This document shows, in pieces, positions 1 through 64,000 of a stretch of DNA of 64,000 nucleotides. The translations under genes and the position numbers were made by a program. The notes under the pieces are model-generated. The model saw only the letters and a list, made by a program, of their open reading frames with translations, ran no database searches and was not told the origin of the DNA. The stretch comes from a candidate division FCPU426 bacterium. Its GTDB lineage: Bacteria > Oederibacteriota > Muellerivitia > Muellerivitales > Muellerivitaceae. The stretch lies in contig JASHNQ010000062.1 in assembly GCA_030041545.1 (NCBI GenBank), forward strand, positions 38,156 through 102,155, written 5' to 3'. Positions within the stretch are counted from its first letter, which is position 1, and every line of letters starts with the position of its first letter.

Positions 1-10
1 TGAAGGTTCC

Positions 11-1414
11 TTACAATCCGGATAGTTTTTTCTTGATTTTCTGAATCTCCGAAGCCAAAGTTTTAGCCTGGCTTTCCACGTTTTTCGGCGAAGTCCCGCC
101 CACGGTTTTCTTGGCGTTCACGGAATGGAGCACGGAAAGATGCTGGGCGGTTCCTTTGGGAAACAGGTCGGAAAATCTTCCCAATTCCGCATCCGTCAGG
201 TCCTGGAGCCTCTTTCCTTTTTCAAGGCAGTGATGGACAACCCTTCCCACAATCTCGTGGGCCAAGCGGAACGGTACGTCCTCTTTCACCAAAACGTCGG
301 CCAAATCCGTGGCCAGCAAGGTCAAATCCTTGTCCGCCCCCTGCCTCATCCGCTCCCGGCGGAATCTCAAGGTGAACAGGAAACCCGCCATCGTCTTGAG
401 GGAGGCCGTCACCGTATCCGCTGAGTCAAAGACAAAATGCTTGTCCTCCTGAAGGTCGCGGTTATAGGCAAGGGGCAGCCCCTTCAAGACTGTCAATAAC
501 CCCACCAAATTGGCAAAAACCCGGCCTGATTTTCCACGCACCAACTCGGCCACATCCGGGTTCTTTTTTTGGGGCATCAGGCTGGAACCGGTGGCAAAGG
601 CGTCGTCCATCTCAATAAAGCCGAATTCGCTGCTGGCCCAAAGGATCAAATCCTCGGAGAGCCGCGAGAGATGCATTTGGGTGATGGCCGCTGCCGAAAG
701 GTAATCCACATAAACGTCCCGGTCGGAAACCGCGTCCAAGCTGTTCTCCAGAACCGATTTGAGGCCAAGCTTTTGGGCTGTCCATTGCCGGTCAAAAGGG
801 TGGTTGGTTCCGGCCAAGGCGCCGGAACCCAAGGGCAGGGCATTGGCCCGGTCCCAAGTCGAAAGGAATCGGTCCATGTCGCGGGTCAACATAAAGGCAT
901 AAGCTGAAAGGTGGTGGCCCAGGGTGATGGGCATGGCCCTTTGGAGATGGGTATAACCTGGCATGAGGGTTTCTTTTTCCTTCAACCCCAGTTGGGCTAA
1001 AATGCCGATGAGATGGGTTCCTGCTTCCACCGTCTCCTGGATCGCATGGCGCAGGTAAAGGCGGAAGTCCGTGGCCACCTGGTCGTTTCGGGAACGTCCT
1101 GTATGAAGTTTTCCCCCCAGCGGACCGACTATTTTCGTGACGGCCTTTTCAATGGCCGTATGGATGTCCTCCAATACCGGTTCCAGCGGCAGCTTTTTGG
1201 CCTCCAGCAGCTTCTTTACCTTCTGGAGCCCCGCCGTGAGTTTCTTGCCCTCGGCGGGTTTCAATAGCCCGGCCTTCACCAGGGTTTGGACATGGGCCAG
1301 GCTTCCCTCAATGTCAAAGGCCGCCAACCGGTGGTCGAAAGAAATCGACTCCGTGAAGGCCTCCACTTGAGGGTCGGTCGGTTTCTTGAATCGCCCGCCC
1401 CATGTTTTTTTCAT
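11..1414 (-). CDS. argH: argininosuccinate lyase
   Basis: Motifs LHTGRSRNDQVATD, PGYTHLQRA, GSSLMPQKKNPD; last gene of the arg cluster. Confidence 0.97.
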   Translation of the reverse strand: MKKTWGGRFKKPTDPQVEAFTESISFDHRLAAFDIEGSLAHVQTLVKAGLLKPAEGKKLTAGLQKVKKLLEAKKLPLEPVLEDIHTAIEKAVTKIVGPLGGKLHTGRSRNDQVATDFRLYLRHAIQETVEAGTHLIGILAQLGLKEKETLMPGYTHLQRAMPITLGHHLSAYAFMLTRDMDRFLSTWDRANALPLGSGALAGTNHPFDRQWTAQKLGLKSVLENSLDAVSDRDVYVDYLSAAAITQMHLSRLSEDLILWASSEFGFIEMDDAFATGSSLMPQKKNPDVAELVRGKSGRVFANLVGLLTVLKGLPLAYNRDLQEDKHFVFDSADTVTASLKTMAGFLFTLRFRRERMRQGADKDLTLLATDLADVLVKEDVPFRLAHEIVGRVVHHCLEKGKRLQDLTDAELGRFSDLFPKGTAQHLSVLHSVNAKKTVGGTSPKNVESQAKTLASEIQKIKKKLSGL

Positions 1415-1437
1415 TGACGAAGCCGCCTAAATTTAAA

Positions 1438-2676
1438 TTACTTCAATAACTTAAAGTTCGTTTCGTCCTTTTCATTCAACTTTAACAATTGTTTTTGCAT
1501 TTGAGCCACCACGGGTTTCCCCACAATATCAATGAAACCAAGGGCGGCCTTGTGGTCGAATTTATCGTCTTTACCGTAGGTAGCCAATTCAAACGAATAC
1601 AATGAATATTTCGACTCGCGGCCTATAATTTTGATATTCCCTTTTTGAAGCTTCGCCTTGATAGTGCCGGTTAAAAAACGTTGGTTACTATGAAGGTAAG
1701 CGAAAATATCTTTCAAAAGGCTCGAAAACCAAAAACCATTGTAGATCAATTCCGAAAACTTCTCCGAAATGATGTTCTTAAAGCTCAGTGATTCCTTCGG
1801 AAGAACGATGCTTTCGAGTTCTTTGTGCAATGTAATAATCGTCACCGCCGCGGGGCACTCGTAAATTTCCCTTGTCTTGATCCCGACGTGCCGGTCTTCC
1901 ACGTGGTCAATCCTGCCGACGCCGTGTTTCCCGGCAATGGCGTTTAATTTTTCGATGATTTGGACCGTGGGCATCTTTTCATCGTTCAGGCGGACCGGAA
2001 TACCACGCTCAAATCCAACGGAAATGATCTCGGGGTTATCCGGGGCATTTTCAATGGAGGAGGTTAATTTAAAGGCGTCCTCCGGCGGCTCCACATCGAG
2101 GTTTTCAAGGATTCCGCCTTCAATGCTCCTGCCCCACAGGTTCTCATCCGTGCTGTAATTATCATCCTTGCCTTTTCCCAAGACTTGAATCCCGTGTTTC
2201 TTGGCGTATTCCAGTTCGGTTTCCCGGTTCAGGTTCCATTCCCGGGCCGGGGCGATTATTTTTAAAGTTGGATCCAAGGATTTGATGGCCACATCCAGCC
2301 TGACTTGGTCGTTCCCCTTTCCCGTGCAGCCGTGGGCGACCAATTCGGCCCCTTCTTTCTGCGCAACCTCCACCAACGCTTTTGCGATGAGAAACCTTCC
2401 CAGTGCGGTGCTGAGGGGATATTTCCCTTGGTAAAGGGCGTTGGCCATAATCGCGGGCGTGACGAAATATTTGACGAAATTCTCTTTTTCCTGCAAAAAA
2501 TAGGCCTTCTTTGCCCCCAGGCTCTTCGCCTTTTTTTTGATGGTCTCGGGGTCTTTTTCCTGCCCAAAATCAATCGTTAAGGTGATCACCTCAACACCAT
2601 AGGTGTCTTGGATCCATTTGACGCCAACGGAGGTGTCCAAACCACCGGAAAAGGCTAAAATGCATTTTTTAGACAT
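1438..2676 (-). CDS. argG: argininosuccinate synthase
   Basis: LAFSGGLDTS, AHGCTGKGNDQVR, YSTDENLWGRSIEGG, REIYECP motifs. Confidence 0.97.
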   Translation of the reverse strand: MSKKCILAFSGGLDTSVGVKWIQDTYGVEVITLTIDFGQEKDPETIKKKAKSLGAKKAYFLQEKENFVKYFVTPAIMANALYQGKYPLSTALGRFLIAKALVEVAQKEGAELVAHGCTGKGNDQVRLDVAIKSLDPTLKIIAPAREWNLNRETELEYAKKHGIQVLGKGKDDNYSTDENLWGRSIEGGILENLDVEPPEDAFKLTSSIENAPDNPEIISVGFERGIPVRLNDEKMPTVQIIEKLNAIAGKHGVGRIDHVEDRHVGIKTREIYECPAAVTIITLHKELESIVLPKESLSFKNIISEKFSELIYNGFWFSSLLKDIFAYLHSNQRFLTGTIKAKLQKGNIKIIGRESKYSLYSFELATYGKDDKFDHKAALGFIDIVGKPVVAQMQKQLLKLNEKDETNFKLLK

Positions 2677-2694
2677 GGCCGGTTCTCCTCAAAA

Positions 2695-3663
2695 TCAATT
2701 TTTAGATCTTTTTGCTTTACCGCTTAAGAGGGTGACCAAAACCGCCTTTTGCGCGTGCAGGCGGTTTTCCGCCTGATCCCATACCCTTGATTGCTTACCG
2801 TCGATGACACCGGCCGACACTTCCTCGCCCCGGTGGGCAGGAAGGCAATGAAGGAAAATAGCTTTAGGACTTTCCGACATGAGCTTTTCATTCACCTGGT
2901 AGCCTTGAAAGTCCTTTACCCTTTTTTCTTTTTCGGATTCCTGGCCCATGCTGGCCCAAACGTCGGTATAAACCACGTCCGCTGCCTTGGTCGAACCCTC
3001 CACTTGGTGTGTCATCTCAATGCGGCTACCCGTTTTCTCGCCTTCTTTTTGGGCGGATTTGAGAATGGTGGAATCCGGCTCATAGCCCGGCGGGCAAACC
3101 ACCCTACAGTGAACACCTGTTTTGGCGGAAATGATCATCAGGCTGTGGGTCATGTTGTTGCCGTCGCCCACGTAGACCAATTGGAGCCCCTTTAATTTTC
3201 CGAATTCCTCCTGAACGGTCTGGAAATCCGCCAACACCTGGCAGGGATGGTGGCTGTCGGTCAATCCGTTGATGATCGGCACGCCGGAATTCTCAGCCAA
3301 TTCCTCGACGATGGAATGGGCATAGGTCCGGATCATGACGCCTTGGACGTAGCGGGAAAGGACTTTGGCGGTGTCACTTACGGACTCGCGTTTCCCGATT
3401 TGAATCTCGCTTCCATTGATGAAAAGGGCATGGCCGCCCAACTGGTACGTTCCGACCTCGAAGGAAATGCGGGTCCGGGCCGAGCTCTTGTCAAAGATCA
3501 TGGCCAGGCACTGTCCGGCCAAGGCCTTTTGGTAGTTGGAGGGCGACTTCTTGATCTTCGCCGCCAGGCCGAGGAGTCCCGAAACCTCTTTCGGGGAAAA
3601 CTCCTCCAATGTCAATAAATGCCGGGGATTCATAAAACCTCGAAAATCCAATTTTGCGCTCAT
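2695..3663 (-). CDS. argF: ornithine carbamoyltransferase
   Basis: HPCQ, GDGNN, SMG, HCLP motifs; the carbamoyl-phosphate motif reads SART instead of STRT. Confidence 0.93.
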   Translation of the reverse strand: MSAKLDFRGFMNPRHLLTLEEFSPKEVSGLLGLAAKIKKSPSNYQKALAGQCLAMIFDKSSARTRISFEVGTYQLGGHALFINGSEIQIGKRESVSDTAKVLSRYVQGVMIRTYAHSIVEELAENSGVPIINGLTDSHHPCQVLADFQTVQEEFGKLKGLQLVYVGDGNNMTHSLMIISAKTGVHCRVVCPPGYEPDSTILKSAQKEGEKTGSRIEMTHQVEGSTKAADVVYTDVWASMGQESEKEKRVKDFQGYQVNEKLMSESPKAIFLHCLPAHRGEEVSAGVIDGKQSRVWDQAENRLHAQKAVLVTLLSGKAKRSKN

Positions 3664-3691
3664 TAACTCAAAACTTAAAACTCATAACTCA

Positions 3692-4894
3692 TCACTTGTT
3701 TTGCAGTTCCTCAGCCGCGGCTTTACGGAGCTTTTCAATGGCTTTGTCCACATCCGCTTCCGTGATGATGAGGGGCGGGGTGAACCTCAGCACGTTCTCA
3801 TGGGCCGAACCAACCAACAGCCCCTGTTTGGCGCACTCGGAAACCATGGAAGCGGCCTTTCGCGTCATTTCCATGCCCAACACAAGGCCGATCCCCCGGA
3901 CTTCGGTAAAAAGTTGGGGGAATTCAGCTTGGACCGCCTGGAGTTTTTGCCTCAGGTACACACCGTGTTGGGCGGCGTGCACCAGCAAATCTTTGCCGAT
4001 GATGGTTTCGATATTGGCGATGGCCGCCGCGCTCACGATAGGGTTGCCACCGAAGGTGGAGGCGTGATCGCCCGGTTTGAAGCCATGGGAAACCTGGTTG
4101 GTCACTAAAAGGGCCCCCATGGGAAGCCCGCCGCCCAAGGCTTTGGCCGAGGCCATCATGTCCGGCTCAATACCGTAATGTTCGTAGGCCCACATCTTGC
4201 CCGTACGGCCAATGCCGGTTTGGACTTCGTCCAGGATGAGGATAATTCCTTTCTCCCGGGTCAACCCCCTCAATTCTTTCATGAATTTCGGGTCGGCGGG
4301 CTGGATCCCCCCCTCACATTGGATGGGCTCGATGAGAACCGCCGCGGTTTTATCGTTGATCAACCCCCTGACGCTCTCGATGTTGTTGAAGGTGGCGTAA
4401 TGGATGCCCGGCAAGAGCGGTTCCAGGCCTTCCTGGTATTTCACCTGGCCCGTGGCCGTGATGGACCCGTAAGTCCTCCCGTGGAAAGAGTGGTAAAAGC
4501 TGATAATCTCGAACTTGTCCTGGCCTTCCCTACGGAAATGCTTGCGGGCCAGTTTGAGGGCGGCCTCGACCGCCTCGGTCCCCGAATTGCAGAAAAACAC
4601 CTTTTGGGCGAAGGAAATGTCGCACAGAAGCTTCGCCAATTTCACGTTGGGCTCGTTGTAATAAACGTTGGAAATGTGGCCGAGTTTCTTGGCTTCCTCA
4701 ATAATGGCGTTCACCACCTCCGGATAGGCCTGGCCCAGGGCGTTGACGGCGATCCCTGAGAAGAAATCCAGGTAAACCGCCCGTTCCGAATCGTAGACAT
4801 GGGCGCCCTCACCGCGCATCAGGACGATCTTTTGCCGGTTGTAAACCGGCAGGAGATAATCCTCGCCTTGCTGGATGATCTGGGTCGTATCCAT
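3692..4894 (-). CDS. argD: acetylornithine aminotransferase (class III PLP)
   Basis: FHGRT, DEVQTGIGRTG, AKALGGG, HASTFGGNP; first gene of the arg cluster. Confidence 0.93.
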   Translation of the reverse strand: MDTTQIIQQGEDYLLPVYNRQKIVLMRGEGAHVYDSERAVYLDFFSGIAVNALGQAYPEVVNAIIEEAKKLGHISNVYYNEPNVKLAKLLCDISFAQKVFFCNSGTEAVEAALKLARKHFRREGQDKFEIISFYHSFHGRTYGSITATGQVKYQEGLEPLLPGIHYATFNNIESVRGLINDKTAAVLIEPIQCEGGIQPADPKFMKELRGLTREKGIILILDEVQTGIGRTGKMWAYEHYGIEPDMMASAKALGGGLPMGALLVTNQVSHGFKPGDHASTFGGNPIVSAAAIANIETIIGKDLLVHAAQHGVYLRQKLQAVQAEFPQLFTEVRGIGLVLGMEMTRKAASMVSECAKQGLLVGSAHENVLRFTPPLIITEADVDKAIEKLRKAAAEELQNK

Positions 4895-5000
4895 ATTCGC
4901 TTCCTGTGCCGATTTTCTTTGAAATAATTAATTCATTGAAATCGGTTCCTATACCAACCTCTTAAGAAACAATCTCAATCAAAGAAGGTCGGCATGGGCT

Positions 5001-5060
5001 AAAAAATGAAAAAGCCCCCTGTAGCGGAACGCCAAAGGCGCCACCGCTTCAGGGGACTTT
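5001..5060 (-). terminator. intrinsic terminator-like hairpin in the argD upstream region
   Basis: Minus strand AAAGTCCCCTG-AAGCGG...CCGCT-ACAGGGGGCTTT followed by TTCATTTTTT. Confidence 0.7.
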
Positions 5061-5073
5061 GTTTGAGGAAGGC

Positions 5074-5102
5074 ATATTAGTGTCTAAAAGCGGCCCTGTC
5101 AA
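5074..5102 (-). promoter_or_regulatory. sigma70-type promoter upstream of the argD leader
   Basis: TTGACA (5102-5097), 17-nt spacer, TAATAT (5079-5074). Confidence 0.65.
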
Positions 5103-5203
5103 TCGGTCCTAAAACGGCCGAATAACACCATCGGTTGTCTATCCAAGGTGGGCCGGGAAAAGGTAAAAGGGCGGAAGGTTAAAAAGCCCGGCCTTTTTAC
5201 CCT

Positions 5204-5301
5204 TTAAACCCTGATCGATGGTTCCGTCAGCCCTTCAACTCACGCTAGTCGTTCAGGGTTTCCAGGGCCATTCATCAAACCCTTATCGATGGCTCTGTCA
5301 A
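5204..5301 (-). repeat. duplicated 27-nt 3' end of the dGTPase gene with an intervening 28-nt palindromic element
   Basis: 5275-5301 and 5204-5230 both encode LTEPSIRV*; CCCTTCAACTCACGCTAGTCGTTCAGGG lies at 5231-5258. Confidence 0.85.
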
Positions 5302-6420
5302 CTTCTCATACTCCTCGATGGCGAACCGGTCGGTCATACCGGCGATGTAATCGCAAATGATGCGCCTTAAGGGGTCGACTTTATTTTTGATTTTTTCACG
5401 GGTATTGATGGGCAGGATATCGGGGTTGGACTCATAAAGGTGGAAGAGCTCCTGGATCACCTTGGCCGCCTTTCCTTCCATGCGGGTAACATGGGGGTGC
5501 CGGTACATGTTCTGGAAGAGGTAACGCTTCATTTCCAGGAAGTCCTGGCGGAACCCGGACGAAAAAGCCGCCACTTCCTCCGGGCAACGCCGTACATCCC
5601 CGACGGTCTTAATGCCGAATTTCCCGATCCGCCGGCCCGTCTCTTCCAGCAGGTCGGTCACCTGCTCGTCGATCAAAAGCCGAACCGTCTGGTACTTGAC
5701 CTTGTCCTTGCCCAAGTTCGGGTGGCGCTCCTTTAATTTTTCAAAGTTTCGCTTCCAAAGGGGCACCATATCCAAACCGTCAAAAGCCAACAAACCCGAA
5801 GTGAGCCCGTCATCCACGTCGTGGGAGGTGTAGGCGATTTCATCGGCTAGGTCCACGATCTGGGCCTCAATGGTGTACTGGTCCCCATCCCCCCCGGGCC
5901 GGTCATAGCGCGTACGGTGCTTGTCCACACCCTCGAGGACCTCATAGGAAAGGTTGAGCCCCTTGAAATCTGGGTACCGGTCCTCCAGGTGGGTGACGAT
6001 GCGGTAGCTTTGGGCGTTGTGCTCGAAGCCACCGTCGTTTTTCATGATTTCGTTGAGTACCTTCTCGCCCGAGTGTCCGAAGGGGGTATGGCCCAAGTCA
6101 TGGGCCAGGGAGATGGCTTCAGTCAAGTCCTGGTTCAAGCCTAAGCTTCGGGCGATGGACCGGGCGATCTGGGCCACTTCCATGGTGTGGGTGATGCGGG
6201 TGCGGTAATAATCCCCCTCATGGTTGACGAAAACCTGGGTTTTATACTGGAGGCGGCGGAAAGCGGAGGCGTGGATGACCCGGTCGCGATCGCGCTGGAA
6301 GGACGTTCGGTAGGAATGTTCTGGTTCCGGGTAGTGGCGCCCACGGCTTTGGTTGGACCGCTGGCCATAGGAAACCAGAGTTTCATCTTCCAATTGTTCC
6401 AGTTGTTCCCGCGTTCTCAT
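5275..6420 (-). CDS. dgt: deoxyguanosinetriphosphate triphosphohydrolase (HD family)
   Basis: FQRDRDRVIH, RRLQYKTQV, RTRITHT, AHDLGHTPFGHSGE, DYIAGMTDRFA. Confidence 0.95.
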   Translation of the reverse strand: MRTREQLEQLEDETLVSYGQRSNQSRGRHYPEPEHSYRTSFQRDRDRVIHASAFRRLQYKTQVFVNHEGDYYRTRITHTMEVAQIARSIARSLGLNQDLTEAISLAHDLGHTPFGHSGEKVLNEIMKNDGGFEHNAQSYRIVTHLEDRYPDFKGLNLSYEVLEGVDKHRTRYDRPGGDGDQYTIEAQIVDLADEIAYTSHDVDDGLTSGLLAFDGLDMVPLWKRNFEKLKERHPNLGKDKVKYQTVRLLIDEQVTDLLEETGRRIGKFGIKTVGDVRRCPEEVAAFSSGFRQDFLEMKRYLFQNMYRHPHVTRMEGKAAKVIQELFHLYESNPDILPINTREKIKNKVDPLRRIICDYIAGMTDRFAIEEYEKLTEPSIRV

Positions 6421-9179
6421 GGTTTTCCAATCATTGGGTCTTTTAGGAGGGACCGGAGTTCTTGGGCCAAATTTTGATAATCTTGGGAATAAGGCGCCAA
6501 GGACGCGGCCAAATCCGCTTCCCGGCTCGCTTTGCCCAGTTCGTGCTCATTATAGTAAGCGACCGCTAAATTTCTAGCGACGTCCTCCCTTTCTGGGCTC
6601 AACCGCTGGGCTTCTTCCAAAAGCGGGATAGCCGCTGACATCTTCTTCCGAACCAGGTCATCAGCGGCCCGCAAATCGTCCCACGCCGCTTCGTCGCCGT
6701 TTCTTTTGAACCCCTCGCGCCCCATTTCAAGGGCCTGACGGTCCATGTCCGGGGAGCCGCCCATGGCCGCGAAGGACCATTGGAAACATGGAAGGCCGAT
6801 TTCAGGGTGTTGTTCGGACATAAGCTGGTAAGTTTGAAGGTAAGCATCAGCTGGCACATTTTGCCCCGCGAGGTCCGACAGCTGCGCCAAACCCATGGCA
6901 CGCTGTATATCTTCAACATAGTAAAGTTCGGTTCCCGGTAGGAAATCGGGCAATTCGGAAAAACCATCCCTAGGACCGACCTCATAAAAGGAATAACCAT
7001 GGCCCACGGGCAATGGAATCTTGCGCGTGAATTTAAGGAAAAATTGCTCGAAGTTTTTGAGTTCCGGCGGCTTCCAGGGATAGCGGTTAATTCCCAATTC
7101 ACTCACCCGGATGGCGGTTCCCAACATGGAATTGGCGTTATAGAGGATATGGGTGAAGCCGTTTTCCCTGAAACGCTTGTAAAGTTCTTCGGGAGTGTCC
7201 GACGTTTCCGACCATTTTTTCAGGACCGGGTAGGTGTAATCAAAGTCATAGGCCGATACCCGGTCCAAGTAATATCCGTTTTGTTGGCCGATAATCAAGA
7301 CCTTAGCGTCCGAGGGCAGGGTTTGACTCAGGGTGTCGGCCACTGTCATATAGCCATCGGGTCTTAAAACATGGCCGAAGAACTCCTCCCGGCTTTGAAA
7401 ACCCAAAGAACAGGCAAAAGGCGTGGGCTGGTTGGCCAAGCCTTGAAAAAGATAAAAAGCGCAAACCCAGAATAAGACACCCACGAGGACGCTCAACGCC
7501 CTTTCAAAAGCGCCCCAGCGGGCCGCCACCCATTGGTAGACCGCCGCCAGAGGAAGGTTGGCCAAGGCCAGGCTTCCCGTTATCAGCCGCAACTGGTGGG
7601 TGGTCACAAGCCAGAAAAAAAACGGAATCCCGACAACTATCAGAAAAGGCCGCTTCCACAGAAGTTCTTTCCATTTTAAGACCAAATACAAAAGCAAAAC
7701 CGGCAGGAGAATGAAAGGCACGAGGCTCACTTCCTCGTTGGGGGCGCCACCATAGTTTTCAAAAACGATCTTCCAGGGCAACAAGGGGGCCTGAAGCAGG
7801 CCCCCTAGTCCTTCCATTGGAAACTTGATGGCGGAAGCTTGAGCGTCAAATGGGGTCCAATCAAGGGGTTGGAATATTCCAGCGAGGTGGGGATAGACAG
7901 GGTCATGGACGTAGAACCAGCTTTTGAGCGCCCAAGGGCCGAAGAAAAACAAGGGTCCTCCCCACAGCCAAGCGGCCACCGCGGAATCTGTTTTTGAGCC
8001 CCGATGGCACGTCCAAAATAAAAGGACTCCCGCCAGCCAAAATGAAACCGCGTTGTATTTGACAGCCCAGGCCAAACCCAGGGCCATGGACGCCAGTATT
8101 CCCAAGCCGGGACGTTGCCTGTTCTCTTCTTTCCCCCAAACCATCAGGTATCCCAAACCCAAAACTGAATAAAAACCCGTGAATAGATCCACGTAGCCCC
8201 GCGTGGAAAAGAGGTTTAAGTAAGGGAACACCCAGTAAAAGGCGGCCGCGATCCAGCCAACCTTCGCATCGTTAAATAGGTTTGAAGCTTGCGGAGGTTG
8301 TCTCCCGTACCCTTGAAGGGGGACTGGGTTGCATATCCCTGCTTCGCCTGGCAGGCCAACCTTCTTCGAGAAAAACCGGTTTCCAATCCCCACAAGGGCC
8401 AAGGCTGTCCCCAAATGGGCTAAAAAACTAAAGGAACGCGCCAAGGAGTCATTGTCCCAAATCATTCCCCAGGAAAAAATCATTTGTCCTAAAGAAGGAT
8501 AATGGGCGGGCTCGACGCCGATGACCGGATAGAAACCGTGTTCGATAAAATAAAACTTGGGAAGGACCAGCTGGTAGGTGATAGCGTCCCAGCTCATCTC
8601 CGGGGCCAACAAGTTGGAAAGGCTCAAAAGAAGAACAACGGCTATGGGCCAAAGCCAAAAGAAGGGTATTCCAAGGGGTTCCTGGAAAGGCCAGCACCGC
8701 CGCAGGGCCTCCTTCCTGTCGAAAACCAGAAATCCGGCGAAGGCCAATACCATCAGGGCCCTCAAGAGGGGGCCGTAGAAAAGGTTTTCGAAGGCGAGGC
8801 CCTCCGCCAAAAGACCCCAAAAACCCATCCCCAACGCGAGGGACCATGCCCATCCTTCCATGAAGCTTAAGCCCAGCGGACCCACCCTTTCCAAGAGGGG
8901 GGCGCCAGTTCCGCAAAAAACAACCATGCTTCCGATAAACGCCAGGAGGAAGAACCCATGGTGAAACCATGTGGTCCCAACGAGGGCCCAAGTCCACCGG
9001 GAGTATTTGAAGGAATCAACGAGATAGCGGAAACTTTGGGTGGGGTGGGGTGGAATTTTCCAAAAGAAGAGGAGAAGGCAGGTCAAAAACCAGAGGAGAA
9101 AAAACCAAAAACCTTTCGGCGGTTGTGAGCCCGAAGCCTGATACCGCCGGTCCATCCTGACCCCCATCGGCCATAACAA
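6417..9179 (-). CDS. polytopic membrane protein, ArnT/GT-C-like glycosyltransferase with C-terminal TPR-like region; start uncertain
   Basis: Many TM helices; WDAITYQLVLPK..., YVDLF and AVKYN motifs typical of GT-C-like proteins; C-terminal helical repeat (LSPEREDVARNLAVAYY). Confidence 0.7.
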   Translation of the reverse strand: MLWPMGVRMDRRYQASGSQPPKGFWFFLLWFLTCLLLFFWKIPPHPTQSFRYLVDSFKYSRWTWALVGTTWFHHGFFLLAFIGSMVVFCGTGAPLLERVGPLGLSFMEGWAWSLALGMGFWGLLAEGLAFENLFYGPLLRALMVLAFAGFLVFDRKEALRRCWPFQEPLGIPFFWLWPIAVVLLLSLSNLLAPEMSWDAITYQLVLPKFYFIEHGFYPVIGVEPAHYPSLGQMIFSWGMIWDNDSLARSFSFLAHLGTALALVGIGNRFFSKKVGLPGEAGICNPVPLQGYGRQPPQASNLFNDAKVGWIAAAFYWVFPYLNLFSTRGYVDLFTGFYSVLGLGYLMVWGKEENRQRPGLGILASMALGLAWAVKYNAVSFWLAGVLLFWTCHRGSKTDSAVAAWLWGGPLFFFGPWALKSWFYVHDPVYPHLAGIFQPLDWTPFDAQASAIKFPMEGLGGLLQAPLLPWKIVFENYGGAPNEEVSLVPFILLPVLLLYLVLKWKELLWKRPFLIVVGIPFFFWLVTTHQLRLITGSLALANLPLAAVYQWVAARWGAFERALSVLVGVLFWVCAFYLFQGLANQPTPFACSLGFQSREEFFGHVLRPDGYMTVADTLSQTLPSDAKVLIIGQQNGYYLDRVSAYDFDYTYPVLKKWSETSDTPEELYKRFRENGFTHILYNANSMLGTAIRVSELGINRYPWKPPELKNFEQFFLKFTRKIPLPVGHGYSFYEVGPRDGFSELPDFLPGTELYYVEDIQRAMGLAQLSDLAGQNVPADAYLQTYQLMSEQHPEIGLPCFQWSFAAMGGSPDMDRQALEMGREGFKRNGDEAAWDDLRAADDLVRKKMSAAIPLLEEAQRLSPEREDVARNLAVAYYNEHELGKASREADLAASLAPYSQDYQNLAQELRSLLKDPMIGKP
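8256..8364 (+). mobile_element. 99-bp CCA-flanked element inserted in frame in the membrane protein gene
   Basis: GCCAACCTTC at 8256 and 8355 (period 99); the interior matches the tRNA-linked units (CCTTCGC...GCGGAGGTTG, central hairpin, TGGCAGG-CCA end). Confidence 0.8.
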
Positions 9180-9207
9180 AAAAAGCCCGCTGGGAATAGC
9201 AGGCGGT
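9176..9207 (-). terminator. intrinsic terminator after tRNA-Ala and its repeat array
   Basis: GCCTGCT-ATTCCC-AGCGGGC followed by a T run on the minus strand. Confidence 0.65.
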
Positions 9208-9226
9208 GGTGATTCATTGAGTCACA

Positions 9227-9443
9227 AGGAAGCGAAGATTTGCCTGCCAACCGCAGCTGGAAGGTTCAGCCCTGCACCTCTTCTCTAATGCTACGGGAGG
9301 CAACCTTCGCTAACTTCTGAGTTGTTCAAGGATGCGAACGTTGGCTTGCCATACATAGCTGGGGCATTACTGCGCGCCCTCCTTCGCTAATGCTACGGAG
9401 GTCATACTTCGCTTACTTTAAGAATATTCAAGGAAGCGAAGTA
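9227..9443 (-). repeat. two tandem ~101-bp CCA-flanked units plus a partial third, downstream of tRNA-Ala
   Basis: Unit boundaries at 9444, 9342 and ~9241; shared CTTCGC...GCGAAG inverted repeat and CCTCC(G)TAGCATTAG(C)GAAG(G)AGG hairpin. Confidence 0.8.
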
Positions 9444-9519
9444 TGGTGGAGGCGATGGGGATCGAACCCACGACCCCTTCCATGCCATGGAAGTGCTCTC
9501 CCAGCTGAGCTACGCCCCC
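9444..9519 (-). tRNA. tRNA-Ala(GGC)
   Basis: Cloverleaf, G3:U70 pair, anticodon arm CTTCC-AT-GGC-AT-GGAAG, encoded CCA. Confidence 0.97.
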
Positions 9520-9604
9520 AACCTGGAACGTCGTCCTTGCTTAACCAAGGGATGCAATTTTAACGAAAAGCCTCAAAAAAACAAGCCAAACAAGGAAGCG
9601 ATGA

Positions 9605-9705
9605 TGGATTGCCACCCGTAGCTTGGTCATTCAACCCGCCACCTTCACCTAAAGCTTCGGTGAGCACTCTCCGTTTGGTTTATAAATTTCATGGAAAGCG
9701 TAGGG
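9605..9705 (-). repeat. CCA-flanked ~101-bp unit downstream of tRNA-Val (degenerate)
   Basis: TGG at 9605 and 9706; ACGCTTTCC...GGAGAGTG arm; CCGAAGCTTTAGGTGAAGG hairpin. Confidence 0.7.
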
Positions 9706-9782
9706 TGGTGGGCGAAGTAGGATTCGAACCTACGACCCCCTGCGTGTAAAGCAGGTGCTCTAACCAGCTGAGCTATTCGCCC
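9706..9782 (-). tRNA. tRNA-Val(TAC)
   Basis: Cloverleaf, anticodon arm CCTGC-TT-TAC-AC-GCAGG, CCA. Confidence 0.97.
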
Positions 9783-9794
9783 TTATAAAAAAGA

Positions 9795-9826
9795 AACCCT
9801 AGCGCGTATGAAACGGCTAGGGTTTA
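9795..9826. terminator. hairpin downstream of spoVS
   Basis: AAACCCTAGC...GCTAGGGTTT inverted repeat. Confidence 0.6.
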
Positions 9827-9848
9827 AACCCAACGGTAAAATGCCGGA

Positions 9849-10130
9849 TTATTTTGAGTTTTTTTCGATGTTGAGAAAGAACTTAATAGCGCTTTTCTTT
9901 TCGCCATCGATCGTGAGATGGATGAATTCTGGTTTGAAATTGGCGTCCATGCCGTCGCCCTTTAAAAACCCGCGGGCAATGGCGATGGCCTTCACCGTGT
10001 TGTTGATGCTCTCAGGCCCCATGGCCACGATCTCAACGCCTTTGCCGTCTCTCACGTTGTTGGCGATGGCCCCAGCCACGGTGGAGGGATTGCTTTTTGC
10101 GGCGACTTTGAGCGTCATGATCCCTACCAA
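9849..10130 (-). CDS. spoVS: SpoVS family protein
   Basis: LKVAAKSNPSTVAGAIA, MGPESINNTVKAIAIARGFL, FKPEFIHLTIDGEKKSAIKF match the SpoVS pattern. Confidence 0.88.
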   Translation of the reverse strand: MVGIMTLKVAAKSNPSTVAGAIANNVRDGKGVEIVAMGPESINNTVKAIAIARGFLKGDGMDANFKPEFIHLTIDGEKKSAIKFFLNIEKNSK

Positions 10131-10177
10131 GAGTGGCTCCTTCTTTCCCTCCGCTCTTCCAACACGTTACCTTGATT

Positions 10178-10206
10178 TTTATATCACGGGCAGGGGGGGC
10201 TGTCAA
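10178..10206 (-). promoter_or_regulatory. sigma70-type promoter of spoVS
   Basis: TTGACA-17nt-TATAAA. Confidence 0.65.
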
Positions 10207-10275
10207 CCGAGCCCCATGAAGGGTCACACCGCACGGCCTTCAAGGTAGGAAATTTTAAATTTTTGCGGCAAGCGC

Positions 10276-12615
10276 TTAACCCAGCACCGCCTCCACTTTG
10301 ATGGGTTTGGGTAAGCGTTGCGGGGGAATGATGTTTCCCTGCACTTTCTTTCCGTTGACCATCAAGGAGGATACACCCTTACTCTTATGCCGAGGATTCT
10401 TGACCACAATGTGGTAGGTTGAACCCCGGAACTTTCGGGTGACTTCGTACTTCCCCCAATCCTGGGGGATGCAGGGATCGACCATCAACCCGGAGTAGGT
10501 GGGGCGGATCCCCAGGATAAATTGGGTACCGGCGACGAAATTCCACGTGGCGGCTCCGGTCAACCACGAATTACGCGCAAAACCAAAGTCACGGTGTTCC
10601 CGGGAGGCGATGGCTTGTGCGTAAACATAGGGTTCGGCCTTGTGGACATCCTGTATCTGGTCCTTGGTAGGGGGTAAAAGCTGCCGGTAATATTTTATGG
10701 CGTTCCCAACCCGGCCCAAAATCGTCTCCGCGATGACCGCCCAAGGGTTGGCATGGGAAAAAATGCCCCCGTTTTCCTTGAGGCCCGGGGGAAAGGTGCT
10801 GACGCCTCCCAGACGGGGGCTGAAATGCTTGAATCCGGGGTACATCAGGGCCACGCCGTATTTGGAATCCAGGTAGTCCTTGACCGCATCCATGCATTGG
10901 GGCCCGCGCCGGGCATCGGCCACCCCCGACAGCACGGCCCAGGTCTGGGTGTTCAAATAGACCTTGCCCTCAGGCTGCTTGTTGGAGCCTAACATGGTTC
11001 CCCATCCGTCAAAAGCCATGGCGTACCACTGGCCGTCCCAACAGGCCTTGTTCACGCGGGCGGCCATGTCGTCGGCCATGCGGCGGTATTTCTTGGCATC
11101 GGCGGCATTGCCAAGGGCTTCGGCTAATTCGGCGAAATCCCCCGCGCATTTCACGAAGAACTGGGCTACCCAAACGCTCTCGCCGGGTTTAGGTCCGTTG
11201 ATATGGAGAGTGTCGTTCCAGTCTGCGAATCCCATCAAGGGAATACGGTGGGTTCCGACATTCTTATAGGTGTAATCCAAAGGCGCCTTGAGGTGGTCGT
11301 ACATACTGGCCGAGCCGCCGTCCGCCCATTTCACCTTCTCGGAGAGGAACTTCAAATCGCCCGTTTCTTTGGCGTAAGCGGTGGTGGAAAGGATGATCCA
11401 GAGGGGGTCGTCCGAATAACCCTTGCCGTCTCCTTCCCCGGTTAAACGGAAGAATTGGTGGTAGGACGTGCCATCTTTGAACATGTTTTTGGCCAAATCG
11501 GTGATCAGTTTCTTCACCTTATCGGGCACGGTGTGGATCACACTCAACACATCCTGGTTGCTGTCGCGGAAGCCCATACCGCGGCCGATGCCGCCCTCAT
11601 AAATAGACGGCCCGCGTGACATACTGAAAGTGGTATGTACTTGGTAGGCGTTCCACTGGTTCAGACTCAGGTTGATGTTCTTGTCCGGCGTCAGGACCTG
11701 CAAGGCTTCCAATTTTTCTTCCCAATGCCTTTTAAGGTCTGACATGGCCTTAGTCACCGCACCGGCCTTACGGTATTTGGCGATCCTTTGGGCGCCCGCC
11801 GAAATGGAAGGCGCGGTCCCCAGGATATACGTCACGGACTTGGACTCGCCCGGTTTAAGGGTGACCGAAAGCGATGTGGCCGCCACGGGGTTGCCGCCGT
11901 CGGCCGTGGATCCCGAGCATTTGCCCTCCAAAACCGCCTTGGGATCGGCCTCCGAGTGGTATAAACCCATAAAGGCCTCACGGTCGCAGTCGAAGGACTC
12001 GAATTTCTTGTCCGCCGAGAAAAAAGCGTAGTGTCCGGCGTTTTCGATCATGGTGGTGTGGTGGATAGTGTTGTCCTTCGCGTAGGCTTTGGCGATGTTA
12101 TAGGTGTATTGGAAGTTCACCATGTCGTTCTGGGCGAAGAAAAGGCACAGTTCGGCGTAGGAAAAGAGGGTCAGGCTTTTAACCGAGGAAGCTCGGTTGG
12201 TAAGGGTGATGTTCCAAAGCTCCAGGTTGTCCTTCACGGGAACCACATAGAGGGTTTCCGAGGTGATCCCCTGGTAGGTCGAGGTGACCCGCGTATATCC
12301 AAATCCATGTCGGGTCTCGGTTTTATATTCGGAAAGGTCCTTCAGGACCGGTTGCCAAGTGGCTGACCAAAAATCCTTGGTTTTTGCGTCCTTTATATAG
12401 ATATATCGGCCCGGGCGGTCCATGGGAATGTTGTTGAGCCGATACCGTAAAATGCGTTTGTCCCTGGCCGAGAGGTGGAAACTGTATCCGCCGGCGTTAT
12501 TGGAAATCAGGGCGCAATATTCGTCGTTGTGGAGATAATTCATCCAGGGCACGGGAGTGTCCGGCCGCTCAATGACATATTCTTTGTTCGGGACGTCGAA
12601 GTAACCGTAACTCAT
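10276..12615 (-). CDS. GH94 glycoside phosphorylase (cellobiose phosphorylase-like)
   Basis: N-terminal YGYFD..KEYVI..PDTPVPWMNYL, GRGMGFRDSNQD, catalytic DWND, ENGGIFSH, SWLTGAATW. Confidence 0.9.
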   Translation of the reverse strand: MSYGYFDVPNKEYVIERPDTPVPWMNYLHNDEYCALISNNAGGYSFHLSARDKRILRYRLNNIPMDRPGRYIYIKDAKTKDFWSATWQPVLKDLSEYKTETRHGFGYTRVTSTYQGITSETLYVVPVKDNLELWNITLTNRASSVKSLTLFSYAELCLFFAQNDMVNFQYTYNIAKAYAKDNTIHHTTMIENAGHYAFFSADKKFESFDCDREAFMGLYHSEADPKAVLEGKCSGSTADGGNPVAATSLSVTLKPGESKSVTYILGTAPSISAGAQRIAKYRKAGAVTKAMSDLKRHWEEKLEALQVLTPDKNINLSLNQWNAYQVHTTFSMSRGPSIYEGGIGRGMGFRDSNQDVLSVIHTVPDKVKKLITDLAKNMFKDGTSYHQFFRLTGEGDGKGYSDDPLWIILSTTAYAKETGDLKFLSEKVKWADGGSASMYDHLKAPLDYTYKNVGTHRIPLMGFADWNDTLHINGPKPGESVWVAQFFVKCAGDFAELAEALGNAADAKKYRRMADDMAARVNKACWDGQWYAMAFDGWGTMLGSNKQPEGKVYLNTQTWAVLSGVADARRGPQCMDAVKDYLDSKYGVALMYPGFKHFSPRLGGVSTFPPGLKENGGIFSHANPWAVIAETILGRVGNAIKYYRQLLPPTKDQIQDVHKAEPYVYAQAIASREHRDFGFARNSWLTGAATWNFVAGTQFILGIRPTYSGLMVDPCIPQDWGKYEVTRKFRGSTYHIVVKNPRHKSKGVSSLMVNGKKVQGNIIPPQRLPKPIKVEAVLG

Positions 12616-12733
12616 AATTCCCCTCTGGCAATGGAATGACGGCTTAGGTTAATGAAGCGGTTCGACACAAAGAAGCTTTTTGAATTGGCGAATAGAACTT
12701 CAGCCCGATATTGATTAAAAAAATAACCGCAAA

Positions 12734-12836
12734 TGGCCTGCCATACGGAGCTGGCAAATTGATCGCACGCCCTCCTTCGCCAAGGCTGCGGAGGGCATAC
12801 TTCGCTTACTTCAATCGAATTCAAGGAAGCGAAGTA
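12734..12836 (-). repeat. CCA-flanked 103-bp unit downstream of tRNA-Lys
   Basis: TGG at 12734 and 12837; CATACTTCGC...GCGAAGTATG inverted repeat; CCCTCC..CCTTGGCGAAGGAGGG hairpin. Confidence 0.85.
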
Positions 12837-12912
<76 letters not shown>

Positions 12913-13020
12913 GTATAGGTCCATCGACTTCAAAAACACCGATCAAAAGCGGCGGCAATTTTCACTGCGCATCTCGCCCCGAGTTGGCCGAAGGCTATCG
13001 AGGGGCTGAGCTAATCACCC
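12913..13020 (-). repeat. exact 15-nt duplicate of the tRNA-Lys 5' end plus a hairpin element
   Basis: CTGAGCTAATCACCC at 12898-12912 and 13006-13020; hairpin CGCCCC...AGGGG at ~12975-13005. Confidence 0.8.
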
Positions 13021-13041
13021 ACAAATTTACAACTCGAAAAA

Positions 13042-13144
13042 TGGCTCGCCATACGAAGCTGTGTCATTCAACTCTCGCCCTCCTTCGCTGAAGCTATGGA
13101 GGGCATGCTTCGCTCACTTTAATATTTTTCAAGGAAGCGAAGTA
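13042..13144 (-). repeat. CCA-flanked 103-bp unit downstream of tRNA-Arg(CCG)
   Basis: TGG at 13042 and 13145; same two-hairpin layout as the other units. Confidence 0.85.
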
Positions 13145-13221
13145 TGGTACGCCTGAGAGGGCTCGAACCTCTGACCTACAGATCCGGAATCTGTCGCTCT
13201 ATCCAACTGAGCTACAGGCGC
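13145..13221 (-). tRNA. tRNA-Arg(CCG)
   Basis: Anticodon arm ACAGA-TT-CCG-GA-TCTGT, CCA. Confidence 0.97.
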
Positions 13222-13272
13222 ATCCCAATCCGCTCTTGCTACCACCCAGCCTCATTGACTTCTAGCGAAAGA

Positions 13273-13374
13273 TGGCCTGCCATGCGAAGCTGCCGAATTT
13301 GAATCCAGCCCCCCTTCGCCAAGGCTACGGAGGCATACTTCGCATTGTTTCACAACATCCGTTGAAGCGAAGCA
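13273..13374 (-). repeat. CCA-flanked 102-bp unit downstream of tRNA-His
   Basis: TGG at 13273 and 13375; CATACTTCGC...GCGAAGCATG; CCTTCGCCAAGGCTACGGAGG hairpin. Confidence 0.85.
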
Positions 13375-13452
13375 TGGGGTGAGAGACGGGAATCGAACCC
13401 GCAACCCCCAGATCCACAATCTGGTGCTCTAACCAATTGAGCTACTCCCACC
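13375..13452 (-). tRNA. tRNA-His(GTG)
   Basis: Anticodon arm CCAGA-TT-GTG-GA-TCTGG, G-1, CCA. Confidence 0.97.
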
Positions 13453-13533
13453 GTGTCCCTACAGGCATCCCAGGTGGACGACTCTTGCAGCCCAGGTCCG
13501 GCCAAAGCCGGACTTTGGGAGAAAAGCCCTAAA

Positions 13534-13562
13534 AGTGTAAAAGTCCACCTCGAAATTGTAAA
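13534..13562 (-). promoter_or_regulatory. sigma70-type promoter for the His-Arg-Lys tRNA cluster
   Basis: TTTACA-17nt-TACACT. Confidence 0.6.
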
Positions 13563-13695
13563 GGTTTTAATTGGTTTTTGACGATAAAACAGGCTACGGG
13601 GTTTCTTGAAACGACTTGTACTGTTCCTTTGAAGTGAAGATGGCCCACCATGAGTAAGCCCGCTTCCTTCCAAATTTTCATGAAAAGAAGTGGGC

Positions 13696-13905
13696 GCATC
13701 GAATGTTGCGCTTGCCCGGAGCCGAACCCTTCGACTTACTTCGCTCGCTCAGGACAAGCCGGGCCCTTCAAATAGCTTGGCAGGAGTATGCCTCGCTTTC
13801 CAATTCCAAGAAAGCGAGGGGCATCGAATGGTGCGCCTGCCCGGAGCCGGACCCTTCGACCCGCTTCGCTCGCTCAGGGCAGGCCGGGGACCCACTGCTT
13901 AGAAG
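13696..13905 (-). pseudogene. two tandem fragments of the tRNA-Arg(TCT) 3' half (att-like), each with a hairpin element in the T loop
   Basis: 13829-13905 matches the tRNA 3' half at 16598-16642 apart from a ~33-nt insert CCCTTCGACCCGCTTCGCTCGCTCAGGG; a more degenerate copy lies 125 nt earlier. Confidence 0.85.
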
Positions 13906-14183
13906 TTTGCCGCTGATGTTTTTGATGTTCGTTGGAGCCGGTAGTAAAAAAATTCAGTCCCCAGCACATTTTTAAAAGCCTTTGCCCTCAACGGTTTTAT
14001 GACCCGAGGGGGCAAGGGCCTTTTTTTGAAGTGGCGGTCAACGGCGGTTGGAGACGATTAAGCATGGTAAAACATGATTGAGATAGAACACAACTTAACC
14101 GGTGCTTTGCCCACTGCATTAAACTCAGTGGGATGAAATAAATTTGTTTATAATTCTCGAAAGACATTTTGCACGAGGTATCC

Positions 14184-14990
14184 ATGGCCTCAATTTTTTG
14201 TCCCAACTGCACCTTCCGAACTAGGCGGCAATGCCCCAAGTGCAAGGGAAAGGGCATATCAAACCTTGAGTTCCCATACCCAAAATTGGTTTGCGCATTA
14301 GACATCGAGACATACAAAACTGATTTTTCATACAAAAGAAATTCGAAAATTGCCTTGGCCGGGATGAAAATCTTCAAATTTTTTAAAGGAAAATATTTCC
14401 CTAAAGGTTACTCCTATTTCACCGAGGACAAGTTAAAGGAATTGAAATTACAGATCTCCAGCTTTGAAGGTTTGATAATTGGATTCAACATTTACAAATT
14501 TGACCTGGAGGTTTTAGAAGGATATTTTTCAGAGTCATTTATTGAAAAAATCAAAAGAAAAACCATCGACCTGTTCTTCTTGTTGAAATTTTTGAATCAT
14601 GGTTTTTTCAAAGGGCTCAACTTAAATGCGCTTGGAAAGCAAAACCTTGGCATAGGTAAATCTCTCGATATTTCTGGTGGTCAAATTCCAAAACTATGGC
14701 TGTCAGGCAAAAAGGACAAAGTAATCAAATACAACCATCGGGACTGCGATCTAACTTTCAAACTATGGCACAGATTAGTTAAACAAGGGTTTTTGAATTT
14801 TACTGATATCCATCCTTTTGACGGGGAAATTCATAAAACGCTAAGACTGGATAGTGGTTCGCTCAATTATCTGATTCAAAAAAAGATGATTAAAAAATAT
14901 TACCCGCTTATCGCCCAAAAGTTGGCCAATTTTGAGGTCCATCGAGATTTGGGTGGTACATGGTTGGAAAATTCTAGACTACCAAGTTAA
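14184..14990 (+). CDS. RNase H-fold DEDD-type 3'-5' exonuclease with N-terminal CxxC...CxxC motif
   Basis: LDIET (ExoI), GFNIYKFD (ExoII), KYNHRD (ExoIII); CPNC-x7-CPKC at the N-terminus; ATG chosen at 14184. Confidence 0.75.
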   Translation: MASIFCPNCTFRTRRQCPKCKGKGISNLEFPYPKLVCALDIETYKTDFSYKRNSKIALAGMKIFKFFKGKYFPKGYSYFTEDKLKELKLQISSFEGLIIGFNIYKFDLEVLEGYFSESFIEKIKRKTIDLFFLLKFLNHGFFKGLNLNALGKQNLGIGKSLDISGGQIPKLWLSGKKDKVIKYNHRDCDLTFKLWHRLVKQGFLNFTDIHPFDGEIHKTLRLDSGSLNYLIQKKMIKKYYPLIAQKLANFEVHRDLGGTWLENSRLPS

Positions 14991-15063
14991 GAATCAAAAT
15001 CAATTTCAAATTACTCTCCCTATTTCCACGTGTATTCATTGGGAACGCGCTTACCGACACTAC

Positions 15064-15396
15064 TCACGATGCCTTTTCATGGAGCACTTTTCCCCAATGG
15101 TTGGCGGGATAGGCAAGCCCTCCCACAACGTCTTTAGTTTCCTCAAACACTTCAGTTTTCATGAAAACCAGTTGGAGAGGATGCTTTAGGCGTATTTTAT
15201 CGGCCGCTTCATATCCAGCTTGTAAGGGCGGTGGAGCAGGTAAGACCACCAACAAATCAAAATCGCTATCCGGGCGGGGATCACCGTAAGCGAAGGAACC
15301 ATAGAGCAGAACTTTATCGGGATGAAACCGCTTGATAACCCGCTGTACCACTTCTTGAAGTTCTTTTGTTGTTTCTGGGTCTTTTAACTGGATCAT
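15064..15396 (-). CDS. minimal nucleotidyltransferase (MNT antitoxin-like)
   Basis: LLYGSFAYG..RPDSDFDLLVV; C-terminal GKVLHE; ATG at 15396. Confidence 0.85.
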   Translation of the reverse strand: MIQLKDPETTKELQEVVQRVIKRFHPDKVLLYGSFAYGDPRPDSDFDLLVVLPAPPPLQAGYEAADKIRLKHPLQLVFMKTEVFEETKDVVGGLAYPANHWGKVLHEKAS

Positions 15397-15433
15397 TTTC
15401 TCCCTCAAACAATAGCCTAGCCCGATTATAAAA

Positions 15434-15634
15434 TTAAGAAGCGGTTTCGAATTCGATTTTTCTGGCTTCGGCCACGCGGTGGGAAGCGTCCAAGAGCTCA
15501 AGGGAAACAAGGTTGCCCTGCCCGTCGTAATCCAGAATAACTCCAGGTTTGGATTCGTCGCTTTCCACAACGGGCACATTGGGGTTAAGCACCAAGCTTA
15601 GAACGTCGGTTTTTAGATCATAGTTTAACTTCAT
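15434..15634 (-). CDS. DUF2283-like small protein (putative antitoxin)
   Basis: MKLNYDLKTDVLSL...GVILDYDGQGNLVSLELLDAS. Confidence 0.8.
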   Translation of the reverse strand: MKLNYDLKTDVLSLVLNPNVPVVESDESKPGVILDYDGQGNLVSLELLDASHRVAEARKIEFETAS

Positions 15635-15660
15635 TTTTCCCTCTTTATTTCGAAAGAAGC

Positions 15661-15915
15661 CTAACCTTTTTTGCCGTTCTTTTTGCGGAGGAATTTGCTC
15701 GCGTGAAGGATGGTAACGCCCACCACTTTCTTACCCGAATAGCGGACAATCACGTCGTTTTCCGTCAATTCACTATCGGTGGCACGGCTTGGCTTTTGAA
15801 AATTGATATAAAGAACATCCGCCCCTTTGTCGTAAGAGGACCACAGAAACCCCTCGGGAGCCCCCGCCAATGCGGGCACCAACTTCGTGTAATCTTTGAG
15901 TTTTGTTAAGGCCAT
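15661..15915 (-). CDS. DUF2283-like small protein (putative antitoxin)
   Basis: SYDKGADVLYINF...ENDVIVRYSGKKVVGVTILHASKF; overlaps the upstream toxin-like gene. Confidence 0.8.
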   Translation of the reverse strand: MALTKLKDYTKLVPALAGAPEGFLWSSYDKGADVLYINFQKPSRATDSELTENDVIVRYSGKKVVGVTILHASKFLRKKNGKKG

Positions 15916-16208
15916 AGCTGTTTCCTTTTCTCCAAGGAACGAATCCGCCGGGTCAAAAAAGCCGTTATGACAAATCCATCATCGCTCTTTTCCCGGTAAA
16001 CAACAACCACCCATTTCCCCTGCCCTACCGGACGGGCGGCAAGCTGTTCCCCCTCATACCCGGCATAGACTTTTTCAGGGTCTTCAATGGTTCCCAAGAC
16101 GTCAAACTTCAAACCCGAAAGTTCATTGTGTTCCTCGGTAATATGAGCCCAGCGTTCATCCGTCAACCGAATGGAAACCCCGTTAACTGACTTCACTGTA
16201 GATACCAT
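15906..16208 (-). CDS. DUF4258/RelE-like putative toxin
   Basis: IRLTDERWAHITEEH...VVVVYRE..DDGFVITAF pattern; paired with DUF2283. Confidence 0.7.
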   Translation of the reverse strand: MVSTVKSVNGVSIRLTDERWAHITEEHNELSGLKFDVLGTIEDPEKVYAGYEGEQLAARPVGQGKWVVVVYREKSDDGFVITAFLTRRIRSLEKRKQLWP

Positions 16209-16235
16209 AATCCCCCGCGGAGAACGCCTATAACC

Positions 16236-16264
16236 ATGTTATGCACTATCGCAACATGCGTCAA
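16236..16264 (-). promoter_or_regulatory. promoter of the toxin-antitoxin cassette with an overlapping imperfect inverted repeat
   Basis: TTGACG-17nt-TAACAT; ATGTT...AACAT spans 16236-16257. Confidence 0.5.
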
Positions 16265-16330
16265 ACACCGTACCAACCACCGCGCCACCCAGCCAGCCAA
16301 CCCGTATCCCGGATGTCAAGTTAAGAACCT

Positions 16331-16540
16331 TCACCGGTCAATAAGAACGGATGGGGCAAGTTTCAAGAAAACAACATATTCCTCCTGCACATCCACAGCC
16401 AAGCATTTACCCTGCCGCAAGGCCTCGAGATGGCTGATGTTCAAGTTTATTTCCTCCTGATTCCAGCGCTTTCCGAAGGGCTTTTGGCTCTCACCCACAT
16501 CCAAAACAGTTTCAACAACCGCTACTCGGGAATCGGACAT
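16331..16540 (-). CDS. small hypothetical protein
   Basis: 69-aa ORF with ATG and a GGGGG SD-like motif, first gene after tRNA-Arg. Confidence 0.55.
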   Translation of the reverse strand: MSDSRVAVVETVLDVGESQKPFGKRWNQEEINLNISHLEALRQGKCLAVDVQEEYVVFLKLAPSVLIDR

Positions 16541-16597
16541 AATGGCGCCCCCTTTTAATCGTTAAAATTTATCCCGAACTTATGCTTCAACAAAATA

Positions 16598-16674
<77 letters not shown>

Positions 16675-16766
16675 AAGAAAGCAAAACCAGAATCGGAACC
16701 ATAAACTCCAAAGACAAAAAAGCGGCGGGCGGTGAGATTTCCGGATATTTTAGATTTTGAGTTTTT

Positions 16767-16841
<75 letters not shown>

Positions 16842-16896
16842 ACCCAAAAACTCAATGAAACGACCTTGGTTCAAAACAAGTGCATTACTGCTGCTG

Positions 16897-17487
16897 CTAC
16901 GCCCCTTTCAAAAATTCCCTGGCTTTTTGAACCGCCAAGCCGCGATGGCTGATTCGGTTCTTTTCCTCCAGGGTCATTTCCGCGAAAACCCTTGAAGAAC
17001 CAGTAGGCAGGAACACGGGATCGTAGCCGAACCCCCCCTGGCCCCTCGACTCCATAGCGATGTTTCCCCGGACCTCCCCCTCCACCTGCCGGAACCTGCC
17101 GCCGGGATAATATAACGTGATGACAGTCTTAAAAAGCGCGCTTCTTTTCATTTGTGTTACGCCTACCATTAATCCCAATAATTTTCGGACATTGTCCTCG
17201 TAAGTGCAATTTTCCCCGGCAAAGCGAGCCGCGTAAATTCCGGGTTTGCCGTCCAAAGCGTCCACAAATAGGCCTGTGTCGTCGGACAAGGCCGGCAAGC
17301 GGGTGAACTCCGAAACCATTCGGGCCTTTTTGAGGGAATTTTCCTCCAACGTCGCGCCATCCTCCTCCACTTCGGGTATTCCGGGAAAATCGTATCCGGG
17401 GAGGATATCCCAGCCCACATCCGACAGGGCCTCCTTCATTTCCCTGAACTTATTCCGGTTTTGGGTGGCAATGACCAGTTGTTTCAT
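16897..17487 (-). CDS. rdgB: non-canonical purine NTP pyrophosphatase (RdgB/HAM1)
   Basis: [44 protein letters not shown]. Confidence 0.95.
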
Positions 17488-18182
17488 CGATGGAGGGCTT
17501 TTTCCTGGGCACGAAGGACCTGCCGGATTCCGGTTTCGGCCAATTTCAAAAGGCCATCCAATTCCTTCCGGCTGAATGGTTCTTTCTCCGCGGTTCCCTG
17601 GATTTCGACGAATTGACCCGATGCCGTCATGACCACGTTGAAATCAACGTCGGCTTGGGAATCCTCCTCATAACATAAGTCCAGGACGGGCTTGCCCTGA
17701 ACGATGCCCACGCTGACCGCCGCCACCGCTTCGCGGATCGGCATCCGGTCCAGTGTTTTTTTGTTGACCAGGCCCGACAAGGCATCCACGAGGGCCACGT
17801 AGGCGCCGTTGATGGAGGCCGTACGGGTTCCCCCGTCGGCCTGCAAGACATCGCAGTCCAGGACGATTTGCCGCTCTCCCAAGGCTTCCAAATCCATTAC
17901 CGACCGCAGGGATCTCCCGACCAGCCTCTGGATTTCATGGGTCCGCCCATCGATCTTTCCCCTGACCGCCGCCCGCAGCGTCCGTTCGGCCGTGCTGCGG
18001 GGGAGCATGGAATATTCGGCGGTAACCCAACCCCTGCCTTTCCCCCGGAGGAAGGAAGGCACCTCCTCGGAAACCGATGCGGTGCACAGGACTTTCGTCT
18101 GGCCCATGGACACCAGAACCGAGCCTTCGGCGTACCGGGTGTAGGACCGCAAGAATTGAACCGGCCGTATTGGGGCTGCCAT
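17484..18182 (-). CDS. rph: ribonuclease PH
   Basis: [41 protein letters not shown]. Confidence 0.96.
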
Positions 18183-18194
18183 TCCTCCCCCTTT

Positions 18195-18392
18195 TTAAAC
18201 CGCTAAAAAAGAAAAACCCCATCCCGCGCTTGCCGGCAGGTGAGGTTTAAAAAAAGCCCTTGCGATGATTGAACTCACACAATTCATCTTTAGAAAAAGG
18301 GCCTTGGGCCCCATAATGAACCTTGTGCCGCCCTCATGACAATGCATCGGGCGGAGCCCGATCTTAGAAACGAGAATGAGGGCGAACCGTGT
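18195..18392 (-). ncRNA. candidate structured leader or sRNA upstream of rph (family not recognised)
   Basis: Lies downstream of a TTGACA-17-TAAAAT promoter; nested hairpins and two hairpin+U-tract motifs. Confidence 0.35.
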
Positions 18393-18394
18393 GG

Positions 18395-18423
18395 ATTTTA
18401 TCTTCCCTTTTTTACCTTGTCAA
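18395..18423 (-). promoter_or_regulatory. sigma70-type promoter upstream of the rph leader
   Basis: TTGACA-AGGTAAAAAAGGGAAGA-TAAAAT. Confidence 0.65.
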
Positions 18424-18466
18424 CTTAAGGCCTAAGTGGGTAGTGTTACAGTTTGCCCTAGGATCA

Positions 18467-18551
18467 CCCTCACCCTACCCTCTCCCGTCAAGGGAGAGGG
18501 GGAAATACACACAAAAACCCTCGCCCCTTGGGGGAGAGGGTAGGGTGAGGG
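18467..18551. repeat. 85-bp REP/MITE-like palindrome
   Basis: Perfect 20-bp terminal inverted repeat CCCTCACCCTACCCTCTCCC / GGGAGAGGGTAGGGTGAGGG with an internal hairpin. Confidence 0.85.
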
Positions 18552-18593
18552 GTGTCTAGATGTTTGTGCTGAAATGAAACTGATACACCACCC

Positions 18594-19562
18594 CTAAGTG
18601 GAAGCCACATAGGAACTCAAGCGCTTCAAGTGGACGGCGTTCTTCCCTTCCCGCACGGCCTTTTGCGTTTTCTCGCTGATCCATTGATAGAGATGAGCGC
18701 GGACCTTGTTCTTCAAACCCGTTCCCAACCCCTTTTCCACCGCCTGAAGCCGGAGCTTCAATAAGGTTGCCAAAGCCGCATCCAGCACCTCATCCGCCTT
18801 TTGGGGGTCAAGGGATTTTCGATTGTCCATCAACCGCTGGCTGTCCATCGATCCATCCTCCAGGAGATTGCCGGAGGCGTCCCAATTGGCATTTCGGAAA
18901 ATTTCCGGATATTTTTCACGGGCCAATTCCACGGTCCGGCCCAGCATGGTGAGAGTTTTTTTCTCCCCCACTAAATCTTTCAATTCATAAGCAATGATGT
19001 TCCGGAATTCGTCATATAGCATTAAAAATTCATGTTCCGCCTGCAGTCGTCTCAACTCTTCTGGATCGGGCCCTGGAACCGCGGGAGTTGTGGCGGAAGG
19101 GGTTGGTCCGCCGGCCACGGCGGCCACGGGCGTCGAACCAGCTCCCATGAAAGGCGGCGCCATTGGCGCGTTGAAGTCAATGGGCGACGCGGAAAAAGGC
19201 GGGGGAGCGGGTTTTTCCTCCCCCGGAGTCCCCAATAACTCACTGCTAGAAAAGGTTTCAACCGGGGCGACATCCGCAGCGGATGCTTCCTGGAAACGGC
19301 GTTCCAATTCCTGGCTTTTGGCTTCCAACTCCATATTCCGGCTGTTCATCCATTCCTGGAAATGGTTCTCAGCCTCGGCGGAAGCGGAAGAAGGAGGGGA
19401 AACCGACTTCGGGGACTCCCCCGCATCCACGGCTTCTTCCAGCTTTTCGGAAGGGCCGGAAAGGTCTCCTCCAAAAAGTTCCGAAATATCGATCTTTAAC
19501 TCGTCATCCGGCTTCCGCATCGCCCGCCTTCCTCGCTTCTCGGATTTCATCATATAAAGCAC
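18594..19562 (-). CDS. hypothetical protein: acidic/Pro-rich N-half, helical C-terminal domain; start uncertain
   Basis: Long ORF filling the gap between rph and the upstream operon; globular-looking C-terminal ~150 aa. Confidence 0.75.
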   Translation of the reverse strand: MLYMMKSEKRGRRAMRKPDDELKIDISELFGGDLSGPSEKLEEAVDAGESPKSVSPPSSASAEAENHFQEWMNSRNMELEAKSQELERRFQEASAADVAPVETFSSSELLGTPGEEKPAPPPFSASPIDFNAPMAPPFMGAGSTPVAAVAGGPTPSATTPAVPGPDPEELRRLQAEHEFLMLYDEFRNIIAYELKDLVGEKKTLTMLGRTVELAREKYPEIFRNANWDASGNLLEDGSMDSQRLMDNRKSLDPQKADEVLDAALATLLKLRLQAVEKGLGTGLKNKVRAHLYQWISEKTQKAVREGKNAVHLKRLSSYVAST

Positions 19563-19744
19563 GCCGGAACCTTGTCAACGAGCCGCCGATTCGGCGTGAC
19601 AGCGCCCTATCCGCCGAAGTGTTTTGAAGTCGGAATGGCGGTGGGGGATTGGGAAGTTCCGTCGCCAAAATGAGCGTGTTGAAAAACCCATCTGTGATGG
19701 GATTGTTCAACGTCGCCTTCGAGACAATCCCGCGATTTCAAAAG

Positions 19745-20821
19745 CTAGAAGTCCCTCTGCACAGTCGCGGTTATCAAGTCTTCGATGTAATACTGGCCGG
19801 GTTGGATGTATTCGTTCCGGAACCGGCTGGCTCCCAGGCTCGCCGACCATTGGGGAGCCCAATCCCACGTGGCCTTGACCGAAAGCAGGTCCTGGCTGTC
19901 CTCGTCGATAAAACCGATGTTGAGGAAGGAATTCGTCAGGGGCTGGACGTCGTAAACCTTGGAGAAAAGCCGGAACAGCAGTTGAAGATAAACGGAGGGC
20001 GAGGGGCGCACCACCGCAGCCCAGGAAACGCTTTGGACGGTGTTGGAAAACCCGTAGCTGTTGGAATTCGTCCGTTGTTGCTCCAAATTGAAGTCTTGTA
20101 GGATGTTCCCGAGGTAGAGGTGGGCGTTTAAAAGGACCGACCAAGTTTCGTCCGTTTGGAGGGTTCCAGGAATCGGGGCGGTTTCGGTGACTGCCCAACG
20201 GTCGAACTGCCGGTTGTTGTAACTGCCCTCGAGTTTGACCGATATCCTCTCGTCGATTTCCCTTCCAACGCCGGCCAAGACGCCCTGGTCCACAAAATTT
20301 TCGGTCTGGATGGTCGCGGCGGCGCTGTAATATTGCCGGGAGAAGTACTTGCCTTCGATTTCATAATTCCACGGCCCGGCAGGGTTCCATTGGGCCCCTG
20401 CCAGGTTGTCGTCGTCCCAATAGTTGAACTGGTCGTACTGGCTATCGCGGACAAAATATTCCTTTTTGTAATAAAAGCGGAAGTCCTGCGGTTCCGCCGT
20501 CAGCAAAAGGTCAAAACGGTCCTTCAGGCTGCTGAGGACGGAGTAAAATTGATATTGGTCTACGCCTAAATGGTAGTCCAGTTCGGCCTGGATCATTCCC
20601 CAGGAGGAACGCGCCTGTCCTCCCCCGTTCAACAGGTATATCTCGTCCGACAACCGGGTGGCGGGATTGGGCGACTGGAACACGTTGTCGCCAAAACGAT
20701 AGCCAAACTCAAGGGGGCTTAGGTCCGCGTTCAACTGTGGGCCGCCCTGATCCGCGGCTTGCTGGGCCCAGCCGGAAGGCGGGATCAAGATCAGAATCAA
20801 CAATAGCCATTTCCTTTTCAT
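19745..20821 (-). CDS. putative outer-membrane beta-barrel protein
   Basis: Signal peptide (MKRKWLLLILILIPPSGWA), aromatic alternating strands, C-terminal Phe (ATVQRDF). Confidence 0.7.
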   Translation of the reverse strand: MKRKWLLLILILIPPSGWAQQAADQGGPQLNADLSPLEFGYRFGDNVFQSPNPATRLSDEIYLLNGGGQARSSWGMIQAELDYHLGVDQYQFYSVLSSLKDRFDLLLTAEPQDFRFYYKKEYFVRDSQYDQFNYWDDDNLAGAQWNPAGPWNYEIEGKYFSRQYYSAAATIQTENFVDQGVLAGVGREIDERISVKLEGSYNNRQFDRWAVTETAPIPGTLQTDETWSVLLNAHLYLGNILQDFNLEQQRTNSNSYGFSNTVQSVSWAAVVRPSPSVYLQLLFRLFSKVYDVQPLTNSFLNIGFIDEDSQDLLSVKATWDWAPQWSASLGASRFRNEYIQPGQYYIEDLITATVQRDF

Positions 20822-21846
20822 TTCATCTCCCCCTTCCCCAGCGAGTCCATTTGTTTTTGAACCTTGTCCATGAATTGGTCGAGCTGGCCCAATGAGGCTT
20901 GGCCACGGGCACTCATTTGGCGAAGGGCGCCCAGCCGGGCCTCCAGCCGCTGGCGCTCTTTATCGCCGGCCATATCGTTTAAATCGTTGCGTTTCAAACT
21001 GTTGTGGGGAAAACTCGAATCCTCGTTGTCCCTTTGGATGTCCTCCAGAAATTCCTGCATTTTCCCCTGGAGCTTCAATTCATTCTTTACTTCCTCTTCC
21101 TCGATGGACCATTTTTCAATCTGGTCCTCCAGGCTTTTCTTCCGATCCCGGATCAAATCCAAGGTCAAAAGAAGGCCTTCCCTGTCGCCGGCCGGGGGAG
21201 CCCCGAAAGAGGCGGGAAGGGGCGGATTTTCAAGGCTGTTTTTCTCGCGGTACTGTTGGAGGAGCGCCTGGATTCGGTTGCGTTTTTGGATCAAAAGCGT
21301 CAATTCGTCCAACTTGAAATTCAACAGGAAGGGCGGGGCGGACGGTTCACCCGTTTCAAGGTCCTCGGCGATACGGTCGTTGTAGAGGGCGATGAGGGAA
21401 AGGGCCTTTTGTTCGAATTCCTTTTGCTTCCCGTCCCATTGGTGTTGAAGGTCAGAATTGTTTTCTAATTTTCCCTTCAGGTCGTTCAAGAGGCCCTTCA
21501 GCCGGAAGTCGTCAAAAACTCCGCCTCCGTCCCGGGTTTCCTCCCGGAGTTGGGCGCTTTTCAACTCGAGTTTCCGGATGTCATCCCGCAGGCCCTTCAT
21601 TTTCATTTGGGTATCCGACAGCCATTGGGAAAGGGCGAGTACCGACCCCTCGAACTGGGCGACGACGCTTTTCCATTGGGTGTCTGTCAAACTGACGCCC
21701 GAGTCCGAAACGGGTGGCACCGTCTGGGCCTGTGACGTACCGGAAAGCCCAAAAGGGAAGGACAATAAAAGAAACATCCACGCCGAAGGCGCGAAGGTTC
21801 GGGGGGCGAATTTTTTCTCTAAAAAAAAATGAAGGCCGCTTTTCAT
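20818..21846 (-). CDS. exported coiled-coil protein
   Basis: Hydrophobic signal-like segment followed by long heptad-rich helices; ATGA overlaps at both ends. Confidence 0.7.
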   Translation of the reverse strand: MKSGLHFFLEKKFAPRTFAPSAWMFLLLSFPFGLSGTSQAQTVPPVSDSGVSLTDTQWKSVVAQFEGSVLALSQWLSDTQMKMKGLRDDIRKLELKSAQLREETRDGGGVFDDFRLKGLLNDLKGKLENNSDLQHQWDGKQKEFEQKALSLIALYNDRIAEDLETGEPSAPPFLLNFKLDELTLLIQKRNRIQALLQQYREKNSLENPPLPASFGAPPAGDREGLLLTLDLIRDRKKSLEDQIEKWSIEEEEVKNELKLQGKMQEFLEDIQRDNEDSSFPHNSLKRNDLNDMAGDKERQRLEARLGALRQMSARGQASLGQLDQFMDKVQKQMDSLGKGEMK

Positions 21847-23237
21847 TCCGTTGGATCGGTTCCCTCGGCGGTTTCGCTCAGGAGGCCGTATTTCTTCAAC
21901 TTATAAATGAGCGCCGTCCGGTTGATGTCCAGCAGTTTGGCGGCTTTGGTTTGGACGTGATCGGCCTTTTCCATGGCCTTGAGGATGAGCTCTTTCTCGT
22001 AGTTCTCCACCTTCTCGGTAAGGCTGGCATCCTCCTTCAAAACATGAAGATATTCGTCCTTTTGGAAGGTCTGGATGTCCAGGGGAAGGTTGGAGGGATA
22101 AATGGTGTCGGCATCGGCTAAAACCACGGCCCGTTGGACGGCGTTCTCCAACTCTCTCACGTTCCCGGGCCAGTTGTAGCGCGCCATCAGGTCAATGGCC
22201 TTTCTGTCGATCTTGGATATTTTTTTATTGGCCTCCAGGCTGTAACGGTTCAGGAAATGCACGGCCAGGCGCTCGATGTCCTCCTTGCGCTCCCGCAAGG
22301 GCGGGACGTGGATGGGCACCACGTTGAGGCGGAAAAAAAGGTCCTCCCGGAACTGCCCTTTCTTGATGGCCTCCTCCAGGTTCTTGTTGGTGGCCGCAAT
22401 GACCCGCACGTCCGACCGGATGCTTTCGGTGCCCCCCACCCTTTCAAACTCCTTCTCCTGCAGCACGCGCAGGAGCTTCACCTGGGTGGCCAGGCTGATG
22501 TCCCCGATCTCATCCAGGAAAATGGAACCGCCGTTGGCCAGTTCGAACCGCCCAATGCGCTTGCCCGCGGCTCCGGTGAAGGAGCCCTTTTCGTGGCCGA
22601 AGAGCTCGCTCTCCAACACACCTTCCGCCAAGACGGCGCAATTGACCTTAATGAAGGGTTTTTCCTTCCGGCGGCTGTTGAAGTGAATGGCGTGGGCGAC
22701 CAGTTCCTTGCCGGTGCCGGATTCCCCGCGGATTAAAACCGCCGTATCGGTAGGCGCGACTTTATCGATGAGCTCATAGACCGGCTGCATGGAGGGGCTG
22801 TTGCCCACGATGCGCTTGTAGTTGTACTGGTCGTTGAGTTTCTCGCGCAAGTACTTGTTTTCGTAGAGCAGCTTCTGGCGCTCGATGGCTTTTTCCACCG
22901 TCAGTTTCACCTGTTCGGTGGAAAAGGGTTTGGTGATGTAATCATAGGCCCCCAATTTCATGGCTTCCACGGCCGTTTCGATAGTGCCGTAGGCCGTCAT
23001 GATGATGACCACGATTTCCGTATCCAGTTCCTTGATCATCTTCAAGAGCGTCATACCGTCCAAGCGGGGCATCTTGATATCGGTGATGACCACGTCCACG
23101 TGCTTGGTCTTGATGATTTCCAGGGCCTTTTCCCCATCCTCGGCTTCCTGGATGGTCTTTTGATCGCTTTCCAGCGTTTGCCGCAACACCTTGCGCATGC
23201 TGGATTTATCGTCCACCAATAAGATCGTGCTCATCAA
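21843..23237 (-). CDS. sigma54-dependent response regulator (NtrC/AtoC family)
   Basis: Receiver (LLVDD, DIKMP), Walker A GESGTGKE, ESELFGHEKGSFTGA (GAFTGA variant), Fis-type HTH. Confidence 0.95.
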   Translation of the reverse strand: MMSTILLVDDKSSMRKVLRQTLESDQKTIQEAEDGEKALEIIKTKHVDVVITDIKMPRLDGMTLLKMIKELDTEIVVIIMTAYGTIETAVEAMKLGAYDYITKPFSTEQVKLTVEKAIERQKLLYENKYLREKLNDQYNYKRIVGNSPSMQPVYELIDKVAPTDTAVLIRGESGTGKELVAHAIHFNSRRKEKPFIKVNCAVLAEGVLESELFGHEKGSFTGAAGKRIGRFELANGGSIFLDEIGDISLATQVKLLRVLQEKEFERVGGTESIRSDVRVIAATNKNLEEAIKKGQFREDLFFRLNVVPIHVPPLRERKEDIERLAVHFLNRYSLEANKKISKIDRKAIDLMARYNWPGNVRELENAVQRAVVLADADTIYPSNLPLDIQTFQKDEYLHVLKEDASLTEKVENYEKELILKAMEKADHVQTKAAKLLDINRTALIYKLKKYGLLSETAEGTDPTE

Positions 23238-25162
23238 GCAGCCTCCCTTTTTTTATCGACGGCCGGCAAAAGGATCAAGAACATGGCCCCGCCCTCACGG
23301 CGGTTGGCGGCGGCCACGTTCCCGCCCATGGATTCCACGATTTTTTTCGTAATCGACAGGCCCAGCCCGAATCCCTCGGTTTTGGTTGTGAAAAAAGGCG
23401 TGAACAACCTTCTCATGTTTTCCGGCGCAATACCCGGCCCCTCGTCCAGCACCCACAAGGCGGCCCACTGCCCTTCGGTTTCAACCGGGGACAGTTCGTT
23501 GAATCCCTTTTCCTCCAAAAAACGCATCAGTCCCATGCGGGAAAAACCCCGCATGCCCAGCGTGACGACCCGTCCGGCCGGCGTGGCCTGGACCGCGTTA
23601 AGGGCCAGGTTCAAGACCGCGCGGCGGAATTGTTCCACGTCGATGCGCGTCCAAAGCCCGGCCTGGGGATCAAAAAAAACCGTATTTTTTTTGGCTTCGG
23701 CCTCCTTCTCCACCAGGGGGAGGACCCCTTGGACCACTTCGGCTAATTCGGTTTCCTGAGGCTCGATTTCGGTGGGTTTGGCGAAGACCAGGAAGTTGGT
23801 GACGATTTTGTTCAGGATTTCAATCTCCGATGCGATGTCGGCCACCATTTCCTGGGCATCGGCCTGCCGGGTCAGCTTTTTTTGCAAGATCTCCGTGAAC
23901 CCTTTCATGGCCCCCAAGGGGTTGCGGATCTCATGCGCGATGCCGGCGGCCAGTTCTCCGATGGTGGCCATTTTTTCCGAAGTCTTGATCTGGTCCTGCA
24001 GCTTTCTCAACTGCGTCTCGTCGGTGAAAAGGACCTCCACCCCCAGTTCCTGGGCATCCGGCCCCAAGAGGGGTGCGCTGCGCAGCCGGATAAACTTGGG
24101 CGCCTCCTCGGAAAGGTTGATCTCCTCGTTTTCCAAATGGCGGCGGCCCGAGAGGATCAGTTGGAGGGCGCTTAAGAAAGGCGGGTATTTGGAAAAGGCC
24201 TTCTCAAAATGGCCGTGGAGGGCCTTTTCCTGGGGTATCTCGAGTATGCGTGAAGCCGCTTGGTTGAAGGTGGTCACGAAGCCGTCCCAATCCATCACCA
24301 GCAGGCCGTTGGACATGCTTTCCAGGATGTATTCGTTGTGGCTCTGCAACCGGCGGGTCATCTCGTTAAAGGCCTGGGCCAAGGCGCCCAGTTCATTGGA
24401 GGAAGTCACGGAAACGCGCTGGCTGAAATCCCCTTCCGCGACCTTTTGGGATGCCCGGGCCATTTCCTCAATGGGCGAGATGAACCTCCTCCCGAAAGCG
24501 AAAAGAAGCCCCCCCATCAGCAGGAGGCAAACGAGGCCGAAGCTGAAAAGCACCCTGGCGAACTGGTTGAGACCGGAAATAAATTTGGCGCTGGCTTCCA
24601 CGCCCAGGATGGCGATGACCTTTCGGCCCTTGTAAATGGGCGCGTAGCCGATTTTGTAGATACCCCCGTCGCTTTCCGGGAACAAGATGGAGGCGTCGGG
24701 AAACCCGTTCTTCGCCCGGAGGAACGGCTCCGAATCCAGGTCCCTCAGCCAGTTGTTTTCCTTGAAATCGTATTGGCCGTTGGCGTCCACCAACACCCGG
24801 CCTTCCGGGTCCAAAATGAATAGATTACGCGCCTGGCTTTCGGCCTTTTTATCCGCGAGGAATTCCCGGAATTTCCCGTAGAGTTCGCCCTTGCCGTTCA
24901 AATAAGGCAGCCATTCGGCCTTCGTTTGGCCCGCCGAAAGACGGGCAATGGCCACTAGGCGGTCCCCCAATTCGGTGTCGAAAGTGCGCTTGGAAACGTA
25001 ATAAGCAAAACCGCCGTAAACGAAAAGAATGACGATTCCAACGAAAAGGGTGCGGCTGACCAGTTCAGCCAGGACACTGCCCCTGAAAAAGTAAGAGTCT
25101 TTTTTCATTCCCGTCTCAAATCGGCTATCCAAAAATCCGTCACACTCCGAAACTGATGTCAT
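23234..25162 (-). CDS. sensor histidine kinase (periplasmic sensor, HAMP, PAS); start may be 25108
   Basis: Two TMs, HAMP (NELGALAQAFNEM), AGIAHEIRNPL, DEGPGI, PFFTTKTEGFGLGL. Confidence 0.93.
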   Translation of the reverse strand: MTSVSECDGFLDSRFETGMKKDSYFFRGSVLAELVSRTLFVGIVILFVYGGFAYYVSKRTFDTELGDRLVAIARLSAGQTKAEWLPYLNGKGELYGKFREFLADKKAESQARNLFILDPEGRVLVDANGQYDFKENNWLRDLDSEPFLRAKNGFPDASILFPESDGGIYKIGYAPIYKGRKVIAILGVEASAKFISGLNQFARVLFSFGLVCLLLMGGLLFAFGRRFISPIEEMARASQKVAEGDFSQRVSVTSSNELGALAQAFNEMTRRLQSHNEYILESMSNGLLVMDWDGFVTTFNQAASRILEIPQEKALHGHFEKAFSKYPPFLSALQLILSGRRHLENEEINLSEEAPKFIRLRSAPLLGPDAQELGVEVLFTDETQLRKLQDQIKTSEKMATIGELAAGIAHEIRNPLGAMKGFTEILQKKLTRQADAQEMVADIASEIEILNKIVTNFLVFAKPTEIEPQETELAEVVQGVLPLVEKEAEAKKNTVFFDPQAGLWTRIDVEQFRRAVLNLALNAVQATPAGRVVTLGMRGFSRMGLMRFLEEKGFNELSPVETEGQWAALWVLDEGPGIAPENMRRLFTPFFTTKTEGFGLGLSITKKIVESMGGNVAAANRREGGAMFLILLPAVDKKREAA

Positions 25163-25261
25163 TTTATTGACTTCGTGACTAAATTATAACGCCTAAAAAT
25201 TTTTTTGTGAGATTTTTGACTTAAAATGGGGCTTAAGAAAGGTAGAAAAAAACCACTGCGG

Positions 25262-27076
25262 TTAGGGATGAAACGCCTTATAAAGCTTGTAGGCCAGTTC
25301 CTTGGAGAATCCAGGAACGGAGGTAAGGTCTTCCAAGGCGGCTTCCTGCACGGCTTTCACCGACTCAAAACGGTTCAGCAGGGCCCGGAGGCGGGAGGGC
25401 CCAATGCCTTTCACTTTTTGGAGCAGGGACGTGACGGCTTGCCGGTCGCGGATGATGCGGTGATAGCCCACGGCGAAGCGGTGGGATTCATCCCGAACCC
25501 GCTGCAGTAGGTGGCGAGCCTTCAGATGGCCCCTAAAATCAACGGGTTCGCCTTGGCCTGGCACAAAGACCTCCTCTTCCCTTTTAGCCAAGGAAGCCAG
25601 CCCATAATCGCCCCCCAGTTCCCTGTCCAAAACCTCTTTCACGGCGCTCAGCTGGCCTTTACCCCCGTCAATGAGGAATAAATCCGGCAAGGGGTTCCCT
25701 TCCCTTTCCACCAGGCGGATATAACGACGCATCATCTCTTGGTGCGATCGGAAGTCATCTGGGCCCTGGACTTCCTTAATCTTGAATTTCCGATAACGTC
25801 CCTTTTCGGGAACGCCGTCCTTGAAAAACACCGCCGAGCCCACGGTAAAGCTGCCTTGCAAGGTGGAAATGTCGAAACAAGCGATGTTCCGGGGCAAATT
25901 TTTCAGGTTTAAAAGGTTTTGAAGCTCCGTTAAAAGATTCGTTTGCTGGACGTCCTCTTTCAAGGCGGTCAGGACGTTTTTTTCCGCCATTTGCATCAGG
26001 TCTAGCCGCCAGGCCTCGTCGGCGCGGCGAACCCGAACCGGAAACCCCTTTTGCTCCGAAAGGGACTTTTCAATGGCCTGCTGGTCGTCCCCCAACCATT
26101 CCTGGGCGATCAGCACTTCCTCCGGCACGAAAACCCCCGGTACGTAATATTGCTGGAGCAAAACGGGAAGGACCTCCTCAAAGGGCTGTTCCAACTCGTT
26201 CTCTAAAACCAGTTTGGCGTGGTCGAGCACCTTTCCCTGCCGCACCTGGACCACGGAAACCAGCACCTTGCCCAAACCCAAGGCCAAGGCCAAAACATCA
26301 ATGTCCATTTTTTTCGGGATGATCATGGCATAAGTGCCCTGCATCTGCTCGATGGAGGTGATCAGGTCCCGGTATTGGGCCGCTTCCTCGAATTCCCGCC
26401 GCTCGGCCGACTTGAGCATTCCGGCCCTTACGCTTTCCAACAGGCTCTCGTGCTTCCCTTCCAAAAACCATTGGACCCGCTTGACGAGTGGCGCGTAACC
26501 TTTCCGGTCAATGATGCCGATGCAAGGCGCAGGGCATTGGTGGATTTGGTAACTCAAACAAGCCCTTTCGGCCTTGCCGTCGATCTCGATGTTGCAGTCC
26601 CGGATATTGAAGTAGCGGTAGATAAGCTTGATGATCTCCCGGAGCTTTAAATTGGGGTAAGGGCCGTAATACTTGGAGCCGTCCTGGAGGGGCCGGCGGG
26701 AAATAAGGACCCTTGGGAAGTCTTCCTTCATCGTCAGCTTCAGGTAGGGGTAGCTTTTATCGTCCCGCAAGACCACGTTGTAACGGGGACGGTTTTTCTT
26801 GATAAGGTTGCTTTCCAGGAGCAGGGCCTGGTTTTCATCGGCCGTGAGAACGAACTCCAGGTGGTCCGATTGCCCCATCAGGCTCCTTACCTTGGGGCTT
26901 TGTTGGTTGGCGGAATTGAAGTAGGAAGAAACCCTTTTTTTGAGGGAGACCGCTTTGCCCACGTAAAGCACGGTCTCATGGGCGTTCTTGAAAAGGTAAA
27001 CTCCCGGCGCGTCGGGAAATCCCAGGGCTTGTTCTCTCAACCGTTCGAATTGGGTTCGGGGGGATACGTCAGGCAA
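25262..27076 (-). CDS. uvrC: excinuclease ABC subunit C
   Basis: GIY-YIG (PGVYLF..LYVGKA), YNVVLRDDKSYPY, DISTLQG, LIDGGKGQL, RDESHRFA, HhH motif. Confidence 0.97.
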   Translation of the reverse strand: MPDVSPRTQFERLREQALGFPDAPGVYLFKNAHETVLYVGKAVSLKKRVSSYFNSANQQSPKVRSLMGQSDHLEFVLTADENQALLLESNLIKKNRPRYNVVLRDDKSYPYLKLTMKEDFPRVLISRRPLQDGSKYYGPYPNLKLREIIKLIYRYFNIRDCNIEIDGKAERACLSYQIHQCPAPCIGIIDRKGYAPLVKRVQWFLEGKHESLLESVRAGMLKSAERREFEEAAQYRDLITSIEQMQGTYAMIIPKKMDIDVLALALGLGKVLVSVVQVRQGKVLDHAKLVLENELEQPFEEVLPVLLQQYYVPGVFVPEEVLIAQEWLGDDQQAIEKSLSEQKGFPVRVRRADEAWRLDLMQMAEKNVLTALKEDVQQTNLLTELQNLLNLKNLPRNIACFDISTLQGSFTVGSAVFFKDGVPEKGRYRKFKIKEVQGPDDFRSHQEMMRRYIRLVEREGNPLPDLFLIDGGKGQLSAVKEVLDRELGGDYGLASLAKREEEVFVPGQGEPVDFRGHLKARHLLQRVRDESHRFAVGYHRIIRDRQAVTSLLQKVKGIGPSRLRALLNRFESVKAVQEAALEDLTSVPGFSKELAYKLYKAFHP

Positions 27077-27098
27077 GTGGAATCCTCCCGGAACCGGC

Positions 27099-29087
27099 TT
27101 AAACCGGTCCCGTGATGCGCGCCCTCAGCTGGCGGATTTGGTCCCGCAACTCAGCGGCCTTCTCATACTCGTACTTCTGGGCGTGGGCCATCATTTCCTT
27201 CTCGAGGGACTCGATCTTCCGGGGAACGGCCTCGGGCGGCAAATAATCCGCCCCTTCTTCCGCGGCAATGGGCACCGTATAATAATCGGCTTCATAAACC
27301 GTGGCGAGAAGTCGCCGGATTTCTTTTTTAACCGTGGTGGGGGTAATGCCGTTTTCTTTATTATAGGCTTCCTGGATTTCCCTGCGGCGCTTGGTCTCGG
27401 CCACTGTTTTACGGATGGAATCGGTCGCATGGTCCGCGTAAAAAACGACCCGTCCGTCCACGTTGCGGGCGGCCCGGCCGGCGGTTTGCATCAACGAAAC
27501 TTCCGAGCGAAGGAAGCCTTCCTTGTCGGCGTCCAAAACCGCCACAAGGCTCACTTCCGGCAAGTCCAGGCCTTCCCGGAGCAGGTTGACGCCTACCAGC
27601 ACCTCATAAATCCCCAGCCGCAAGTCCCGGATGATCTTGATGCGCTCCAGGGTTTCCACGTCGGAGTGCAGGTAGGCCACCTTCACGTTGAGTTGCTTCA
27701 AGTAACCCGTCAAATCCTCGGCCATTTTCTTGGTCAGCGTGGTCACCAGCACCCTTTGTCCCTTTTTGGCGATCTCCCGGGCCTCGCCTAAAAGGTCGTC
27801 CACCTGGTTTTGGGCGGGCCGGATTTCCACCAAGGGATCCATGAGCCCCGTGGGCCGGATAATCTGTTCCACCACTTCACCCTTGGAGTCCTTCAATTCG
27901 GCCTCGGAAGGGGTCGCGGAGACGTAAATCACCTGGCCCACCTTCTTGCGGAACTCCTCGTAGCGCAGGGGGCGGTTGTCAAAGGCGCAAGGCAGGCGGA
28001 AACCGTACTCGACCAGGTTCTTCTTGCGGGCGTAATCGCCGTTATACATGGCGCGCAGTTGGGGCAGGGTCACGTGGGACTCATCGATAAAAGTCAGGAA
28101 GTCGTCCGGGAAATAATCCAAAAGGGTATAGGGAGGATCCCCCGGCTTGCGCCCGTCGAAATGCCGGCTATAGTTCTCAATACCCTGGCAATATCCCATT
28201 TCCTGGATCATTTCCAAGTCGTACAGGGTCCTTTGCTCCAGCCTTTGGGCCTCCACCAGTTTGTTCTGCTCCTTCAGTTCCCGGAGCCGATCCCGCAGTT
28301 CGTCCTGGATATGGGCCATGGCGCCCTTGAGGATGGCGTCCGGCGTGACATAGTGCTTGGCGGGATAAATGGCGAAAATCGACCGCCGGTTCAGGGCCTT
28401 TCCCGTGACCGCGTCGATCTCTGAAATCTTCTCCAATTCGTCCCCGAAAAACTCCAGGCGGAAGGGATTTTCCTCGTAGGCTGGATAAAGCTCGATGACG
28501 TCGCCCTTGATGCGGAACTTGCCCCGGCTGAAGTCAATATCGTTGCGGGAGTACTGGATGGACACCATGTCCCGCAGGAATTGCTCGCGTTTGACTTCCT
28601 GGCCCTCCCGAACCACCACGTGCATGTTTTTGTAGTTCTCCGGGGAGCCCAAGCCGTAGATGCAGGAAACCGAAGCCACGATGACCACGTCCCTTCTTTC
28701 CTGTAAAAGGGCGGTGGCTTCCAGCCGAAGCCGGTCCAATTCCATGTTGATGGAAGCGTCCTTCTCGATGAAAGTGTCGGTTTGGGGGATATAGGCTTCC
28801 GGCTGGTAATAATCGTAATAGCTGACGAAGTAGGCCACGGCGTTCTTCGGAAAAAATTCCTTGAACTCGCTGTAAAGCTGGGCCGCCAAGGTCTTGTTGT
28901 GGGAAATGACCAGCGTGGGCCGCTGGGCCCGCTGGATCACCTGGGCCATCGTGAAGGTTTTGCCGGACCCCGTCACTCCCAGCAGTGTTTGGTGGGATTT
29001 CCCTTTTTCGAGGTTTTGGACGAGTTTGTCAATGGCCTGGGGCTGGTCGCCGGTGGGTTTGAAGTTGGAAACGATTTCGAATTTCAC
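27099..29087 (-). CDS. uvrB: excinuclease ABC subunit B
   Basis: [46 protein letters not shown] domain. Confidence 0.98.
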
Positions 29088-29237
29088 GCCGGCCTTCTTG
29101 ATGGGGATTGAAAATCTTCAAAGGGAATGGGCCAGGGCATATTTTCAGAAAGGGAAAGGTTGAAAACAAGGGGGATTTAAAGGCGAATTTTGAATTTTAA
29201 ATGTTAAATTTTAAAACAGAGAATTTAAAATTCGTTT

Positions 29238-31307
29238 TCAGATGCCTTTCAGTCGCAGGATGTCCCTCAGTTTTTCCCGCACTTCCTCATTGTTGGGTTC
29301 TTCGTTCAAAATCTTCTCATAGATCTTGAGGGCCTCCACGTAAAGGCCCTGCTTGGCGTAAATTTCCGCCAAGGTTTGACGCACAAAGGGGTCGTCCAGG
29401 GACTCCTGGGATTCGGTGGGCGGTGCGGCTTTTTCACCGCCCGCCGCCTTGGAAGGAACGGAGGGGAAAGCGGACTGTGCCCTTGTTTCCTTTTCCTTCT
29501 CCATCCGGAGCCTTTCCATCCCCTGCAATATTTCCTGGTTAATTTTGGCCTTGGCCGCCTCCTGTTCCTTCTTTTGGGTGGCGAATTTTTTACGTTCTTC
29601 CTCTTCCTGTTTCCGTTTTTCCTCCTCCTGATGAAGGGCTGCTTTCAGCTGGAGTTCCCGCGCCAGCCTTTCCTGGGTTTCCTTCTCGATTTGTTCCCGG
29701 AGCTTTTGTTCCATGGAAACTTTACTTTCCTCCAACTCGGCCTTAAGCCGGTTCAGGGATTCCGATTTTTCCCTTTCCAACCGTTCCCGTTCGGCCGCCA
29801 AAAACTTCTGCTTTTCCTCGTATTCCCTCGCGATCCGCAGGCGCAATTCCTCCTCTTGGGAGCGCTGCACCTGCTCCATCAGCCTGGACTCCAACTCCTG
29901 TTTCAGGCGCAATTGTTCCGCTTCTCTCTTCTGTTCCATCTCCTGTTGTTGGGCCTGGACAAGCCGCGTCTGTTCCTCCAGTTCCCGGCGCATCTGCTCG
30001 CGCAATTCCCTTTCCAATTCCGACTTGATTTCCTCGGCCGAGGGAGGCTTTTCCGCGGGTTCGGCCGCCCTGGCCATCAACACGTAAACCTGCTGCAACC
30101 GAACCCGGGTGTCGGGCAGTTGGGGCCAGCGTTTCAACATGTCCAGGTAAATATCAATGGCCTGCTCGTAAAAGCCCCTTTCGGTGAAATCGACCGCCTG
30201 GGAAAGCATTGTTTGCTGTTCCCGGGTCTCATCGAGAGCGGGTTCAGCCGGCGCGCCCTCCTCGGCCGCCGCTTCCACCTGCGGAAGGGCTTGTCCCAAG
30301 CCGAAACGGTTGACGGCTTCGTTGGCCGGGTCCAATTCCAAAATGGTCTGCCGGACTTCGCGCGCCTCGTCCAGGAGGTTTTCATTAAAATAAATCGCAA
30401 GTATCTTCGAATAAGCCTGGACCGCTTCGGGCACTTGGCCCAGCCGCAAAAAGGAAAGGGCGAGATATTTCAATGCGCCCACATGCCCGTCCTGGAAAGT
30501 CAAAAATTTTTCAAAGGCCACCCGGCTTTCCTGGTATTTTTGGAGATTAAAATAAATGACGCCTAAATGGTAGAAAGTGCTGGAATCCCCCAGCTCAATG
30601 GCCTTTTGGGCCGCTTCCTGGGCCCTGGAAAACTCGTTCTTGCTGATGTAAATCTCGATCAGGTCCTGCAAACCCTTCACGGCTGCTGGCGTCTGTCCGG
30701 CTTGGGTGAAAAGGGCGATCATCTTTTCCCGGGCCTCGATGTTCAAGGGGTCCAGTTCGGTGATGACCTGAAGCACCTCCACCAACCGGCCCGTTTGGGT
30801 TTCAGGGTCCAAACCCGACAAGAGCGTGGTCAGCAATTCCACCGCCTCGAACTTCTGCCCTGTTTTGGCCAAAAGCCTGGCCAGTTGGAAATAAGCGTCG
30901 CTGCGGCCGGGTTCGGCCTTGAGGACCGACCTGTAAATTTCCACGGCTTTGGCGGGATCCTCTTCCTCGGCCCGGCGGGCGCGGTCCAGATATTTGTCCA
31001 TCAGGTTCTTGACCGCGTTCAATAGTTCCGCGTCATTGGGCACCAGCTTGAGCATGCGGCGGTAGACCTGGAGCACCTTATCCACCTGGTTTTTCTGGTC
31101 GTATCCCTGGGCCACAAGGTCGTATTGCTGCAGTGCTTCCTGGGCGTCGCCTTTTTTGGCGTAAATGTCAGCCAGCATATTGTGGACATTAAGGTCCTTG
31201 GGGTCCAGGTCCGCAAGTTTGTGGTATTCCTCGATCGCCCTGTCCCAATCACCTTTTTGGTAATAGGAGTATGCGGTTTTGATAAGGACAGCCTTGTCTT
31301 CGGACAC
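29238..31307 (-). CDS. TPR-repeat protein with long charged coiled coil and terminal TPR
   Basis: Repeated TPR helices, E/Q/R-rich segment, C-terminal TLAEIYAKQGLYVEALKIYEKIL. Confidence 0.85.
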   Translation of the reverse strand: MSEDKAVLIKTAYSYYQKGDWDRAIEEYHKLADLDPKDLNVHNMLADIYAKKGDAQEALQQYDLVAQGYDQKNQVDKVLQVYRRMLKLVPNDAELLNAVKNLMDKYLDRARRAEEEDPAKAVEIYRSVLKAEPGRSDAYFQLARLLAKTGQKFEAVELLTTLLSGLDPETQTGRLVEVLQVITELDPLNIEAREKMIALFTQAGQTPAAVKGLQDLIEIYISKNEFSRAQEAAQKAIELGDSSTFYHLGVIYFNLQKYQESRVAFEKFLTFQDGHVGALKYLALSFLRLGQVPEAVQAYSKILAIYFNENLLDEAREVRQTILELDPANEAVNRFGLGQALPQVEAAAEEGAPAEPALDETREQQTMLSQAVDFTERGFYEQAIDIYLDMLKRWPQLPDTRVRLQQVYVLMARAAEPAEKPPSAEEIKSELERELREQMRRELEEQTRLVQAQQQEMEQKREAEQLRLKQELESRLMEQVQRSQEEELRLRIAREYEEKQKFLAAERERLEREKSESLNRLKAELEESKVSMEQKLREQIEKETQERLARELQLKAALHQEEEKRKQEEEERKKFATQKKEQEAAKAKINQEILQGMERLRMEKEKETRAQSAFPSVPSKAAGGEKAAPPTESQESLDDPFVRQTLAEIYAKQGLYVEALKIYEKILNEEPNNEEVREKLRDILRLKGI

Positions 31308-31487
31308 CGCGGGAAAACTCCTTGTGGACTAAAAAGTCTTGAAACAAACCATAGCGGACATGGTTTGGTTCAGTGCTTTTAACTTGAAAATGCGGGAATA
31401 ATCAGGATGGAAAACAATTTAACATAGGCCATGGAACAGACCAAGGCTTTTGTCCAGGGTCCCTGCGCCGGAAACCGAAGGATGGCG

Positions 31488-34379
31488 CTAGTTTTTCGGT
31501 GTCATCTCGAGGCAGGTGATGGAGTAAGGGGGAAAGGTATATTCAAAGCGGCTCTGAACGGACTTTCCAACCTTCAAGTGGCTGGGGCCCGTGTTGATGA
31601 CAGCCCGGTAAAGGTTTTCGCTCCATTGATATTCCTTGGAACTCAGCTGAAAGATATCCAGGGTTGACTTGCCCGTTCCTTTTCCCAGGTTGATTGCGGT
31701 TTTATAAGAAGTCTTGGGATTCTTATTGATGACTAACAAGTATTTTTCCCCGTTCCCCGTGCTGGCATAGGTCGAAAGGTCGTCGTTGTTGGAAACGGCC
31801 TGGTAAAGGGTTGTCCCAAAATAGTGCTCCAGCATGTAGAGGGCCCAATAATGCGCACGGGGAGCGTAGGGTTGGTCCGGATCGTTATTGGGGTCCATCA
31901 CGCCATGTCCCCCGCCCTGCCCCGGCTTTTGGGTGAAAAGGTCCCATAGGGTGTCCTGGTTGACGCCCCACACCATCATTTGGGCCAAGTAATCCGCGCA
32001 AAATAGGCCGTTGATCAGCTTGGCGGTGGTGGAGTTTTCATCGCCGGAATTCCATTCGCTGACCGCGATTTCGACTTTATCCGCCCGGTCGGGGATATTC
32101 TTCTGGATGGCTTCCCGGATCTTGGGGATCCACTCGGACCATATGGAAGTCTTGGACAAAAGGTTGGAATCGCTGTCGTTGCTCCAATAAGGGTAGCTGT
32201 GCACTGACACCACGTCCACGTAGGGGCCGCATTCCTCCAGGAACTTTTCCACCCACCAGGGGGAGTCGGAGGAGGCCAGCCAGGGTGAGCCTTCCTTCCT
32301 CTCGCGGTTGTCCACTTGGGCGATGGCGGGGCCCATGAGCTTGATGTCGGGGTACTTGGCCTTGATGGCCTTGGCGAACTCCAAGTAATGCTTGCAATAG
32401 TTATCGATGACCGTCCAATATTGGGTCTGGCCCTGGTAAGCCATGTCGGCCTCGTAATCCGGTTCGTTCCCTAATTCGACGTATTTTACCTTCAAGCCCT
32501 TGCTTTTGGCGTCGGCGATCCAGTCCAGCGCGTTTTGGACGTCCATAGTCATGATATTGGCGATCATCAATGGCTCACCATTGGGTAGGCTTTTGACGAA
32601 GGAAACCATGTCGTCCCACTTGCAGTTGCCGCTCCACTGGACTGTAGTTCCGTCCTTTTGGAGGACTTCGCCGGTCTTCCACCGCCAGATGTTGCCGTAG
32701 GCCCCGCCGGGCAAGCGGATATAAGAGGTCAAGCCAATAGTCTTTTTAAGGGCATCCGGGTCGGTGAACCAGTTGGCTTCGTACCAGGCGGCGATATTGT
32801 TGCCGAACATATAGTGGGGGTTGATGGTGCGTATTTTCTTGTCAAAAAAGACGTCCATGACCGCCTTTTTAACCACCGAGGCCTCGGGCGAGAGCGAAAC
32901 AGTCCAGGGGGCGGTCGAGGACGCGGAAACTTGCACCGACTCCTTGGCCGGCTTATAGCCCGGCTTGAAGACTTCCACGGTATATTGGTCCTCGGGAATG
33001 TCGATACGGAAGGTCCCATTCGCCGCGGTGGTAACGGTCTTCTTGGCCAAAGCCAGGACGGCTCCCGCCACCCCCTTCCCCGTGGCTTTATTGGTCACCC
33101 TTCCCTTCAAAACGGCGGGCGCGCCCTTTTCAATGCCCCGGATGTTGTCCACCACGACCGACCCCGTGATGGGGCCGCCTGAGTTAAAGACCAGGTAAAC
33201 TTTCGTGACGCCTCCCTTGAATTGGGTCGCGTCCACGTCCTGTTTGAGATGGTTCCATCCTTCCTTGACCTGAAACTTGATCTCATTCCAGTTATTAGCC
33301 GGGCTTTGGGTGACAATGTACAGTTCACCGTAGCCCGCCTTGGCCAGGCTTCCCCCAGGGAAGTAAATGTCCAGAGAGATGGCCTTGAAGTTTTCCCATT
33401 TATCGGCCATGGGTACGGCCGAGCAGACCGCCAGGTTTTGATTCCAGCCTTGGGAGCCATCGGTATCGATACGCATGGCGCCGGTGCCCTCGCTGACGGT
33501 TTGGGCTTCCTGGGACACCTTTCCCTCGAACCCGCCCAAATCCCCGTTGAAGCCCCAAATCAGCTCCCCAAGGGTGGAGGCGCCCTTTTTGCCGGCCATT
33601 GGGTCCATTTCCGTGGTTTGGGCCCCAGGCATGGCCTGCTTCGGAGCGGTGTTGACGAAAACAGTATTCCCGGTGAATTGGAGGCTTCCCCAAACCGATG
33701 GATCTTGCCAGCTCTTATCGCTGCCGCTCCAGGACATCTGGAGGGTGCGGGTCTTGGACATGGCGCCCACGTCGTCCAGGGAAACGTCAAAACCGACAGA
33801 TTGGCCCGGCCCCACGTCGATCTTGTAGAAGTATGCCAATGGGATGGAGGCTTCCAGGGCATAGCCGGTGGCCGTCAGCTTGGTGGCCACCTGGGCGTCG
33901 GGTATGTCTCCCTTGTCCGTCATGCTATAAACCTCGGCGCCGTCGCCGTTCTTGCCGGGGGAAATCACCACCTGCACGTCGGTAGGCGCGTAAGACTGGC
34001 GGGCGGGGTTGGAATTGTCGGTTCCCAGGTAAATTTCCAGTGCGTCGCCGTTGTAGATGTTGCTGGCGTTCTGGCTGTTATACTGGGGGGTTTTGCTGGT
34101 GATGTCCGCGCCAATGTAGAGGTTCTTCTTATCGTAGGTGATGTAGATCTTGGCGCTCGCGTAATCCGGACCGGTCCAATCGTTCTGGCCCAAGACGACG
34201 TTTTCTTTTTTATCAAGGGTGATCACAGGCTGGCCTGGCCACTGGGAAAGGTCGCCGTCAATTTGAATCGGAGTTGTGGTATCGGATATCTGGGCGGAGG
34301 GCCCCGCAGCAAAAGAAAAATTGGGGGCGTCAAAACCAAGGGAAACAACAATAAGAAGGGCGAGTTTTAGAAATTTCAT
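31488..34379 (-). CDS. secreted modular glycoside hydrolase: CBM9/DOMON-like module + second beta module + carboxypeptidase-regulatory-like domain + clan GH-A catalytic domain
   Basis: Signal peptide; IQIDGDLSQW / GDALEIY / YALEASIP (CBM9-like); IRLPGG, VELGNEPD (acid/base), AVSEWN (nucleophile). Confidence 0.8.
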   Translation of the reverse strand: MKFLKLALLIVVSLGFDAPNFSFAAGPSAQISDTTTPIQIDGDLSQWPGQPVITLDKKENVVLGQNDWTGPDYASAKIYITYDKKNLYIGADITSKTPQYNSQNASNIYNGDALEIYLGTDNSNPARQSYAPTDVQVVISPGKNGDGAEVYSMTDKGDIPDAQVATKLTATGYALEASIPLAYFYKIDVGPGQSVGFDVSLDDVGAMSKTRTLQMSWSGSDKSWQDPSVWGSLQFTGNTVFVNTAPKQAMPGAQTTEMDPMAGKKGASTLGELIWGFNGDLGGFEGKVSQEAQTVSEGTGAMRIDTDGSQGWNQNLAVCSAVPMADKWENFKAISLDIYFPGGSLAKAGYGELYIVTQSPANNWNEIKFQVKEGWNHLKQDVDATQFKGGVTKVYLVFNSGGPITGSVVVDNIRGIEKGAPAVLKGRVTNKATGKGVAGAVLALAKKTVTTAANGTFRIDIPEDQYTVEVFKPGYKPAKESVQVSASSTAPWTVSLSPEASVVKKAVMDVFFDKKIRTINPHYMFGNNIAAWYEANWFTDPDALKKTIGLTSYIRLPGGAYGNIWRWKTGEVLQKDGTTVQWSGNCKWDDMVSFVKSLPNGEPLMIANIMTMDVQNALDWIADAKSKGLKVKYVELGNEPDYEADMAYQGQTQYWTVIDNYCKHYLEFAKAIKAKYPDIKLMGPAIAQVDNRERKEGSPWLASSDSPWWVEKFLEECGPYVDVVSVHSYPYWSNDSDSNLLSKTSIWSEWIPKIREAIQKNIPDRADKVEIAVSEWNSGDENSTTAKLINGLFCADYLAQMMVWGVNQDTLWDLFTQKPGQGGGHGVMDPNNDPDQPYAPRAHYWALYMLEHYFGTTLYQAVSNNDDLSTYASTGNGEKYLLVINKNPKTSYKTAINLGKGTGKSTLDIFQLSSKEYQWSENLYRAVINTGPSHLKVGKSVQSRFEYTFPPYSITCLEMTPKN

Positions 34380-34418
34380 GAAACCTCGGTATGATCGGAA
34401 ATCAAAAATCGGGAGGCA

Positions 34419-34447
34419 TTTATAACACCTTTCAGGAGGGCCTTCAA
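34419..34447 (-). promoter_or_regulatory. sigma70-type promoter of the glycoside hydrolase gene
   Basis: TTGAAG-17nt-TATAAA. Confidence 0.55.
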
Positions 34448-34484
34448 CGGCAAACTGGGAATGGCAAGGGCGGAAGCTTTTGGG

Positions 34485-34498
34485 AAAAAGCGCTTTTT
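34485..34498. promoter_or_regulatory. candidate LacI-family operator
   Basis: Perfect palindrome AAAAAGCGCTTTTT with central CG, between the lacI-type gene and the GH gene. Confidence 0.4.
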
Positions 34499-34518
34499 AA
34501 AAAAAGTCCGGTGGCCGG

Positions 34519-35559
34519 TTAGCTTTTTTGTTCCTGGGAATTTTTCAAGTAATAGCCGCAGCTTTCACGAACCACCAACTTGGTGGGGAAAAAGCGGTGG
34601 GTATACTCCAAGGGCCGCTTTTCGATCTGGTTCCACAGCATCTTGGCGGCCTCATAGCCGATGTCATAGGCGGGCTGATGCACGGTGGTCAGCGTCGGGT
34701 CGTTGGAAATATCGTCAAACCCCACGACCGCCACGTCCTGCGGCACCCGCAGGCCTTGTTTGCGCAGCTGACGGATGGCGCCGATGGCCATCATGTCGGT
34801 CGAGGCGATCAGGGCGGTCGGCGGATTCTTGGTTTTCCAGAAGGCCTCGACCGCCTTGTTGCCCGCCTGTTCGGTCCAATTGCCGAAATAGACGTGTTCC
34901 TCGTGAAAGGCAATGCCACGCTTTTTAATGATGTATTTGAAGGCGTTGAAACGGTCCAGGGCGTTCTTGGAGTAGTTGATGTCCCCCGCGATAAAACCAA
35001 TGCGCTTATGGTCCAGCGAAAGGAGGTGATCCACCACGTCGATGATACCCTGGGTATTGAGACAGTCCACGAAACAAACATTCGGGTCGTTCACTTGGTA
35101 ATTTACCAGCACGTAAGGAAGCGACCCCTGTTTCAAATCCTGGTAAAAACGGGATTCCACGGGCGGAGCAATGGCGAGCACGCCGTCCACAAGCCCCGAA
35201 TTGACGAAATTGGCGTAAACCCCCTCGTTTTGGATTTGGCGGCTGAAGGTGTTCATCAAAATGTTGTAACGCTTTTCACTGATGAAGCTGATGATGCCGT
35301 CCAGGACCCGGGTTAGGTAAAAATCACTGAGGGAAGGCTTTTCGTACCAGAAGAAAACAACGCCGATGTTGTAGGTTTTGCGGGTCTTCAGGCCCCGGGC
35401 CATGGTGTTGGGGTAATACCCCAATTCCTTGAGGATTCTTTCGATCCGTTGCTGGGTCTTCACGCCGACCTTGTGGATATCCTTTTGATTGACGACCCTC
35501 GAAACGGTCGCCACGGAAACTCCGGCTTTCTGAGCAACATCCTTGATGGTGATGGCCAT
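34519..35559 (-). CDS. LacI family transcriptional regulator
   Basis: TIKDVAQKAGVSVATVSRVVN, YYPNTMARGL, VAVVGFDD, LTTVHQP. Confidence 0.95.
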   Translation of the reverse strand: MAITIKDVAQKAGVSVATVSRVVNQKDIHKVGVKTQQRIERILKELGYYPNTMARGLKTRKTYNIGVVFFWYEKPSLSDFYLTRVLDGIISFISEKRYNILMNTFSRQIQNEGVYANFVNSGLVDGVLAIAPPVESRFYQDLKQGSLPYVLVNYQVNDPNVCFVDCLNTQGIIDVVDHLLSLDHKRIGFIAGDINYSKNALDRFNAFKYIIKKRGIAFHEEHVYFGNWTEQAGNKAVEAFWKTKNPPTALIASTDMMAIGAIRQLRKQGLRVPQDVAVVGFDDISNDPTLTTVHQPAYDIGYEAAKMLWNQIEKRPLEYTHRFFPTKLVVRESCGYYLKNSQEQKS

Positions 35560-35642
35560 CGGTCTGGAACCTCGCTTTGTTGAGTTAAGCTGCCGTCATT
35601 ATACAACAGGTTTGGGGGAACCCAAGTTTTCCCCGTGGGGAT

Positions 35643-36152
35643 TTACTTGGCCAAGGTCACTTTGATCATTTTGTCGCCCTGGCGGAGCTTTAAAACGTTA
35701 TCCATGCCCTTCACCACCCGGCCAAAAACGCAGTAATTCCCGTCCAACTGGTGGACCGCGTCCAAGCAAACGTAAAATTGACTGGAAGCGGAATTGGGGT
35801 CTTGGGACCGGGCCATGCCCAGCGCGCCTTTGTCGTGCTCGTGGTCGGTTATTTCCAATGGAATGGTTTTGGAGGATCCTCCCATGCCCGTTCCCGTCGG
35901 GTCCCCACCCTGGATCACGAAACCCGGAACATAACGATGGAAGGTCAGGTCGTTGTAAAATCCGCTGGAAACCAACTCCAAGAAATTCTGCGTGGTCACT
36001 TTCACGTCCGGGAAAACTTCAACGGTGAATTTTCCCTGCGTGGTTTCAAAAAGAACCCTTGGGTTGGTTTTCTTTCTCTTGGCCATGCCTTCTCCATTGC
36101 ATGCTGAAAAAATTAAACCGCAAAGTAAAATCAAAGCCAGCTTTCGGGCCAT
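35643..36152 (-). CDS. cyclophilin-type peptidyl-prolyl isomerase, possible lipoprotein
   Basis: [46 protein letters not shown]; N-terminal [12 protein letters not shown] lipobox-like signal. Confidence 0.92.
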
Positions 36153-36286
36153 GTTGCTCCTCTCATATCGTCCCGTATCATAGCGGCATATCCACTGCGC
36201 GTCATCCGCGGATGAATTTTGAGGGCGCCCCATGAGGTTATCAAGAGTCCTCCCTGTTATTGCGGCCTTGGTTTTCCCTTCCTTCC

Positions 36287-36315
36287 TTGACTTCCCTTGA
36301 TTCGTCCCCTAGAAT
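36287..36315 (+). promoter_or_regulatory. sigma70-type promoter of tRNA-Glu
   Basis: TTGACT-17nt-TAGAAT. Confidence 0.65.
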
Positions 36316-36347
36316 TTTCTTTCTTTTGCGCATTTTTCCGCTATTTC

Positions 36348-36423
36348 GACCCCATCGTCTAGAGGCCTAGGACACCGGGTTTTCATCCCGGCAACACGGG
36401 TTCGACTCCCGTTGGGGTCGCCA
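36348..36423 (+). tRNA. tRNA-Glu(TTC)
   Basis: Anticodon arm CCGGG-TT-TTC-AT-CCCGG, CCA. Confidence 0.97.
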
Positions 36424-36551
36424 ATTTTCTCCATAGGGGAAAAGGGTGAATCAAAACAGGTGATCCGTTGAACCGTTGACAACAACACCGGCGAAAATGC
36501 GGTCTGCGGTTCAACCGTTCCACTTAATCAAGTTCGCTTTTGGGGGGTTTC

Positions 36552-37607
36552 ATGATTCGAGTCGGCGTATATGGTGCCACCGGTTATATGGGCGGTGAAG
36601 TCCTGCGCGTATTGATGGAACACCCGGAAGTGGAAATCGCCTGGGCCACCAGCCGCAGTGAAGCCCAAGTGGCCGATTACCATCCTAACCTCTACGGCAC
36701 CGACCTCCAATTCATCCGCCCCGACCAGGCGACCCCCTGCGACGTGGTTTTCATGGCCCTTCCCACGGGCGTTCCCATGGAGCTGGCGCCGAAGTTCCTT
36801 AAGGAAGGCGCCAAGGTCATTGACTTGGGCGCGGATTTCCGTTTAAGCGACCGCGCCATTTGGGAGAAAGTTTATAAGAAGAAACACAAGAGCTGGAACC
36901 TGGCAAAGGAAGCCGTCTACGGTGTCCCCGAACTGCGCCGGGAGAAAATCCGGAAGGCCCGGGTTATTGCCAACCCCGGCTGTTTCGCTTCCGCCGCCAT
37001 CTTAGGCTTGGCCCCGCTGGTCAAGGCCGGCTGGATCGACACCTCCAAAGTTATTGTGGACGGGCTTTCGGGCACTGCCGGCATCGGCGCCGACCTCTCC
37101 CGCCCCGCGCACCATGCCGAAATCGGGAACAATTTGATCCCCTATAACGTTGTGGGACACCGCCACACCTATGAGGCGGAGCAGGAACTGGGCGCCTTGT
37201 CGAAGAAAAAGGTAAAAATGGGGTTCACGCCCGTCTATGTCCCCATCGTCCGTGGCATCCTGGACATCTGCCATGCCTTCCCTATCCGCAAAGTCACTCG
37301 CCCTCAGATCATGGAGCTTTATAAAAGGTTTTACAAAGATGAATACTTCGTCAAAGTCTACGACCTTCCCAAAGAGGAGGGGGCTTCCTGGCAGTATAAG
37401 CCCTATCCTTGGGTGAACAGCGTGTCCGGCACCAATTTCTGTTTCGTCGGCTTGGATGTGGATGAAGCACGGGGCCGCATTGTGGTCTTCAGCGTCTTGG
37501 ACAGCATCGGCAAGGGCGGAGCCCATGTGGGGGTTCAGAACATGAATCTGATGTTTGGGCTGGATGAAACCACAGGTCTTACCCGCCGGGGGCTGCATCC
37601 CATCTAA
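36552..37607 (+). CDS. argC: N-acetyl-gamma-glutamyl-phosphate reductase (ArgC/LysY family)
   Basis: GATGYMG, VIDLGADFRL, ANPGCF, HRHTYE, DSIGKGGAHVGVQNMNLM. Confidence 0.9.
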   Translation: MIRVGVYGATGYMGGEVLRVLMEHPEVEIAWATSRSEAQVADYHPNLYGTDLQFIRPDQATPCDVVFMALPTGVPMELAPKFLKEGAKVIDLGADFRLSDRAIWEKVYKKKHKSWNLAKEAVYGVPELRREKIRKARVIANPGCFASAAILGLAPLVKAGWIDTSKVIVDGLSGTAGIGADLSRPAHHAEIGNNLIPYNVVGHRHTYEAEQELGALSKKKVKMGFTPVYVPIVRGILDICHAFPIRKVTRPQIMELYKRFYKDEYFVKVYDLPKEEGASWQYKPYPWVNSVSGTNFCFVGLDVDEARGRIVVFSVLDSIGKGGAHVGVQNMNLMFGLDETTGLTRRGLHPI

Positions 37608-37701
37608 ACGGCAATTTTAATTCTCAATTTTGAATTCCGGTATATTTTTGATGGCCCGTAAGCCATCAAAAATTTCCAAAATTTAAAATTCATAATTGCC
37701 G

Positions 37702-38079
37702 TTAAGACTCTACCCAATCCACATTTTCAACATCGGCATAAATGAAACCCTCCTTTTCGACGAGAGGCACCCGGTAAAGCGGCGCGCCGCCGCAGGGGCC
37801 GCCTTCGCATCCCCCGGTAACGGGGTTATAAACCGCCCCGTGGTTCTTGCAAACCAGCCATTCCCCGTCCTCGGAAAAAAATTCATTGCCGTCGAAATCC
37901 AGGCCTACAGTCCAATGCCGGCACAGGTTTAAGTAAGCGTAATGCCGCCCGTCCTTTTGGATCAGGAAAGCTTCGGTTTGGCGGTCAGCCCGTTGGATCA
38001 TGAATTTCTTCGACTGATGGTTTTTCAACTCGCCGACCGGCGCGATTTTCAAAAGGCGGTCCTTCGGCTTACGCGGCAT
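37702..38079 (-). CDS. Rieske [2Fe-2S] ferredoxin
   Basis: NLCRHW and LVCKNHGAVY...GGCEGGPC (CxH...CxxH). Confidence 0.9.
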   Translation of the reverse strand: MPRKPKDRLLKIAPVGELKNHQSKKFMIQRADRQTEAFLIQKDGRHYAYLNLCRHWTVGLDFDGNEFFSEDGEWLVCKNHGAVYNPVTGGCEGGPCGGAPLYRVPLVEKEGFIYADVENVDWVES

Positions 38080-39676
38080 GGTTCCCCTCAACGGGCGCGG
38101 GAGGCGCTGGGAGGGCCCTTGTTTTGAAAAAGAATCCCAATGTGCAAAGGATCACCACTCCCCAGCAAAAGCAGGGGAACCAGTTGCCCCAGCGGGAATA
38201 AAGGGTACGGTGTGCCCGGGTAGCCAAAAGAACGTCCGCCCCAAGCCAGGTCGTCTCAAAAAGGTTCGTGGAACAAAGGACGCGCCCAAAGGGATCGGTG
38301 GCAAGACAGATGCCCGTGTTGGCCGCGCGAAGTAGGGGTTTCCGTTCCTCCGCGGCGCGGACCACGGCCATCATGGCGTGCTGGTAGGGCGAGGCTGTGC
38401 GCCCATACCAGGCGTCGTTGCTGATGTTCACCAGGGCATCCGCGCCGGTTCGGCAAGCCTTCTCGACATCGCCAGGGAAAATCACCTCATAACAAATCAT
38501 CGGCGTATAACTGAAACCCCTCACCTGGAATTTCACGTAATTCTCGCCGGGGTCGAAGTTCCCCAGGTCCCCCACGACCGGTCCCAAAAAAGCCAGGTAT
38601 TTCTGGAACGGGACGAATTCTCCAAAGGGAACCAAATGGCGTTTATGGTAAACGCCTTCCGGCTTCCCCCGGGGGTCGAATTGGACCGCCGCGTTATAAT
38701 AATGAACTATTCCGTCGGCCTTTTTCTGGGCGTCCAGACATCCCACTAAATGGTAGGTTTTGGATTTTCGGACGATGGATACCACCCGGTCGCGGGAATC
38801 CCGACTCCACAACAAGTAGGCCGGTGCCGCGGTTTCGGGCCAAATCACTAATCCGGGCTTTCCTTTATCCGCGCTTTTGGCCAGCCGTTCCAAAGTGTCG
38901 TAGGTGGCGTTTTCATTTTCTTTGCTCCACTTCACGTCCTGGTTGACGCTGGGCTGGAGCAAGGCCACGGTACCCTTTTTTAGGAGGGGAGTGGTTTTTA
39001 TTTCCACACCACCCCAAATCCCCAAGGCCAGGAGCACTCCCAAAGTCATCAGCGGCCCCCTCCAAGTAAAACACTGTCTCAAAAGAGGAACTCTATCTCC
39101 TTCCTTGAAAAAGCCGAGCACCCATTGGGCGAACCACTCGTTAAACCACACCATGAGGAAAGTCAGCCCATAAATTCCGGTCCAAGAAGTGATCGTCAAA
39201 AGGGGCGGGTAGGGCGCCTGGCTGTAACCCAACTCCCCCCAGGAAAAACCGCCCCAGGGACGGCTTCCGCGGATGTACTCCAAGGCCACCCAAAGGCAGG
39301 GTCCGATCCACCTTTCAAGGTTTCCCTTGGCCGCTAGCCAACGGTAGGCCCACCCAAACGCCATCATATAAAGGCTCAAATAGAAAACCAAAACAGCCCA
39401 TGCCAAACCGCTCAAGTATTGGGCTGCCTCCAGGAAAGCAATCCAATAAAGGATTCCCCCAAACTGAGCGAAACCAAAAAACCATCCCAAGAGGGCCCCC
39501 TGGCGGGGAGGTGTTTCATGGAGGGCGATAAAAAAAGGGATCAAGGCGACCCAACCCAGGAAAGCGGTTGGTGGGGTCAGAGTTTTGCACAGGAAATTGG
39601 GGAAGGAAAACCAGACCAACGCGGCGCTGATAAGACACAAGAGAAGCCGGGAACCGAAGGAAAGCCTTGGGATCAT
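38069..39676 (-). CDS. lnt: apolipoprotein N-acyltransferase
   Basis: TM N-region, WPETA, YHKRHLVPFGEFVP, ICYEVIF, NISNDAWYG, RAANTGI. Confidence 0.96.
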   Translation of the reverse strand: MIPRLSFGSRLLLCLISAALVWFSFPNFLCKTLTPPTAFLGWVALIPFFIALHETPPRQGALLGWFFGFAQFGGILYWIAFLEAAQYLSGLAWAVLVFYLSLYMMAFGWAYRWLAAKGNLERWIGPCLWVALEYIRGSRPWGGFSWGELGYSQAPYPPLLTITSWTGIYGLTFLMVWFNEWFAQWVLGFFKEGDRVPLLRQCFTWRGPLMTLGVLLALGIWGGVEIKTTPLLKKGTVALLQPSVNQDVKWSKENENATYDTLERLAKSADKGKPGLVIWPETAAPAYLLWSRDSRDRVVSIVRKSKTYHLVGCLDAQKKADGIVHYYNAAVQFDPRGKPEGVYHKRHLVPFGEFVPFQKYLAFLGPVVGDLGNFDPGENYVKFQVRGFSYTPMICYEVIFPGDVEKACRTGADALVNISNDAWYGRTASPYQHAMMAVVRAAEERKPLLRAANTGICLATDPFGRVLCSTNLFETTWLGADVLLATRAHRTLYSRWGNWFPCFCWGVVILCTLGFFFKTRALPAPPAPVEGNHAA

Positions 39677-39689
39677 TGGCGCATTATAA

Positions 39690-39790
39690 CAACAGTTCAC
39701 AGCCTACGGCTGACAGTTCCCAGCAACAACTAAAACCTCGAAACCATCCGTCTTGCTGTGAACTGTCAGCCGTGGGCTGTGATCTGCCTT
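39690..39790. repeat. heptamer-based palindromic element (ACAGTTC/CTGTGAA family)
   Basis: ACAGTTC ACAGCCT ACGGCTG ACAG...CTGTGAA CTGTCAG CCGTGGG CTGTGA arms. Confidence 0.75.
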
Positions 39791-40859
39791 ACTTGGCGTT
39801 CTTGCGGGGCTTGGCGGTGGACTCGCGGATGATGAGTTCCACATCAAAGCCGCGGTGTAGGTATTCGATGGGTTTTTTGTTCAGGGTGGCGTGAGCCATG
39901 GACACCGATGCTTTCCCCATTTCCAACAACGGTTGGTGGAGTGTCGTCAGCGAGGGATCGGCCAGGCGCGCCACATAGGTGTCGTCAAACCCAACAATCG
40001 ATACGTCCTCGGGCACGGATTTGCCCTTGTGACGACAGGCCTTGATCACGCCGATGGCCATGGTGTCGGAAACGCAGCAAATGGCCGTCAGGTCCGGAAT
40101 ACGCTCAAGCAGTTCCCGCCCCATCTGGTAGCCGGCGTCCATGGTGAAGGCGTCGGGCCGTACATGCGAGTAAACCACGTTCTGTTCCTGGTAGGGAATG
40201 TTGTTGTCCCTTAGCGCGTCGCGGTAGCCGGCCAGTCGGTCCTGGCAGATTTTCAGGTGCTCGGGGCCGTTGACGAAGCCGATCCTCTTGTGACCCAACG
40301 AAACCAGGTAGCCGACGGCCTTGTAAATGCCCTTCCGGTCCTCCGCTTGCAGGGTCGGTATTTTTTCCAAGAGATGGTTGGGACCCTCGATCGAAACCGG
40401 TTGGAGGATGATGAGCGGCAGTTCTTCCTTCTGGAAGCGGTCCAGCACGGCGTCCTCCATGGGCACGGACAAGGCGATCACCGCGTCGATCCGGCGCTCG
40501 CCCAGGATGCGGTCATAAAAGTCGTTGAAATCCTCCAAGCTGCCGTTGCAATTGTAGATTTTCAAGTCTACGTTGGCGTGGCGGCATTCCATCTCAATGC
40601 CACGGATGATCTCGTTATAGTAAGGGGAATCGAACATGGTCCCGAAAATCCCGATGGTGTTGGTTCTGGACATTACCAGGCTTCGCGCCGCCACGTTGGG
40701 GTAATAGTTGAACTTCTTGATGGCGGCCATGACCTTCTCGCGGGTCTCGGCCGAGATCCGGGGATTTTGATTGATCACCATGGAAACGGTGGTGTGGGAT
40801 ACTCCGCAATACTTGGCAACCTGCTTTAAAGTGGCCCTGGACTTGCTTCCGCTGATCAT
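39789..40859 (-). CDS. LacI family transcriptional regulator
   Basis: TLKQVAKYCGVSHTTVSMVIN, YYPNVAARSL, VSIVGFDD, LTTLHQP. Confidence 0.95.
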   Translation of the reverse strand: MISGSKSRATLKQVAKYCGVSHTTVSMVINQNPRISAETREKVMAAIKKFNYYPNVAARSLVMSRTNTIGIFGTMFDSPYYNEIIRGIEMECRHANVDLKIYNCNGSLEDFNDFYDRILGERRIDAVIALSVPMEDAVLDRFQKEELPLIILQPVSIEGPNHLLEKIPTLQAEDRKGIYKAVGYLVSLGHKRIGFVNGPEHLKICQDRLAGYRDALRDNNIPYQEQNVVYSHVRPDAFTMDAGYQMGRELLERIPDLTAICCVSDTMAIGVIKACRHKGKSVPEDVSIVGFDDTYVARLADPSLTTLHQPLLEMGKASVSMAHATLNKKPIEYLHRGFDVELIIRESTAKPRKNAK

Positions 40860-40903
40860 AACGTTTTCATGCCCCCGTTCAAACGGCACTCGCCCGATAT
40901 CCG

Positions 40904-41305
40904 TTATTTCTTTGAATCACCTTGGGAAGAAGGCGCGGTTTTAGGTGCCCCCTGTGCCTGGGGAGCTGGGTTTACTTGAGGTTGCGGGTTGACCGCTGGA
41001 ATCGCAGCGGAAGCAGCTGCTTGCGGGGGAGGAGCCGCCTGCTGCTGTTGTTTTTCGATGAGATCGGTGACTGAGCTGGGCGCCTTTTCATACCGGTGCA
41101 CGAAAGACATCAAAAGGCATAGGATCATAAAAGTGCCGGCTAATATGGTGGTGAATTTGGTCCAAAAAGTTTTGCCACTGGTGCCCAAAAGGCTCTGGCC
41201 CGTACCGGAAAACAACCCGGCCGAGGTTTTGGGTTGCTGGATCAAGACAACGCTGATCAGCACTAAGGCGTTCAAAATAAACAGGATAGTAACAATGACG
41301 CTCAT
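40904..41305 (-). CDS. secG: preprotein translocase subunit SecG with Q/P/A-rich tail
   Basis: LISVVLIQQPKTSAGLFSG...KFTTILAGTF; follows tpiA. Confidence 0.88.
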   Translation of the reverse strand: MSVIVTILFILNALVLISVVLIQQPKTSAGLFSGTGQSLLGTSGKTFWTKFTTILAGTFMILCLLMSFVHRYEKAPSSVTDLIEKQQQQAAPPPQAAASAAIPAVNPQPQVNPAPQAQGAPKTAPSSQGDSKK

Positions 41306-41391
41306 GGGCTCCTCGTTTAAAAGCGGGTTTATTTTAAATGAAACCACCCGGGATATGCTAATAAATCTTTTTAAACCTTCACTGCTTTACG

Positions 41392-42153
41392 TTAAAACTG
41401 GACAATAGCCGTAAAAGAGTCGATCTTCAGGCTTGCACCACCCACCAAGGCACCATCAATGTCGGCCTGGGCCATTAATTGCTTTATATTTTCGGGTTTG
41501 ACGCTGCCCCCATATTGGATGCGGAGGTTAGCCGCGGCATCGTCATTGAATCTTTTCGCGATCAGGCCCCGGATAAAGGCGTGGACCTCGTTCGCCTGTT
41601 CGGGCGTGGCGGTTTTACCTGTCCCAATGGCCCAAACAGGTTCGTAAGCCACCACGATTTCGGCCAAATCCCCCAAACCAATTCCTTCAAAACACCCGTT
41701 CACCTGGGTCTCAACAACATTTTCGGTTTTCCCCGCTTCCCTTTCCGAAAGCGTTTCGCCGACGCAGACGATGGCTTTAAGGCTGTTCCGAAGAACGTTT
41801 TTAAGTTTTGCGTTGATCCTTGCGTCCGTATCGTTGTCGAATTGGCGCCTTTCGGAATGCCCTAGAATGACATAATGCACTCCCGACTCCTTGAACATTG
41901 CCGGGCTGATATTGCCCGTATAAGCCCCCTCATTCTCCCAATGCGCGTCTTGGCAACCCACCTGGATATTGGAAAATCGTAATGTCTCGACTACCGCCGC
42001 CGCCGAAAGGGCCGTGGGGCAAACAACAATTTCCCGGTCCTTCATGTCCTTCAGTTTATCCCGCAGTTGGCGGACGAATTCAAGCGACTCCTTGGGGGTT
42101 TTATACATCTTCCAATTTCCGGCGATGATGGGTTTCCGCAAAACCACCTCCAA
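41392..42153 (-). CDS. tpiA: triosephosphate isomerase
   Basis: IAGNWKM, GHSERR, AYEPVWAIGTG, YGGSVKP, LVGGASL. Confidence 0.98.
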   Translation of the reverse strand: MEVVLRKPIIAGNWKMYKTPKESLEFVRQLRDKLKDMKDREIVVCPTALSAAAVVETLRFSNIQVGCQDAHWENEGAYTGNISPAMFKESGVHYVILGHSERRQFDNDTDARINAKLKNVLRNSLKAIVCVGETLSEREAGKTENVVETQVNGCFEGIGLGDLAEIVVAYEPVWAIGTGKTATPEQANEVHAFIRGLIAKRFNDDAAANLRIQYGGSVKPENIKQLMAQADIDGALVGGASLKIDSFTAIVQF

Positions 42154-42244
42154 AAGGCAGCGAGTAGCGGGTGGCGATGGCTGATAGCAAATGCTTAAAC
42201 GTCTTTAAAGCTACCAGCCACCCGCCACCAGTTGTCGTTTATTT

Positions 42245-43450
42245 TTATTTCTTGTCGCTTAACGCGACAATTCCCGGCAGTTGCTTCCCTTCCATGAATT
42301 CCAAGGACGCCCCCCCGCCTGTGGAAATATGCGACATCTGGGAAGCCAGGCCCATTTGGGTGACCGCGGCCACCGAATCCCCTCCCCCGACGATGGTGGT
42401 GCCTCCTTTTTCGGAAGCTTCGGCAAGGAGTTTGGCGATCGCAAAGGTTCCCTTGGCAAAAGGCTCCATTTCGAAAACGCCCACGGGACCGTTCCAAAAG
42501 ATGGTTTTCGCCGTGCGGATAAAGTTGGCGTATTTTTCAACCGTGGCCGGGCCGATATCCACCCCTTCCCAATCGGGAAGGATGCCGCCCCGTGGAACGG
42601 TTTTAATGTTGGCCTTCGCGTCAAACTTGTCCGCGATGACATGGTCAATCGGCAGGAGAAGCGGGACATCCGTATCAATGGACTGGCTCAACAACTGTTT
42701 CGCCAATTCGAGCTTGTCGTTTTCCACGAGGGACTTGCCGATTTCAAATTTCCGGGCTTTGAGGAAGGTATAGGCCATGCCGCCTCCGATGATGAGCACA
42801 TCCACGATCCTCATCAGGTTTTGGATGACGTCGATCTTGGTGGAAATCTTGGACCCGCCGATGATGGACACGAAAGGCCGCGCGGGGTTGGAGAGGGCTC
42901 CGCCCAAGTACTGGATTTCCTTCATCATCAGGAATCCAGCGACCGATTGGGCGACAAACTTGGTCACGCCCTCAGTGGAGGCATGGGCCCGGTGGGCCGT
43001 GCCGAAGGCGTCGTTGACATAGATATCGGCTAAGGCCGCCAGTTTCTTGGCGAAGTCCGCGTTGTTTTTCTCCTCCTCGGCGTGGAACCGCAAGTTTTCC
43101 AGAAGAACTACGTCCCCGTTCTTCATGGCCCCCACTTCCTTTTCCACCTCGGGGCCAATGCAGTCCGCGAGCGCCTTCACGGGTTTTCCCAAAAGATCGG
43201 ACAAGCGGGCCGCCACCGGCTTCAAACGGAGCTTCTCGTCCGCACCCTTGGGACGGCCCAAGTGGGAGCAAAGCACCACTCTCGCCCCATGGCCAGTCAG
43301 GAATTGGATGGTTTTCAAGGATTCCCGGATGCGGGTGTCGTCCGTGATTTTGAGGGATTCATCCAAGGGCACATTGAAATCCACGCGGACTAAAACACGT
43401 TTCCCGGCCGGGTTCAAATCCTCCACCGTCAGTTTCGTGTAGGAAGACAT
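42245..43450 (-). CDS. pgk: phosphoglycerate kinase
   Basis: [43 protein letters not shown]. Confidence 0.98.
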
Positions 43451-43623
43451 CGCTACCTCCAGTTATGAGTTAAGGAAGTTTTTTGTCCCACAACTCAATA
43501 ATCGTGTTAGTGGTTTCGTGGGACTATGCCGATCTCATTCACTGTTTTTATGGAAGATCGGCACGAACCTAAGGTTCAAAAAAACATTCATCAACTCAAA
43601 ACCAAAAACTCAGAACTCAAAAC

Positions 43624-44550
43624 TTATTTTTTTGTTTTAAGGTCGGTTTTAAACGCCTCGGCGATGGTGCTGAGGGCGCCCAGGGTTCCCGATGCCTCCA
43701 AAGGAAGGAAAATTTTCGTGGCCTGCCCGTTGGCCACATTGCCCAGCATTTCCATGTATTTCAAGGCCAGCAAATCCTGCGTTGGATTGCCGTCATGGAT
43801 GGCCTTGAAAACCGTCAGGATGGCTTGGCCGTCTCCCTCCGCCAAGGCGATTTTTTGGAACTTGTTGGCGGTGGCCACCCGCTCAATGGCGCCGGCTTCC
43901 CCTTCCGCCTTCAGGATGGCCGCCTGTTTCTCGCCTTCCGCCTTGGTAATGGCCGCCTGCTTGATACCCTCGGCTTCAATAATGGCGGCCCGCTTGGTCC
44001 TTTCAGCCTTCATTTGGGCGCTCATGGCGTTGACAATGTCCGCGGGCGGATCGATCTTTTGGATTTCCACCCGCGTGACCTTCACGCCCCATTTGTCCGT
44101 GACTTCGTCCAGGATTTCCCTCATCCGGGTGTTGATTTGCTCCCGGCTGTTAAGCGTTTGGTCCAAATCCAATTCCCCGATCGTGTTGCGAAGGTTGGTT
44201 TGGGCTAGGTTGGTGGCCGAACCCTCAAAATACTGGACGTTGTAAACAACTTTAAAGGGATCGGTCACATGGAAGTAGATCAAGGCGTCCACGGAAACGA
44301 CCACATTGTCTTTGGTGATCACCTCCTGCGGGGGGACGCTGATATATCTCTCCCGCATATCCACTTTGCGCATGCTCTCAAAGGGCGGGAAAAGGACGGT
44401 CAAACCCGAATCCGCCGTGCGGGTGTACTTCCCCAGGCGTTCCACCAGCCCCTTTTCATAGGGGCGGATGATCCGGATGGCGCGGGAAACGTAAATAAAC
44501 ACGAAAATGAGGAATATTAAAATGGCCGGACCGGCAAGGATTTCCATCAT
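43624..44550 (-). CDS. SPFH/stomatin (band 7) family protein
   Basis: GLVERLGKY, PQEVITKDNV, AQTNLRNTIG, QMKAERTKRA; ATG at 44550 with GGAGG. Confidence 0.93.
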   Translation of the reverse strand: MMEILAGPAILIFLIFVFIYVSRAIRIIRPYEKGLVERLGKYTRTADSGLTVLFPPFESMRKVDMRERYISVPPQEVITKDNVVVSVDALIYFHVTDPFKVVYNVQYFEGSATNLAQTNLRNTIGELDLDQTLNSREQINTRMREILDEVTDKWGVKVTRVEIQKIDPPADIVNAMSAQMKAERTKRAAIIEAEGIKQAAITKAEGEKQAAILKAEGEAGAIERVATANKFQKIALAEGDGQAILTVFKAIHDGNPTQDLLALKYMEMLGNVANGQATKIFLPLEASGTLGALSTIAEAFKTDLKTKK

Positions 44551-44579
44551 CAGCCTCCTTAAAAAAAAGCTAAACTCCT

Positions 44580-45005
44580 TTAAACCTTCACCCCCAAAAC
44601 ATTTCCTTTGACTGCCGTGACGGTGGTTTTGGCGCCCACCGTCAAGGGCTCCTGGTTTTCCGACTCGATTTTCCAGGATTCTCCTTCCACTTTGGCATAA
44701 CCCTGGTGGGGTTGATTTGCGTCCACCTTGGTGACGACGGCCGTTTGGCCCACCAAGGCGTCCACATTCGAGGCTCTTTGCGTCTTGCCGGACAATCGGG
44801 GGGCCCAACGGCGGCTTAAGCCCACTAAAACCAGGGAGGACAATGCGAAGGTGAGGTATTCAATGGGGGCTTTATCGACGAAAAGGCTTAAAAGGGCCGT
44901 CAGAAGGGCTCCCGCCCCGATCCAAAGGAAGAAAAAAGAAGCGGTCGTCAGTTCCAGGATGAAAAGGACGGCCGCCGTCGCCACCCACCAAACGACTGGA
45001 TGCAT
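44580..45005 (-). CDS. NfeD family membrane protein
   Basis: Three TMs plus OB-fold (LVGQTAVV, KVEGESW, GNVLGV); adjacent to the SPFH gene. Confidence 0.9.
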   Translation of the reverse strand: MHPVVWWVATAAVLFILELTTASFFFLWIGAGALLTALLSLFVDKAPIEYLTFALSSLVLVGLSRRWAPRLSGKTQRASNVDALVGQTAVVTKVDANQPHQGYAKVEGESWKIESENQEPLTVGAKTTVTAVKGNVLGVKV

Positions 45006-45117
45006 TTCAAACCCCAGTTCTAAGTTTTGAGTTCGCAGTTTTGAATTACTGAATGTTTTTGAACCGAAGGTTCAAAAACTTCCCTAACTTGAAACTCAAC
45101 ACTCAGAACTCAAAACT

Positions 45118-46122
45118 TTACTTTTTGGACGCCATATATTCAATGAGGTCCGCGACGCGGTTGGAATAACCCCATTCATTGTCGTACCAGGAAAGCACCT
45201 TCACCAGGTTGCCCCCGGTCACGAAGGTGGATTGGGCGTCCACGATGGAAGAGTGGGAATTACCCTTGAAATCCGAGGAAACAAGGGGTTCATCCGTTAC
45301 GTCCAAGTACTTATCCAGCTTACCCCGGGCGGCCTCCTTGAGGGCGTTGTTGACGTCGTCCTTGGTGACGGTCTTGCCGACCTCGGCCACCAAGTCGGTC
45401 ACCGAGACGTTGGGCGTGGGAACGCGCATGGCCAAGCCGTCCAGTTTGCCTTTCAGGTCGGGCAGCACCAAGCCGATGGCCTTGGCCGCCCCGGTGGAAG
45501 TCGGGATTATATTCAGGGCCGCGGCGCGGGCCCGGCGCAGGTCCTTATGCGGGAAGTCCAAAATGACCTGGTCGTTGGTGTAGCTGTGGATGGTGGTCAT
45601 CAGGCCCTTCACGATGCCGAATTTGTCGTGCAGCACCTTGGCGAAGGGCGCCAGGCAGTTGGTGGTGCAGGAGGCGTTGGAGACCACGTGGTGGTTCTTC
45701 GGGTCGTATTTGTCCTCGTTCACGCCCAGGACGATGGTGATGTCCTCGCCCTTGGCGGGAGCGGAGATGATGACTTTCTTCACGCTGTCCTTGATGTGGA
45801 CCACGGCTTTTTCCTTGTCGGTGAACCGGCCTGTGGATTCCACCACGTACTCGATGCCGTGCTTGCCCCAGGGGATGGCCGCGGGATCCTTTTCGGCGTA
45901 AACCTTGATTTCCTTGCCGTTGACGATAACGGTGCCGTCGCCGGCCTTCACGTCCGCGTGGAGGTTTCCCAAGACCGAGTCATATCTCAAAAGATGGGCG
46001 AGCGTATTGGCATCCGTGAGGTCGTTGACAGCGACGATGTCGATGTTCTTGTTCCCCATCGCGGCGCGGTACACGTTGCGCCCGATGCGGCCAAAACCGT
46101 TGATGCCGACCTTGATAGCCAT
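45118..46122 (-). CDS. gap: glyceraldehyde-3-phosphate dehydrogenase (type I)
   Basis: [36 protein letters not shown]. Confidence 0.98.
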
Positions 46123-46244
46123 GAAATCCTCCAAAAATGGGTTGAAAGGAGCGGTTAAACTAACACAGGGGGTGGAAAGCGGTCAAGAGCCGCTATAAAC
46201 GGATGTTCGCCAAATGTTGAATTCATAAATTTTGGATTTATGGA

Positions 46245-46273
46245 AACTTTCGATGGTATTTCATCGAAAGTTT
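46245..46273. terminator. hairpin after comF
   Basis: AACTTTCGATG-GTATTT-CATCGAAAGTT. Confidence 0.55.
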
Positions 46274-46293
46274 ACCTTAACTCAAACCAGCCG

Positions 46294-47019
46294 TTAAAAG
46301 TGGTGCGGCGTCCTGCCGAAAACCGCCGCGCCCACCCACGCGACCCCGGCCTTTTTCAGCACCTTGGCGCATTCCTCCAAGGTGGCCCCGGTAGTGAAGA
46401 CGTCGTCGACCAAAACCACCCTTAAGGGCAACGGCCCCTCGGACCGTACCTGGTAGGCGCCCTTGGGATTCCTCAACCGCTCTTCGCGGCCCAAGGACAT
46501 CTGCGGCTTGTTGGGCTTTATTTTCTTCAATATCGGCCGCAGGGGAATATCGGTGGCTTTGGAGATTTCGTCGGCCAGGAGAATCGCCGGATTGTAGCCC
46601 CGTTCCCTTTCGCGTTCCGCGCTTAAAGGCACGGGCACCAGGCTTTCAACGCCCTCCCAAAAAGCCGGGGTGGAACAGGAGATCATCTTCCCCGCCAAAT
46701 CCGACTTGAGGGATTCCATGCCCTCGAATTTGAAGCCATGATGGGCGATCCGTAGCGCCCCCTCGTAAGGTCCCACCGCCCGGACCTTGTCCAAAAAATA
46801 ATCCCCCTCCCCGCAGTCACGGCACCGCGGCAAGCGAGCATCCTCGAAAGCCCGTGCTGGAAGCGACATCCCGCAATGATCACACACCGGATCCTCATAG
46901 GCCGGGATCGAGTCAAAACAGGATCGGCAAAGGATGTTGGAAAGGCCGTTTTGAAACCCTTCCCCGCACCTCTGGCAGATTTTGGGAAAAAGAAGGTCGA
47001 GCCAAAACGAACCCGTCAT
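46294..47019 (-). CDS. comF: ComF family protein (double zinc ribbon + PRTase-like domain)
   Basis: FPKICQRC...CRSC...CDHC...CRDC; RERGYN; LVDDVFTTGATLEECA. Confidence 0.9.
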   Translation of the reverse strand: MTGSFWLDLLFPKICQRCGEGFQNGLSNILCRSCFDSIPAYEDPVCDHCGMSLPARAFEDARLPRCRDCGEGDYFLDKVRAVGPYEGALRIAHHGFKFEGMESLKSDLAGKMISCSTPAFWEGVESLVPVPLSAERERERGYNPAILLADEISKATDIPLRPILKKIKPNKPQMSLGREERLRNPKGAYQVRSEGPLPLRVVLVDDVFTTGATLEECAKVLKKAGVAWVGAAVFGRTPHHF

Positions 47020-47026
47020 CGTACCT

Positions 47027-50000
47027 TCACTTTATGACCGCCACTTTCTCGAATTCCTGGTGGCCGCCGGGGGATTGGGTGGTGATCAGGTAAACCCCCG
47101 AAGCCACCAGCCGGCCGTTCATGTTGGTGGCGTCCCACTGGGTCCAGAAAATGCCCTCCGGGTAGCTCTGGTTTACCAGTTCCTTGATGAATTGGCCGCT
47201 CAAGCTGTAGACCTTGATCTGCACGTTGCCGCCCGAGGTTGGGCTCACGATGAACCGGATGTTCACGACCCTCTCGTTGGCCGCGCCGTAGGGCCGGATG
47301 GCGTTCCGGTCCAGCGCCGTGTCGGGGCTGATGGGATAAGCGTTCACCGGCTGGTAGTCGGCCTCGTGCACCAGCTCCGTGGTGATGGCTTGGGAAAGCG
47401 GGACCGTCAAGTTGGGCGGCAGGTCGAAGGCCTGGACGAGGTAAGTGTAAGTGCCGCCGGCGATCAGCTGCACCTGGTCGAAATAGCCGGCCGTGGGCGA
47501 TGGGTAACCGTTCACGAGCGTCACCGGCAGCGTCGCGAGCTCCTGGTACACGCTGCCGCCGTCCTCGGAACGGTAAACCTCATACCCTCCCAGGGGATAC
47601 ATGGTTTGGGGATTGAACGATGTGATCGGTCCGCTGGCTTGGTCCGCGCCGCCCCAACTGAGCGTGTTCCCGATCAAGGTTTGGTTGCTGTTTGTGTTTT
47701 GGGCCAGTGTCACCGGCGCGGCCGTCACCGGGCCGTTGGAGGTTTGGATCGTCATCAGCGGGATGGCGGGCCCCGCGGCCGGCAGTGCCGTCACCGAAGC
47801 CGCGGTAGAGGTCAATCCGATAGGGTCCACCGTATAAACCTGATAGACGTAGAAATTCTTGTCCACCACTCCGGTATCGATGTAGTTCACGCCCTGGACG
47901 CCGGAATTAACGGTTTGGGCCGAACTGCCGGGGGCCGTTCCCAGCCGGCGGGTGATCAAGTAGCTGTTGATGTTGACCCCCTGGTAGGTCCATCTCAATT
48001 GGACCACCCCGTCGCCCGATACGGCCTGCAATCCAGTGACCGGCTGGGGAAAAACGAACTGGCTCACGGGGTTCGAGAAGGCGCCCAGGATGCCGTTGGA
48101 CGTGGAAGGCGCGACCTCGTAAATATAGGTCACGCCGTCGCTCACGCTGGACGAATCCACGGTATTAGTGTTGGAAAGGGGCTCGACAATGGAACCTTCC
48201 GACGTAAAGGTGGGCACCACGCTGGGAACCGCCGTGGCCCGGTAAAGTTGATAGCCCGTGACCGGGCTGGCCGTCGGGGCCGTGATGGGGACCCAATAAA
48301 TCTGGTTCTGTTCCGGCAGGGGCGTCAGGTAAATGGTGGGCGCCGCCAGGGGGATAATGGTCTGGGCCGAGCTGAGCGTGCTTCCCCCCGCGGCGTTCTG
48401 GGCGGTCATCCAGTAAACATAGGGCATCCCGGTGCTCACGCCCGAATCCGTGTAAGAGGCGAAGGGATAAGGAATGTTGGTGGCGATGGGGGTTGGCGTC
48501 ATCGAGGGATAGGCGCTGCGGTAAATGTCGTAAGAGATCACGGGCACGTCGCCTACCGGCGTGCCCCTCACGAGGGTGACGGCGCTGTTGCTGGGCATCG
48601 GTTGGGGGTTGGGCGCGCCGGGCCAGAGGGTCACGGCCAATTGGGCTGAAATCGTGGGCACGGCGCTCACCGCCGCGTTGTTGGCCACCACTTGGTAATC
48701 ATTCACGTAGCCGGGAACTTCGGACGTGTCCTCGAAAACAACGGGCGTGGCGGTTCCCTCCGCCACGGACCCCATGACGAAATAAGTGGGGCTTGCGGCC
48801 GGCGTGTCGCTCGTGCCCGGAGTGGGCGCACTTAGCCGGTTGATGTTATAGCCGCTGACGGCGTTGGGGAAGGTGAAGCCCGTGATCCAAACCCCCGGGG
48901 TGAGGGTGGCGCTGGGGAAATAGGTCGGGGACGGCGGCGGGGAAAGGGAGATGGTGGGGGTCATGGCCGGAGGCACAAGGACGGTGATGGACTGGGTGAA
49001 GTTGCCCTGGCCCTGGATGTTGTTGGCCGCCACATCATAGGAAGACTGGTTCCCCGGCGTTTCCGTTGCCACAAAGACATAAGTGACTGTGGGGCTTAAG
49101 TTGGCCACGACCGTGGCAATGGGTGTGGGAGTGCCCGTAAGGTTGGTGAGGTAAATGGTATAGCTTGTCACGCCTTCCTGCGGGTTGTTCCCCATCCAGT
49201 ACAACATGGTCTGGGTCACCCCGGACATGGCCGAGAAACCACCGGGAGGATTGGGCCAGATTTGAACGCTCCCCAGGGGGTCCGGCGTCAAGCCCGGACA
49301 TAGCGAACTCTCCGCCAACTGCCCGGTGAGGTCGCCCGCCCTAGCCGTTATCCGGTAATAATAAGTCACGCCCGCTGTGGCTGTTGGCAAGGCGGAATCA
49401 GTGTAACTGCCTCCCGGTAATGGCACCGTGGCAACAGGCGTAAAACATTTGGAGGCATAAATAGAACGGTAAATCCCATAGCTGTCCACAAAGGGTGTGG
49501 AGACGGGGGCTGGTACCATGGTCCAGGAAATCTGCGGCTGCCGGGTGCCCGGCGTCATGACGGCCGTCACCTGGTAGGGCGGCACGGGAATGCCGGAAAG
49601 CGTGGCGGGCCCGCTGAAACCCACGGAATTCTGCGCCAAAAGGTAGTAATAGGTTGCGGCCCAGGGCATCGGGGTGGGCGCGTAAACCAAGGTCGGCGTA
49701 GAGGTCTGGGTGGCCAATACCTTGGCCAGCGGCGTGGGGGTTACGGTAACGGTCGGCCAATCCGGCCCAAACACCGAGTAGCTGGACACGTTATCCGCCG
49801 GTGGATTGTTCAGCCAGGAGAACTTGATGCCATTGGCCGAACCCGCGAAAGGTAGTGGGGTGGGGACTCCCGGCGTCGTGAGGGCCACCAGGATGACGTC
49901 GTTACCGGAAAGGGTCAGGTCCGAGGTGTTTCCCTGGGCGTCCACCAAGCCCACCTCATAGCCTAAGGTGGTTCCCGCCGAACCCGCAACCACATCGGTA

Positions 50001-51736
50001 TAGCCGACATTCGTGGCGGAAACCGTGGCAACCGCCAGGGGGGTCGGCGTGGGGGTCGCCACTAACACACGGTAAACCACGTAATCCGACTGCGTTCCAT
50101 AAAACCCCGGGCCTCCCGGCGCCCATGTCACCGCGATCTGGTTGTTCCCCACCGGGTTGGCCACGCCCACGCTGGAAGGCGGCGTGGGAGCCAGGTTCAA
50201 ATAGGGTGTGGGGGCCGAATTCAGCCACCCCCCGTGGCCGGTCAGGTCCACCGGTTGCACCCAGTAGTTCATGTGGTTGACGATGGGAGTGTCCACCCAG
50301 GTCAAAACGGCGGTCACGGAGGGGTTGGCCGTGACCACAGCGAAGGGGGTAGGAGTCACGGTGGCGGTGGGGTTTCCGGCCGGGATGGGAGTGGGGTTGA
50401 CCGTGGGCACCCCGAAAAGGCTCTTGTAAAGCTGGTAGCCGGCAAGGCCGTAGGTTCCGGGCGTGGCGGGGCTCCAGGTGAGGGTAACCGCGTTGGTGGT
50501 GGCGTTGGGCGTCACCGCGATCGGCGCCGACTCCACGGCCGCGTTCAGGGTGACGGCCACGGAATTGGAGGTTGCGGTCCCATAAGTGTTCACGGCCACC
50601 ACGTTGTAAACGGTGATGAGATTGCCATTGTTTCCAGCGGGCAGGGTGGAATCATCGTAGGTCATGGTGGGCGTGGCGGTCTGGTAAGGGACGGTGGCAA
50701 TGGGGGTGCCGTTTTGAAGCACCTGGTAAGCCGTCACCCCTTCCGAACCCAGGGATGAGTTCCAGATAAGCCTTGCGCCGTACCCGTTCTGCCCGATGAC
50801 GGGCGTGGTGGTCAGCGTCACCAGAGCCGAAAGCGTGGGCTGTCCGGGCGGGGACATCTTGATGGGCAAATCCGGACCGGCGGCGTAGGTAGGCTGGGCG
50901 CTCAAGTGGCCCTGGCTGTCCTTGGCCATCACCACGTAATAAAAGGCCGCCGCGCCCGGGGACTTGGCCGTCGTGTCGCTGTAGGCGGTTCCAAAAACCG
51001 TGGCCAGGGGAGTGACGCTTAAAACCGTGGAGGCTGGAATAGTGGCTTGTGGGAAATTGGGAGTGGCGGTGTTGGTGGGATTGGGCGTTGGAGTTGTTGT
51101 AATGTACTCGTAAAGGTAGATTTGATAAAAAGAAACCGGATAGCTGGAAGCGGGAACTCCCCAGGAAAGGTCCAAGGCGTCGGAATGGATGTTTTGCACG
51201 GTCACGGGCTGGACGGCAACGGGGCCCAAATAGGGATAAGCGGTCACGGCGGAGGCGGCCCCGACGTTGCCTCCGGCATCTATGCCCGCCACCTGGTAGA
51301 GGTAATCCATGCCGTCGGTCACCTGGAAATCCTGGTAAACGGGGGTTCCAGGGCCGGGCATGGCGGACAAAAGCACGGTGGCCAGGGGTTGGGGTGTGCA
51401 CATGGGCGTCAAGGCGCCGGTCGGGGTGGGGGTGGGGGTATACGTGGGCGTCAGGGTGCCGGTCGGGGTGGGAGTATCTAGTTGTTGACGGGAAATCTGG
51501 TAAGCCACGGCCGTGGGTGTGGGACTGGTATCCGGCGCCCAAATCAGGTTCACTTCCCCGTCATAGGGGGCCATGACCGTAAGGCCCGTGGGCGCGGGGG
51601 GTTGGGCCAAAGCCAGGGTGGAAACACCTAAAAAGAAAAAAACCGACAGTCCGCGGTCGGCAGTCGACAGCGACCGCCTTAAAAGGCTTGGCCGCGGACC
51701 GTCGACCGCCGACTGTGAGCTTCCTTTGGGTTTCAT
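47027..51736 (-). CDS. large secreted fibronectin type III repeat protein with P/T-rich linkers and FlgD-Ig/T9SS-type C-terminal domain
   Basis: Repeated P..PTGL...LxW...Y.VYR...Y.D...Y.V.A modules; C-terminus IKVYSLSGQFIKELV...WDATNMNGRLVASGVY...KVAVIK; ATG at 51736. Confidence 0.85.
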   Translation of the reverse strand: MKPKGSSQSAVDGPRPSLLRRSLSTADRGLSVFFFLGVSTLALAQPPAPTGLTVMAPYDGEVNLIWAPDTSPTPTAVAYQISRQQLDTPTPTGTLTPTYTPTPTPTGALTPMCTPQPLATVLLSAMPGPGTPVYQDFQVTDGMDYLYQVAGIDAGGNVGAASAVTAYPYLGPVAVQPVTVQNIHSDALDLSWGVPASSYPVSFYQIYLYEYITTTPTPNPTNTATPNFPQATIPASTVLSVTPLATVFGTAYSDTTAKSPGAAAFYYVVMAKDSQGHLSAQPTYAAGPDLPIKMSPPGQPTLSALVTLTTTPVIGQNGYGARLIWNSSLGSEGVTAYQVLQNGTPIATVPYQTATPTMTYDDSTLPAGNNGNLITVYNVVAVNTYGTATSNSVAVTLNAAVESAPIAVTPNATTNAVTLTWSPATPGTYGLAGYQLYKSLFGVPTVNPTPIPAGNPTATVTPTPFAVVTANPSVTAVLTWVDTPIVNHMNYWVQPVDLTGHGGWLNSAPTPYLNLAPTPPSSVGVANPVGNNQIAVTWAPGGPGFYGTQSDYVVYRVLVATPTPTPLAVATVSATNVGYTDVVAGSAGTTLGYEVGLVDAQGNTSDLTLSGNDVILVALTTPGVPTPLPFAGSANGIKFSWLNNPPADNVSSYSVFGPDWPTVTVTPTPLAKVLATQTSTPTLVYAPTPMPWAATYYYLLAQNSVGFSGPATLSGIPVPPYQVTAVMTPGTRQPQISWTMVPAPVSTPFVDSYGIYRSIYASKCFTPVATVPLPGGSYTDSALPTATAGVTYYYRITARAGDLTGQLAESSLCPGLTPDPLGSVQIWPNPPGGFSAMSGVTQTMLYWMGNNPQEGVTSYTIYLTNLTGTPTPIATVVANLSPTVTYVFVATETPGNQSSYDVAANNIQGQGNFTQSITVLVPPAMTPTISLSPPPSPTYFPSATLTPGVWITGFTFPNAVSGYNINRLSAPTPGTSDTPAASPTYFVMGSVAEGTATPVVFEDTSEVPGYVNDYQVVANNAAVSAVPTISAQLAVTLWPGAPNPQPMPSNSAVTLVRGTPVGDVPVISYDIYRSAYPSMTPTPIATNIPYPFASYTDSGVSTGMPYVYWMTAQNAAGGSTLSSAQTIIPLAAPTIYLTPLPEQNQIYWVPITAPTASPVTGYQLYRATAVPSVVPTFTSEGSIVEPLSNTNTVDSSSVSDGVTYIYEVAPSTSNGILGAFSNPVSQFVFPQPVTGLQAVSGDGVVQLRWTYQGVNINSYLITRRLGTAPGSSAQTVNSGVQGVNYIDTGVVDKNFYVYQVYTVDPIGLTSTAASVTALPAAGPAIPLMTIQTSNGPVTAAPVTLAQNTNSNQTLIGNTLSWGGADQASGPITSFNPQTMYPLGGYEVYRSEDGGSVYQELATLPVTLVNGYPSPTAGYFDQVQLIAGGTYTYLVQAFDLPPNLTVPLSQAITTELVHEADYQPVNAYPISPDTALDRNAIRPYGAANERVVNIRFIVSPTSGGNVQIKVYSLSGQFIKELVNQSYPEGIFWTQWDATNMNGRLVASGVYLITTQSPGGHQEFEKVAVIK
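51645..51722. repeat. heptamer palindromic element inside the signal-peptide coding region
   Basis: ACAGTCC GCGGTCG GCAGTCG ACAG arm inverted to CCGTCGA CCGCCGA CTGTGAG. Confidence 0.7.
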
Positions 51737-51738
51737 GG

Positions 51739-54700
51739 TTAGAATCTTGCTTCCGCCGAGACGGTTCCCATCCACAGCACGTAGTTCAACTGGTTGTTCA
51801 GCAGGTTGGTGAAATATTGGTTGGTCAGGCCCACGCCCACGAGCAGGTTCGTGAGGGCGTTGTACTGGCAGTTGATTGTAACACGGTAACTTTGGGTCTG
51901 GAGCTCGTTGTTGACGTAGCTGGACTGGTTGTTCACGAACTCCATGAGGTAGGTGGTCTTCAGGTCCACGTCGTTGCCCATCCGGATGACCCAGTGGGTG
52001 AGGGGGACGTGGAAATCCAAGTGGGGGTTGAACCGCTGGTCGTACTCGATGGAAAGCTGCTGGTCCGACTGGGTGACCAGGGTGTCGAGGGTGGAAAGGC
52101 CGTTCTGGTAGCCCGTGGTCTGCTGGAGGTGGATGTTGCCCTGGCCCGCGCCCTTGCCCAGGTCGTAAGGCAGGGTGATGCCGTAAAGGTCGCTTTCGGT
52201 CTCATTGGCGATGCTGGGCGGGATCGTGCTGTCGTATTGGGTGCTGTCCGTGTGGGTGTATTGGAACTGGGCCGAGTCCACGCTAAAACCCACGAAGGGC
52301 AGGGTGAGGATCTTGTGGTTGTAAACGGTCGTCAGTCCTATGGTTTTTCCGTTTTGGGGCACGGGGTTGGATCCCTGGGAAAGCAGGTTCAACTGGTTGG
52401 TCCAGGAGGCGTTGGGCCGGAAATCCCAGACGTCGAACAACTTGAAATCGCCGGTCACCTGGTCGGTCTCCGACTGGGTGGCCAAAAGGGCGTCGGCGAA
52501 ATCGGGGTCGATGCCCCATTGTTCGTCCAAGCTCAGCATCCCCTGGCGGTAGCCGGGGATGGTGGAATTGGCGGCGTAGGTGCGGCCGTAGGTAAAGGTG
52601 GGGTTGATCTTCTGAAGGAAGCCAAACCAGCTGCTGGGGGTGAAGTTGCCCGTGAAGGCGAGGTTGTTGGCGCTGTTGAACTGCAGGCCGGTGGAATAGG
52701 AAACCCAGTCGTAACTGTTGCTTCCGGTATAGGCCACGGAGGGGGTCAGGCCCGGGATGCCCCGGTACACCAGCCCCGCCTTGGGTTGTTCCTGCTCCTG
52801 GAAGGGCGTATAGGTCACCGAATAACTGGACACCGAAACCGGCACCCCGGCCGAGTTGGTGTTGCCCATCGCGTCCGTCAGGGTCCAGGTATAGCCCGGG
52901 GTGAAGACCAGGTTCTTCACGAGCTCCGTGGTGTTGGTCCAGCCGTAGGTCTGCGTGCGGGTGGTTCGGTTGTAATTGGCCAGCCCCTCGTAGTTGGGGG
53001 CTAGGAAATCCTCGGTGTTGTAGTTCATGGAATAACTTTCGGTGAACTGGTTGGCCCCGATGGGCAGGAAGAGGAGCTTCGCCGGCGCGTCGTAGGTGGA
53101 GGCCACCGTGTAGACCGCCTGGTTGTTTTGGTTGTTCCCCTGCACCCCGGGTTGGGAGAGGTATGACTGGTTGGGGTAGGTTGAGTTTTGGTCATTCACG
53201 CTCCCGGAAAGCTGGAAGGACGTCAGGCGGCCGAAGGAGGGCCCCAGGTCCTTGGTATAGCTGATGCTGCCGATGGCGTTGTCGCTGGAGGTGTTGGGCA
53301 GGGAGATGTAATAGGGATTGTCCAAAAGCGCGGACTCGGTGGTGAGGTCCTGGTGGGTGTAGGAGGCCTGCGTGACCAGGGGCTGGGAGAAAAGGGAGAC
53401 CCCGCTGGAGGTATAGTCCACCCCCAGCTGGGTGGAATGCTGGAAATGGGTGCTGGTCTGGTCCATTTGGGTGAATCCCGAGTCCACTTCCTGGTAGCGC
53501 AGGTTCAGGGTGGCGAAGGGTTTCTTGGCGTCGTCGCCGATGACGAAGGCCCCGTCGGCGCGGCGGGCCAAGCCGCTGCGCACGACGGAGTTGGCGGCGT
53601 GCAGGTTGATGATCCACATGTCGCCCTTGAAACCCGAGGGCGCGTTGGGGGAAACCACCCCGAAGCTGATGTTGGTGACGCGGTTGATGAAGGGCGTCCC
53701 CACCTGGAGCCGGTTGGTCGTCGAGGCCAACTGGAAGTCCACCGTACCCCAGGTATTGAGGCAGGAAACGGCGGCCTGGCTCAACTGCATGTTGAATTGG
53801 TAGTAATCCTGGGGGTCGTTCCCCACGCGCAGGAAAAGCACGTCCCCCGGCTGGTAGGCCCTCAGGTAAAGTTCAAACCGCAGGTCCTGGTAGTTGGTGA
53901 GGTCTATGCCCTGGCTGAAGAGCCGCGTGGCGTAATAAATAGGCGTGCCGTTGATGTCGCCGGAGGGTTGGAAGTCGGCCGAGGAAAGGTTATAGGTGAC
54001 CTCCAGGGCCATTTGTGAGTAAAGGAGGGCGGACTGGTCCTGGCCCGCCTGCACGGTCACGAAATTCATGGTGGGCACGAAACTGGAGTTCTCGGCCTGG
54101 CTGATGGAATCCACGTCGAATTTGGACGGGTTGACCGTCACGCCCTGGGACTGGTTGGCCGTGGGGTCCACCTGCAGTACCCAAAGGTTTTGGGTGAAGT
54201 CGATGCTTTGGAAATAAACGTCCCCGCTGATCGGCGAGGGGCTGGCGCCGGTCATCCAGACGCGGGCCGAGCGGATGATGGTGGGGCTGGGCGCGCCCAC
54301 GGTGTTGAAGAAATAGCTGATGCCGTCCGGGGTCGTTCCCGGGCCGGTGGAGGCGGACAAGTTGACGGGGATCTTCACCTCGTGCCACCCGGTCCAATTG
54401 GCATCGATGCCGTATTCGAAATAGGAATCCTGGTCGTTTATGATATTGGTCCCGTTCATGTTCTCGGTGACGTAGCTGGTGCCGCTTCCCACGCTGACCC
54501 CTTCCTGCGAGGTTTCTTCCCCCGGAAGCAGATAGGTGACCGATGCCGTGGAACTCCCGCCGGCCGACCAGGGATTGCCCTGATAATAGAAAGTCGGGAT
54601 GGCGTAAAGGGGGTCGGCCGGAAGCTGGGGCTGGGCGAACTCGTTGGGATCGGAAAAGAAAGTACTGCCCTGAGCGGCAGTAGGTTGGCCGTTGACGTCC

Positions 54701-57700
54701 TCATCCAAGACCCCGAAATCCACCATGATCCATTTGGGGTTGCCGTCGTTGTAAACCCAGCTGTCGAAATAGGTCACGTTGGAAAAGTCCGCGCCGTTCG
54801 TGGAAATCACCGTTCTCAACCCCGCCCACCTCTGGCTGGTCAGGTTCGAATAGGGGAACTGCAATACCTGCACCGCGTCGTTGGCCTGTTGGGTTTCGGC
54901 GTAAACATTGCCGCCGTAGGCCGGGACATTGGTGTAGCTCAGGCCGTTGGCGCCGTTGGAGGTGCCGATGGTCTGGAAAACCACCATATTGCTGTTAGGG
55001 GCATTGGCGTTATAGAAACGGCACCGGTTGTTAGTGGGGTCGGCCCCCCCGTCATAGGTGACGTTGCCCAGGAAACCCACGGGCTCGGGGGGAGCGGAAA
55101 CCAGCCAGGACGTCTGGTTCGTGGACAGGGCCGTGGCGCTGTCGATTCCCTGCATGTTGTCGATCATGGCCACGCCGTTTTCCCCGTTGGCGTTGTAGGT
55201 GTCGGGGTTGTAGTAGCTTTGCGCGACTTCCCCCGAAAGCTTGACGCTCAAGGGCGGCTTCCAATTCTCAAGGCCCGGGATGACGTCCGTGAGGGATTTC
55301 ACGTCGTCCGGGGACAAGGTCAGGCGCGTGTCCGCGTCGAAAAGGGTCAGGGAGTCGGGCGTGGAGCCGATCTGGGGAACCTCCAGGGGCTGCTGGGCGT
55401 CGTCCTCCAGGAAGGTGGAGCCGATGAAGAAGTTGTCGGTAATGTCGTACTCAGCCCGGGCCCCCAGGATGTTGTTTTGGCCGGCGGCGCCGAAGGGAGA
55501 GTACTCATAGGTCACCACGATCTGGCTGTCCGGCGAGAGGATGCTCTTGTTGGGGAAATCCAGGGTGCCCGACGTATAGTCGATCATATAATCCACGTTG
55601 CGCGTAAGGCGCCGGCCGTCCAGGTACACCGACTCGCTTCCCTGGATGATGTTGAGCTGGCCCAGCGAGTAGTTGTTCGACTGGGTCTTGTAGCGGATAT
55701 GGACGCTGTACTGGCTGGTGGGCGCCACGGTCTGGCAGTAGACGTCCGGCGGGTTGGCGCTGGAGCTGGAGCCTCCGGACGTGTCCAGGTTGGCGAAGGG
55801 CCGCTCCGGCCACAGGAAGGAGGTCGGCGCGGTGGAGGCCAGGAAATTGGCGTTGATGACCGTCAAGTAGTTGAAGTCCAGGTCCACGTTGTAGACCCAG
55901 GGCGTGGAGGAGCCCACCGTTGAGACGCCCTGCCCGGTTTGGAGGACCGTATTGTTGGTGGAAATGACCTGGAAAAGGAACCCCGGGTCGTCCTGGGGGG
56001 GCACGATCTTGTCGGTGCCCAGGTTGAAGAAATTGACCAGGTAAAGGGGCGAGCAGGCGATGGCGTTGGCCGAAGTCCAGCCGGTGGAATTGTTGTTGTC
56101 CTTGATCAGGTATCCCGGGTATTTCCCTGATTGACCCAAGGTTGGGTTCGAGACGGTAACCGGAACGCCCACCGCCCCACTGTCCGGCACGAACAGGCTG
56201 GTGGAAGGCACGGTCGAGGGAAAATTCGCCGTGTTGCTATTGTTATAAGCGTTCAAGCCCCGGTATTGGCCGTTTTGGTTTTGGAATCCCACGGCAATGC
56301 GGGCCGTGGAGGGCAGGGCCGTGATGAAGGTGATGATGCCCGTGGAATAGTCGATGGTATAGTCCCGCCCCGGCAGCCAATGCGCAAAGAGGTTGTTGGG
56401 CCCCCCGAAATTGGGCCCAGTGGGGTTGATCTGTCCCGTGCCCTGGTCCACCCATATTTGCTCGGTATTGGGCGCGGGAAGGGCGCCGTTGCCGCCGGTG
56501 GAGCTGTTGGACGGCGTTAAAACCTCCCTCGTGATGAGGTAATACTTGTTGGGGACGTACTGGATGTCCTGGATCATCTTGTCCACCTGCACGGTGTTGC
56601 CGGTGAAGGTTTTGGTGGCCGAAATGCCCTGGGTTTGCGCGAAGAAGGTGGTCAGGTTGAAGTTGTCGAACTTGAGCTTGGCCTCCAGCCCGAAGAGGTT
56701 CTTGCTGAAGCCCGCGAACTGGGTGTTGGGGAGCTCCAGCTGCAGGTCGCCGAACTCCACCTCCTGGACCGGGCTGTCCGCGTCGCCGTGGTAGGTGATG
56801 GAAATGACCTGCTTGGTCTGGTCCACGCCCCCCGCCCGGTTGACGTCACTGTAGTCCACGTTCACGTCCACGTTCTTCCCCACCTTGCCCAGCAGGTTGA
56901 CCACCAGCTCCTGGTTGACCAAGGTGGTGTCCTGCTGCTGCGCGATGCCGTTCTCAACGGGCCGGTCGTAGAAATCCTGGAAGGACAAATCCGCCTCGAT
57001 TTTCTTGTATCCCTGGATGGAAAGCGACGTGTCGGCCGGAAGTTGGAGGTTGATGATGTTCTTTTCCGGGATGGCCAGGACCTTTTCCGCCTCGGGCGTG
57101 GGGCTGGGGGCGGCCGCGGCTGATTCGGCTTGGGGGATCTCCATGCCATCGGGCGTGACCGCCAGCTCGTCCGAATCGGGGCTGGTCTTGCCGTAGGAAT
57201 CGCTGGCGGTCACCACGTAGAAATAATCCTCCCCGTTTTGCGGGGAGGAAAGGGTGGTTTGGGTGCCGTCCAGGAAATAAGGGGCGGGAATGGGTTTGGT
57301 GTTGAGGCGCAGGTAACCCTCCCCCGGCGTGGTGGAGCGGTAGACGTCGTAAGCCGTCACCGGGCTGCCCGCCGGCGCCGCGTCCCAGGAAAGGTAAACC
57401 CCCTCCTTGAGGATCAGGACACTCAAACCCGTGGGAGCGGCGGGAGGGGGATAGCTGACCGGGCCCGCGGCGCCCGAAACCGAGCCGGAAAGCGGCGCTG
57501 AAACCGCCTGCCCCCCGCCCCCAGCCGCCGTGGCCGGGGCTGGGGCGGACCCGGGAACGGAGGCCGCGGCCGAAGGCGTGGTTTGGGCATTCAGGCTGTT
57601 GGACTGGGCGTCAATGGCGTCCAGGATCTTGATCTCTTCCTCGGGGCTTACCGTCAAATCGGAATCGGAAGCGGCGGCCGGGGAAGGCGAAACGGACGGC

Positions 57701-57819
57701 GTGGCCACAGGCGTCGTTTGTCCGCGGGCCCCCAACGGCGCGAGGAGCAAAAAGGCGGTTACCAGGCCCGGGAAGGCCCGTTGTTTCAAGCGTTGAAGGA
57801 GTGATCCGCCGGCCGACAT
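51739..57819 (-). CDS. SprA/Sov-like giant outer-membrane beta-barrel protein with N-terminal FN3 domain
   Basis: Signal peptide; FN3 at ~aa 125-225; GDLQLELPNTQFAGFSKNLFGLEAKLKF, GSESVYLDGRRLTRNVDYMIDYTSG and GARAEYDITDNFFIGSTFL resemble conserved SprA blocks; strand-rich C-half ending AEARF. Confidence 0.75.
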   Translation of the reverse strand: MSAGGSLLQRLKQRAFPGLVTAFLLLAPLGARGQTTPVATPSVSPSPAAASDSDLTVSPEEEIKILDAIDAQSNSLNAQTTPSAAASVPGSAPAPATAAGGGGQAVSAPLSGSVSGAAGPVSYPPPAAPTGLSVLILKEGVYLSWDAAPAGSPVTAYDVYRSTTPGEGYLRLNTKPIPAPYFLDGTQTTLSSPQNGEDYFYVVTASDSYGKTSPDSDELAVTPDGMEIPQAESAAAAPSPTPEAEKVLAIPEKNIINLQLPADTSLSIQGYKKIEADLSFQDFYDRPVENGIAQQQDTTLVNQELVVNLLGKVGKNVDVNVDYSDVNRAGGVDQTKQVISITYHGDADSPVQEVEFGDLQLELPNTQFAGFSKNLFGLEAKLKFDNFNLTTFFAQTQGISATKTFTGNTVQVDKMIQDIQYVPNKYYLITREVLTPSNSSTGGNGALPAPNTEQIWVDQGTGQINPTGPNFGGPNNLFAHWLPGRDYTIDYSTGIITFITALPSTARIAVGFQNQNGQYRGLNAYNNSNTANFPSTVPSTSLFVPDSGAVGVPVTVSNPTLGQSGKYPGYLIKDNNNSTGWTSANAIACSPLYLVNFFNLGTDKIVPPQDDPGFLFQVISTNNTVLQTGQGVSTVGSSTPWVYNVDLDFNYLTVINANFLASTAPTSFLWPERPFANLDTSGGSSSSANPPDVYCQTVAPTSQYSVHIRYKTQSNNYSLGQLNIIQGSESVYLDGRRLTRNVDYMIDYTSGTLDFPNKSILSPDSQIVVTYEYSPFGAAGQNNILGARAEYDITDNFFIGSTFLEDDAQQPLEVPQIGSTPDSLTLFDADTRLTLSPDDVKSLTDVIPGLENWKPPLSVKLSGEVAQSYYNPDTYNANGENGVAMIDNMQGIDSATALSTNQTSWLVSAPPEPVGFLGNVTYDGGADPTNNRCRFYNANAPNSNMVVFQTIGTSNGANGLSYTNVPAYGGNVYAETQQANDAVQVLQFPYSNLTSQRWAGLRTVISTNGADFSNVTYFDSWVYNDGNPKWIMVDFGVLDEDVNGQPTAAQGSTFFSDPNEFAQPQLPADPLYAIPTFYYQGNPWSAGGSSTASVTYLLPGEETSQEGVSVGSGTSYVTENMNGTNIINDQDSYFEYGIDANWTGWHEVKIPVNLSASTGPGTTPDGISYFFNTVGAPSPTIIRSARVWMTGASPSPISGDVYFQSIDFTQNLWVLQVDPTANQSQGVTVNPSKFDVDSISQAENSSFVPTMNFVTVQAGQDQSALLYSQMALEVTYNLSSADFQPSGDINGTPIYYATRLFSQGIDLTNYQDLRFELYLRAYQPGDVLFLRVGNDPQDYYQFNMQLSQAAVSCLNTWGTVDFQLASTTNRLQVGTPFINRVTNISFGVVSPNAPSGFKGDMWIINLHAANSVVRSGLARRADGAFVIGDDAKKPFATLNLRYQEVDSGFTQMDQTSTHFQHSTQLGVDYTSSGVSLFSQPLVTQASYTHQDLTTESALLDNPYYISLPNTSSDNAIGSISYTKDLGPSFGRLTSFQLSGSVNDQNSTYPNQSYLSQPGVQGNNQNNQAVYTVASTYDAPAKLLFLPIGANQFTESYSMNYNTEDFLAPNYEGLANYNRTTRTQTYGWTNTTELVKNLVFTPGYTWTLTDAMGNTNSAGVPVSVSSYSVTYTPFQEQEQPKAGLVYRGIPGLTPSVAYTGSNSYDWVSYSTGLQFNSANNLAFTGNFTPSSWFGFLQKINPTFTYGRTYAANSTIPGYRQGMLSLDEQWGIDPDFADALLATQSETDQVTGDFKLFDVWDFRPNASWTNQLNLLSQGSNPVPQNGKTIGLTTVYNHKILTLPFVGFSVDSAQFQYTHTDSTQYDSTIPPSIANETESDLYGITLPYDLGKGAGQGNIHLQQTTGYQNGLSTLDTLVTQSDQQLSIEYDQRFNPHLDFHVPLTHWVIRMGNDVDLKTTYLMEFVNNQSSYVNNELQTQSYRVTINCQYNALTNLLVGVGLTNQYFTNLLNNQLNYVLWMGTVSAEARF

Positions 57820-57877
57820 TTAAAACCGCCCTCCAAAACCAATTTCGAGTTCTCAATTCCAAATTTTGAATTTTGAT

Positions 57878-58624
57878 TCAAAGCCCGAGCACTTTCCTCA
57901 AATCCTCCAGCCTTTCGCGGCTCACCGGGAGGCGGGTTTTGGCCGGGTCGGACAAAACCGCCGTGTATTTTCGGTCTCCCTCGTGCTCCAGTTCCCGGAG
58001 GTAATCCAGGTTGATGATGGCGCTGCGGTGGATCCTCAAGAAACGGTTGGGGTCCAGCCTTTGGGCCAGTTGGTCCAGGCTGTCGTCGGACAACAGTTCC
58101 TGGCCGTCCACCAGCAGGGCCGCGTAGTGCTCGCGGGCCACGATGGCTGAAACCTGGGACGGCTCGAAAACGCGGTACTTGGATCCGCACTTGACCGCCA
58201 TGCGCCTGCGGGCGCGGCCTTCCTCCAGGCGCTCGATGAGCTTTTGGAGGGGGGCGGGGGATCGGGGTTCCTCGCGCCGCTTCAGGCGGTCCATGGTTTC
58301 GGCCAACCTTTCGGGCGATACGGGTTTCACCAGGTAATCCAGGGCCGAAAGCTCAAACGCCTTCAGGGCGTGCTCGCTGTAAGCCGTCACGAAAACCACC
58401 GCCGGCCCCTTGTTCCCCCAGGCTTCCGCCACTTCCAGGCCATCCAACTCGGGCATTTCAATGTCCAGAAACGCCAGATCCGGGCGCAAGGTTTGGGCGT
58501 CCTGCAGGGCCTCCAAACCGTTGGCGGCCTCCCCGACCACCTCCAAGTCCGGGAAAGCGGAAAGCAGGCGGGCCAGCCGCGACCTCGCGGGAGCCTCGTC
58601 ATCGACGATCAAAGCCTTAATCAT
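57878..58624 (-). CDS. LytTR family response regulator
   Basis: IVDDEAPAR, FLDIEMP, FVTAY, DYLVKP, FLRIHRSAIIN, LPVSRE. Confidence 0.95.
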   Translation of the reverse strand: MIKALIVDDEAPARSRLARLLSAFPDLEVVGEAANGLEALQDAQTLRPDLAFLDIEMPELDGLEVAEAWGNKGPAVVFVTAYSEHALKAFELSALDYLVKPVSPERLAETMDRLKRREEPRSPAPLQKLIERLEEGRARRRMAVKCGSKYRVFEPSQVSAIVAREHYAALLVDGQELLSDDSLDQLAQRLDPNRFLRIHRSAIINLDYLRELEHEGDRKYTAVLSDPAKTRLPVSRERLEDLRKVLGL

Positions 58625-58647
58625 GGATCCCCCCCAAAACCCATCAA

Positions 58648-59781
58648 TTATTCATTGCCATTGGCCGCTAAGAGCGGCATGGACAAGCCGACTCTCGTGC
58701 CACCGCCTTGGCGGTGTGTTATCTCCAGCCGTCCCTCGGTTCCAAACCCCAGTTCCAGCCTCTTGCGGCAATTCTCCAGGGCCGTTCCTGAACCCGCGTA
58801 AGGTGAATTTCCAAACCCGACACCGTCATCCTCCACTGAAAGTTCCAGCCGACCGCCCGGCAAAGCCGCCCGAATCCAAATCCTCCCCCCCGCCGCGCGG
58901 GAAGAAAGGCCGTGCTTCACGGCGTTTTCCACAAGGGGCTGGAGCAAAAGAACGGGCACCAGGACCTGGGCGGGATCCAGCCCTTGTCCGATTTCGACGG
59001 AGGAGGAAAGCCGGGGCCCGAACCGGGCCTTTTCAATGTCCAGGTAGGTCCGGCAGAATTCCAACTCCTTGGCCAGGGAATGGTTGGATTTTCGGGTGGC
59101 CTCCAGGACCGCTTGGAAGAGGGTCGAGAGCTTCACCACCATTTCCTCGGCCTTGCCGGGGTCGGCGGGGATCAGGGCCGCCACCGTGTTGAGGGTGTTG
59201 AAAAGGAAATGGGGGTTCATTTGGTCCTTCAATTTATCCAGGGCCGCCTGGAGCCTTTCCTTTTCCAGTTCCTCCGCGCGGATTTGGCTTAAACGGGCCG
59301 AGTCCCGCAAATCCAAGAAGGAAATGAAAAGGAAACAGACCAGAAAAAGGGACCAAATCCAGGAAATCTCAGTGCCGTAGAACCGCCACTGAAACTCGAA
59401 GGGGATGGGTTCGCCAGGATAAAGGGAGTTGATGAAAACTAATATCAGGCGGTCCGCAATGTAAACCCCCAAAGGCGCCACGAAAGCCACGAACAGAAGA
59501 TGCCAGGCCAATCCGTGCCGTGGAAGGTTTTTGGCCAACCATTGGGCCCAAACCCTTTCCATGAAACGATAGGCCTTTACAAGGGCCAACCCCGTCAAAA
59601 CGGCGCAGGTGGCCTCAAAAAAACTCCATCCCCACCGGAAAAGGGATAAGGTCCAATTGCTCAAGACGAAACTGACCAAAAGGGTCCAAAGGGGGTTCCA
59701 AATCAGGAGAAGTTTGATGCAGGAGAGGAAAAAGGATTTCTCGAAATCAAGGAAGAGGATTTTTTTCCAGAGTTGGGTCAT
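58648..59781 (-). CDS. LytS/YehU-type sensor histidine kinase
   Basis: Four TMs, QMNPHFLFNTLN, LAKELEF, LQPLVENAVKHG, DDGVGF, GTALEN; ATG at 59781. Confidence 0.93.
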   Translation of the reverse strand: MTQLWKKILFLDFEKSFFLSCIKLLLIWNPLWTLLVSFVLSNWTLSLFRWGWSFFEATCAVLTGLALVKAYRFMERVWAQWLAKNLPRHGLAWHLLFVAFVAPLGVYIADRLILVFINSLYPGEPIPFEFQWRFYGTEISWIWSLFLVCFLFISFLDLRDSARLSQIRAEELEKERLQAALDKLKDQMNPHFLFNTLNTVAALIPADPGKAEEMVVKLSTLFQAVLEATRKSNHSLAKELEFCRTYLDIEKARFGPRLSSSVEIGQGLDPAQVLVPVLLLQPLVENAVKHGLSSRAAGGRIWIRAALPGGRLELSVEDDGVGFGNSPYAGSGTALENCRKRLELGFGTEGRLEITHRQGGGTRVGLSMPLLAANGNE

Positions 59782-60379
59782 CCGCCATTCCCCCGGGTGC
59801 GCCGATCCGTCGGCGGCTGTTTTCTCCAACACCGGGTCTTCCCCCGGAGCCAAGCCCTTGTTTCCGGAGATGATAGCAACACTGGAATAATCCCAACGGC
59901 TTATTTTCACCTTTTGCAAACGGAGGGTCCTTTCACGGCCTAAGGAACCACTCCCTTCGTCAAACCACGAGGCCCCTTGGTCGATGGCCACCCCCCGAGG
60001 GGATGGCGGGGGATTCTTGGACTTAGCGATCGGAAAGGCACAATCCCCTTCTCCCCACTTTTCAAAGCGGGGAATTTACGTCAAAAGAACGCGGCCCCGC
60101 TATTCAAGCGTGGCCGCGTCGCCCAAGATCAGGATCAGTGGCGGTCGTTTCCCCGCTCAAACCAGTCCTAATCGCCCTTCGTTAAAAATATCCCAATCGG
60201 TGGACAAAAGGGCTCCGAATACGCGAAAGGCCGAAAAAGGCCACTGAACGGACATGGAACGGGCTGAACGCCGGTATTTTGAGGGAAAATCCCGTGTTAT
60301 ACTCGGCCCTTTAAAAGCAGCCTACAGCCCTTTGATGAACCCAGGGCCTAATAAAATCGCCATGAGCCTGCCGAATGGT

Positions 60380-60465
60380 TGACAGTTCACAGTCGGCAGC
60401 GGGGCTGGCGGCGTATGGTTTAAATCCTTTGCTGCGAACTGCCAACCGTGAGCTGCAAACTGCCT
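60380..60465. repeat. heptamer palindromic element upstream of lptF
   Basis: GACAGTTC ACAGTCG GCAGC...GCGAACT GCCAACC GTGAGCT GCAAACT GCC. Confidence 0.65.
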
Positions 60466-60479
60466 TTCAAGGATGCGAA

Positions 60480-61640
60480 TTGAAAACCGTTTATCGCTAC
60501 GTCCTCACTGAAATGGTCCCTTCGTTCCTGATGTGCGTCGCCCTCCTGACCTGCCTATTCATGACCAACAAAATATTGCTGATGCTGGACCTGGTGCTCA
60601 ACAAGAAAGTCCCCTTCTTTCAGACTTTGGTGCTGTACCTGAGCCTGGTCCCCTTCATCCTGTCCATGACCATCCCCATGTCCATGATGGTGGGAACCCT
60701 CCTCGCTTTCGGACGGTTGAGCTCCGACATGGAGGTGATGGCCTTTAAGAGTAGCGGGGTCCATTTATTCCATTTGATCGCGCCGGTTTTGGCCCTGGGG
60801 CTCTTGATGACCGGCGCCATGCTGTATTTCAACGACAAGGTGCTGCCCGCGGCCAATTTCCTATTCAAGGAAACCCAGTTCCAAATCCTACAAAAACAGG
60901 CCAATTTGGCCATCCGGGAGAAGGTTTGGATTGACCAGTTTGAAAACTACCGGTTTTTAATCGACCACCAGGAACCCGACGGGTCCTTCTCCAACATCAA
61001 GGCTTTCAATTACTGGTCGCCCAAGGCCCCTCTCCAAACGACCGTGGCTAAAACGGGCACGCTGGTCAACGATCCCAACACTTACCAGGTTTTCTTCCAC
61101 CTCAACAACGGCGTGATGAGCTGGGACAACAACAATTATCATACCTACAACCAGCTTTACTTCGACCGCTACATCATTCGCCTCAATTTCGAGAACCAGT
61201 TGTCCCGGCTGGCCGACATGAAAAAGGACTATGAGGAGATGGATTTGGACGAACTTTTGCGGGCAATCCCCCAGGAAATAGACCCGGGGCGGCTCAACCG
61301 TTTGAGGACGGAATATCAGAAAAGGCTGTCCCTGCCTTTCGCGTGCCTGGTGCTATCCTGGTTTTGCGCTCCATTGGGGCTTTGGACCAAATCCAAGGGT
61401 TTCATGGGCTTCGTCCTGGGGCTGGCTCTTATCTTCGTTTATTACCTCATGTTCATCCTGGGGGAAACCCTCAGCAACCAAGGGACGCTCAACCCTGTAG
61501 CCGGCCTGTGGGGGGCGGATATGATCCTGGCGGTATCGGGCGGCCTGCTTTATTACCTGGTGATCATGGAGCATTCGGCTTTCCGGCCCCTTCGTTCCGC
61601 TTTTCGCGGAGGCGGCGTCAGGAAAGAAACCCGTCGATGA
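60480..61640 (+). CDS. lptF: LPS export ABC transporter permease LptF
   Basis: TVYRYVLTEM, FGRLSSDMEVMAFKSSG, EYQKRLSLPFACL; TTG start at 60480. Confidence 0.88.
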   Translation: MKTVYRYVLTEMVPSFLMCVALLTCLFMTNKILLMLDLVLNKKVPFFQTLVLYLSLVPFILSMTIPMSMMVGTLLAFGRLSSDMEVMAFKSSGVHLFHLIAPVLALGLLMTGAMLYFNDKVLPAANFLFKETQFQILQKQANLAIREKVWIDQFENYRFLIDHQEPDGSFSNIKAFNYWSPKAPLQTTVAKTGTLVNDPNTYQVFFHLNNGVMSWDNNNYHTYNQLYFDRYIIRLNFENQLSRLADMKKDYEEMDLDELLRAIPQEIDPGRLNRLRTEYQKRLSLPFACLVLSWFCAPLGLWTKSKGFMGFVLGLALIFVYYLMFILGETLSNQGTLNPVAGLWGADMILAVSGGLLYYLVIMEHSAFRPLRSAFRGGGVRKETRR

Positions 61641-62725
61641 AAGTCCTCACGAGGTACATCCTCGGCGAGTTCGCCAAGCCCTTCGTCTTGGCCTTGGTGG
61701 GATTCAGCGTCATTGTTCTTGTCGTGCAGGTCTTCAACGACATGCATTTGCTCATGGAGTTCAAGCCCGGGATTTGGGTGACCCTGAAATATTTCTCCCT
61801 CTTCCTTCCAGGATTCATGGTGCAGATACTCCCCATCGCCTGCCTGTTCGGAGTGCTTTTCTCCATGGGGACCCTTTCCCGGGGCAACGAACTGATCGCC
61901 ATGCGGTCGGGAGGGGTGGATATTTACCGCATCGCCGTCCCCATTTTTTTCGCCGGCGCCGTCATCTGCGCCTTAAGCCTCTTGTTCAGTGAATTAGTCG
62001 TGCCAACGGCCGAAGCCCGCAAGCACCATACGAAGATGGTGGAAATCACCCACTATCCCGAGGAATCGGCATCCCTGTTCCGCCAGAACATCTCCATGGT
62101 GGGAGCCGATGGGCAGATCTATCACATCGGCTCATTTGACGGTTCCACCAACACCATGACCGACATCCTGGTGCTGGAATTCGACTCGGAAACGCGCCTC
62201 AAGGCCAGGCTGGACGCCAGGGTGGCCCGGTACGAAAACGGTCAGTGGGTGTTTTTCAGCGGCTACCAGAGGGCCTTCGACGACACGGGAGCGGAGATTT
62301 CGGACCAGCCTTTCGACCGTGCGGTCATCCCCCTCCCGGAAAAGCCTGCCGATTTCCTCAAGGCCCAAAAGGAACCCGGCGAACTGAACATGGTGGAACT
62401 GGCGGCCTACATCCGCCAGCTCAAGCACAACGGCTCGGACTACCACAAGGAGCTTGTCACCCTCTACCTGAAATTCGCCTCTCCCTTCGGCTGCGTCATC
62501 ATGGTGATCCTGGGGGTGCCTTGGGGTTGGAGCATGCGAAAATACACCGGCGTCATCGCCAGCGTGGGCATCTGCACGCTGGTGGCTTTCGCTTACATCG
62601 GGGGCATGCAAATCGGCCAGCATTTGGGGGAATCGGGGGTGGTGTCCCCCTTCCTCTCCGTATGGATCGCCAACGTGATCTTCGCGGTCATTGGGCCCGT
62701 CCTGCTGGTTTGGAAAAACCGGTAA
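61637..62725 (+). CDS. lptG: LPS export ABC transporter permease LptG
   Basis: MKVLTRYILGEF, LSRGNELIAMRSGG, KFASPFGCVIM; ATGA overlap with lptF. Confidence 0.88.
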   Translation: MKVLTRYILGEFAKPFVLALVGFSVIVLVVQVFNDMHLLMEFKPGIWVTLKYFSLFLPGFMVQILPIACLFGVLFSMGTLSRGNELIAMRSGGVDIYRIAVPIFFAGAVICALSLLFSELVVPTAEARKHHTKMVEITHYPEESASLFRQNISMVGADGQIYHIGSFDGSTNTMTDILVLEFDSETRLKARLDARVARYENGQWVFFSGYQRAFDDTGAEISDQPFDRAVIPLPEKPADFLKAQKEPGELNMVELAAYIRQLKHNGSDYHKELVTLYLKFASPFGCVIMVILGVPWGWSMRKYTGVIASVGICTLVAFAYIGGMQIGQHLGESGVVSPFLSVWIANVIFAVIGPVLLVWKNR

Positions 62726-62727
62726 CG

Positions 62728-62825
62728 GCAACTGGCAGTCGACAGCTCACAGTCCATAGCAAGGCTGTCACTGTGTGGGTTAAATCCTTTAAGGTGGACT
62801 GTCGACTGTCACCTGTAAACTGACT
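62728..62825. repeat. heptamer palindromic element between convergent genes
   Basis: GGCAACT GGCAGTC GACAGCT CACAGTC...GGACTGT CGACTGT CACCTGT AAACTGA. Confidence 0.75.
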
Positions 62826-64000
62826 TACTGGTATTGGTAGCCGACCCCGTAGTCCCCCAGGGGATCGCCGTGGTTAATGTGGATATAGACCAAAAATAGG
62901 ATCGAGAGCAGTAATTGGGCGGCCCAGAGCGCCGTTAAAAGGCTTTTTCCGCGGTCGGGGTCGGCGAGCGCCAGACGGGAGAGCCAAACCCACTCCAGCG
63001 GAAAGGTCATGATGAGATAGTGCCGGAAAATCTTGACGCAGGAAAGCGTCATGAGGAGGCCCGTCCCCCATAAGACCGAGTTCACGGCCAGCCCCGTGCC
63101 GGAGGCGGCCCTGAAATCCCACAAAAGTCCCCCTGCTTTCTGGGCCGAAACCAGAAGAAAACACCCACTGGCGACGATCACGAGATGCAGTAAAGCCACC
63201 ATATAGGTCCCCCTTCCGTCAATCAGGGGGAAGCGCAAAAAATCCAGGAAATGGACCGTTTTGAGGCTGTAGGTGAGTCCTATCCCAAATGGATCAGTCA
63301 ACCAATAAATCCAAAACTTCGGGTACAAAATCCAAAGCGGGCTTTCCCAGTTAAAACCGCCCCCGGACCCGGCGGCCAGGTATTGAAGCCAAGGGACCAT
63401 CGGGACAAGGCCGATCAGGGAACCCGCCAGCCAGTATCCCCAGCGGGTCCGGGGGTCATGGAACGCCGTCCAAAGAAAAACGCCGGCGGCCAGGAAGAAA
63501 CCCGACAGGTGGATTTGCCCCAGGCAAATTCCCAGCAGCCCCACCCAAAAGGCCCCGATCCGTTTTTGGCGGAAGTGCCAGGCGATCCAGAAAAACACGC
63601 AAAAAAGCGGGAGGGTGCATTGGGCCCAGATCTTGCGGTGGAAAAGCACCGCAAAGGGGTTCACCGCAGCGAAGGCCGCCGCCCATCGCCAGGCCCATCC
63701 CTCCTTCTCCGGCAGGATCCAGAGGCTGAAATAGGCCAGGACCAAAAGGGCGAGGATATTCAGGCCTTGGACGGCCCGAGCCAATTCCGGTGGGGTGGAA
63801 GCATGGGTGATTCGGGCAAGGGCCGCGAAGATCCAAACGCTCATCCCGGGATTTTTAATCTTGACCCCCGAATTCATCCCAAGGGCCGGCCAAGGTTGGG
63901 TGACACCGACCTCTTGGCTGGCCTCAAACATGTATCGCTCGTCACCCTTGTACTCGATGTCGCCCGGGAAGGAAAGCCGGAGGACCGCTCCCAGGACCAA
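62825..64000 (-). CDS. polytopic membrane protein, ArnT/GT-C-like (5' end beyond the window)
   Basis: Early YKGDE (DE motif), LGMNSG..NPG, RKIWAQ, multiple TMs. Confidence 0.65.
   Translation of the reverse strand: MVLGAVLRLSFPGDIEYKGDERYMFEASQEVGVTQPWPALGMNSGVKIKNPGMSVWIFAALARITHASTPPELARAVQGLNILALLVLAYFSLWILPEKEGWAWRWAAAFAAVNPFAVLFHRKIWAQCTLPLFCVFFWIAWHFRQKRIGAFWVGLLGICLGQIHLSGFFLAAGVFLWTAFHDPRTRWGYWLAGSLIGLVPMVPWLQYLAAGSGGGFNWESPLWILYPKFWIYWLTDPFGIGLTYSLKTVHFLDFLRFPLIDGRGTYMVALLHLVIVASGCFLLVSAQKAGGLLWDFRAASGTGLAVNSVLWGTGLLMTLSCVKIFRHYLIMTFPLEWVWLSRLALADPDRGKSLLTALWAAQLLLSILFLVYIHINHGDPLGDYGVGYQYQ

Follow-up and report, generated by a model that had tools for sequence, protein, structure and literature searches.

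The dgt gene of an uncultured FCPU426-phylum bacterium is followed, shortly after its stop codon, by a second copy of its own 3' end. This raises the question of how a gene end can come to stand twice at one place, in two spellings that encode the same peptide, while the gene itself remains whole. The locus lies within the window (the whole stretch of 64,000 nt of DNA that was analyzed) and belongs to the source genome, G000, a 3.8-Mb metagenome-assembled genome (MAG) of candidate division FCPU426 in 115 contigs; other G numbers denote the genomes with which it was compared. The features of the region, in window coordinates, are the following.

5275-6420, minus strand: dgt, an intact open reading frame for a dGTPase of 381 aa, identified from its translation, from Pfam HD and HD_assoc matches on homologues and from orthologues across the family that are 63-94% identical.
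5275-5301, minus strand: copy B, the expressed tail LTEPSIRV with stop codon TGA (TTGACAGAGCCATCGATAAGGGTTTGA); the expressed tail of G003 differs from it at 1/27 positions.
5259-5274, minus strand: the first 16 nt of the spacer, TGAATGGCCCTGGAAA in gene sense, with a motif (CTGGAAAC) that alignments show to be common to G003, G005 and, more loosely, G010.
5231-5258, minus strand: the 28-nt hairpin module, CCCTGAACGACTAGCGTGAGTTGAAGGG in gene sense, directly adjoining copy A.
5204-5230, minus strand: copy A, the displaced, untranslated tail LTEPSIRV with stop codon TAA (CTGACGGAACCATCGATCAGGGTTTAA), in a frame that differs from that of dgt.
5103-5203, minus strand: extra sequence of about 100 nt between copy A and the argD promoter, missing from insert-free relatives in alignments and containing a weak A5/T5 hairpin at 5175-5204.
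5011-5102, minus strand: the native, family-conserved downstream flank, comprising a promoter-like TTGACA-N17-TAATAT element (-35 at 5097-5102, -10 at 5074-5079) and, after it, a strong hairpin with a U run (5011-5060), as located by inverted-repeat search and alignments.

Read in gene sense, dgt ends with GAG AAG TTG ACA GAG CCA TCG ATA AGG GTT TGA (copy B, 5301-5275) and copy A reads CTG ACG GAA CCA TCG ATC AGG GTT TAA (5230-5204). The start-to-start offset of the two copies is 71 nt and the spacer between them measures 44 nt (5231-5274); a duplicated gene tail flanks an insert, with dgt left intact. The copies match at 22/27 positions, which would be expected by chance within 300 nt with a probability of about 7e-7, and both translate as LTEPSIRV*. 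All five differences between them (T/C, A/G, G/A, A/C and the G/A that distinguishes the stops TGA and TAA) are silent, an outcome whose probability for five random substitutions is 5e-4 to 3e-3, according to the transition bias assumed. A first-pass annotation of this DNA had reported that the dgt C-terminus is present twice with five synonymous differences, and this is borne out in full (22/27 matches, LTEPSIRV* twice, chance about 1e-3). The tail motif was not found elsewhere in the 3.8-Mb genome by whole-genome search, and the best chance match to the tail in the 400 nt downstream of 45 related dgt loci reaches 12-16/27. The duplication of the dgt tail is real and common to several species.

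Copy A is not read as protein. Its frame comprises 12 open codons only and offers no start, its offset of 71 nt equals 3n+2, and tandem stops (TGATGA) close dgt; programmed readthrough or frameshifting into copy A is ruled out on these grounds. At the other duplicated loci described below, the tail offsets represent all three frames. In the relatives that share the structure, the second tail reads ITEPSTGI* in G003, and LMEPSG, after which it is lost, in G010. Between G000 and G003 the spacer is identical at 31/44 positions and copy A at 19/27 (both 70%), compared to 75.8% at the third codon positions of dgt. When the first 15 nt of copy A are polarized with G010 as outgroup, three changes fall to G003 and one, which is silent, to G000, and the inferred ancestral copy A differs from copy B at silent sites only. 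These comparisons indicate that copy A decays neutrally in relatives, as does the spacer. Since copy A is now untranslated and neutral, the silent-only pattern would date from the origin of the pair rather than reflect any present constraint, and it would be silent-only because each tail had served as the functional end of the gene in a lineage of its own; taken by itself, the dgt locus is a neutral scar. The earlier proposal that both copies have been under coding selection hence stands in so far as copies A and B diverged as working gene ends, which the silent-only pattern supports, but fails as a claim of present-day selection on the downstream copy, which has no usable ORF, lies in another frame and shows non-silent changes or truncation in G003 and G010. 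The changes are also unevenly distributed, with the stranded copy almost unchanged in G000 and carrying six or seven changes in G003, an asymmetry with a probability of about 3-4% under equal rates.

In most relatives the dgt stop is followed, after 16-57 nt, by a conserved TTGACA-N17-TAAGAT promoter, a strong hairpin and a class-III aminotransferase gene. An insertion directly after the dgt stop, with a homologous spacer and a second tail, was identified in G000, G003 and G010. G003 belongs to the same genus as G000 (dGTPase amino acid identity of 94%) and presents the second tail at the identical 71-nt offset (ATAACTGAACCTTCGACCGGGATTTGA, 17/27), whereas G010 represents another genus (86%) and has kept the spacer together with the first 15 nt of the second tail (CTGATGGAACCTTCG, 13/15). 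Comparison of dgt 3' ends in relatives, which had been put forward as a check on the duplication, thus recovers the same architecture in both. Since these are other species, from other assemblies, the structure must be natural and old, and not an artefact. The insert is missing from L264 (a Logan contig with a dgt product 92% identical in amino acids) and from G001, G002 and L265 (87-88%), and so patchy a distribution calls for transfer or for several losses; with a direct repeat on either side, the insert could easily be lost precisely. Copy A matches the tail of G002 at 22/27 positions and copy B at 19/27, both copies match the tail of L264 at 20/27, and no recombination breakpoint was seen within dgt in comparisons that included L264. 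A BLAST DNA search for homologues of the insert across the family returned none, the homology being visible only in anchored alignments, and a look-up by exact protein match turned up no independent assembly of this strain.

Several further observations concern the downstream side of the locus. G003 carries a 1.85-kb segment between the second dgt tail and the argD promoter (L194 8067-9821) with a gene for a multi-pass membrane protein of about 560-584 aa that has no Pfam match. G000 lacks this gene, and about 100 nt of homologous flanks remain. The promoter with its hairpin and U run (5011-5102, minus strand) is conserved across the family and lies upstream of an argD-like aminotransferase gene and an OTCase gene. 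In G000, L264 and L269 an extra leader of about 95 nt with two hairpins precedes the ATG (window 4895-5010, minus strand); the region may constitute an attenuator or a small RNA and has no Rfam match.

The 28-nt module that separates the first part of the spacer from copy A reads CCCTGA-A-CGAC-TAGCGTGA-GTTG-AAGGG in gene sense, and its palindromic character is confined to 4-nt CCCT/AGGG ends and a 4-bp inner CGAC/GTTG stem. It had been described as a palindrome related to the tRNA-Arg att insert; a count against that insert, which interrupts the tRNA-Arg 3' duplicates (~13850-13880), confirms the 19/28 identities, but the palindrome is weak. A copy on contig C95 matches the dgt module at 22/28 positions (hand count). 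A hidden Markov model of the corresponding repeat family was built from 13 clear members and run over the genome with nhmmer. The search identified 47 hits for this multi-copy CCCTGAG...TCGAAGGG family, which has conserved ends, with the dgt module among them. The score of the dgt module corresponds to E = 2 genome-wide, and to about 1e-5 by rough conversion for one pre-specified place, and the module is a weak, diverged member of the family; the version found in G003 (GGAGCGAACACCGTGAGTCAATGGG) is nearer the family consensus than that of G000. The suspected link to the tRNA-Arg insert is upheld in that both belong to the same family of small hairpin modules. The module also occurs at other duplicated gene ends, where the first-pass annotation had advised looking for it: it directly adjoins the second ilvD tail, in the same placement as at dgt, and it lies between the two tails of a gene for a 223-aa protein on contig C53. 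A whole-region repeat search yielded a single enriched word, CAGGGTTTCCAGGGCC, which was discarded as an ordinary coding word (ALETL-type) without flanking similarity.

The dgt arrangement is one of several in G000. The last 27 nt of every long open frame were compared with the 400-600 nt downstream, and 12-18 matches were obtained at 3' ends versus 2-6 in shifted controls; the same scan found no clean duplicated 5' ends. The clean cases, about ten besides dgt, are all conserved housekeeping genes, with duplicated tails located 44-157 nt downstream around hairpin-rich spacers. They are listed here by gene, contig position, length of the duplicated tail and offset.

secA, C75 ~53090-53300: tail of 69 nt, offset 142 nt.
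guaA, C24 57920-58070: tail of 39 nt, offset 110 nt.
comM, C90 12720-12910: tail of 51 nt, offset 137 nt.
recR, C114 39380-39570: tail of 48 nt, offset 94 nt.
ftsA, C24 32090-32150: tail of 21 nt, offset 44 nt.
ilvD, C63 8520-8650: tail of 27 nt, offset 102 nt.
PTS-like membrane protein: tail of 33 nt, offset 105 nt.
nth, C73 19330-19700: tail of 27 nt as listed and 78 nt in a later look, offset 147 nt.
Gene for a 223-aa protein, C53 7040-7160: tail of 27 nt, offset 85 nt.
clpB-like gene (866 aa), C24 83400-83660: offset 157 nt.
dgt: tail of 27 nt, offset 71 nt.
C1 5360-5500: also among the duplicated tail loci.

Across nine of these loci the codon changes between tails amount to 31 silent versus 4 non-silent, compared to the roughly 60% non-silent changes expected of one decaying copy. 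The guaA and comM pairs are otherwise identical, yet their stop codons differ, and the homology ends at the stop codon or a few bases beyond it; the spacers carry an inverted copy of part of the tail. Some loci offer evidence for the import of one of the two tails. At nth, stranded copies 2 and 3 (KVRDARKPLCNACALAKWCPSAF...) match the tail of the close relative G003, and the expressed tail contains a diverged 40-nt patch (GARKPSCGFCTLSQ) such that identity to G003 falls from about 0.85 to 0.62 over the last 90 nt. The second copy at the clpB-like gene encodes a different, intact-looking C-terminus with a one-codon length difference and its own stop. The guaA layout is present in G000, G001 and G004 and not in G003, G002 or G005; its first copy ends GAGTGA or GAGTAA, and its second copy ends GAATAA or GAATAG in G001 and G004 and GAGTAA in G000, which is close to the GAATAA at which single-copy relatives end. 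For nth and guaA these comparisons point to an expressed copy that would be element-derived and a downstream copy that would represent the resident tail. Three to five other genomes share the layouts seen at guaA and secA. A search of Rfam with the dgt region and five other loci gave no match. The duplication scan also returned false positives from a CRISPR-like array at C79 ~80300-82800, with repeat GTTCATCCCCGCACGTGCGGGGAAC and a 61-nt period.

A second family of elements, with core GAGCCCACMAGGCGAGG, occupies the spacers at secA, nth and comM (C75:53193, C73:19421 and C90:12806). These elements measure 65-75 nt, consist of the core and a variable hairpin, and have no Rfam match. Allowing one mismatch, the core is found at 1-11 instances per genome in 31/31 family genomes, versus 0-3 for the reversed control. 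The elements are usually flanked by direct repeats of the target of 18-78 nt (loci L234-L263), and examples include non-coding sites with 20-22-nt repeats as well as tandem arrays at comM of G011 and nth of G000.

The secA locus presents a puzzle of its own. An element with a spare tail follows secA in G000, G002, G006, G007 and G008, with a junction whose position varies and a spare tail that measures 69 nt in G000 but about 21 nt in each of G002, G006 and G008. In every genome examined, the core of the spare tail, KCHGA*, differs from the expressed tail by silent changes only (8, 5, 4 and 4 changes; loci L220 of G002, L222 of G008, L225 of G006 and L219 of G000, which represent four genera). 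Between genera the spare tails likewise differ mostly at third positions, with non-silent changes at the left edge only, although stops lie directly upstream and there is no start. A silent-only pattern maintained across four genera is not accounted for by simple relic decay. Selection acting on the spare copy was considered through two routes and rejected by argument: deletion load would exert no selection among element-bearing genomes, and gene conversion is excluded by saturation of the silent sites in such cases as secA of G002.

Taking these data together, copy A is probably a non-coding relic, left when two working alleles of the dgt tail were joined around a hairpin module. In such an event, an ancestor of both G000 and G003 would have taken up a short DNA piece by recombination at the 3' end of dgt, and G010 would share the result by descent or by transfer. 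The incoming piece would have comprised the tail of a different dgt allele and a small hairpin module of the repeat family; one of the two dgt tails, we infer, was imported. One tail would have stayed fused to the gene and expressed (copy B) and the other been stranded 44 nt downstream (copy A), after which the stranded tail and the spacer would have drifted neutrally. Three routes to the join may be envisaged. A miniature cassette carrying a spare tail may have integrated att-style or guided by its hairpins or by homology; an insertion with a long target duplication may have occurred and then spread between lineages by homologous recombination, in which case the two tails would be mosaics of donor and recipient alleles; or the join may have been a one-off, homology-facilitated illegitimate event. 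The multi-copy nature of the modules, their specificity for 3' ends and their insertion at non-coding sites favour a mobile module over a pure accident. Candidate trans-acting enzymes encoded in the genome include 9 tyrosine recombinases and 13 matches to the Y1-transposase model (PF01797). The first-pass annotation had proposed that an insertion or recombination supplied a replacement gene end, and this coincides with the explanation preferred here and draws support from the silent-only pattern; its more specific reading, an integrative element at an att site, does not fit a locus with 44 nt between the copies, no integrase and no conventional att pair.

Other explanations of the paired tails deserve consideration. 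The join may have been a scar of homology-facilitated illegitimate recombination without any mobile element, in which the 3' part of dgt gave way to DNA of a diverged relative, with one crossover in coding homology and the other end, in the hairpin of the donor 3' UTR, joined upstream of the resident tail; the spacer would then be donor 3' UTR. Such a scar accounts for the silent-only differences and for a homology boundary at the stop codon, and it is consistent with the recR locus, where the spacer that follows copy 1 can be aligned to what follows copy 2 and either tail is matched by a complementary stem of its own, and with the foreign-looking patch in the expressed nth tail. We nevertheless regard it as rather improbable, because the spacer modules belong to families with multiple copies at unrelated loci, some of them non-coding and flanked by repeats of 20-22 nt, which argues that they move on their own, because neither 5'-end counterparts nor a breakpoint within dgt came to light, and because some ten such accidents in one genome, all at 3' ends of conserved genes, are a lot to accept. 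It is unlikely, too, that the tail was duplicated in place, be it by a long target-site duplication when the hairpin module inserted, by replication slippage or by a direct-inverted-direct snap-back at a hairpin, and then decayed with a silent-only outcome by luck. That luck would have to extend from the 5/5 silent differences at dgt (chance about 1e-3) to the 31 silent versus 4 non-silent changes over nine loci, where about 60% non-silent are expected, and it would leave aside the differing stop codons of otherwise identical pairs and the second copies at nth and the clpB-like gene, which are distinct, intact-looking alleles; this holds in spite of the perfect or near-perfect flanking repeats at guaA and comM of G000 and at loci L234 and L263, the inverted tail pieces in spacers (at dgt, AAACCCTGAACGA faces TCGATAAGGGTTT) and the tandem arrays at nth and comM, all of which speak for duplication in place.

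The resemblance of copy A to the gene tail might instead arise because both pair with the same spacer segment, as parts of a functional RNA element, with the spacer and copy A acting as a terminator, as an attenuator or in hairpins formed alternatively with the coding end. In G000 a 19-nt imperfect stem does join the spacer to copy A, and the gene tail can pair with the same segment; the fold has z = -3.7 with a mononucleotide shuffle of 119 nt, but only -1.76 with a dinucleotide shuffle of 171 nt. The hairpin is not conserved (z = -0.8 in G003, -2.1 with a different fold in G010 and +0.2 in G005), no U run follows it, Rfam gives no match, the region is absent from the close relative L264 and from most of the family, and pairing leaves unexplained both the similarity of the first 12 nt of the copy and the codon-wise pattern of differences. 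A functional RNA is on these data very unlikely, and an intrinsic terminator or attenuator in particular was rejected given a hairpin found only in G000, the missing U run and the lack of an Rfam match. Finally, it is hardly credible that the assembly merged two strain alleles. The sequence does derive from a 115-contig MAG, and strain alleles typically look silent-only, but the 71-nt offset recurs in G003, whose spacer and copy have diverged, and the structure in G010 as well, both being other species with other assemblies; the layouts at guaA and secA are found again in three to five further genomes, and a de Bruijn assembler needs real molecules that span the junction of spacer and copy.

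Joining of two working tail alleles around a module, the reading we prefer, has parallels among known systems. Integrative elements that bring replacement 3' ends to their targets include phage 21 in E. coli icd and islands in tRNA genes, guaA and comM. Prophage e14 supplies the 3' end of icd and leaves a pseudo-icd copy behind, and the differences between its two tails fall mainly at silent or conservative sites (PMC6379469). The dgt locus would resemble this arrangement in that the gene is intact with one tail expressed and the second tail lies downstream as a pseudo-copy, although at dgt either tail may be the imported one. It differs from e14 and icd in its insert, which at 44 nt (23-120 nt at the other loci) is non-coding and encodes no integrase; there is no ORF in the 44-nt spacer, and the extra 1.85-kb gene segment of G003 lies after the second copy. 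Related modules are found at different target genes, which the action of a single site-specific integrase would not account for. CIMEs are att-flanked, integrase-less remnants of ICEs or IMEs that are kilobases long and derive from a recognisable ICE. Like them, the dgt insert has no recombination genes and is bounded by attL/attR-like direct repeats of a gene end; unlike them, the dgt-type loci have no parent element that could be found, and the extra gene in G003 lies outside the repeat pair. As short, hairpin-forming, multi-copy and protein-less modules that lie mostly just after genes, the inserts also recall REP/REPIN, MITE and RPE sequences. These, however, have no target duplication or a short one of fixed length, whereas the repeats that flank the present modules span 12-78 nt, end at the stop codon and show allele-like differences; REPs are not known to duplicate their flanks. 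Target-site duplication by a MITE or another transposon was rejected, given repeats of 12-78 nt, 31 silent versus 4 non-silent changes and differing stops, which show neither fixed length nor random decay. A diversity-generating retroelement was likewise rejected, since the differences at dgt (T/C, A/G, G/A, A/C and G/A) are not confined to template adenines.

A broader generalization can be offered as a tentative possibility, less likely to hold than the account of dgt itself: that there exists a class of protein-less miniature hairpin cassettes of 30-120 nt which enter the 3' ends of highly conserved genes and tRNAs, and of which the dgt relic would be a fossil. The target would survive because a spare tail travels along with the cassette or is regenerated, and the cassettes would spread between lineages and genera in at least two families, CCCTGAG...TCGAAGGG and GAGCCCACMAGGCGAGG. 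Cassettes that spread with their spare tails would explain why the spare KCHGA* of secA is silent-only in four genera. The layout of a miniature cassette recurs and is apparently undescribed, and no description of such a layout with tiny non-coding inserts was found in the literature searched. The spelling of dgt is significant in that it would represent two different working alleles of one gene end spliced around a tiny hairpin module, a signature that appears at about ten essential or conserved genes of this bacterium and also in its relatives. Should the modules prove mobile, they would constitute integrative DNA of very small size whose target gene is protected because its tail is duplicated or replaced, and they would be markers of recombination between diverged lineages. 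Gene callers can be misled by spare tails, which can also pass for assembly errors and may serve as natural markers for tracing the exchange of gene ends in metagenome-assembled genomes.

A few other repeats and gene families of the same genome were noted in the course of this work. Among the Y1-transposase matches (IS200/IS605/RAYT-type), 5/13 lie in open frames of about 320 aa. Beside tRNA genes of the window (12700-13450, minus strand), the CCA ends of tRNA-His, tRNA-Arg(CCG) and tRNA-Lys are followed by repeats some 100 nt in length, and at 12990-13030 (minus strand) the first 15 nt of tRNA-Lys are duplicated beside a CCCCTCGA...CTCGGGG hairpin. A larger, abundant repeat at about 20 loci (e.g. 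C29:9850-9930, C58:18390-18440 and C69:67140-67190) combines a tRNA-like 3' end, GGTTCGACTCCCTTCGGTCGCTCACC, with an adjacent CCCTGAGCGAGCAAAGCGAGTCGAAGGG module, and the 28-nt module looks to be derived from a mimic of the T-arm and acceptor.

What the first reader, a model, noticed from the sequence alone, without database searches (positions are those of the whole stretch)
8256..8364. The tRNA-linked element has inserted in frame into a membrane protein gene, adding 33 aa
Seen: the protein reads FSK-KVGLPGEAGICNPVPLQGYGRQPPQASNLFNDA-KVGWIAAAF. The 99-bp segment is flanked by GCCAACCTTC and matches the tRNA-linked unit, read in the antisense direction. It lies between two hydrophobic helices, i.e. 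in a loop. Known: Rickettsia palindromic elements add peptides to proteins in the same way. Inference: this shows the element is or was mobile, and that its target is CCA rather than tRNA itself.
Basis: partly seen in the sequence, partly recalled or inferred. Interest (0 to 1): 0.7.

Follow-up and report, generated by a model that had tools for sequence, protein, structure and literature searches.

The report
tRNA-tail repeat inserted in-frame in gene
A roughly 100-base folded repeat that normally sits directly behind tRNA genes has been copied, in frame and without stop codons, into a loop of a membrane glycosyltransferase-like gene, which shows that this apparently undescribed repeat family, found in two bacterial phyla, can move.

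Summary
Window 8260-8358 (+) is a full-length 99-nt copy of a repeat that otherwise starts immediately after the 3' CCA of tRNA genes. It lies antisense in a 912-aa GT-C-like/TPR membrane protein gene and adds 33 aa. All 24 orthologues (44-82% identity) have a clean 33-aa gap. The empty site in the closest relative holds CCAACCTTC once; the window holds GCCAACCTTC twice. AlphaFold places the insert in a low-confidence loop between two helices.

The repeat has three hairpins, two with compensatory changes. It ends in a stem plus CCA and has no terminal inverted repeats. It has no Rfam match, and my limited literature searches found no description. It occurs behind tRNA genes in candidate phylum FCPU426 and in Rhizomicrobium-like Alphaproteobacteria. 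Seven tRNA sites are filled in some genomes and empty in close relatives, so the element inserts. The junction is always directly 3' of CCA.

CCA is necessary but far from sufficient. The one non-tRNA site also mimics the unit's own first six bases.

The moving enzyme is unknown and none is in the window. I favour single-strand, CCA-directed cut-and-join, but this is inferred.

The parts
8260..8358 (+). Intragenic copy of the tRNA-linked unit (99 nt, from the base after CCA to its own terminal CCA). It is antisense to the host gene and encodes the 33 extra residues.
   Evidence: nhmmer E=1.3e-24; CM 89.6 bits, full length; all three hairpins kept.
8256..8265 (+). Left copy of the 10-bp direct repeat GCCAACCTTC (host CCA plus the first 6 nt of the unit).
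   Evidence: L001 4976-4985 maps to both flanks.
8355..8364 (+). Right copy of the 10-bp direct repeat GCCAACCTTC (the unit's terminal GCCA plus host ACCTTC, which is the K-V-G codons on the gene strand).
6417..9155 (-). Host gene: a 912-aa polytopic membrane protein with a C-terminal TPR domain, resembling GT-C glycosyltransferases.
   Evidence: AF2 pLDDT 83.6. Foldseek matches to AglB/STT3/AftA have low TM-scores (0.31-0.47). One GT39 hit at E=4.5e-9.
9444..9519 (-). tRNA-Ala(ggc), followed by two tandem units.
9342..9443 (-). Unit Ala_u1, starting directly after the tRNA CCA.
9240..9341 (-). Unit Ala_u2. It starts directly after the CCA of Ala_u1 and ends CAA. It is the closest relative of the intragenic copy (70% identity).
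9225..9239 (-). 15-nt partial unit start (ATCTTCGCTTCCTTG) after the array. The same 15 nt follow tRNA-Ala directly in relative L001, which has no unit there.
9185..9204 (-). Terminator-like hairpin plus T-run downstream of the Ala array. The units lie between the tRNA and its terminator.
9605..9705 (-). Unit after tRNA-Val(tac) (tRNA at 9706-9782).
12734..12836 (-). Unit after tRNA-Lys(ctt) (tRNA at 12837-12912).
13042..13144 (-). Unit after tRNA-Arg(ccg) (tRNA at 13145-13221). The site is empty in L001 and L005.
13273..13374 (-). Unit after tRNA-His(gtg) (tRNA at 13375-13451). The site is empty in L001 and L005.
13641..13690 (-). Possible degenerate short unit (hairpin 1 plus ...TGGTGGGCCA end, no hairpin 2) after a pseudo tRNA-Arg 3' fragment.
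   Evidence: Not significant in the nhmmer or CM searches.

Best explanation
SHOWN. Window 8260-8358 is a secondary, lineage-specific insertion of one unit of a small non-coding repeat family.
- The unit is about 85-120 nt long. It starts at the first base after a 3' CCA, almost always the encoded CCA of a tRNA gene or of a preceding unit.
- It folds into three hairpins and ends in a 6-7-bp stem followed by CCA.
- Units lie between the tRNA and its terminator, so they are probably co-transcribed as a 3' trailer that tRNA end-processing can remove. That makes the site a safe haven.
- The intragenic copy is the only non-tRNA insertion among about 20 copies seen.
- It was tolerated for three reasons. 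It is 99 nt long. It is antisense, and that frame is open in most units. It falls in a loop between two helices of a GT-C-like membrane protein.

INFERRED. The unit is a non-autonomous mobile element moved in trans by an enzyme encoded elsewhere.
- My preferred mechanism is single-strand cleavage and joining immediately 3' of a CCA that is presented next to a stem. That stem is the tRNA acceptor stem at the target and the unit's own hairpin 3 at its right end. HUH/Y1 transposases of the IS200/IS605 and REP-RAYT type work this way.
- Two internal segments are complementary to the left junction (CCA+N3): the end of the 3' arm of hairpin 1 (...TGG) and a pre-terminal hexamer (N3-TGG). They would act as guide or clamp.
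- This mechanism would explain several features: insertion exactly after CCA without terminal inverted repeats, head-to-tail arrays (each unit recreates the target), and the off-target in the gene, whose CCAACCTTC can pair with a subfamily-B unit's GAAGGTTGG.

My probability that the unit is an inserting, CCA-adjacent element is about 0.85. My probability that an HUH-like single-strand DNA route is the mechanism is about 0.3.
For: Insertion is real.
- All 24 orthologues show a clean 33-aa gap.
- The empty site TCCAACCTTCGG in L001 contrasts with the duplicated GCCAACCTTC in the window.
- An identical sequence occurs in a second assembly.

Family membership.
- nhmmer gave E=1e-24 and the CM gave 89.6 bits.

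Structure.
- Hairpins 1 and 2 have compensatory changes. About 92% of cells are paired, against 40-53% when partners are slid. 0 of 500 shuffles reach the observed covariation score.
- Positions 4-5 after CCA also covary with the pre-terminal hexamer: 91% paired, 0 of 500 shuffles.

Mobility: filled versus empty orthologous sites.
- His and Arg(ccg): window filled, L001 and L005 empty.
- Ala(ggc): 2 units in the window, 0 in L001.
- Lys: window and L001 filled, L005 empty.
- Val(tac): present in the window and L001, absent in L003-L005.
- Ala(cgc): L007/L012 filled, L014-L016 empty.
- Met: L009 and L017 filled, L018 and L019 empty. Two different variants occupy the site in genomes whose IlvA is 96% identical.

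Two phyla.
- FCPU426.
- Rhizomicrobium-like Alphaproteobacteria.

Other support.
- No terminal inverted repeats.
- Units lie upstream of the terminator.
- Antisense frame 1 is open in 7 of 10 FCPU426 units and 6 of 7 others, while sense frames mostly carry TAG or TGA.
- The insert is a pLDDT<50 loop between helices 236-262 and 298-308.
Against: - No transposase, recombinase or reverse transcriptase was found in the window (ten ORFs only) or next to units in other contigs. The enzyme is hypothetical.
- In the window all copies lie within 5.5 kb (8.2-13.7 kb). tRNA-Arg(tct), Pro and Glu carry none. This fits local copying as well as transposition.
- The genome-collection scan found the subfamily-A motif on one contig only.
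- In IS200/IS605 elements the guide lies 5' of the hairpin and the cleavage site is some distance from it. Here hairpin 1 abuts the junction, so the geometry differs.
- G.T versus A.C counts in the helices do not show which strand folds.
- The intragenic copy is only 70% identical to its best relative, so no donor is identified.
- Four other CCAACCTTC sites in the window are empty.
Confidence: 0.6

Rival explanations
1. One-off replication error. A nascent strand stalled in the gene at CCAACCTTC. It switched to the lagging-strand template about 1 kb ahead, at the Ala_u1/Ala_u2 junction (CCAACGTTC). It copied one unit backwards and switched back by microhomology (fork stalling and template switching). 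No element-specific machinery is needed.
For: The closest relative of the insert is Ala_u2, about 0.9-1.1 kb away and in inverted orientation. A 9-10-nt microhomology sits at both junctions. All window copies are clustered within 5.5 kb.
Against: Identity to Ala_u2 is only 70%. Orthologous units and neutral DNA of the window and L001 are 81-88% identical, and the insertion post-dates that split. This model does not explain the seven independent gains at tRNA sites, each exactly after CCA with no downstream homology. It also does not explain the presence of the family in two phyla.
Confidence: 0.12
2. RNA-mediated spread. The trailer is processed to an RNA that starts after the tRNA CCA and ends in its own CCA. 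A reverse transcriptase starts at the 3' CCA and switches template onto the 3' CCA of a tRNA or of another unit RNA. This gives tRNA-unit-unit cDNAs that recombine into the chromosome. The gene copy would arise by target-primed synthesis at a nick after TGG on the other strand, with microhomology at the 5' junction.
For: Both unit boundaries coincide with RNA 3'-end landmarks (CCA). Units are inside the tRNA transcription unit. Head-to-tail arrays occur. The 3' end is a stem plus CCA, tRNA-minihelix-like. CCA-initiating, template-switching reverse transcription that joins tRNAs to a replicon is known for the Neurospora Mauriceville retroplasmid (own knowledge).
Against: No reverse transcriptase was seen in the window or flanks. 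No precedent in bacteria is known to me. The downstream junction at tRNA sites has no homology to support recombination of a cDNA.
Confidence: 0.15
3. The unit is a host-beneficial structured RNA module of tRNA 3' trailers, for example a processing, stability or termination signal. It spreads among tRNA genes by ordinary recombination. The gene copy is an accident with no bearing on mobility.
For: The 3' 20 nt (CAGCTTCGGATGGCAGGCCA) are strongly conserved between a 55% GC and a 62-70% GC lineage. The helices covary. The unit is always co-oriented with, and directly behind, a tRNA.
Against: The distribution is patchy even between close relatives (IlvA 88-96% identity, GT 64-82%). Most tRNAs lack it. 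Different variants occupy the same site in near-identical genomes. Different tRNA trailers share no homology that could support ordinary recombination.
Confidence: 0.1
4. The 33 aa are ancestral and were lost in the other lineages, or the insert is an assembly artefact.
For: None beyond the fact that only one lineage was sampled with the insert.
Against: All 24 orthologues spanning 44-82% identity lack exactly these 33 residues. The segment is a full-length member of a non-coding repeat family. Two assemblies agree base for base. Unique gene sequence flanks the 99 bp on both sides.
Confidence: 0.02

Closest known systems
Rickettsia palindromic elements (RPE) and other small repeats fused in frame to genes (BOX, ERIC, Correia; reviews PMC3184786, PMC10969869)
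   Same: A short non-coding repeat of about 100-150 bp is inserted in frame. It adds a peptide at a loop without destroying the protein. The element has reading frames free of stop codons.
   Different: RPEs and MITEs are palindromic or have terminal inverted repeats. They are dispersed in many genes and intergenic regions and are not tied to tRNA ends. This unit has no terminal inverted repeats. It has three separate hairpins, is bounded by CCA on both sides, and sits behind tRNA genes. Only 1 of about 20 copies is intragenic. The MITE review does not mention tRNA at all.
IS200/IS605-derived palindrome-associated elements and REP/BIME elements moved by RAYT (HUH/Y1) transposases (own knowledge; REP families in PMC3733652)
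   Same: There are no terminal inverted repeats and there are hairpins near the ends. Insertion is directly 3' of a short specific motif without a regular target duplication. Internal bases are complementary to the cleavage site. The elements are non-autonomous and act in trans.
   Different: The motif here is CCA at a tRNA 3' end. Hairpin 1 abuts the junction instead of lying about 15-20 nt inside. The two end hairpins are unlike each other. No Y1 transposase gene was found. REPs are 20-40 nt and carry a GTAG or CGTC tag.
E. coli tyrT distal repeats (178 bp x 3.14, each containing the last 19 nt of tRNA-Tyr; own knowledge, not checked here)
   Same: Head-to-tail units lie directly behind a tRNA gene, with a fractional last unit. 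Each unit ends in the tRNA-like ...CCA.
   Different: The tyrT repeats are a single-locus duplication of the tRNA's own 3' end. The present units share only CCA with the tRNA, follow at least nine different tRNA species, occur in two phyla, and have inserted into a protein gene.
Neurospora Mauriceville/Varkud retroplasmids (own knowledge)
   Same: The replicon RNA ends in a tRNA-like stem plus CCA. Template switching yields head-to-tail concatemers and precise tRNA-CCA|replicon junctions.
   Different: Those are mitochondrial plasmids that encode their own reverse transcriptase. Here the units are about 100 nt, chromosomal and non-coding, with no reverse transcriptase in sight.

Membership tests
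RPE / MITE-type repeats | Terminal inverted repeats or overall palindromic unit | tested here: not met
   The unit starts (T/A)(A/C)CTTCGC and ends ...TGGCAGGCCA. The ends are not reverse complements. The unit has three separate hairpins.
RPE / MITE-type repeats | Target-site duplication of fixed length at every copy | tested here: not met
   A 10-bp duplication is seen only at the gene site. At the tRNA-Ala(cgc), Met, His and Arg sites nothing beyond CCA is duplicated.
RPE / MITE-type repeats | In-frame, stop-free insertion into protein genes at surface loops | tested here: met
   The insert is 99 nt with an open antisense frame, and orthologues show a 33-aa gap. It is a low-pLDDT loop between helices. 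Only one such case was seen.
IS200/IS605-type PATE or REP-RAYT elements | Insertion directly 3' of a specific short motif, with no inverted terminal repeats | tested here: met
   Every copy starts at the base after CCA (alignment A7; invariant C1 C2 A3).
IS200/IS605-type PATE or REP-RAYT elements | Internal guide bases that pair with the cleavage sites | tested here: inconclusive
   CCA+N3 covaries with the 3' arm of hairpin 1 and with the pre-terminal hexamer. The geometry differs from IS608, and pairing during transposition cannot be tested in silico.
IS200/IS605-type PATE or REP-RAYT elements | A cognate HUH/Y1 transposase gene in the genome | not testable with these tools
   None was found among ten window ORFs scanned with Pfam.
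Any Rfam family | Score at or near a family's gathering threshold | tested here: not met
   Only tRNA hits were found in the window and in the five metagenome loci. Nothing matched over the units even at E up to 5.
tRNA-like structure / acceptor minihelix | About 7-bp stem followed by single-stranded NCCA that is recognised by RNase P, CCA-adding enzyme or a synthetase | tested here: inconclusive
   A 6-7-bp stem plus CCA is predicted in several units, but there is no discriminator base. Only 3 pairs are in the consensus. Enzyme recognition was not tested.
GT-C glycosyltransferases (host protein) | Polytopic N-terminal GT-C membrane domain | tested here: inconclusive
   Foldseek matched AglB, STT3 and AftA at E 7e-7 to 5e-4, but TM-scores are 0.31-0.47. 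One GT39 hit at E=4.5e-9. No Pfam domain except a weak TPR.

The most novel reading that the evidence does not exclude
The unit represents an undescribed class of bacterial mobile element, or a tRNA-like RNA or single-strand replicon. It is defined by CCA at both borders and homes to the 3' end of tRNA genes using base-pairing of internal 'TGG' guides with CCA plus the adjacent bases. It crosses phylum boundaries (FCPU426 and Alphaproteobacteria). It is moved by an enzyme, or by a tRNA-processing or CCA-dependent activity, not yet linked to transposition.
Probability: 0.3. Interest if true: 0.85.

Novelty: new variant of a known kind. Interest (0 to 1): 0.7.

Why it matters
In-frame insertion of selfish repeats into proteins is a known but rarely documented route of protein evolution. 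This is a clean, datable example outside Rickettsia, in an uncultured phylum.

More important is what the intragenic copy reveals about the repeat behind the tRNA genes.
- It is an inserting element with an unusual architecture: CCA to CCA, three covarying hairpins, no inverted ends.
- It has a very precise target, the last base of a tRNA gene.
- It occurs in two unrelated phyla and has no Rfam family.
- My limited literature searches found no description of it.

If the mechanism is worked out, it could add a new type of site-specific, possibly guide-assisted, single-strand insertion system. It could alternatively reveal a link between tRNA 3'-end biology and genome mobility.

In practice, such units can mislead gene callers, because they leave open antisense frames next to tRNAs. 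They also inflate tRNA trailers in metagenome-assembled genomes.

Tried and rejected
- Rfam at gathering and E-value thresholds, on the window and on five metagenome loci: only tRNAs.
- Genome-collection scan with the subfamily-A hairpin-1 pattern: only the already known relative.
- First metagenome pattern: 0 hits. Only the second pattern, based on the 3' end, found the wider family.
- Viral contigs with the conserved 3' 20-mer: 0 hits.
- PLSDB plasmids with an alphaproteobacterial tandem pair, blastn: 0 hits.
- nhmmer and CM search for diverged units in the more distant syntenic relatives L003-L005 and L014-L016: none.
- Pfam scan of ten window ORFs for transposase, integrase or reverse transcriptase: none.
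- Literature searches by phrase and by sequence motif: nothing relevant. One paper could not be opened.
- A protein-level search with the translated unit was prepared but dropped. The antisense peptides are only 25-34% identical, so it would have had no power.
- G.T versus A.C asymmetry, to decide which strand folds: no clear signal.
- Self-cleaving ribozyme (HDV-like, hatchet, hammerhead): considered and rejected. Rfam gave no hit, and hairpin 1 is a simple hairpin, not a nested pseudoknot.
- Classical integrase att site: considered and rejected, because empty tRNA sites share only CCA with the unit junction.
- Ancestral segment or assembly artefact: rejected.
Full report
1. THE OBSERVATION

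The minus-strand ORF 6417..9179 contains ...FSKKVGLPGEAGICNPVPLQGYGRQPPQASNLFNDAKVGWIAAAF.... The database protein P0001 (912 aa) starts at 9155.

On the plus strand, GCCAACCTTC occurs at 8256-8265 and again at 8355-8364, exactly 99 bp apart.

The window has eight tRNA genes. Five of them, all on the minus strand, are followed by a repeat of about 100 nt: Ala-ggc, Val-tac, Lys-ctt, Arg-ccg and His-gtg. Ala has two in tandem.

The plus strand of 8257-8363 aligns over its whole length with the tRNA-sense strand of these units. Scores are nhmmer E=1.3e-24 and covariance model 89.6 bits, E=4e-21, positions 1-106 of 106.

A contig of a second assembly (GCA_030051685.1, L002) is 100% identical to window 5787-9812. 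The insert is not a one-off assembly error.

2. IT IS AN INSERTION

A search of 5.8 billion proteins gave 31 orthologues. In an alignment of the window protein with 24 of them (44-82% identity), every orthologue has a clean gap of exactly 33 residues.

The closest relative is L001 (GCA_030038835.1), a 'candidate division FCPU426' MAG. It is syntenic and 84-88% identical in DNA. Its gene reads TTT TCG CCG AAG GTT GGA TGG (F S P K V G W). The window reads ...TCG AAG AAG GTT GGC [99 bp] ...AAG GTT GGC TGG.

BLAST maps L001 4976-4985 to both flanks of the insert. On the element's sense strand the empty site is TCCA|ACCTTCGG. The filled site is GCCA|ACCTTCGC...GGCAGGCCA|ACCTTCTT.

3. WHERE IT SITS IN THE PROTEIN

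An AlphaFold2 model built from the 25-sequence alignment has mean pLDDT 83.6 and pTM 0.83. Residues 265-294 are the longest stretch below pLDDT 50. They lie between helices 236-262 and 298-308. The low confidence is partly expected, because the insert has no homologues in the alignment.

The fold resembles GT-C glycosyltransferases (AglB, STT3, AftA) with a C-terminal TPR domain, but TM-scores are low at 0.31-0.47. Pfam finds only a weak TPR. The only sequence link to glycosyltransferases is one GT39 hit at E=4.5e-9. I could not tell which side of the membrane the loop faces.

4. ANATOMY OF THE UNIT

Every unit begins at the base after a CCA. That CCA belongs to the tRNA or, in arrays, to the preceding unit. 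Every unit ends in ...TGGCAGGCCA, except one that ends in CAA.

There are no terminal inverted repeats. The consensus structure has three hairpins.
- Hairpin 1: (CA)NNCTTCGC...GCGAAGNN(TG). It includes the CA of the upstream CCA.
- Hairpin 2: CCNCC-G(A/T)A-stem-loop-stem-G(A/T)A-GGNGG.
- Hairpin 3: a short 3' hairpin that in several units extends to 6-7 bp, followed directly by CCA.

On 17 units, 92% of cells are paired, against 40-53% when the partners are slid. Four base pairs show changes on both sides in several sequences. 0 of 500 shuffles reach the observed covariation score.

One finding was unexpected. The two variable bases after CCA covary with the 3' arm of hairpin 1 and also with a pre-terminal hexamer N3-TGG. 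The observed pairs are CCATAC/GTATGG, CCATGC/GCATGG, CCACCC/GGGTGG, CCAACC/GGTTGG and CCATCC/GGATGG. Here 91% of cells are paired and 0 of 500 shuffles reach the score.

G.T versus A.C counts do not say which strand folds. No Rfam family matches.

5. THE FAMILY IS WIDER THAN THE WINDOW

A scan of one genome per species found the subfamily-A motif only in L001. A first metagenome pattern found nothing.

A second pattern, built on the conserved 3' end, found five contigs. In all five the match lies directly behind a tRNA gene or, in one case, a duplicated tRNA 3' fragment.
- L007: tRNA-Ala(cgc), and a duplicated 3' fragment of tRNA-Arg(acg).
- L008: tRNA-Val(gac), two units in tandem.
- L009: tRNA-Met.
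- L010: tRNA-Val(cac).
- L011: tRNA-Tyr.

L007 is low in GC. Its TadA is 76% identical to that of GCA_027452205.1, the assembly that also holds a GT orthologue (L005). It therefore belongs to the FCPU426 lineage.

L008-L011 are 62-64% GC. L008 carries the alphaproteobacterial sRNA mmgR at 71 bits. L009's IlvA is 77-83% identical to proteins named Rhizomicrobium sp. or Alphaproteobacteria bacterium.

The last 20 nt, CAGCTTCGGATGGCAGGCCA, are almost invariant across both lineages.

6. THE ELEMENT INSERTS

Orthologous tRNA sites differ between related genomes.

| Site | Filled | Empty |
|---|---|---|
| His, Arg(ccg) | window | L001, L005 |
| Ala(ggc) | window (2 units) | L001; L003-L005 |
| Lys | window, L001 | L005 |
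| Val(tac) | window (1), L001 (2) | L003-L005 |
| Ala(cgc) | L007/L012 | L014-L016 |
| Met | L009, L017 | L018, L019 |

- At Ala(ggc), L001 has no unit but keeps a 15-nt unit start.
- At Met, L009 and L017 have IlvA proteins 96% identical, yet they carry clearly different variants of the unit.
- Empty tRNA sites read CCA|ATTTTAG, CCA|TATTTAG, CCA|TCACTCGG, CCA|TTTTGAG, CCA|GCCGGGC and CCA|GCTTGAA. Nothing downstream of CCA resembles the unit.
- In each case the unit sits between the CCA and the tRNA's terminator.

7. WHAT THE TARGET IS

- All junctions follow CCA. But the window has 3229 CCA sites and 830 GCCA sites, and all other copies seen follow a tRNA, a tRNA 3' fragment or another unit.
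- The gene site is special. Its CCAACCTTC equals the left junction of subfamily-B units, such as L007 CCA|ACCTTCGCTTCC and L017 CCA|ACCTTCGCGCG. It is also the exact complement of Ala_u2's hairpin-1 3' arm (GCGAAGGTTG), and its first six bases (CCAACC) are the exact complement of Ala_u2's pre-terminal GGTTGG.
- If CCA alone were enough, six further matching bases would be expected at about 1 site in 4096.
- The motif is not sufficient either. Four other CCAACCTTC sites and three CCANNCTTCG sites in the window are empty.
- I conclude that the normal target is a tRNA 3' end, meaning a stem plus CCA. The gene site is an off-target that mimics a unit junction.

8. WHY THE GENE COPY SURVIVED

Modal unit lengths are 102 and 99 nt. 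The antisense frame used in the gene (GLP.EA...) is open in 7 of 10 FCPU426 units and 6 of 7 others. The sense frames usually contain TAG (from CCGTAGC) or TGA (from TTGAA). An antisense, in-frame copy in a loop is the kind of insertion that selection would let through.

9. MECHANISM (INFERRED)

No transposase, integrase or reverse transcriptase is among the ten window ORFs I scanned. None is evident next to units elsewhere.

The features to explain are these.
- The cut is exactly after CCA at both borders.
- The right end is a stem plus CCA, which resembles the target.
- Arrays are head-to-tail.
- There are no inverted ends.
- Internal TGG-containing segments are complementary to the left junction.

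I favour single-strand cleavage and joining of the HUH/Y1 type (IS200/IS605, REP-RAYT; own knowledge of those systems), acting in trans. The geometry differs from IS608, so I give this route about 0.3.

An RNA route is a serious rival. It would involve a processed trailer RNA with a CCA 3' end, and CCA-primed or template-switching reverse transcription as in the Mauriceville retroplasmid (own knowledge).

For the gene copy alone, a replication template switch from the Ala array 0.9-1.1 kb away, in inverted orientation, fits the 10-bp junction homology. But the best relative is only 70% identical, while orthologous DNA of the two genomes is 81-88% identical. The model also does not explain the tRNA-site gains.

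10. COMPARISON AND NOVELTY

The outcome, a peptide added in a loop by a selfish repeat, is what RPEs and some MITEs do (PMC3184786; PMC10969869). The element is not of that kind. It fails the inverted-repeat and fixed-duplication criteria.

It resembles IS200/IS605-type elements in inserting 3' of a short motif without inverted ends. The cognate enzyme is untested.

I found no Rfam family. My phrase and sequence-motif searches found no paper describing a CCA-bounded, tRNA-3'-linked repeat. This is absence of evidence within a limited library.

I rate the finding as a new variant of a known kind. There is a real chance, about 0.3, that the element class itself is new.

Noticed in passing
window 13690-13905 (-): There are two copies (71 nt, 87% identical) of a pseudo 3' half of tRNA-Arg(tct). 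The T-loop is replaced by about 37 nt (CCTGCCCTGAGCGAGCGAAGCGGGTCGAAGGGTCCGG). Each is followed by CCA or CA and hairpin-1-like sequence. It looks like the att-type scar of the neighbouring islet mixed with unit debris.
   Followed up: partly
window about 13900-16597: A 2.7-kb islet lies between the pseudo tRNA-Arg fragments and the intact tRNA-Arg(tct) (16598-16674). It is absent from the syntenic relatives L001 and L005. It encodes an RNase_H_2/PolB-exonuclease-like protein (14169-14990, Pfam E=1e-9). By eye, not tested, it also encodes a nucleotidyltransferase-like ORF (15064-15579) and two small toxin-antitoxin-like ORFs (15661-16208). No integrase was seen.
   Followed up: partly
window 43580-43634, 45016-45127, 3653-3706: A family of A-rich repeats (..AACTCAAAACTCAGAACTCAAAACTT..) occurs in direct and inverted orientation. 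The repeats lie in the intergenic regions around the gap, pgk and Band-7 genes. Their function is unknown.
   Followed up: no
window 39693-39786; 60378-60466 and 62738-62826: Another repeat family is built on CAGTTCACAG...CTGTGAACTG. One copy is a 34-nt inverted repeat (91% complementary). Two direct copies of 89 nt (72% identical) lie upstream of the LptF/LptG-like genes.
   Followed up: no
window 18467-18551: A GC-rich palindrome with 34-nt arms, 85% complementary: CCCTCACCCTACCCTCTCCC...GGGAGAGGGTAGGGTGAGGG.
   Followed up: no
L015 3610-3880 and L016 3580-3700: In unit-free relatives, one or two partial copies of the 5' part of tRNA-Ser(gga) precede the intact tRNA-Ser. Each partial copy (GGAGAGATGGCCGAG...) comes with about 100 nt of repeated spacer. 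A different tRNA-linked duplication process seems to act at this locus.
   Followed up: no
L007 430-554: About 110 nt of unrelated sequence follow tRNA-Arg(acg). Then comes a duplicated 3' fragment of that tRNA (GGTTCATATCCCTCCAGGCGCACCA), and only then a unit. The unit here is attached to a tRNA fragment rather than to the gene.
   Followed up: no
L011 3715-3745 and L008 8946-8976: Two alphaproteobacterial units share an extra 30-nt hairpin (CCGGTTGCCGCGAGCTACGGCTCGGCAAGC) between hairpin 2 and the 3' end. The units are therefore modular.
   Followed up: no
L004 241-290 and L005 7470-7500: Unit-free FCPU426 relatives carry short sequences that resemble hairpin 1. One lies behind tRNA-Val (CCA|ATCTTTGCTTTTC...TTCGAAGGTTAGG). 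One lies downstream of tRNA-Arg(tct) (ACTTTCGCTTCCGTGAATAG). They could be relics of old units or the ancestral trailer hairpin from which the unit arose.
   Followed up: no
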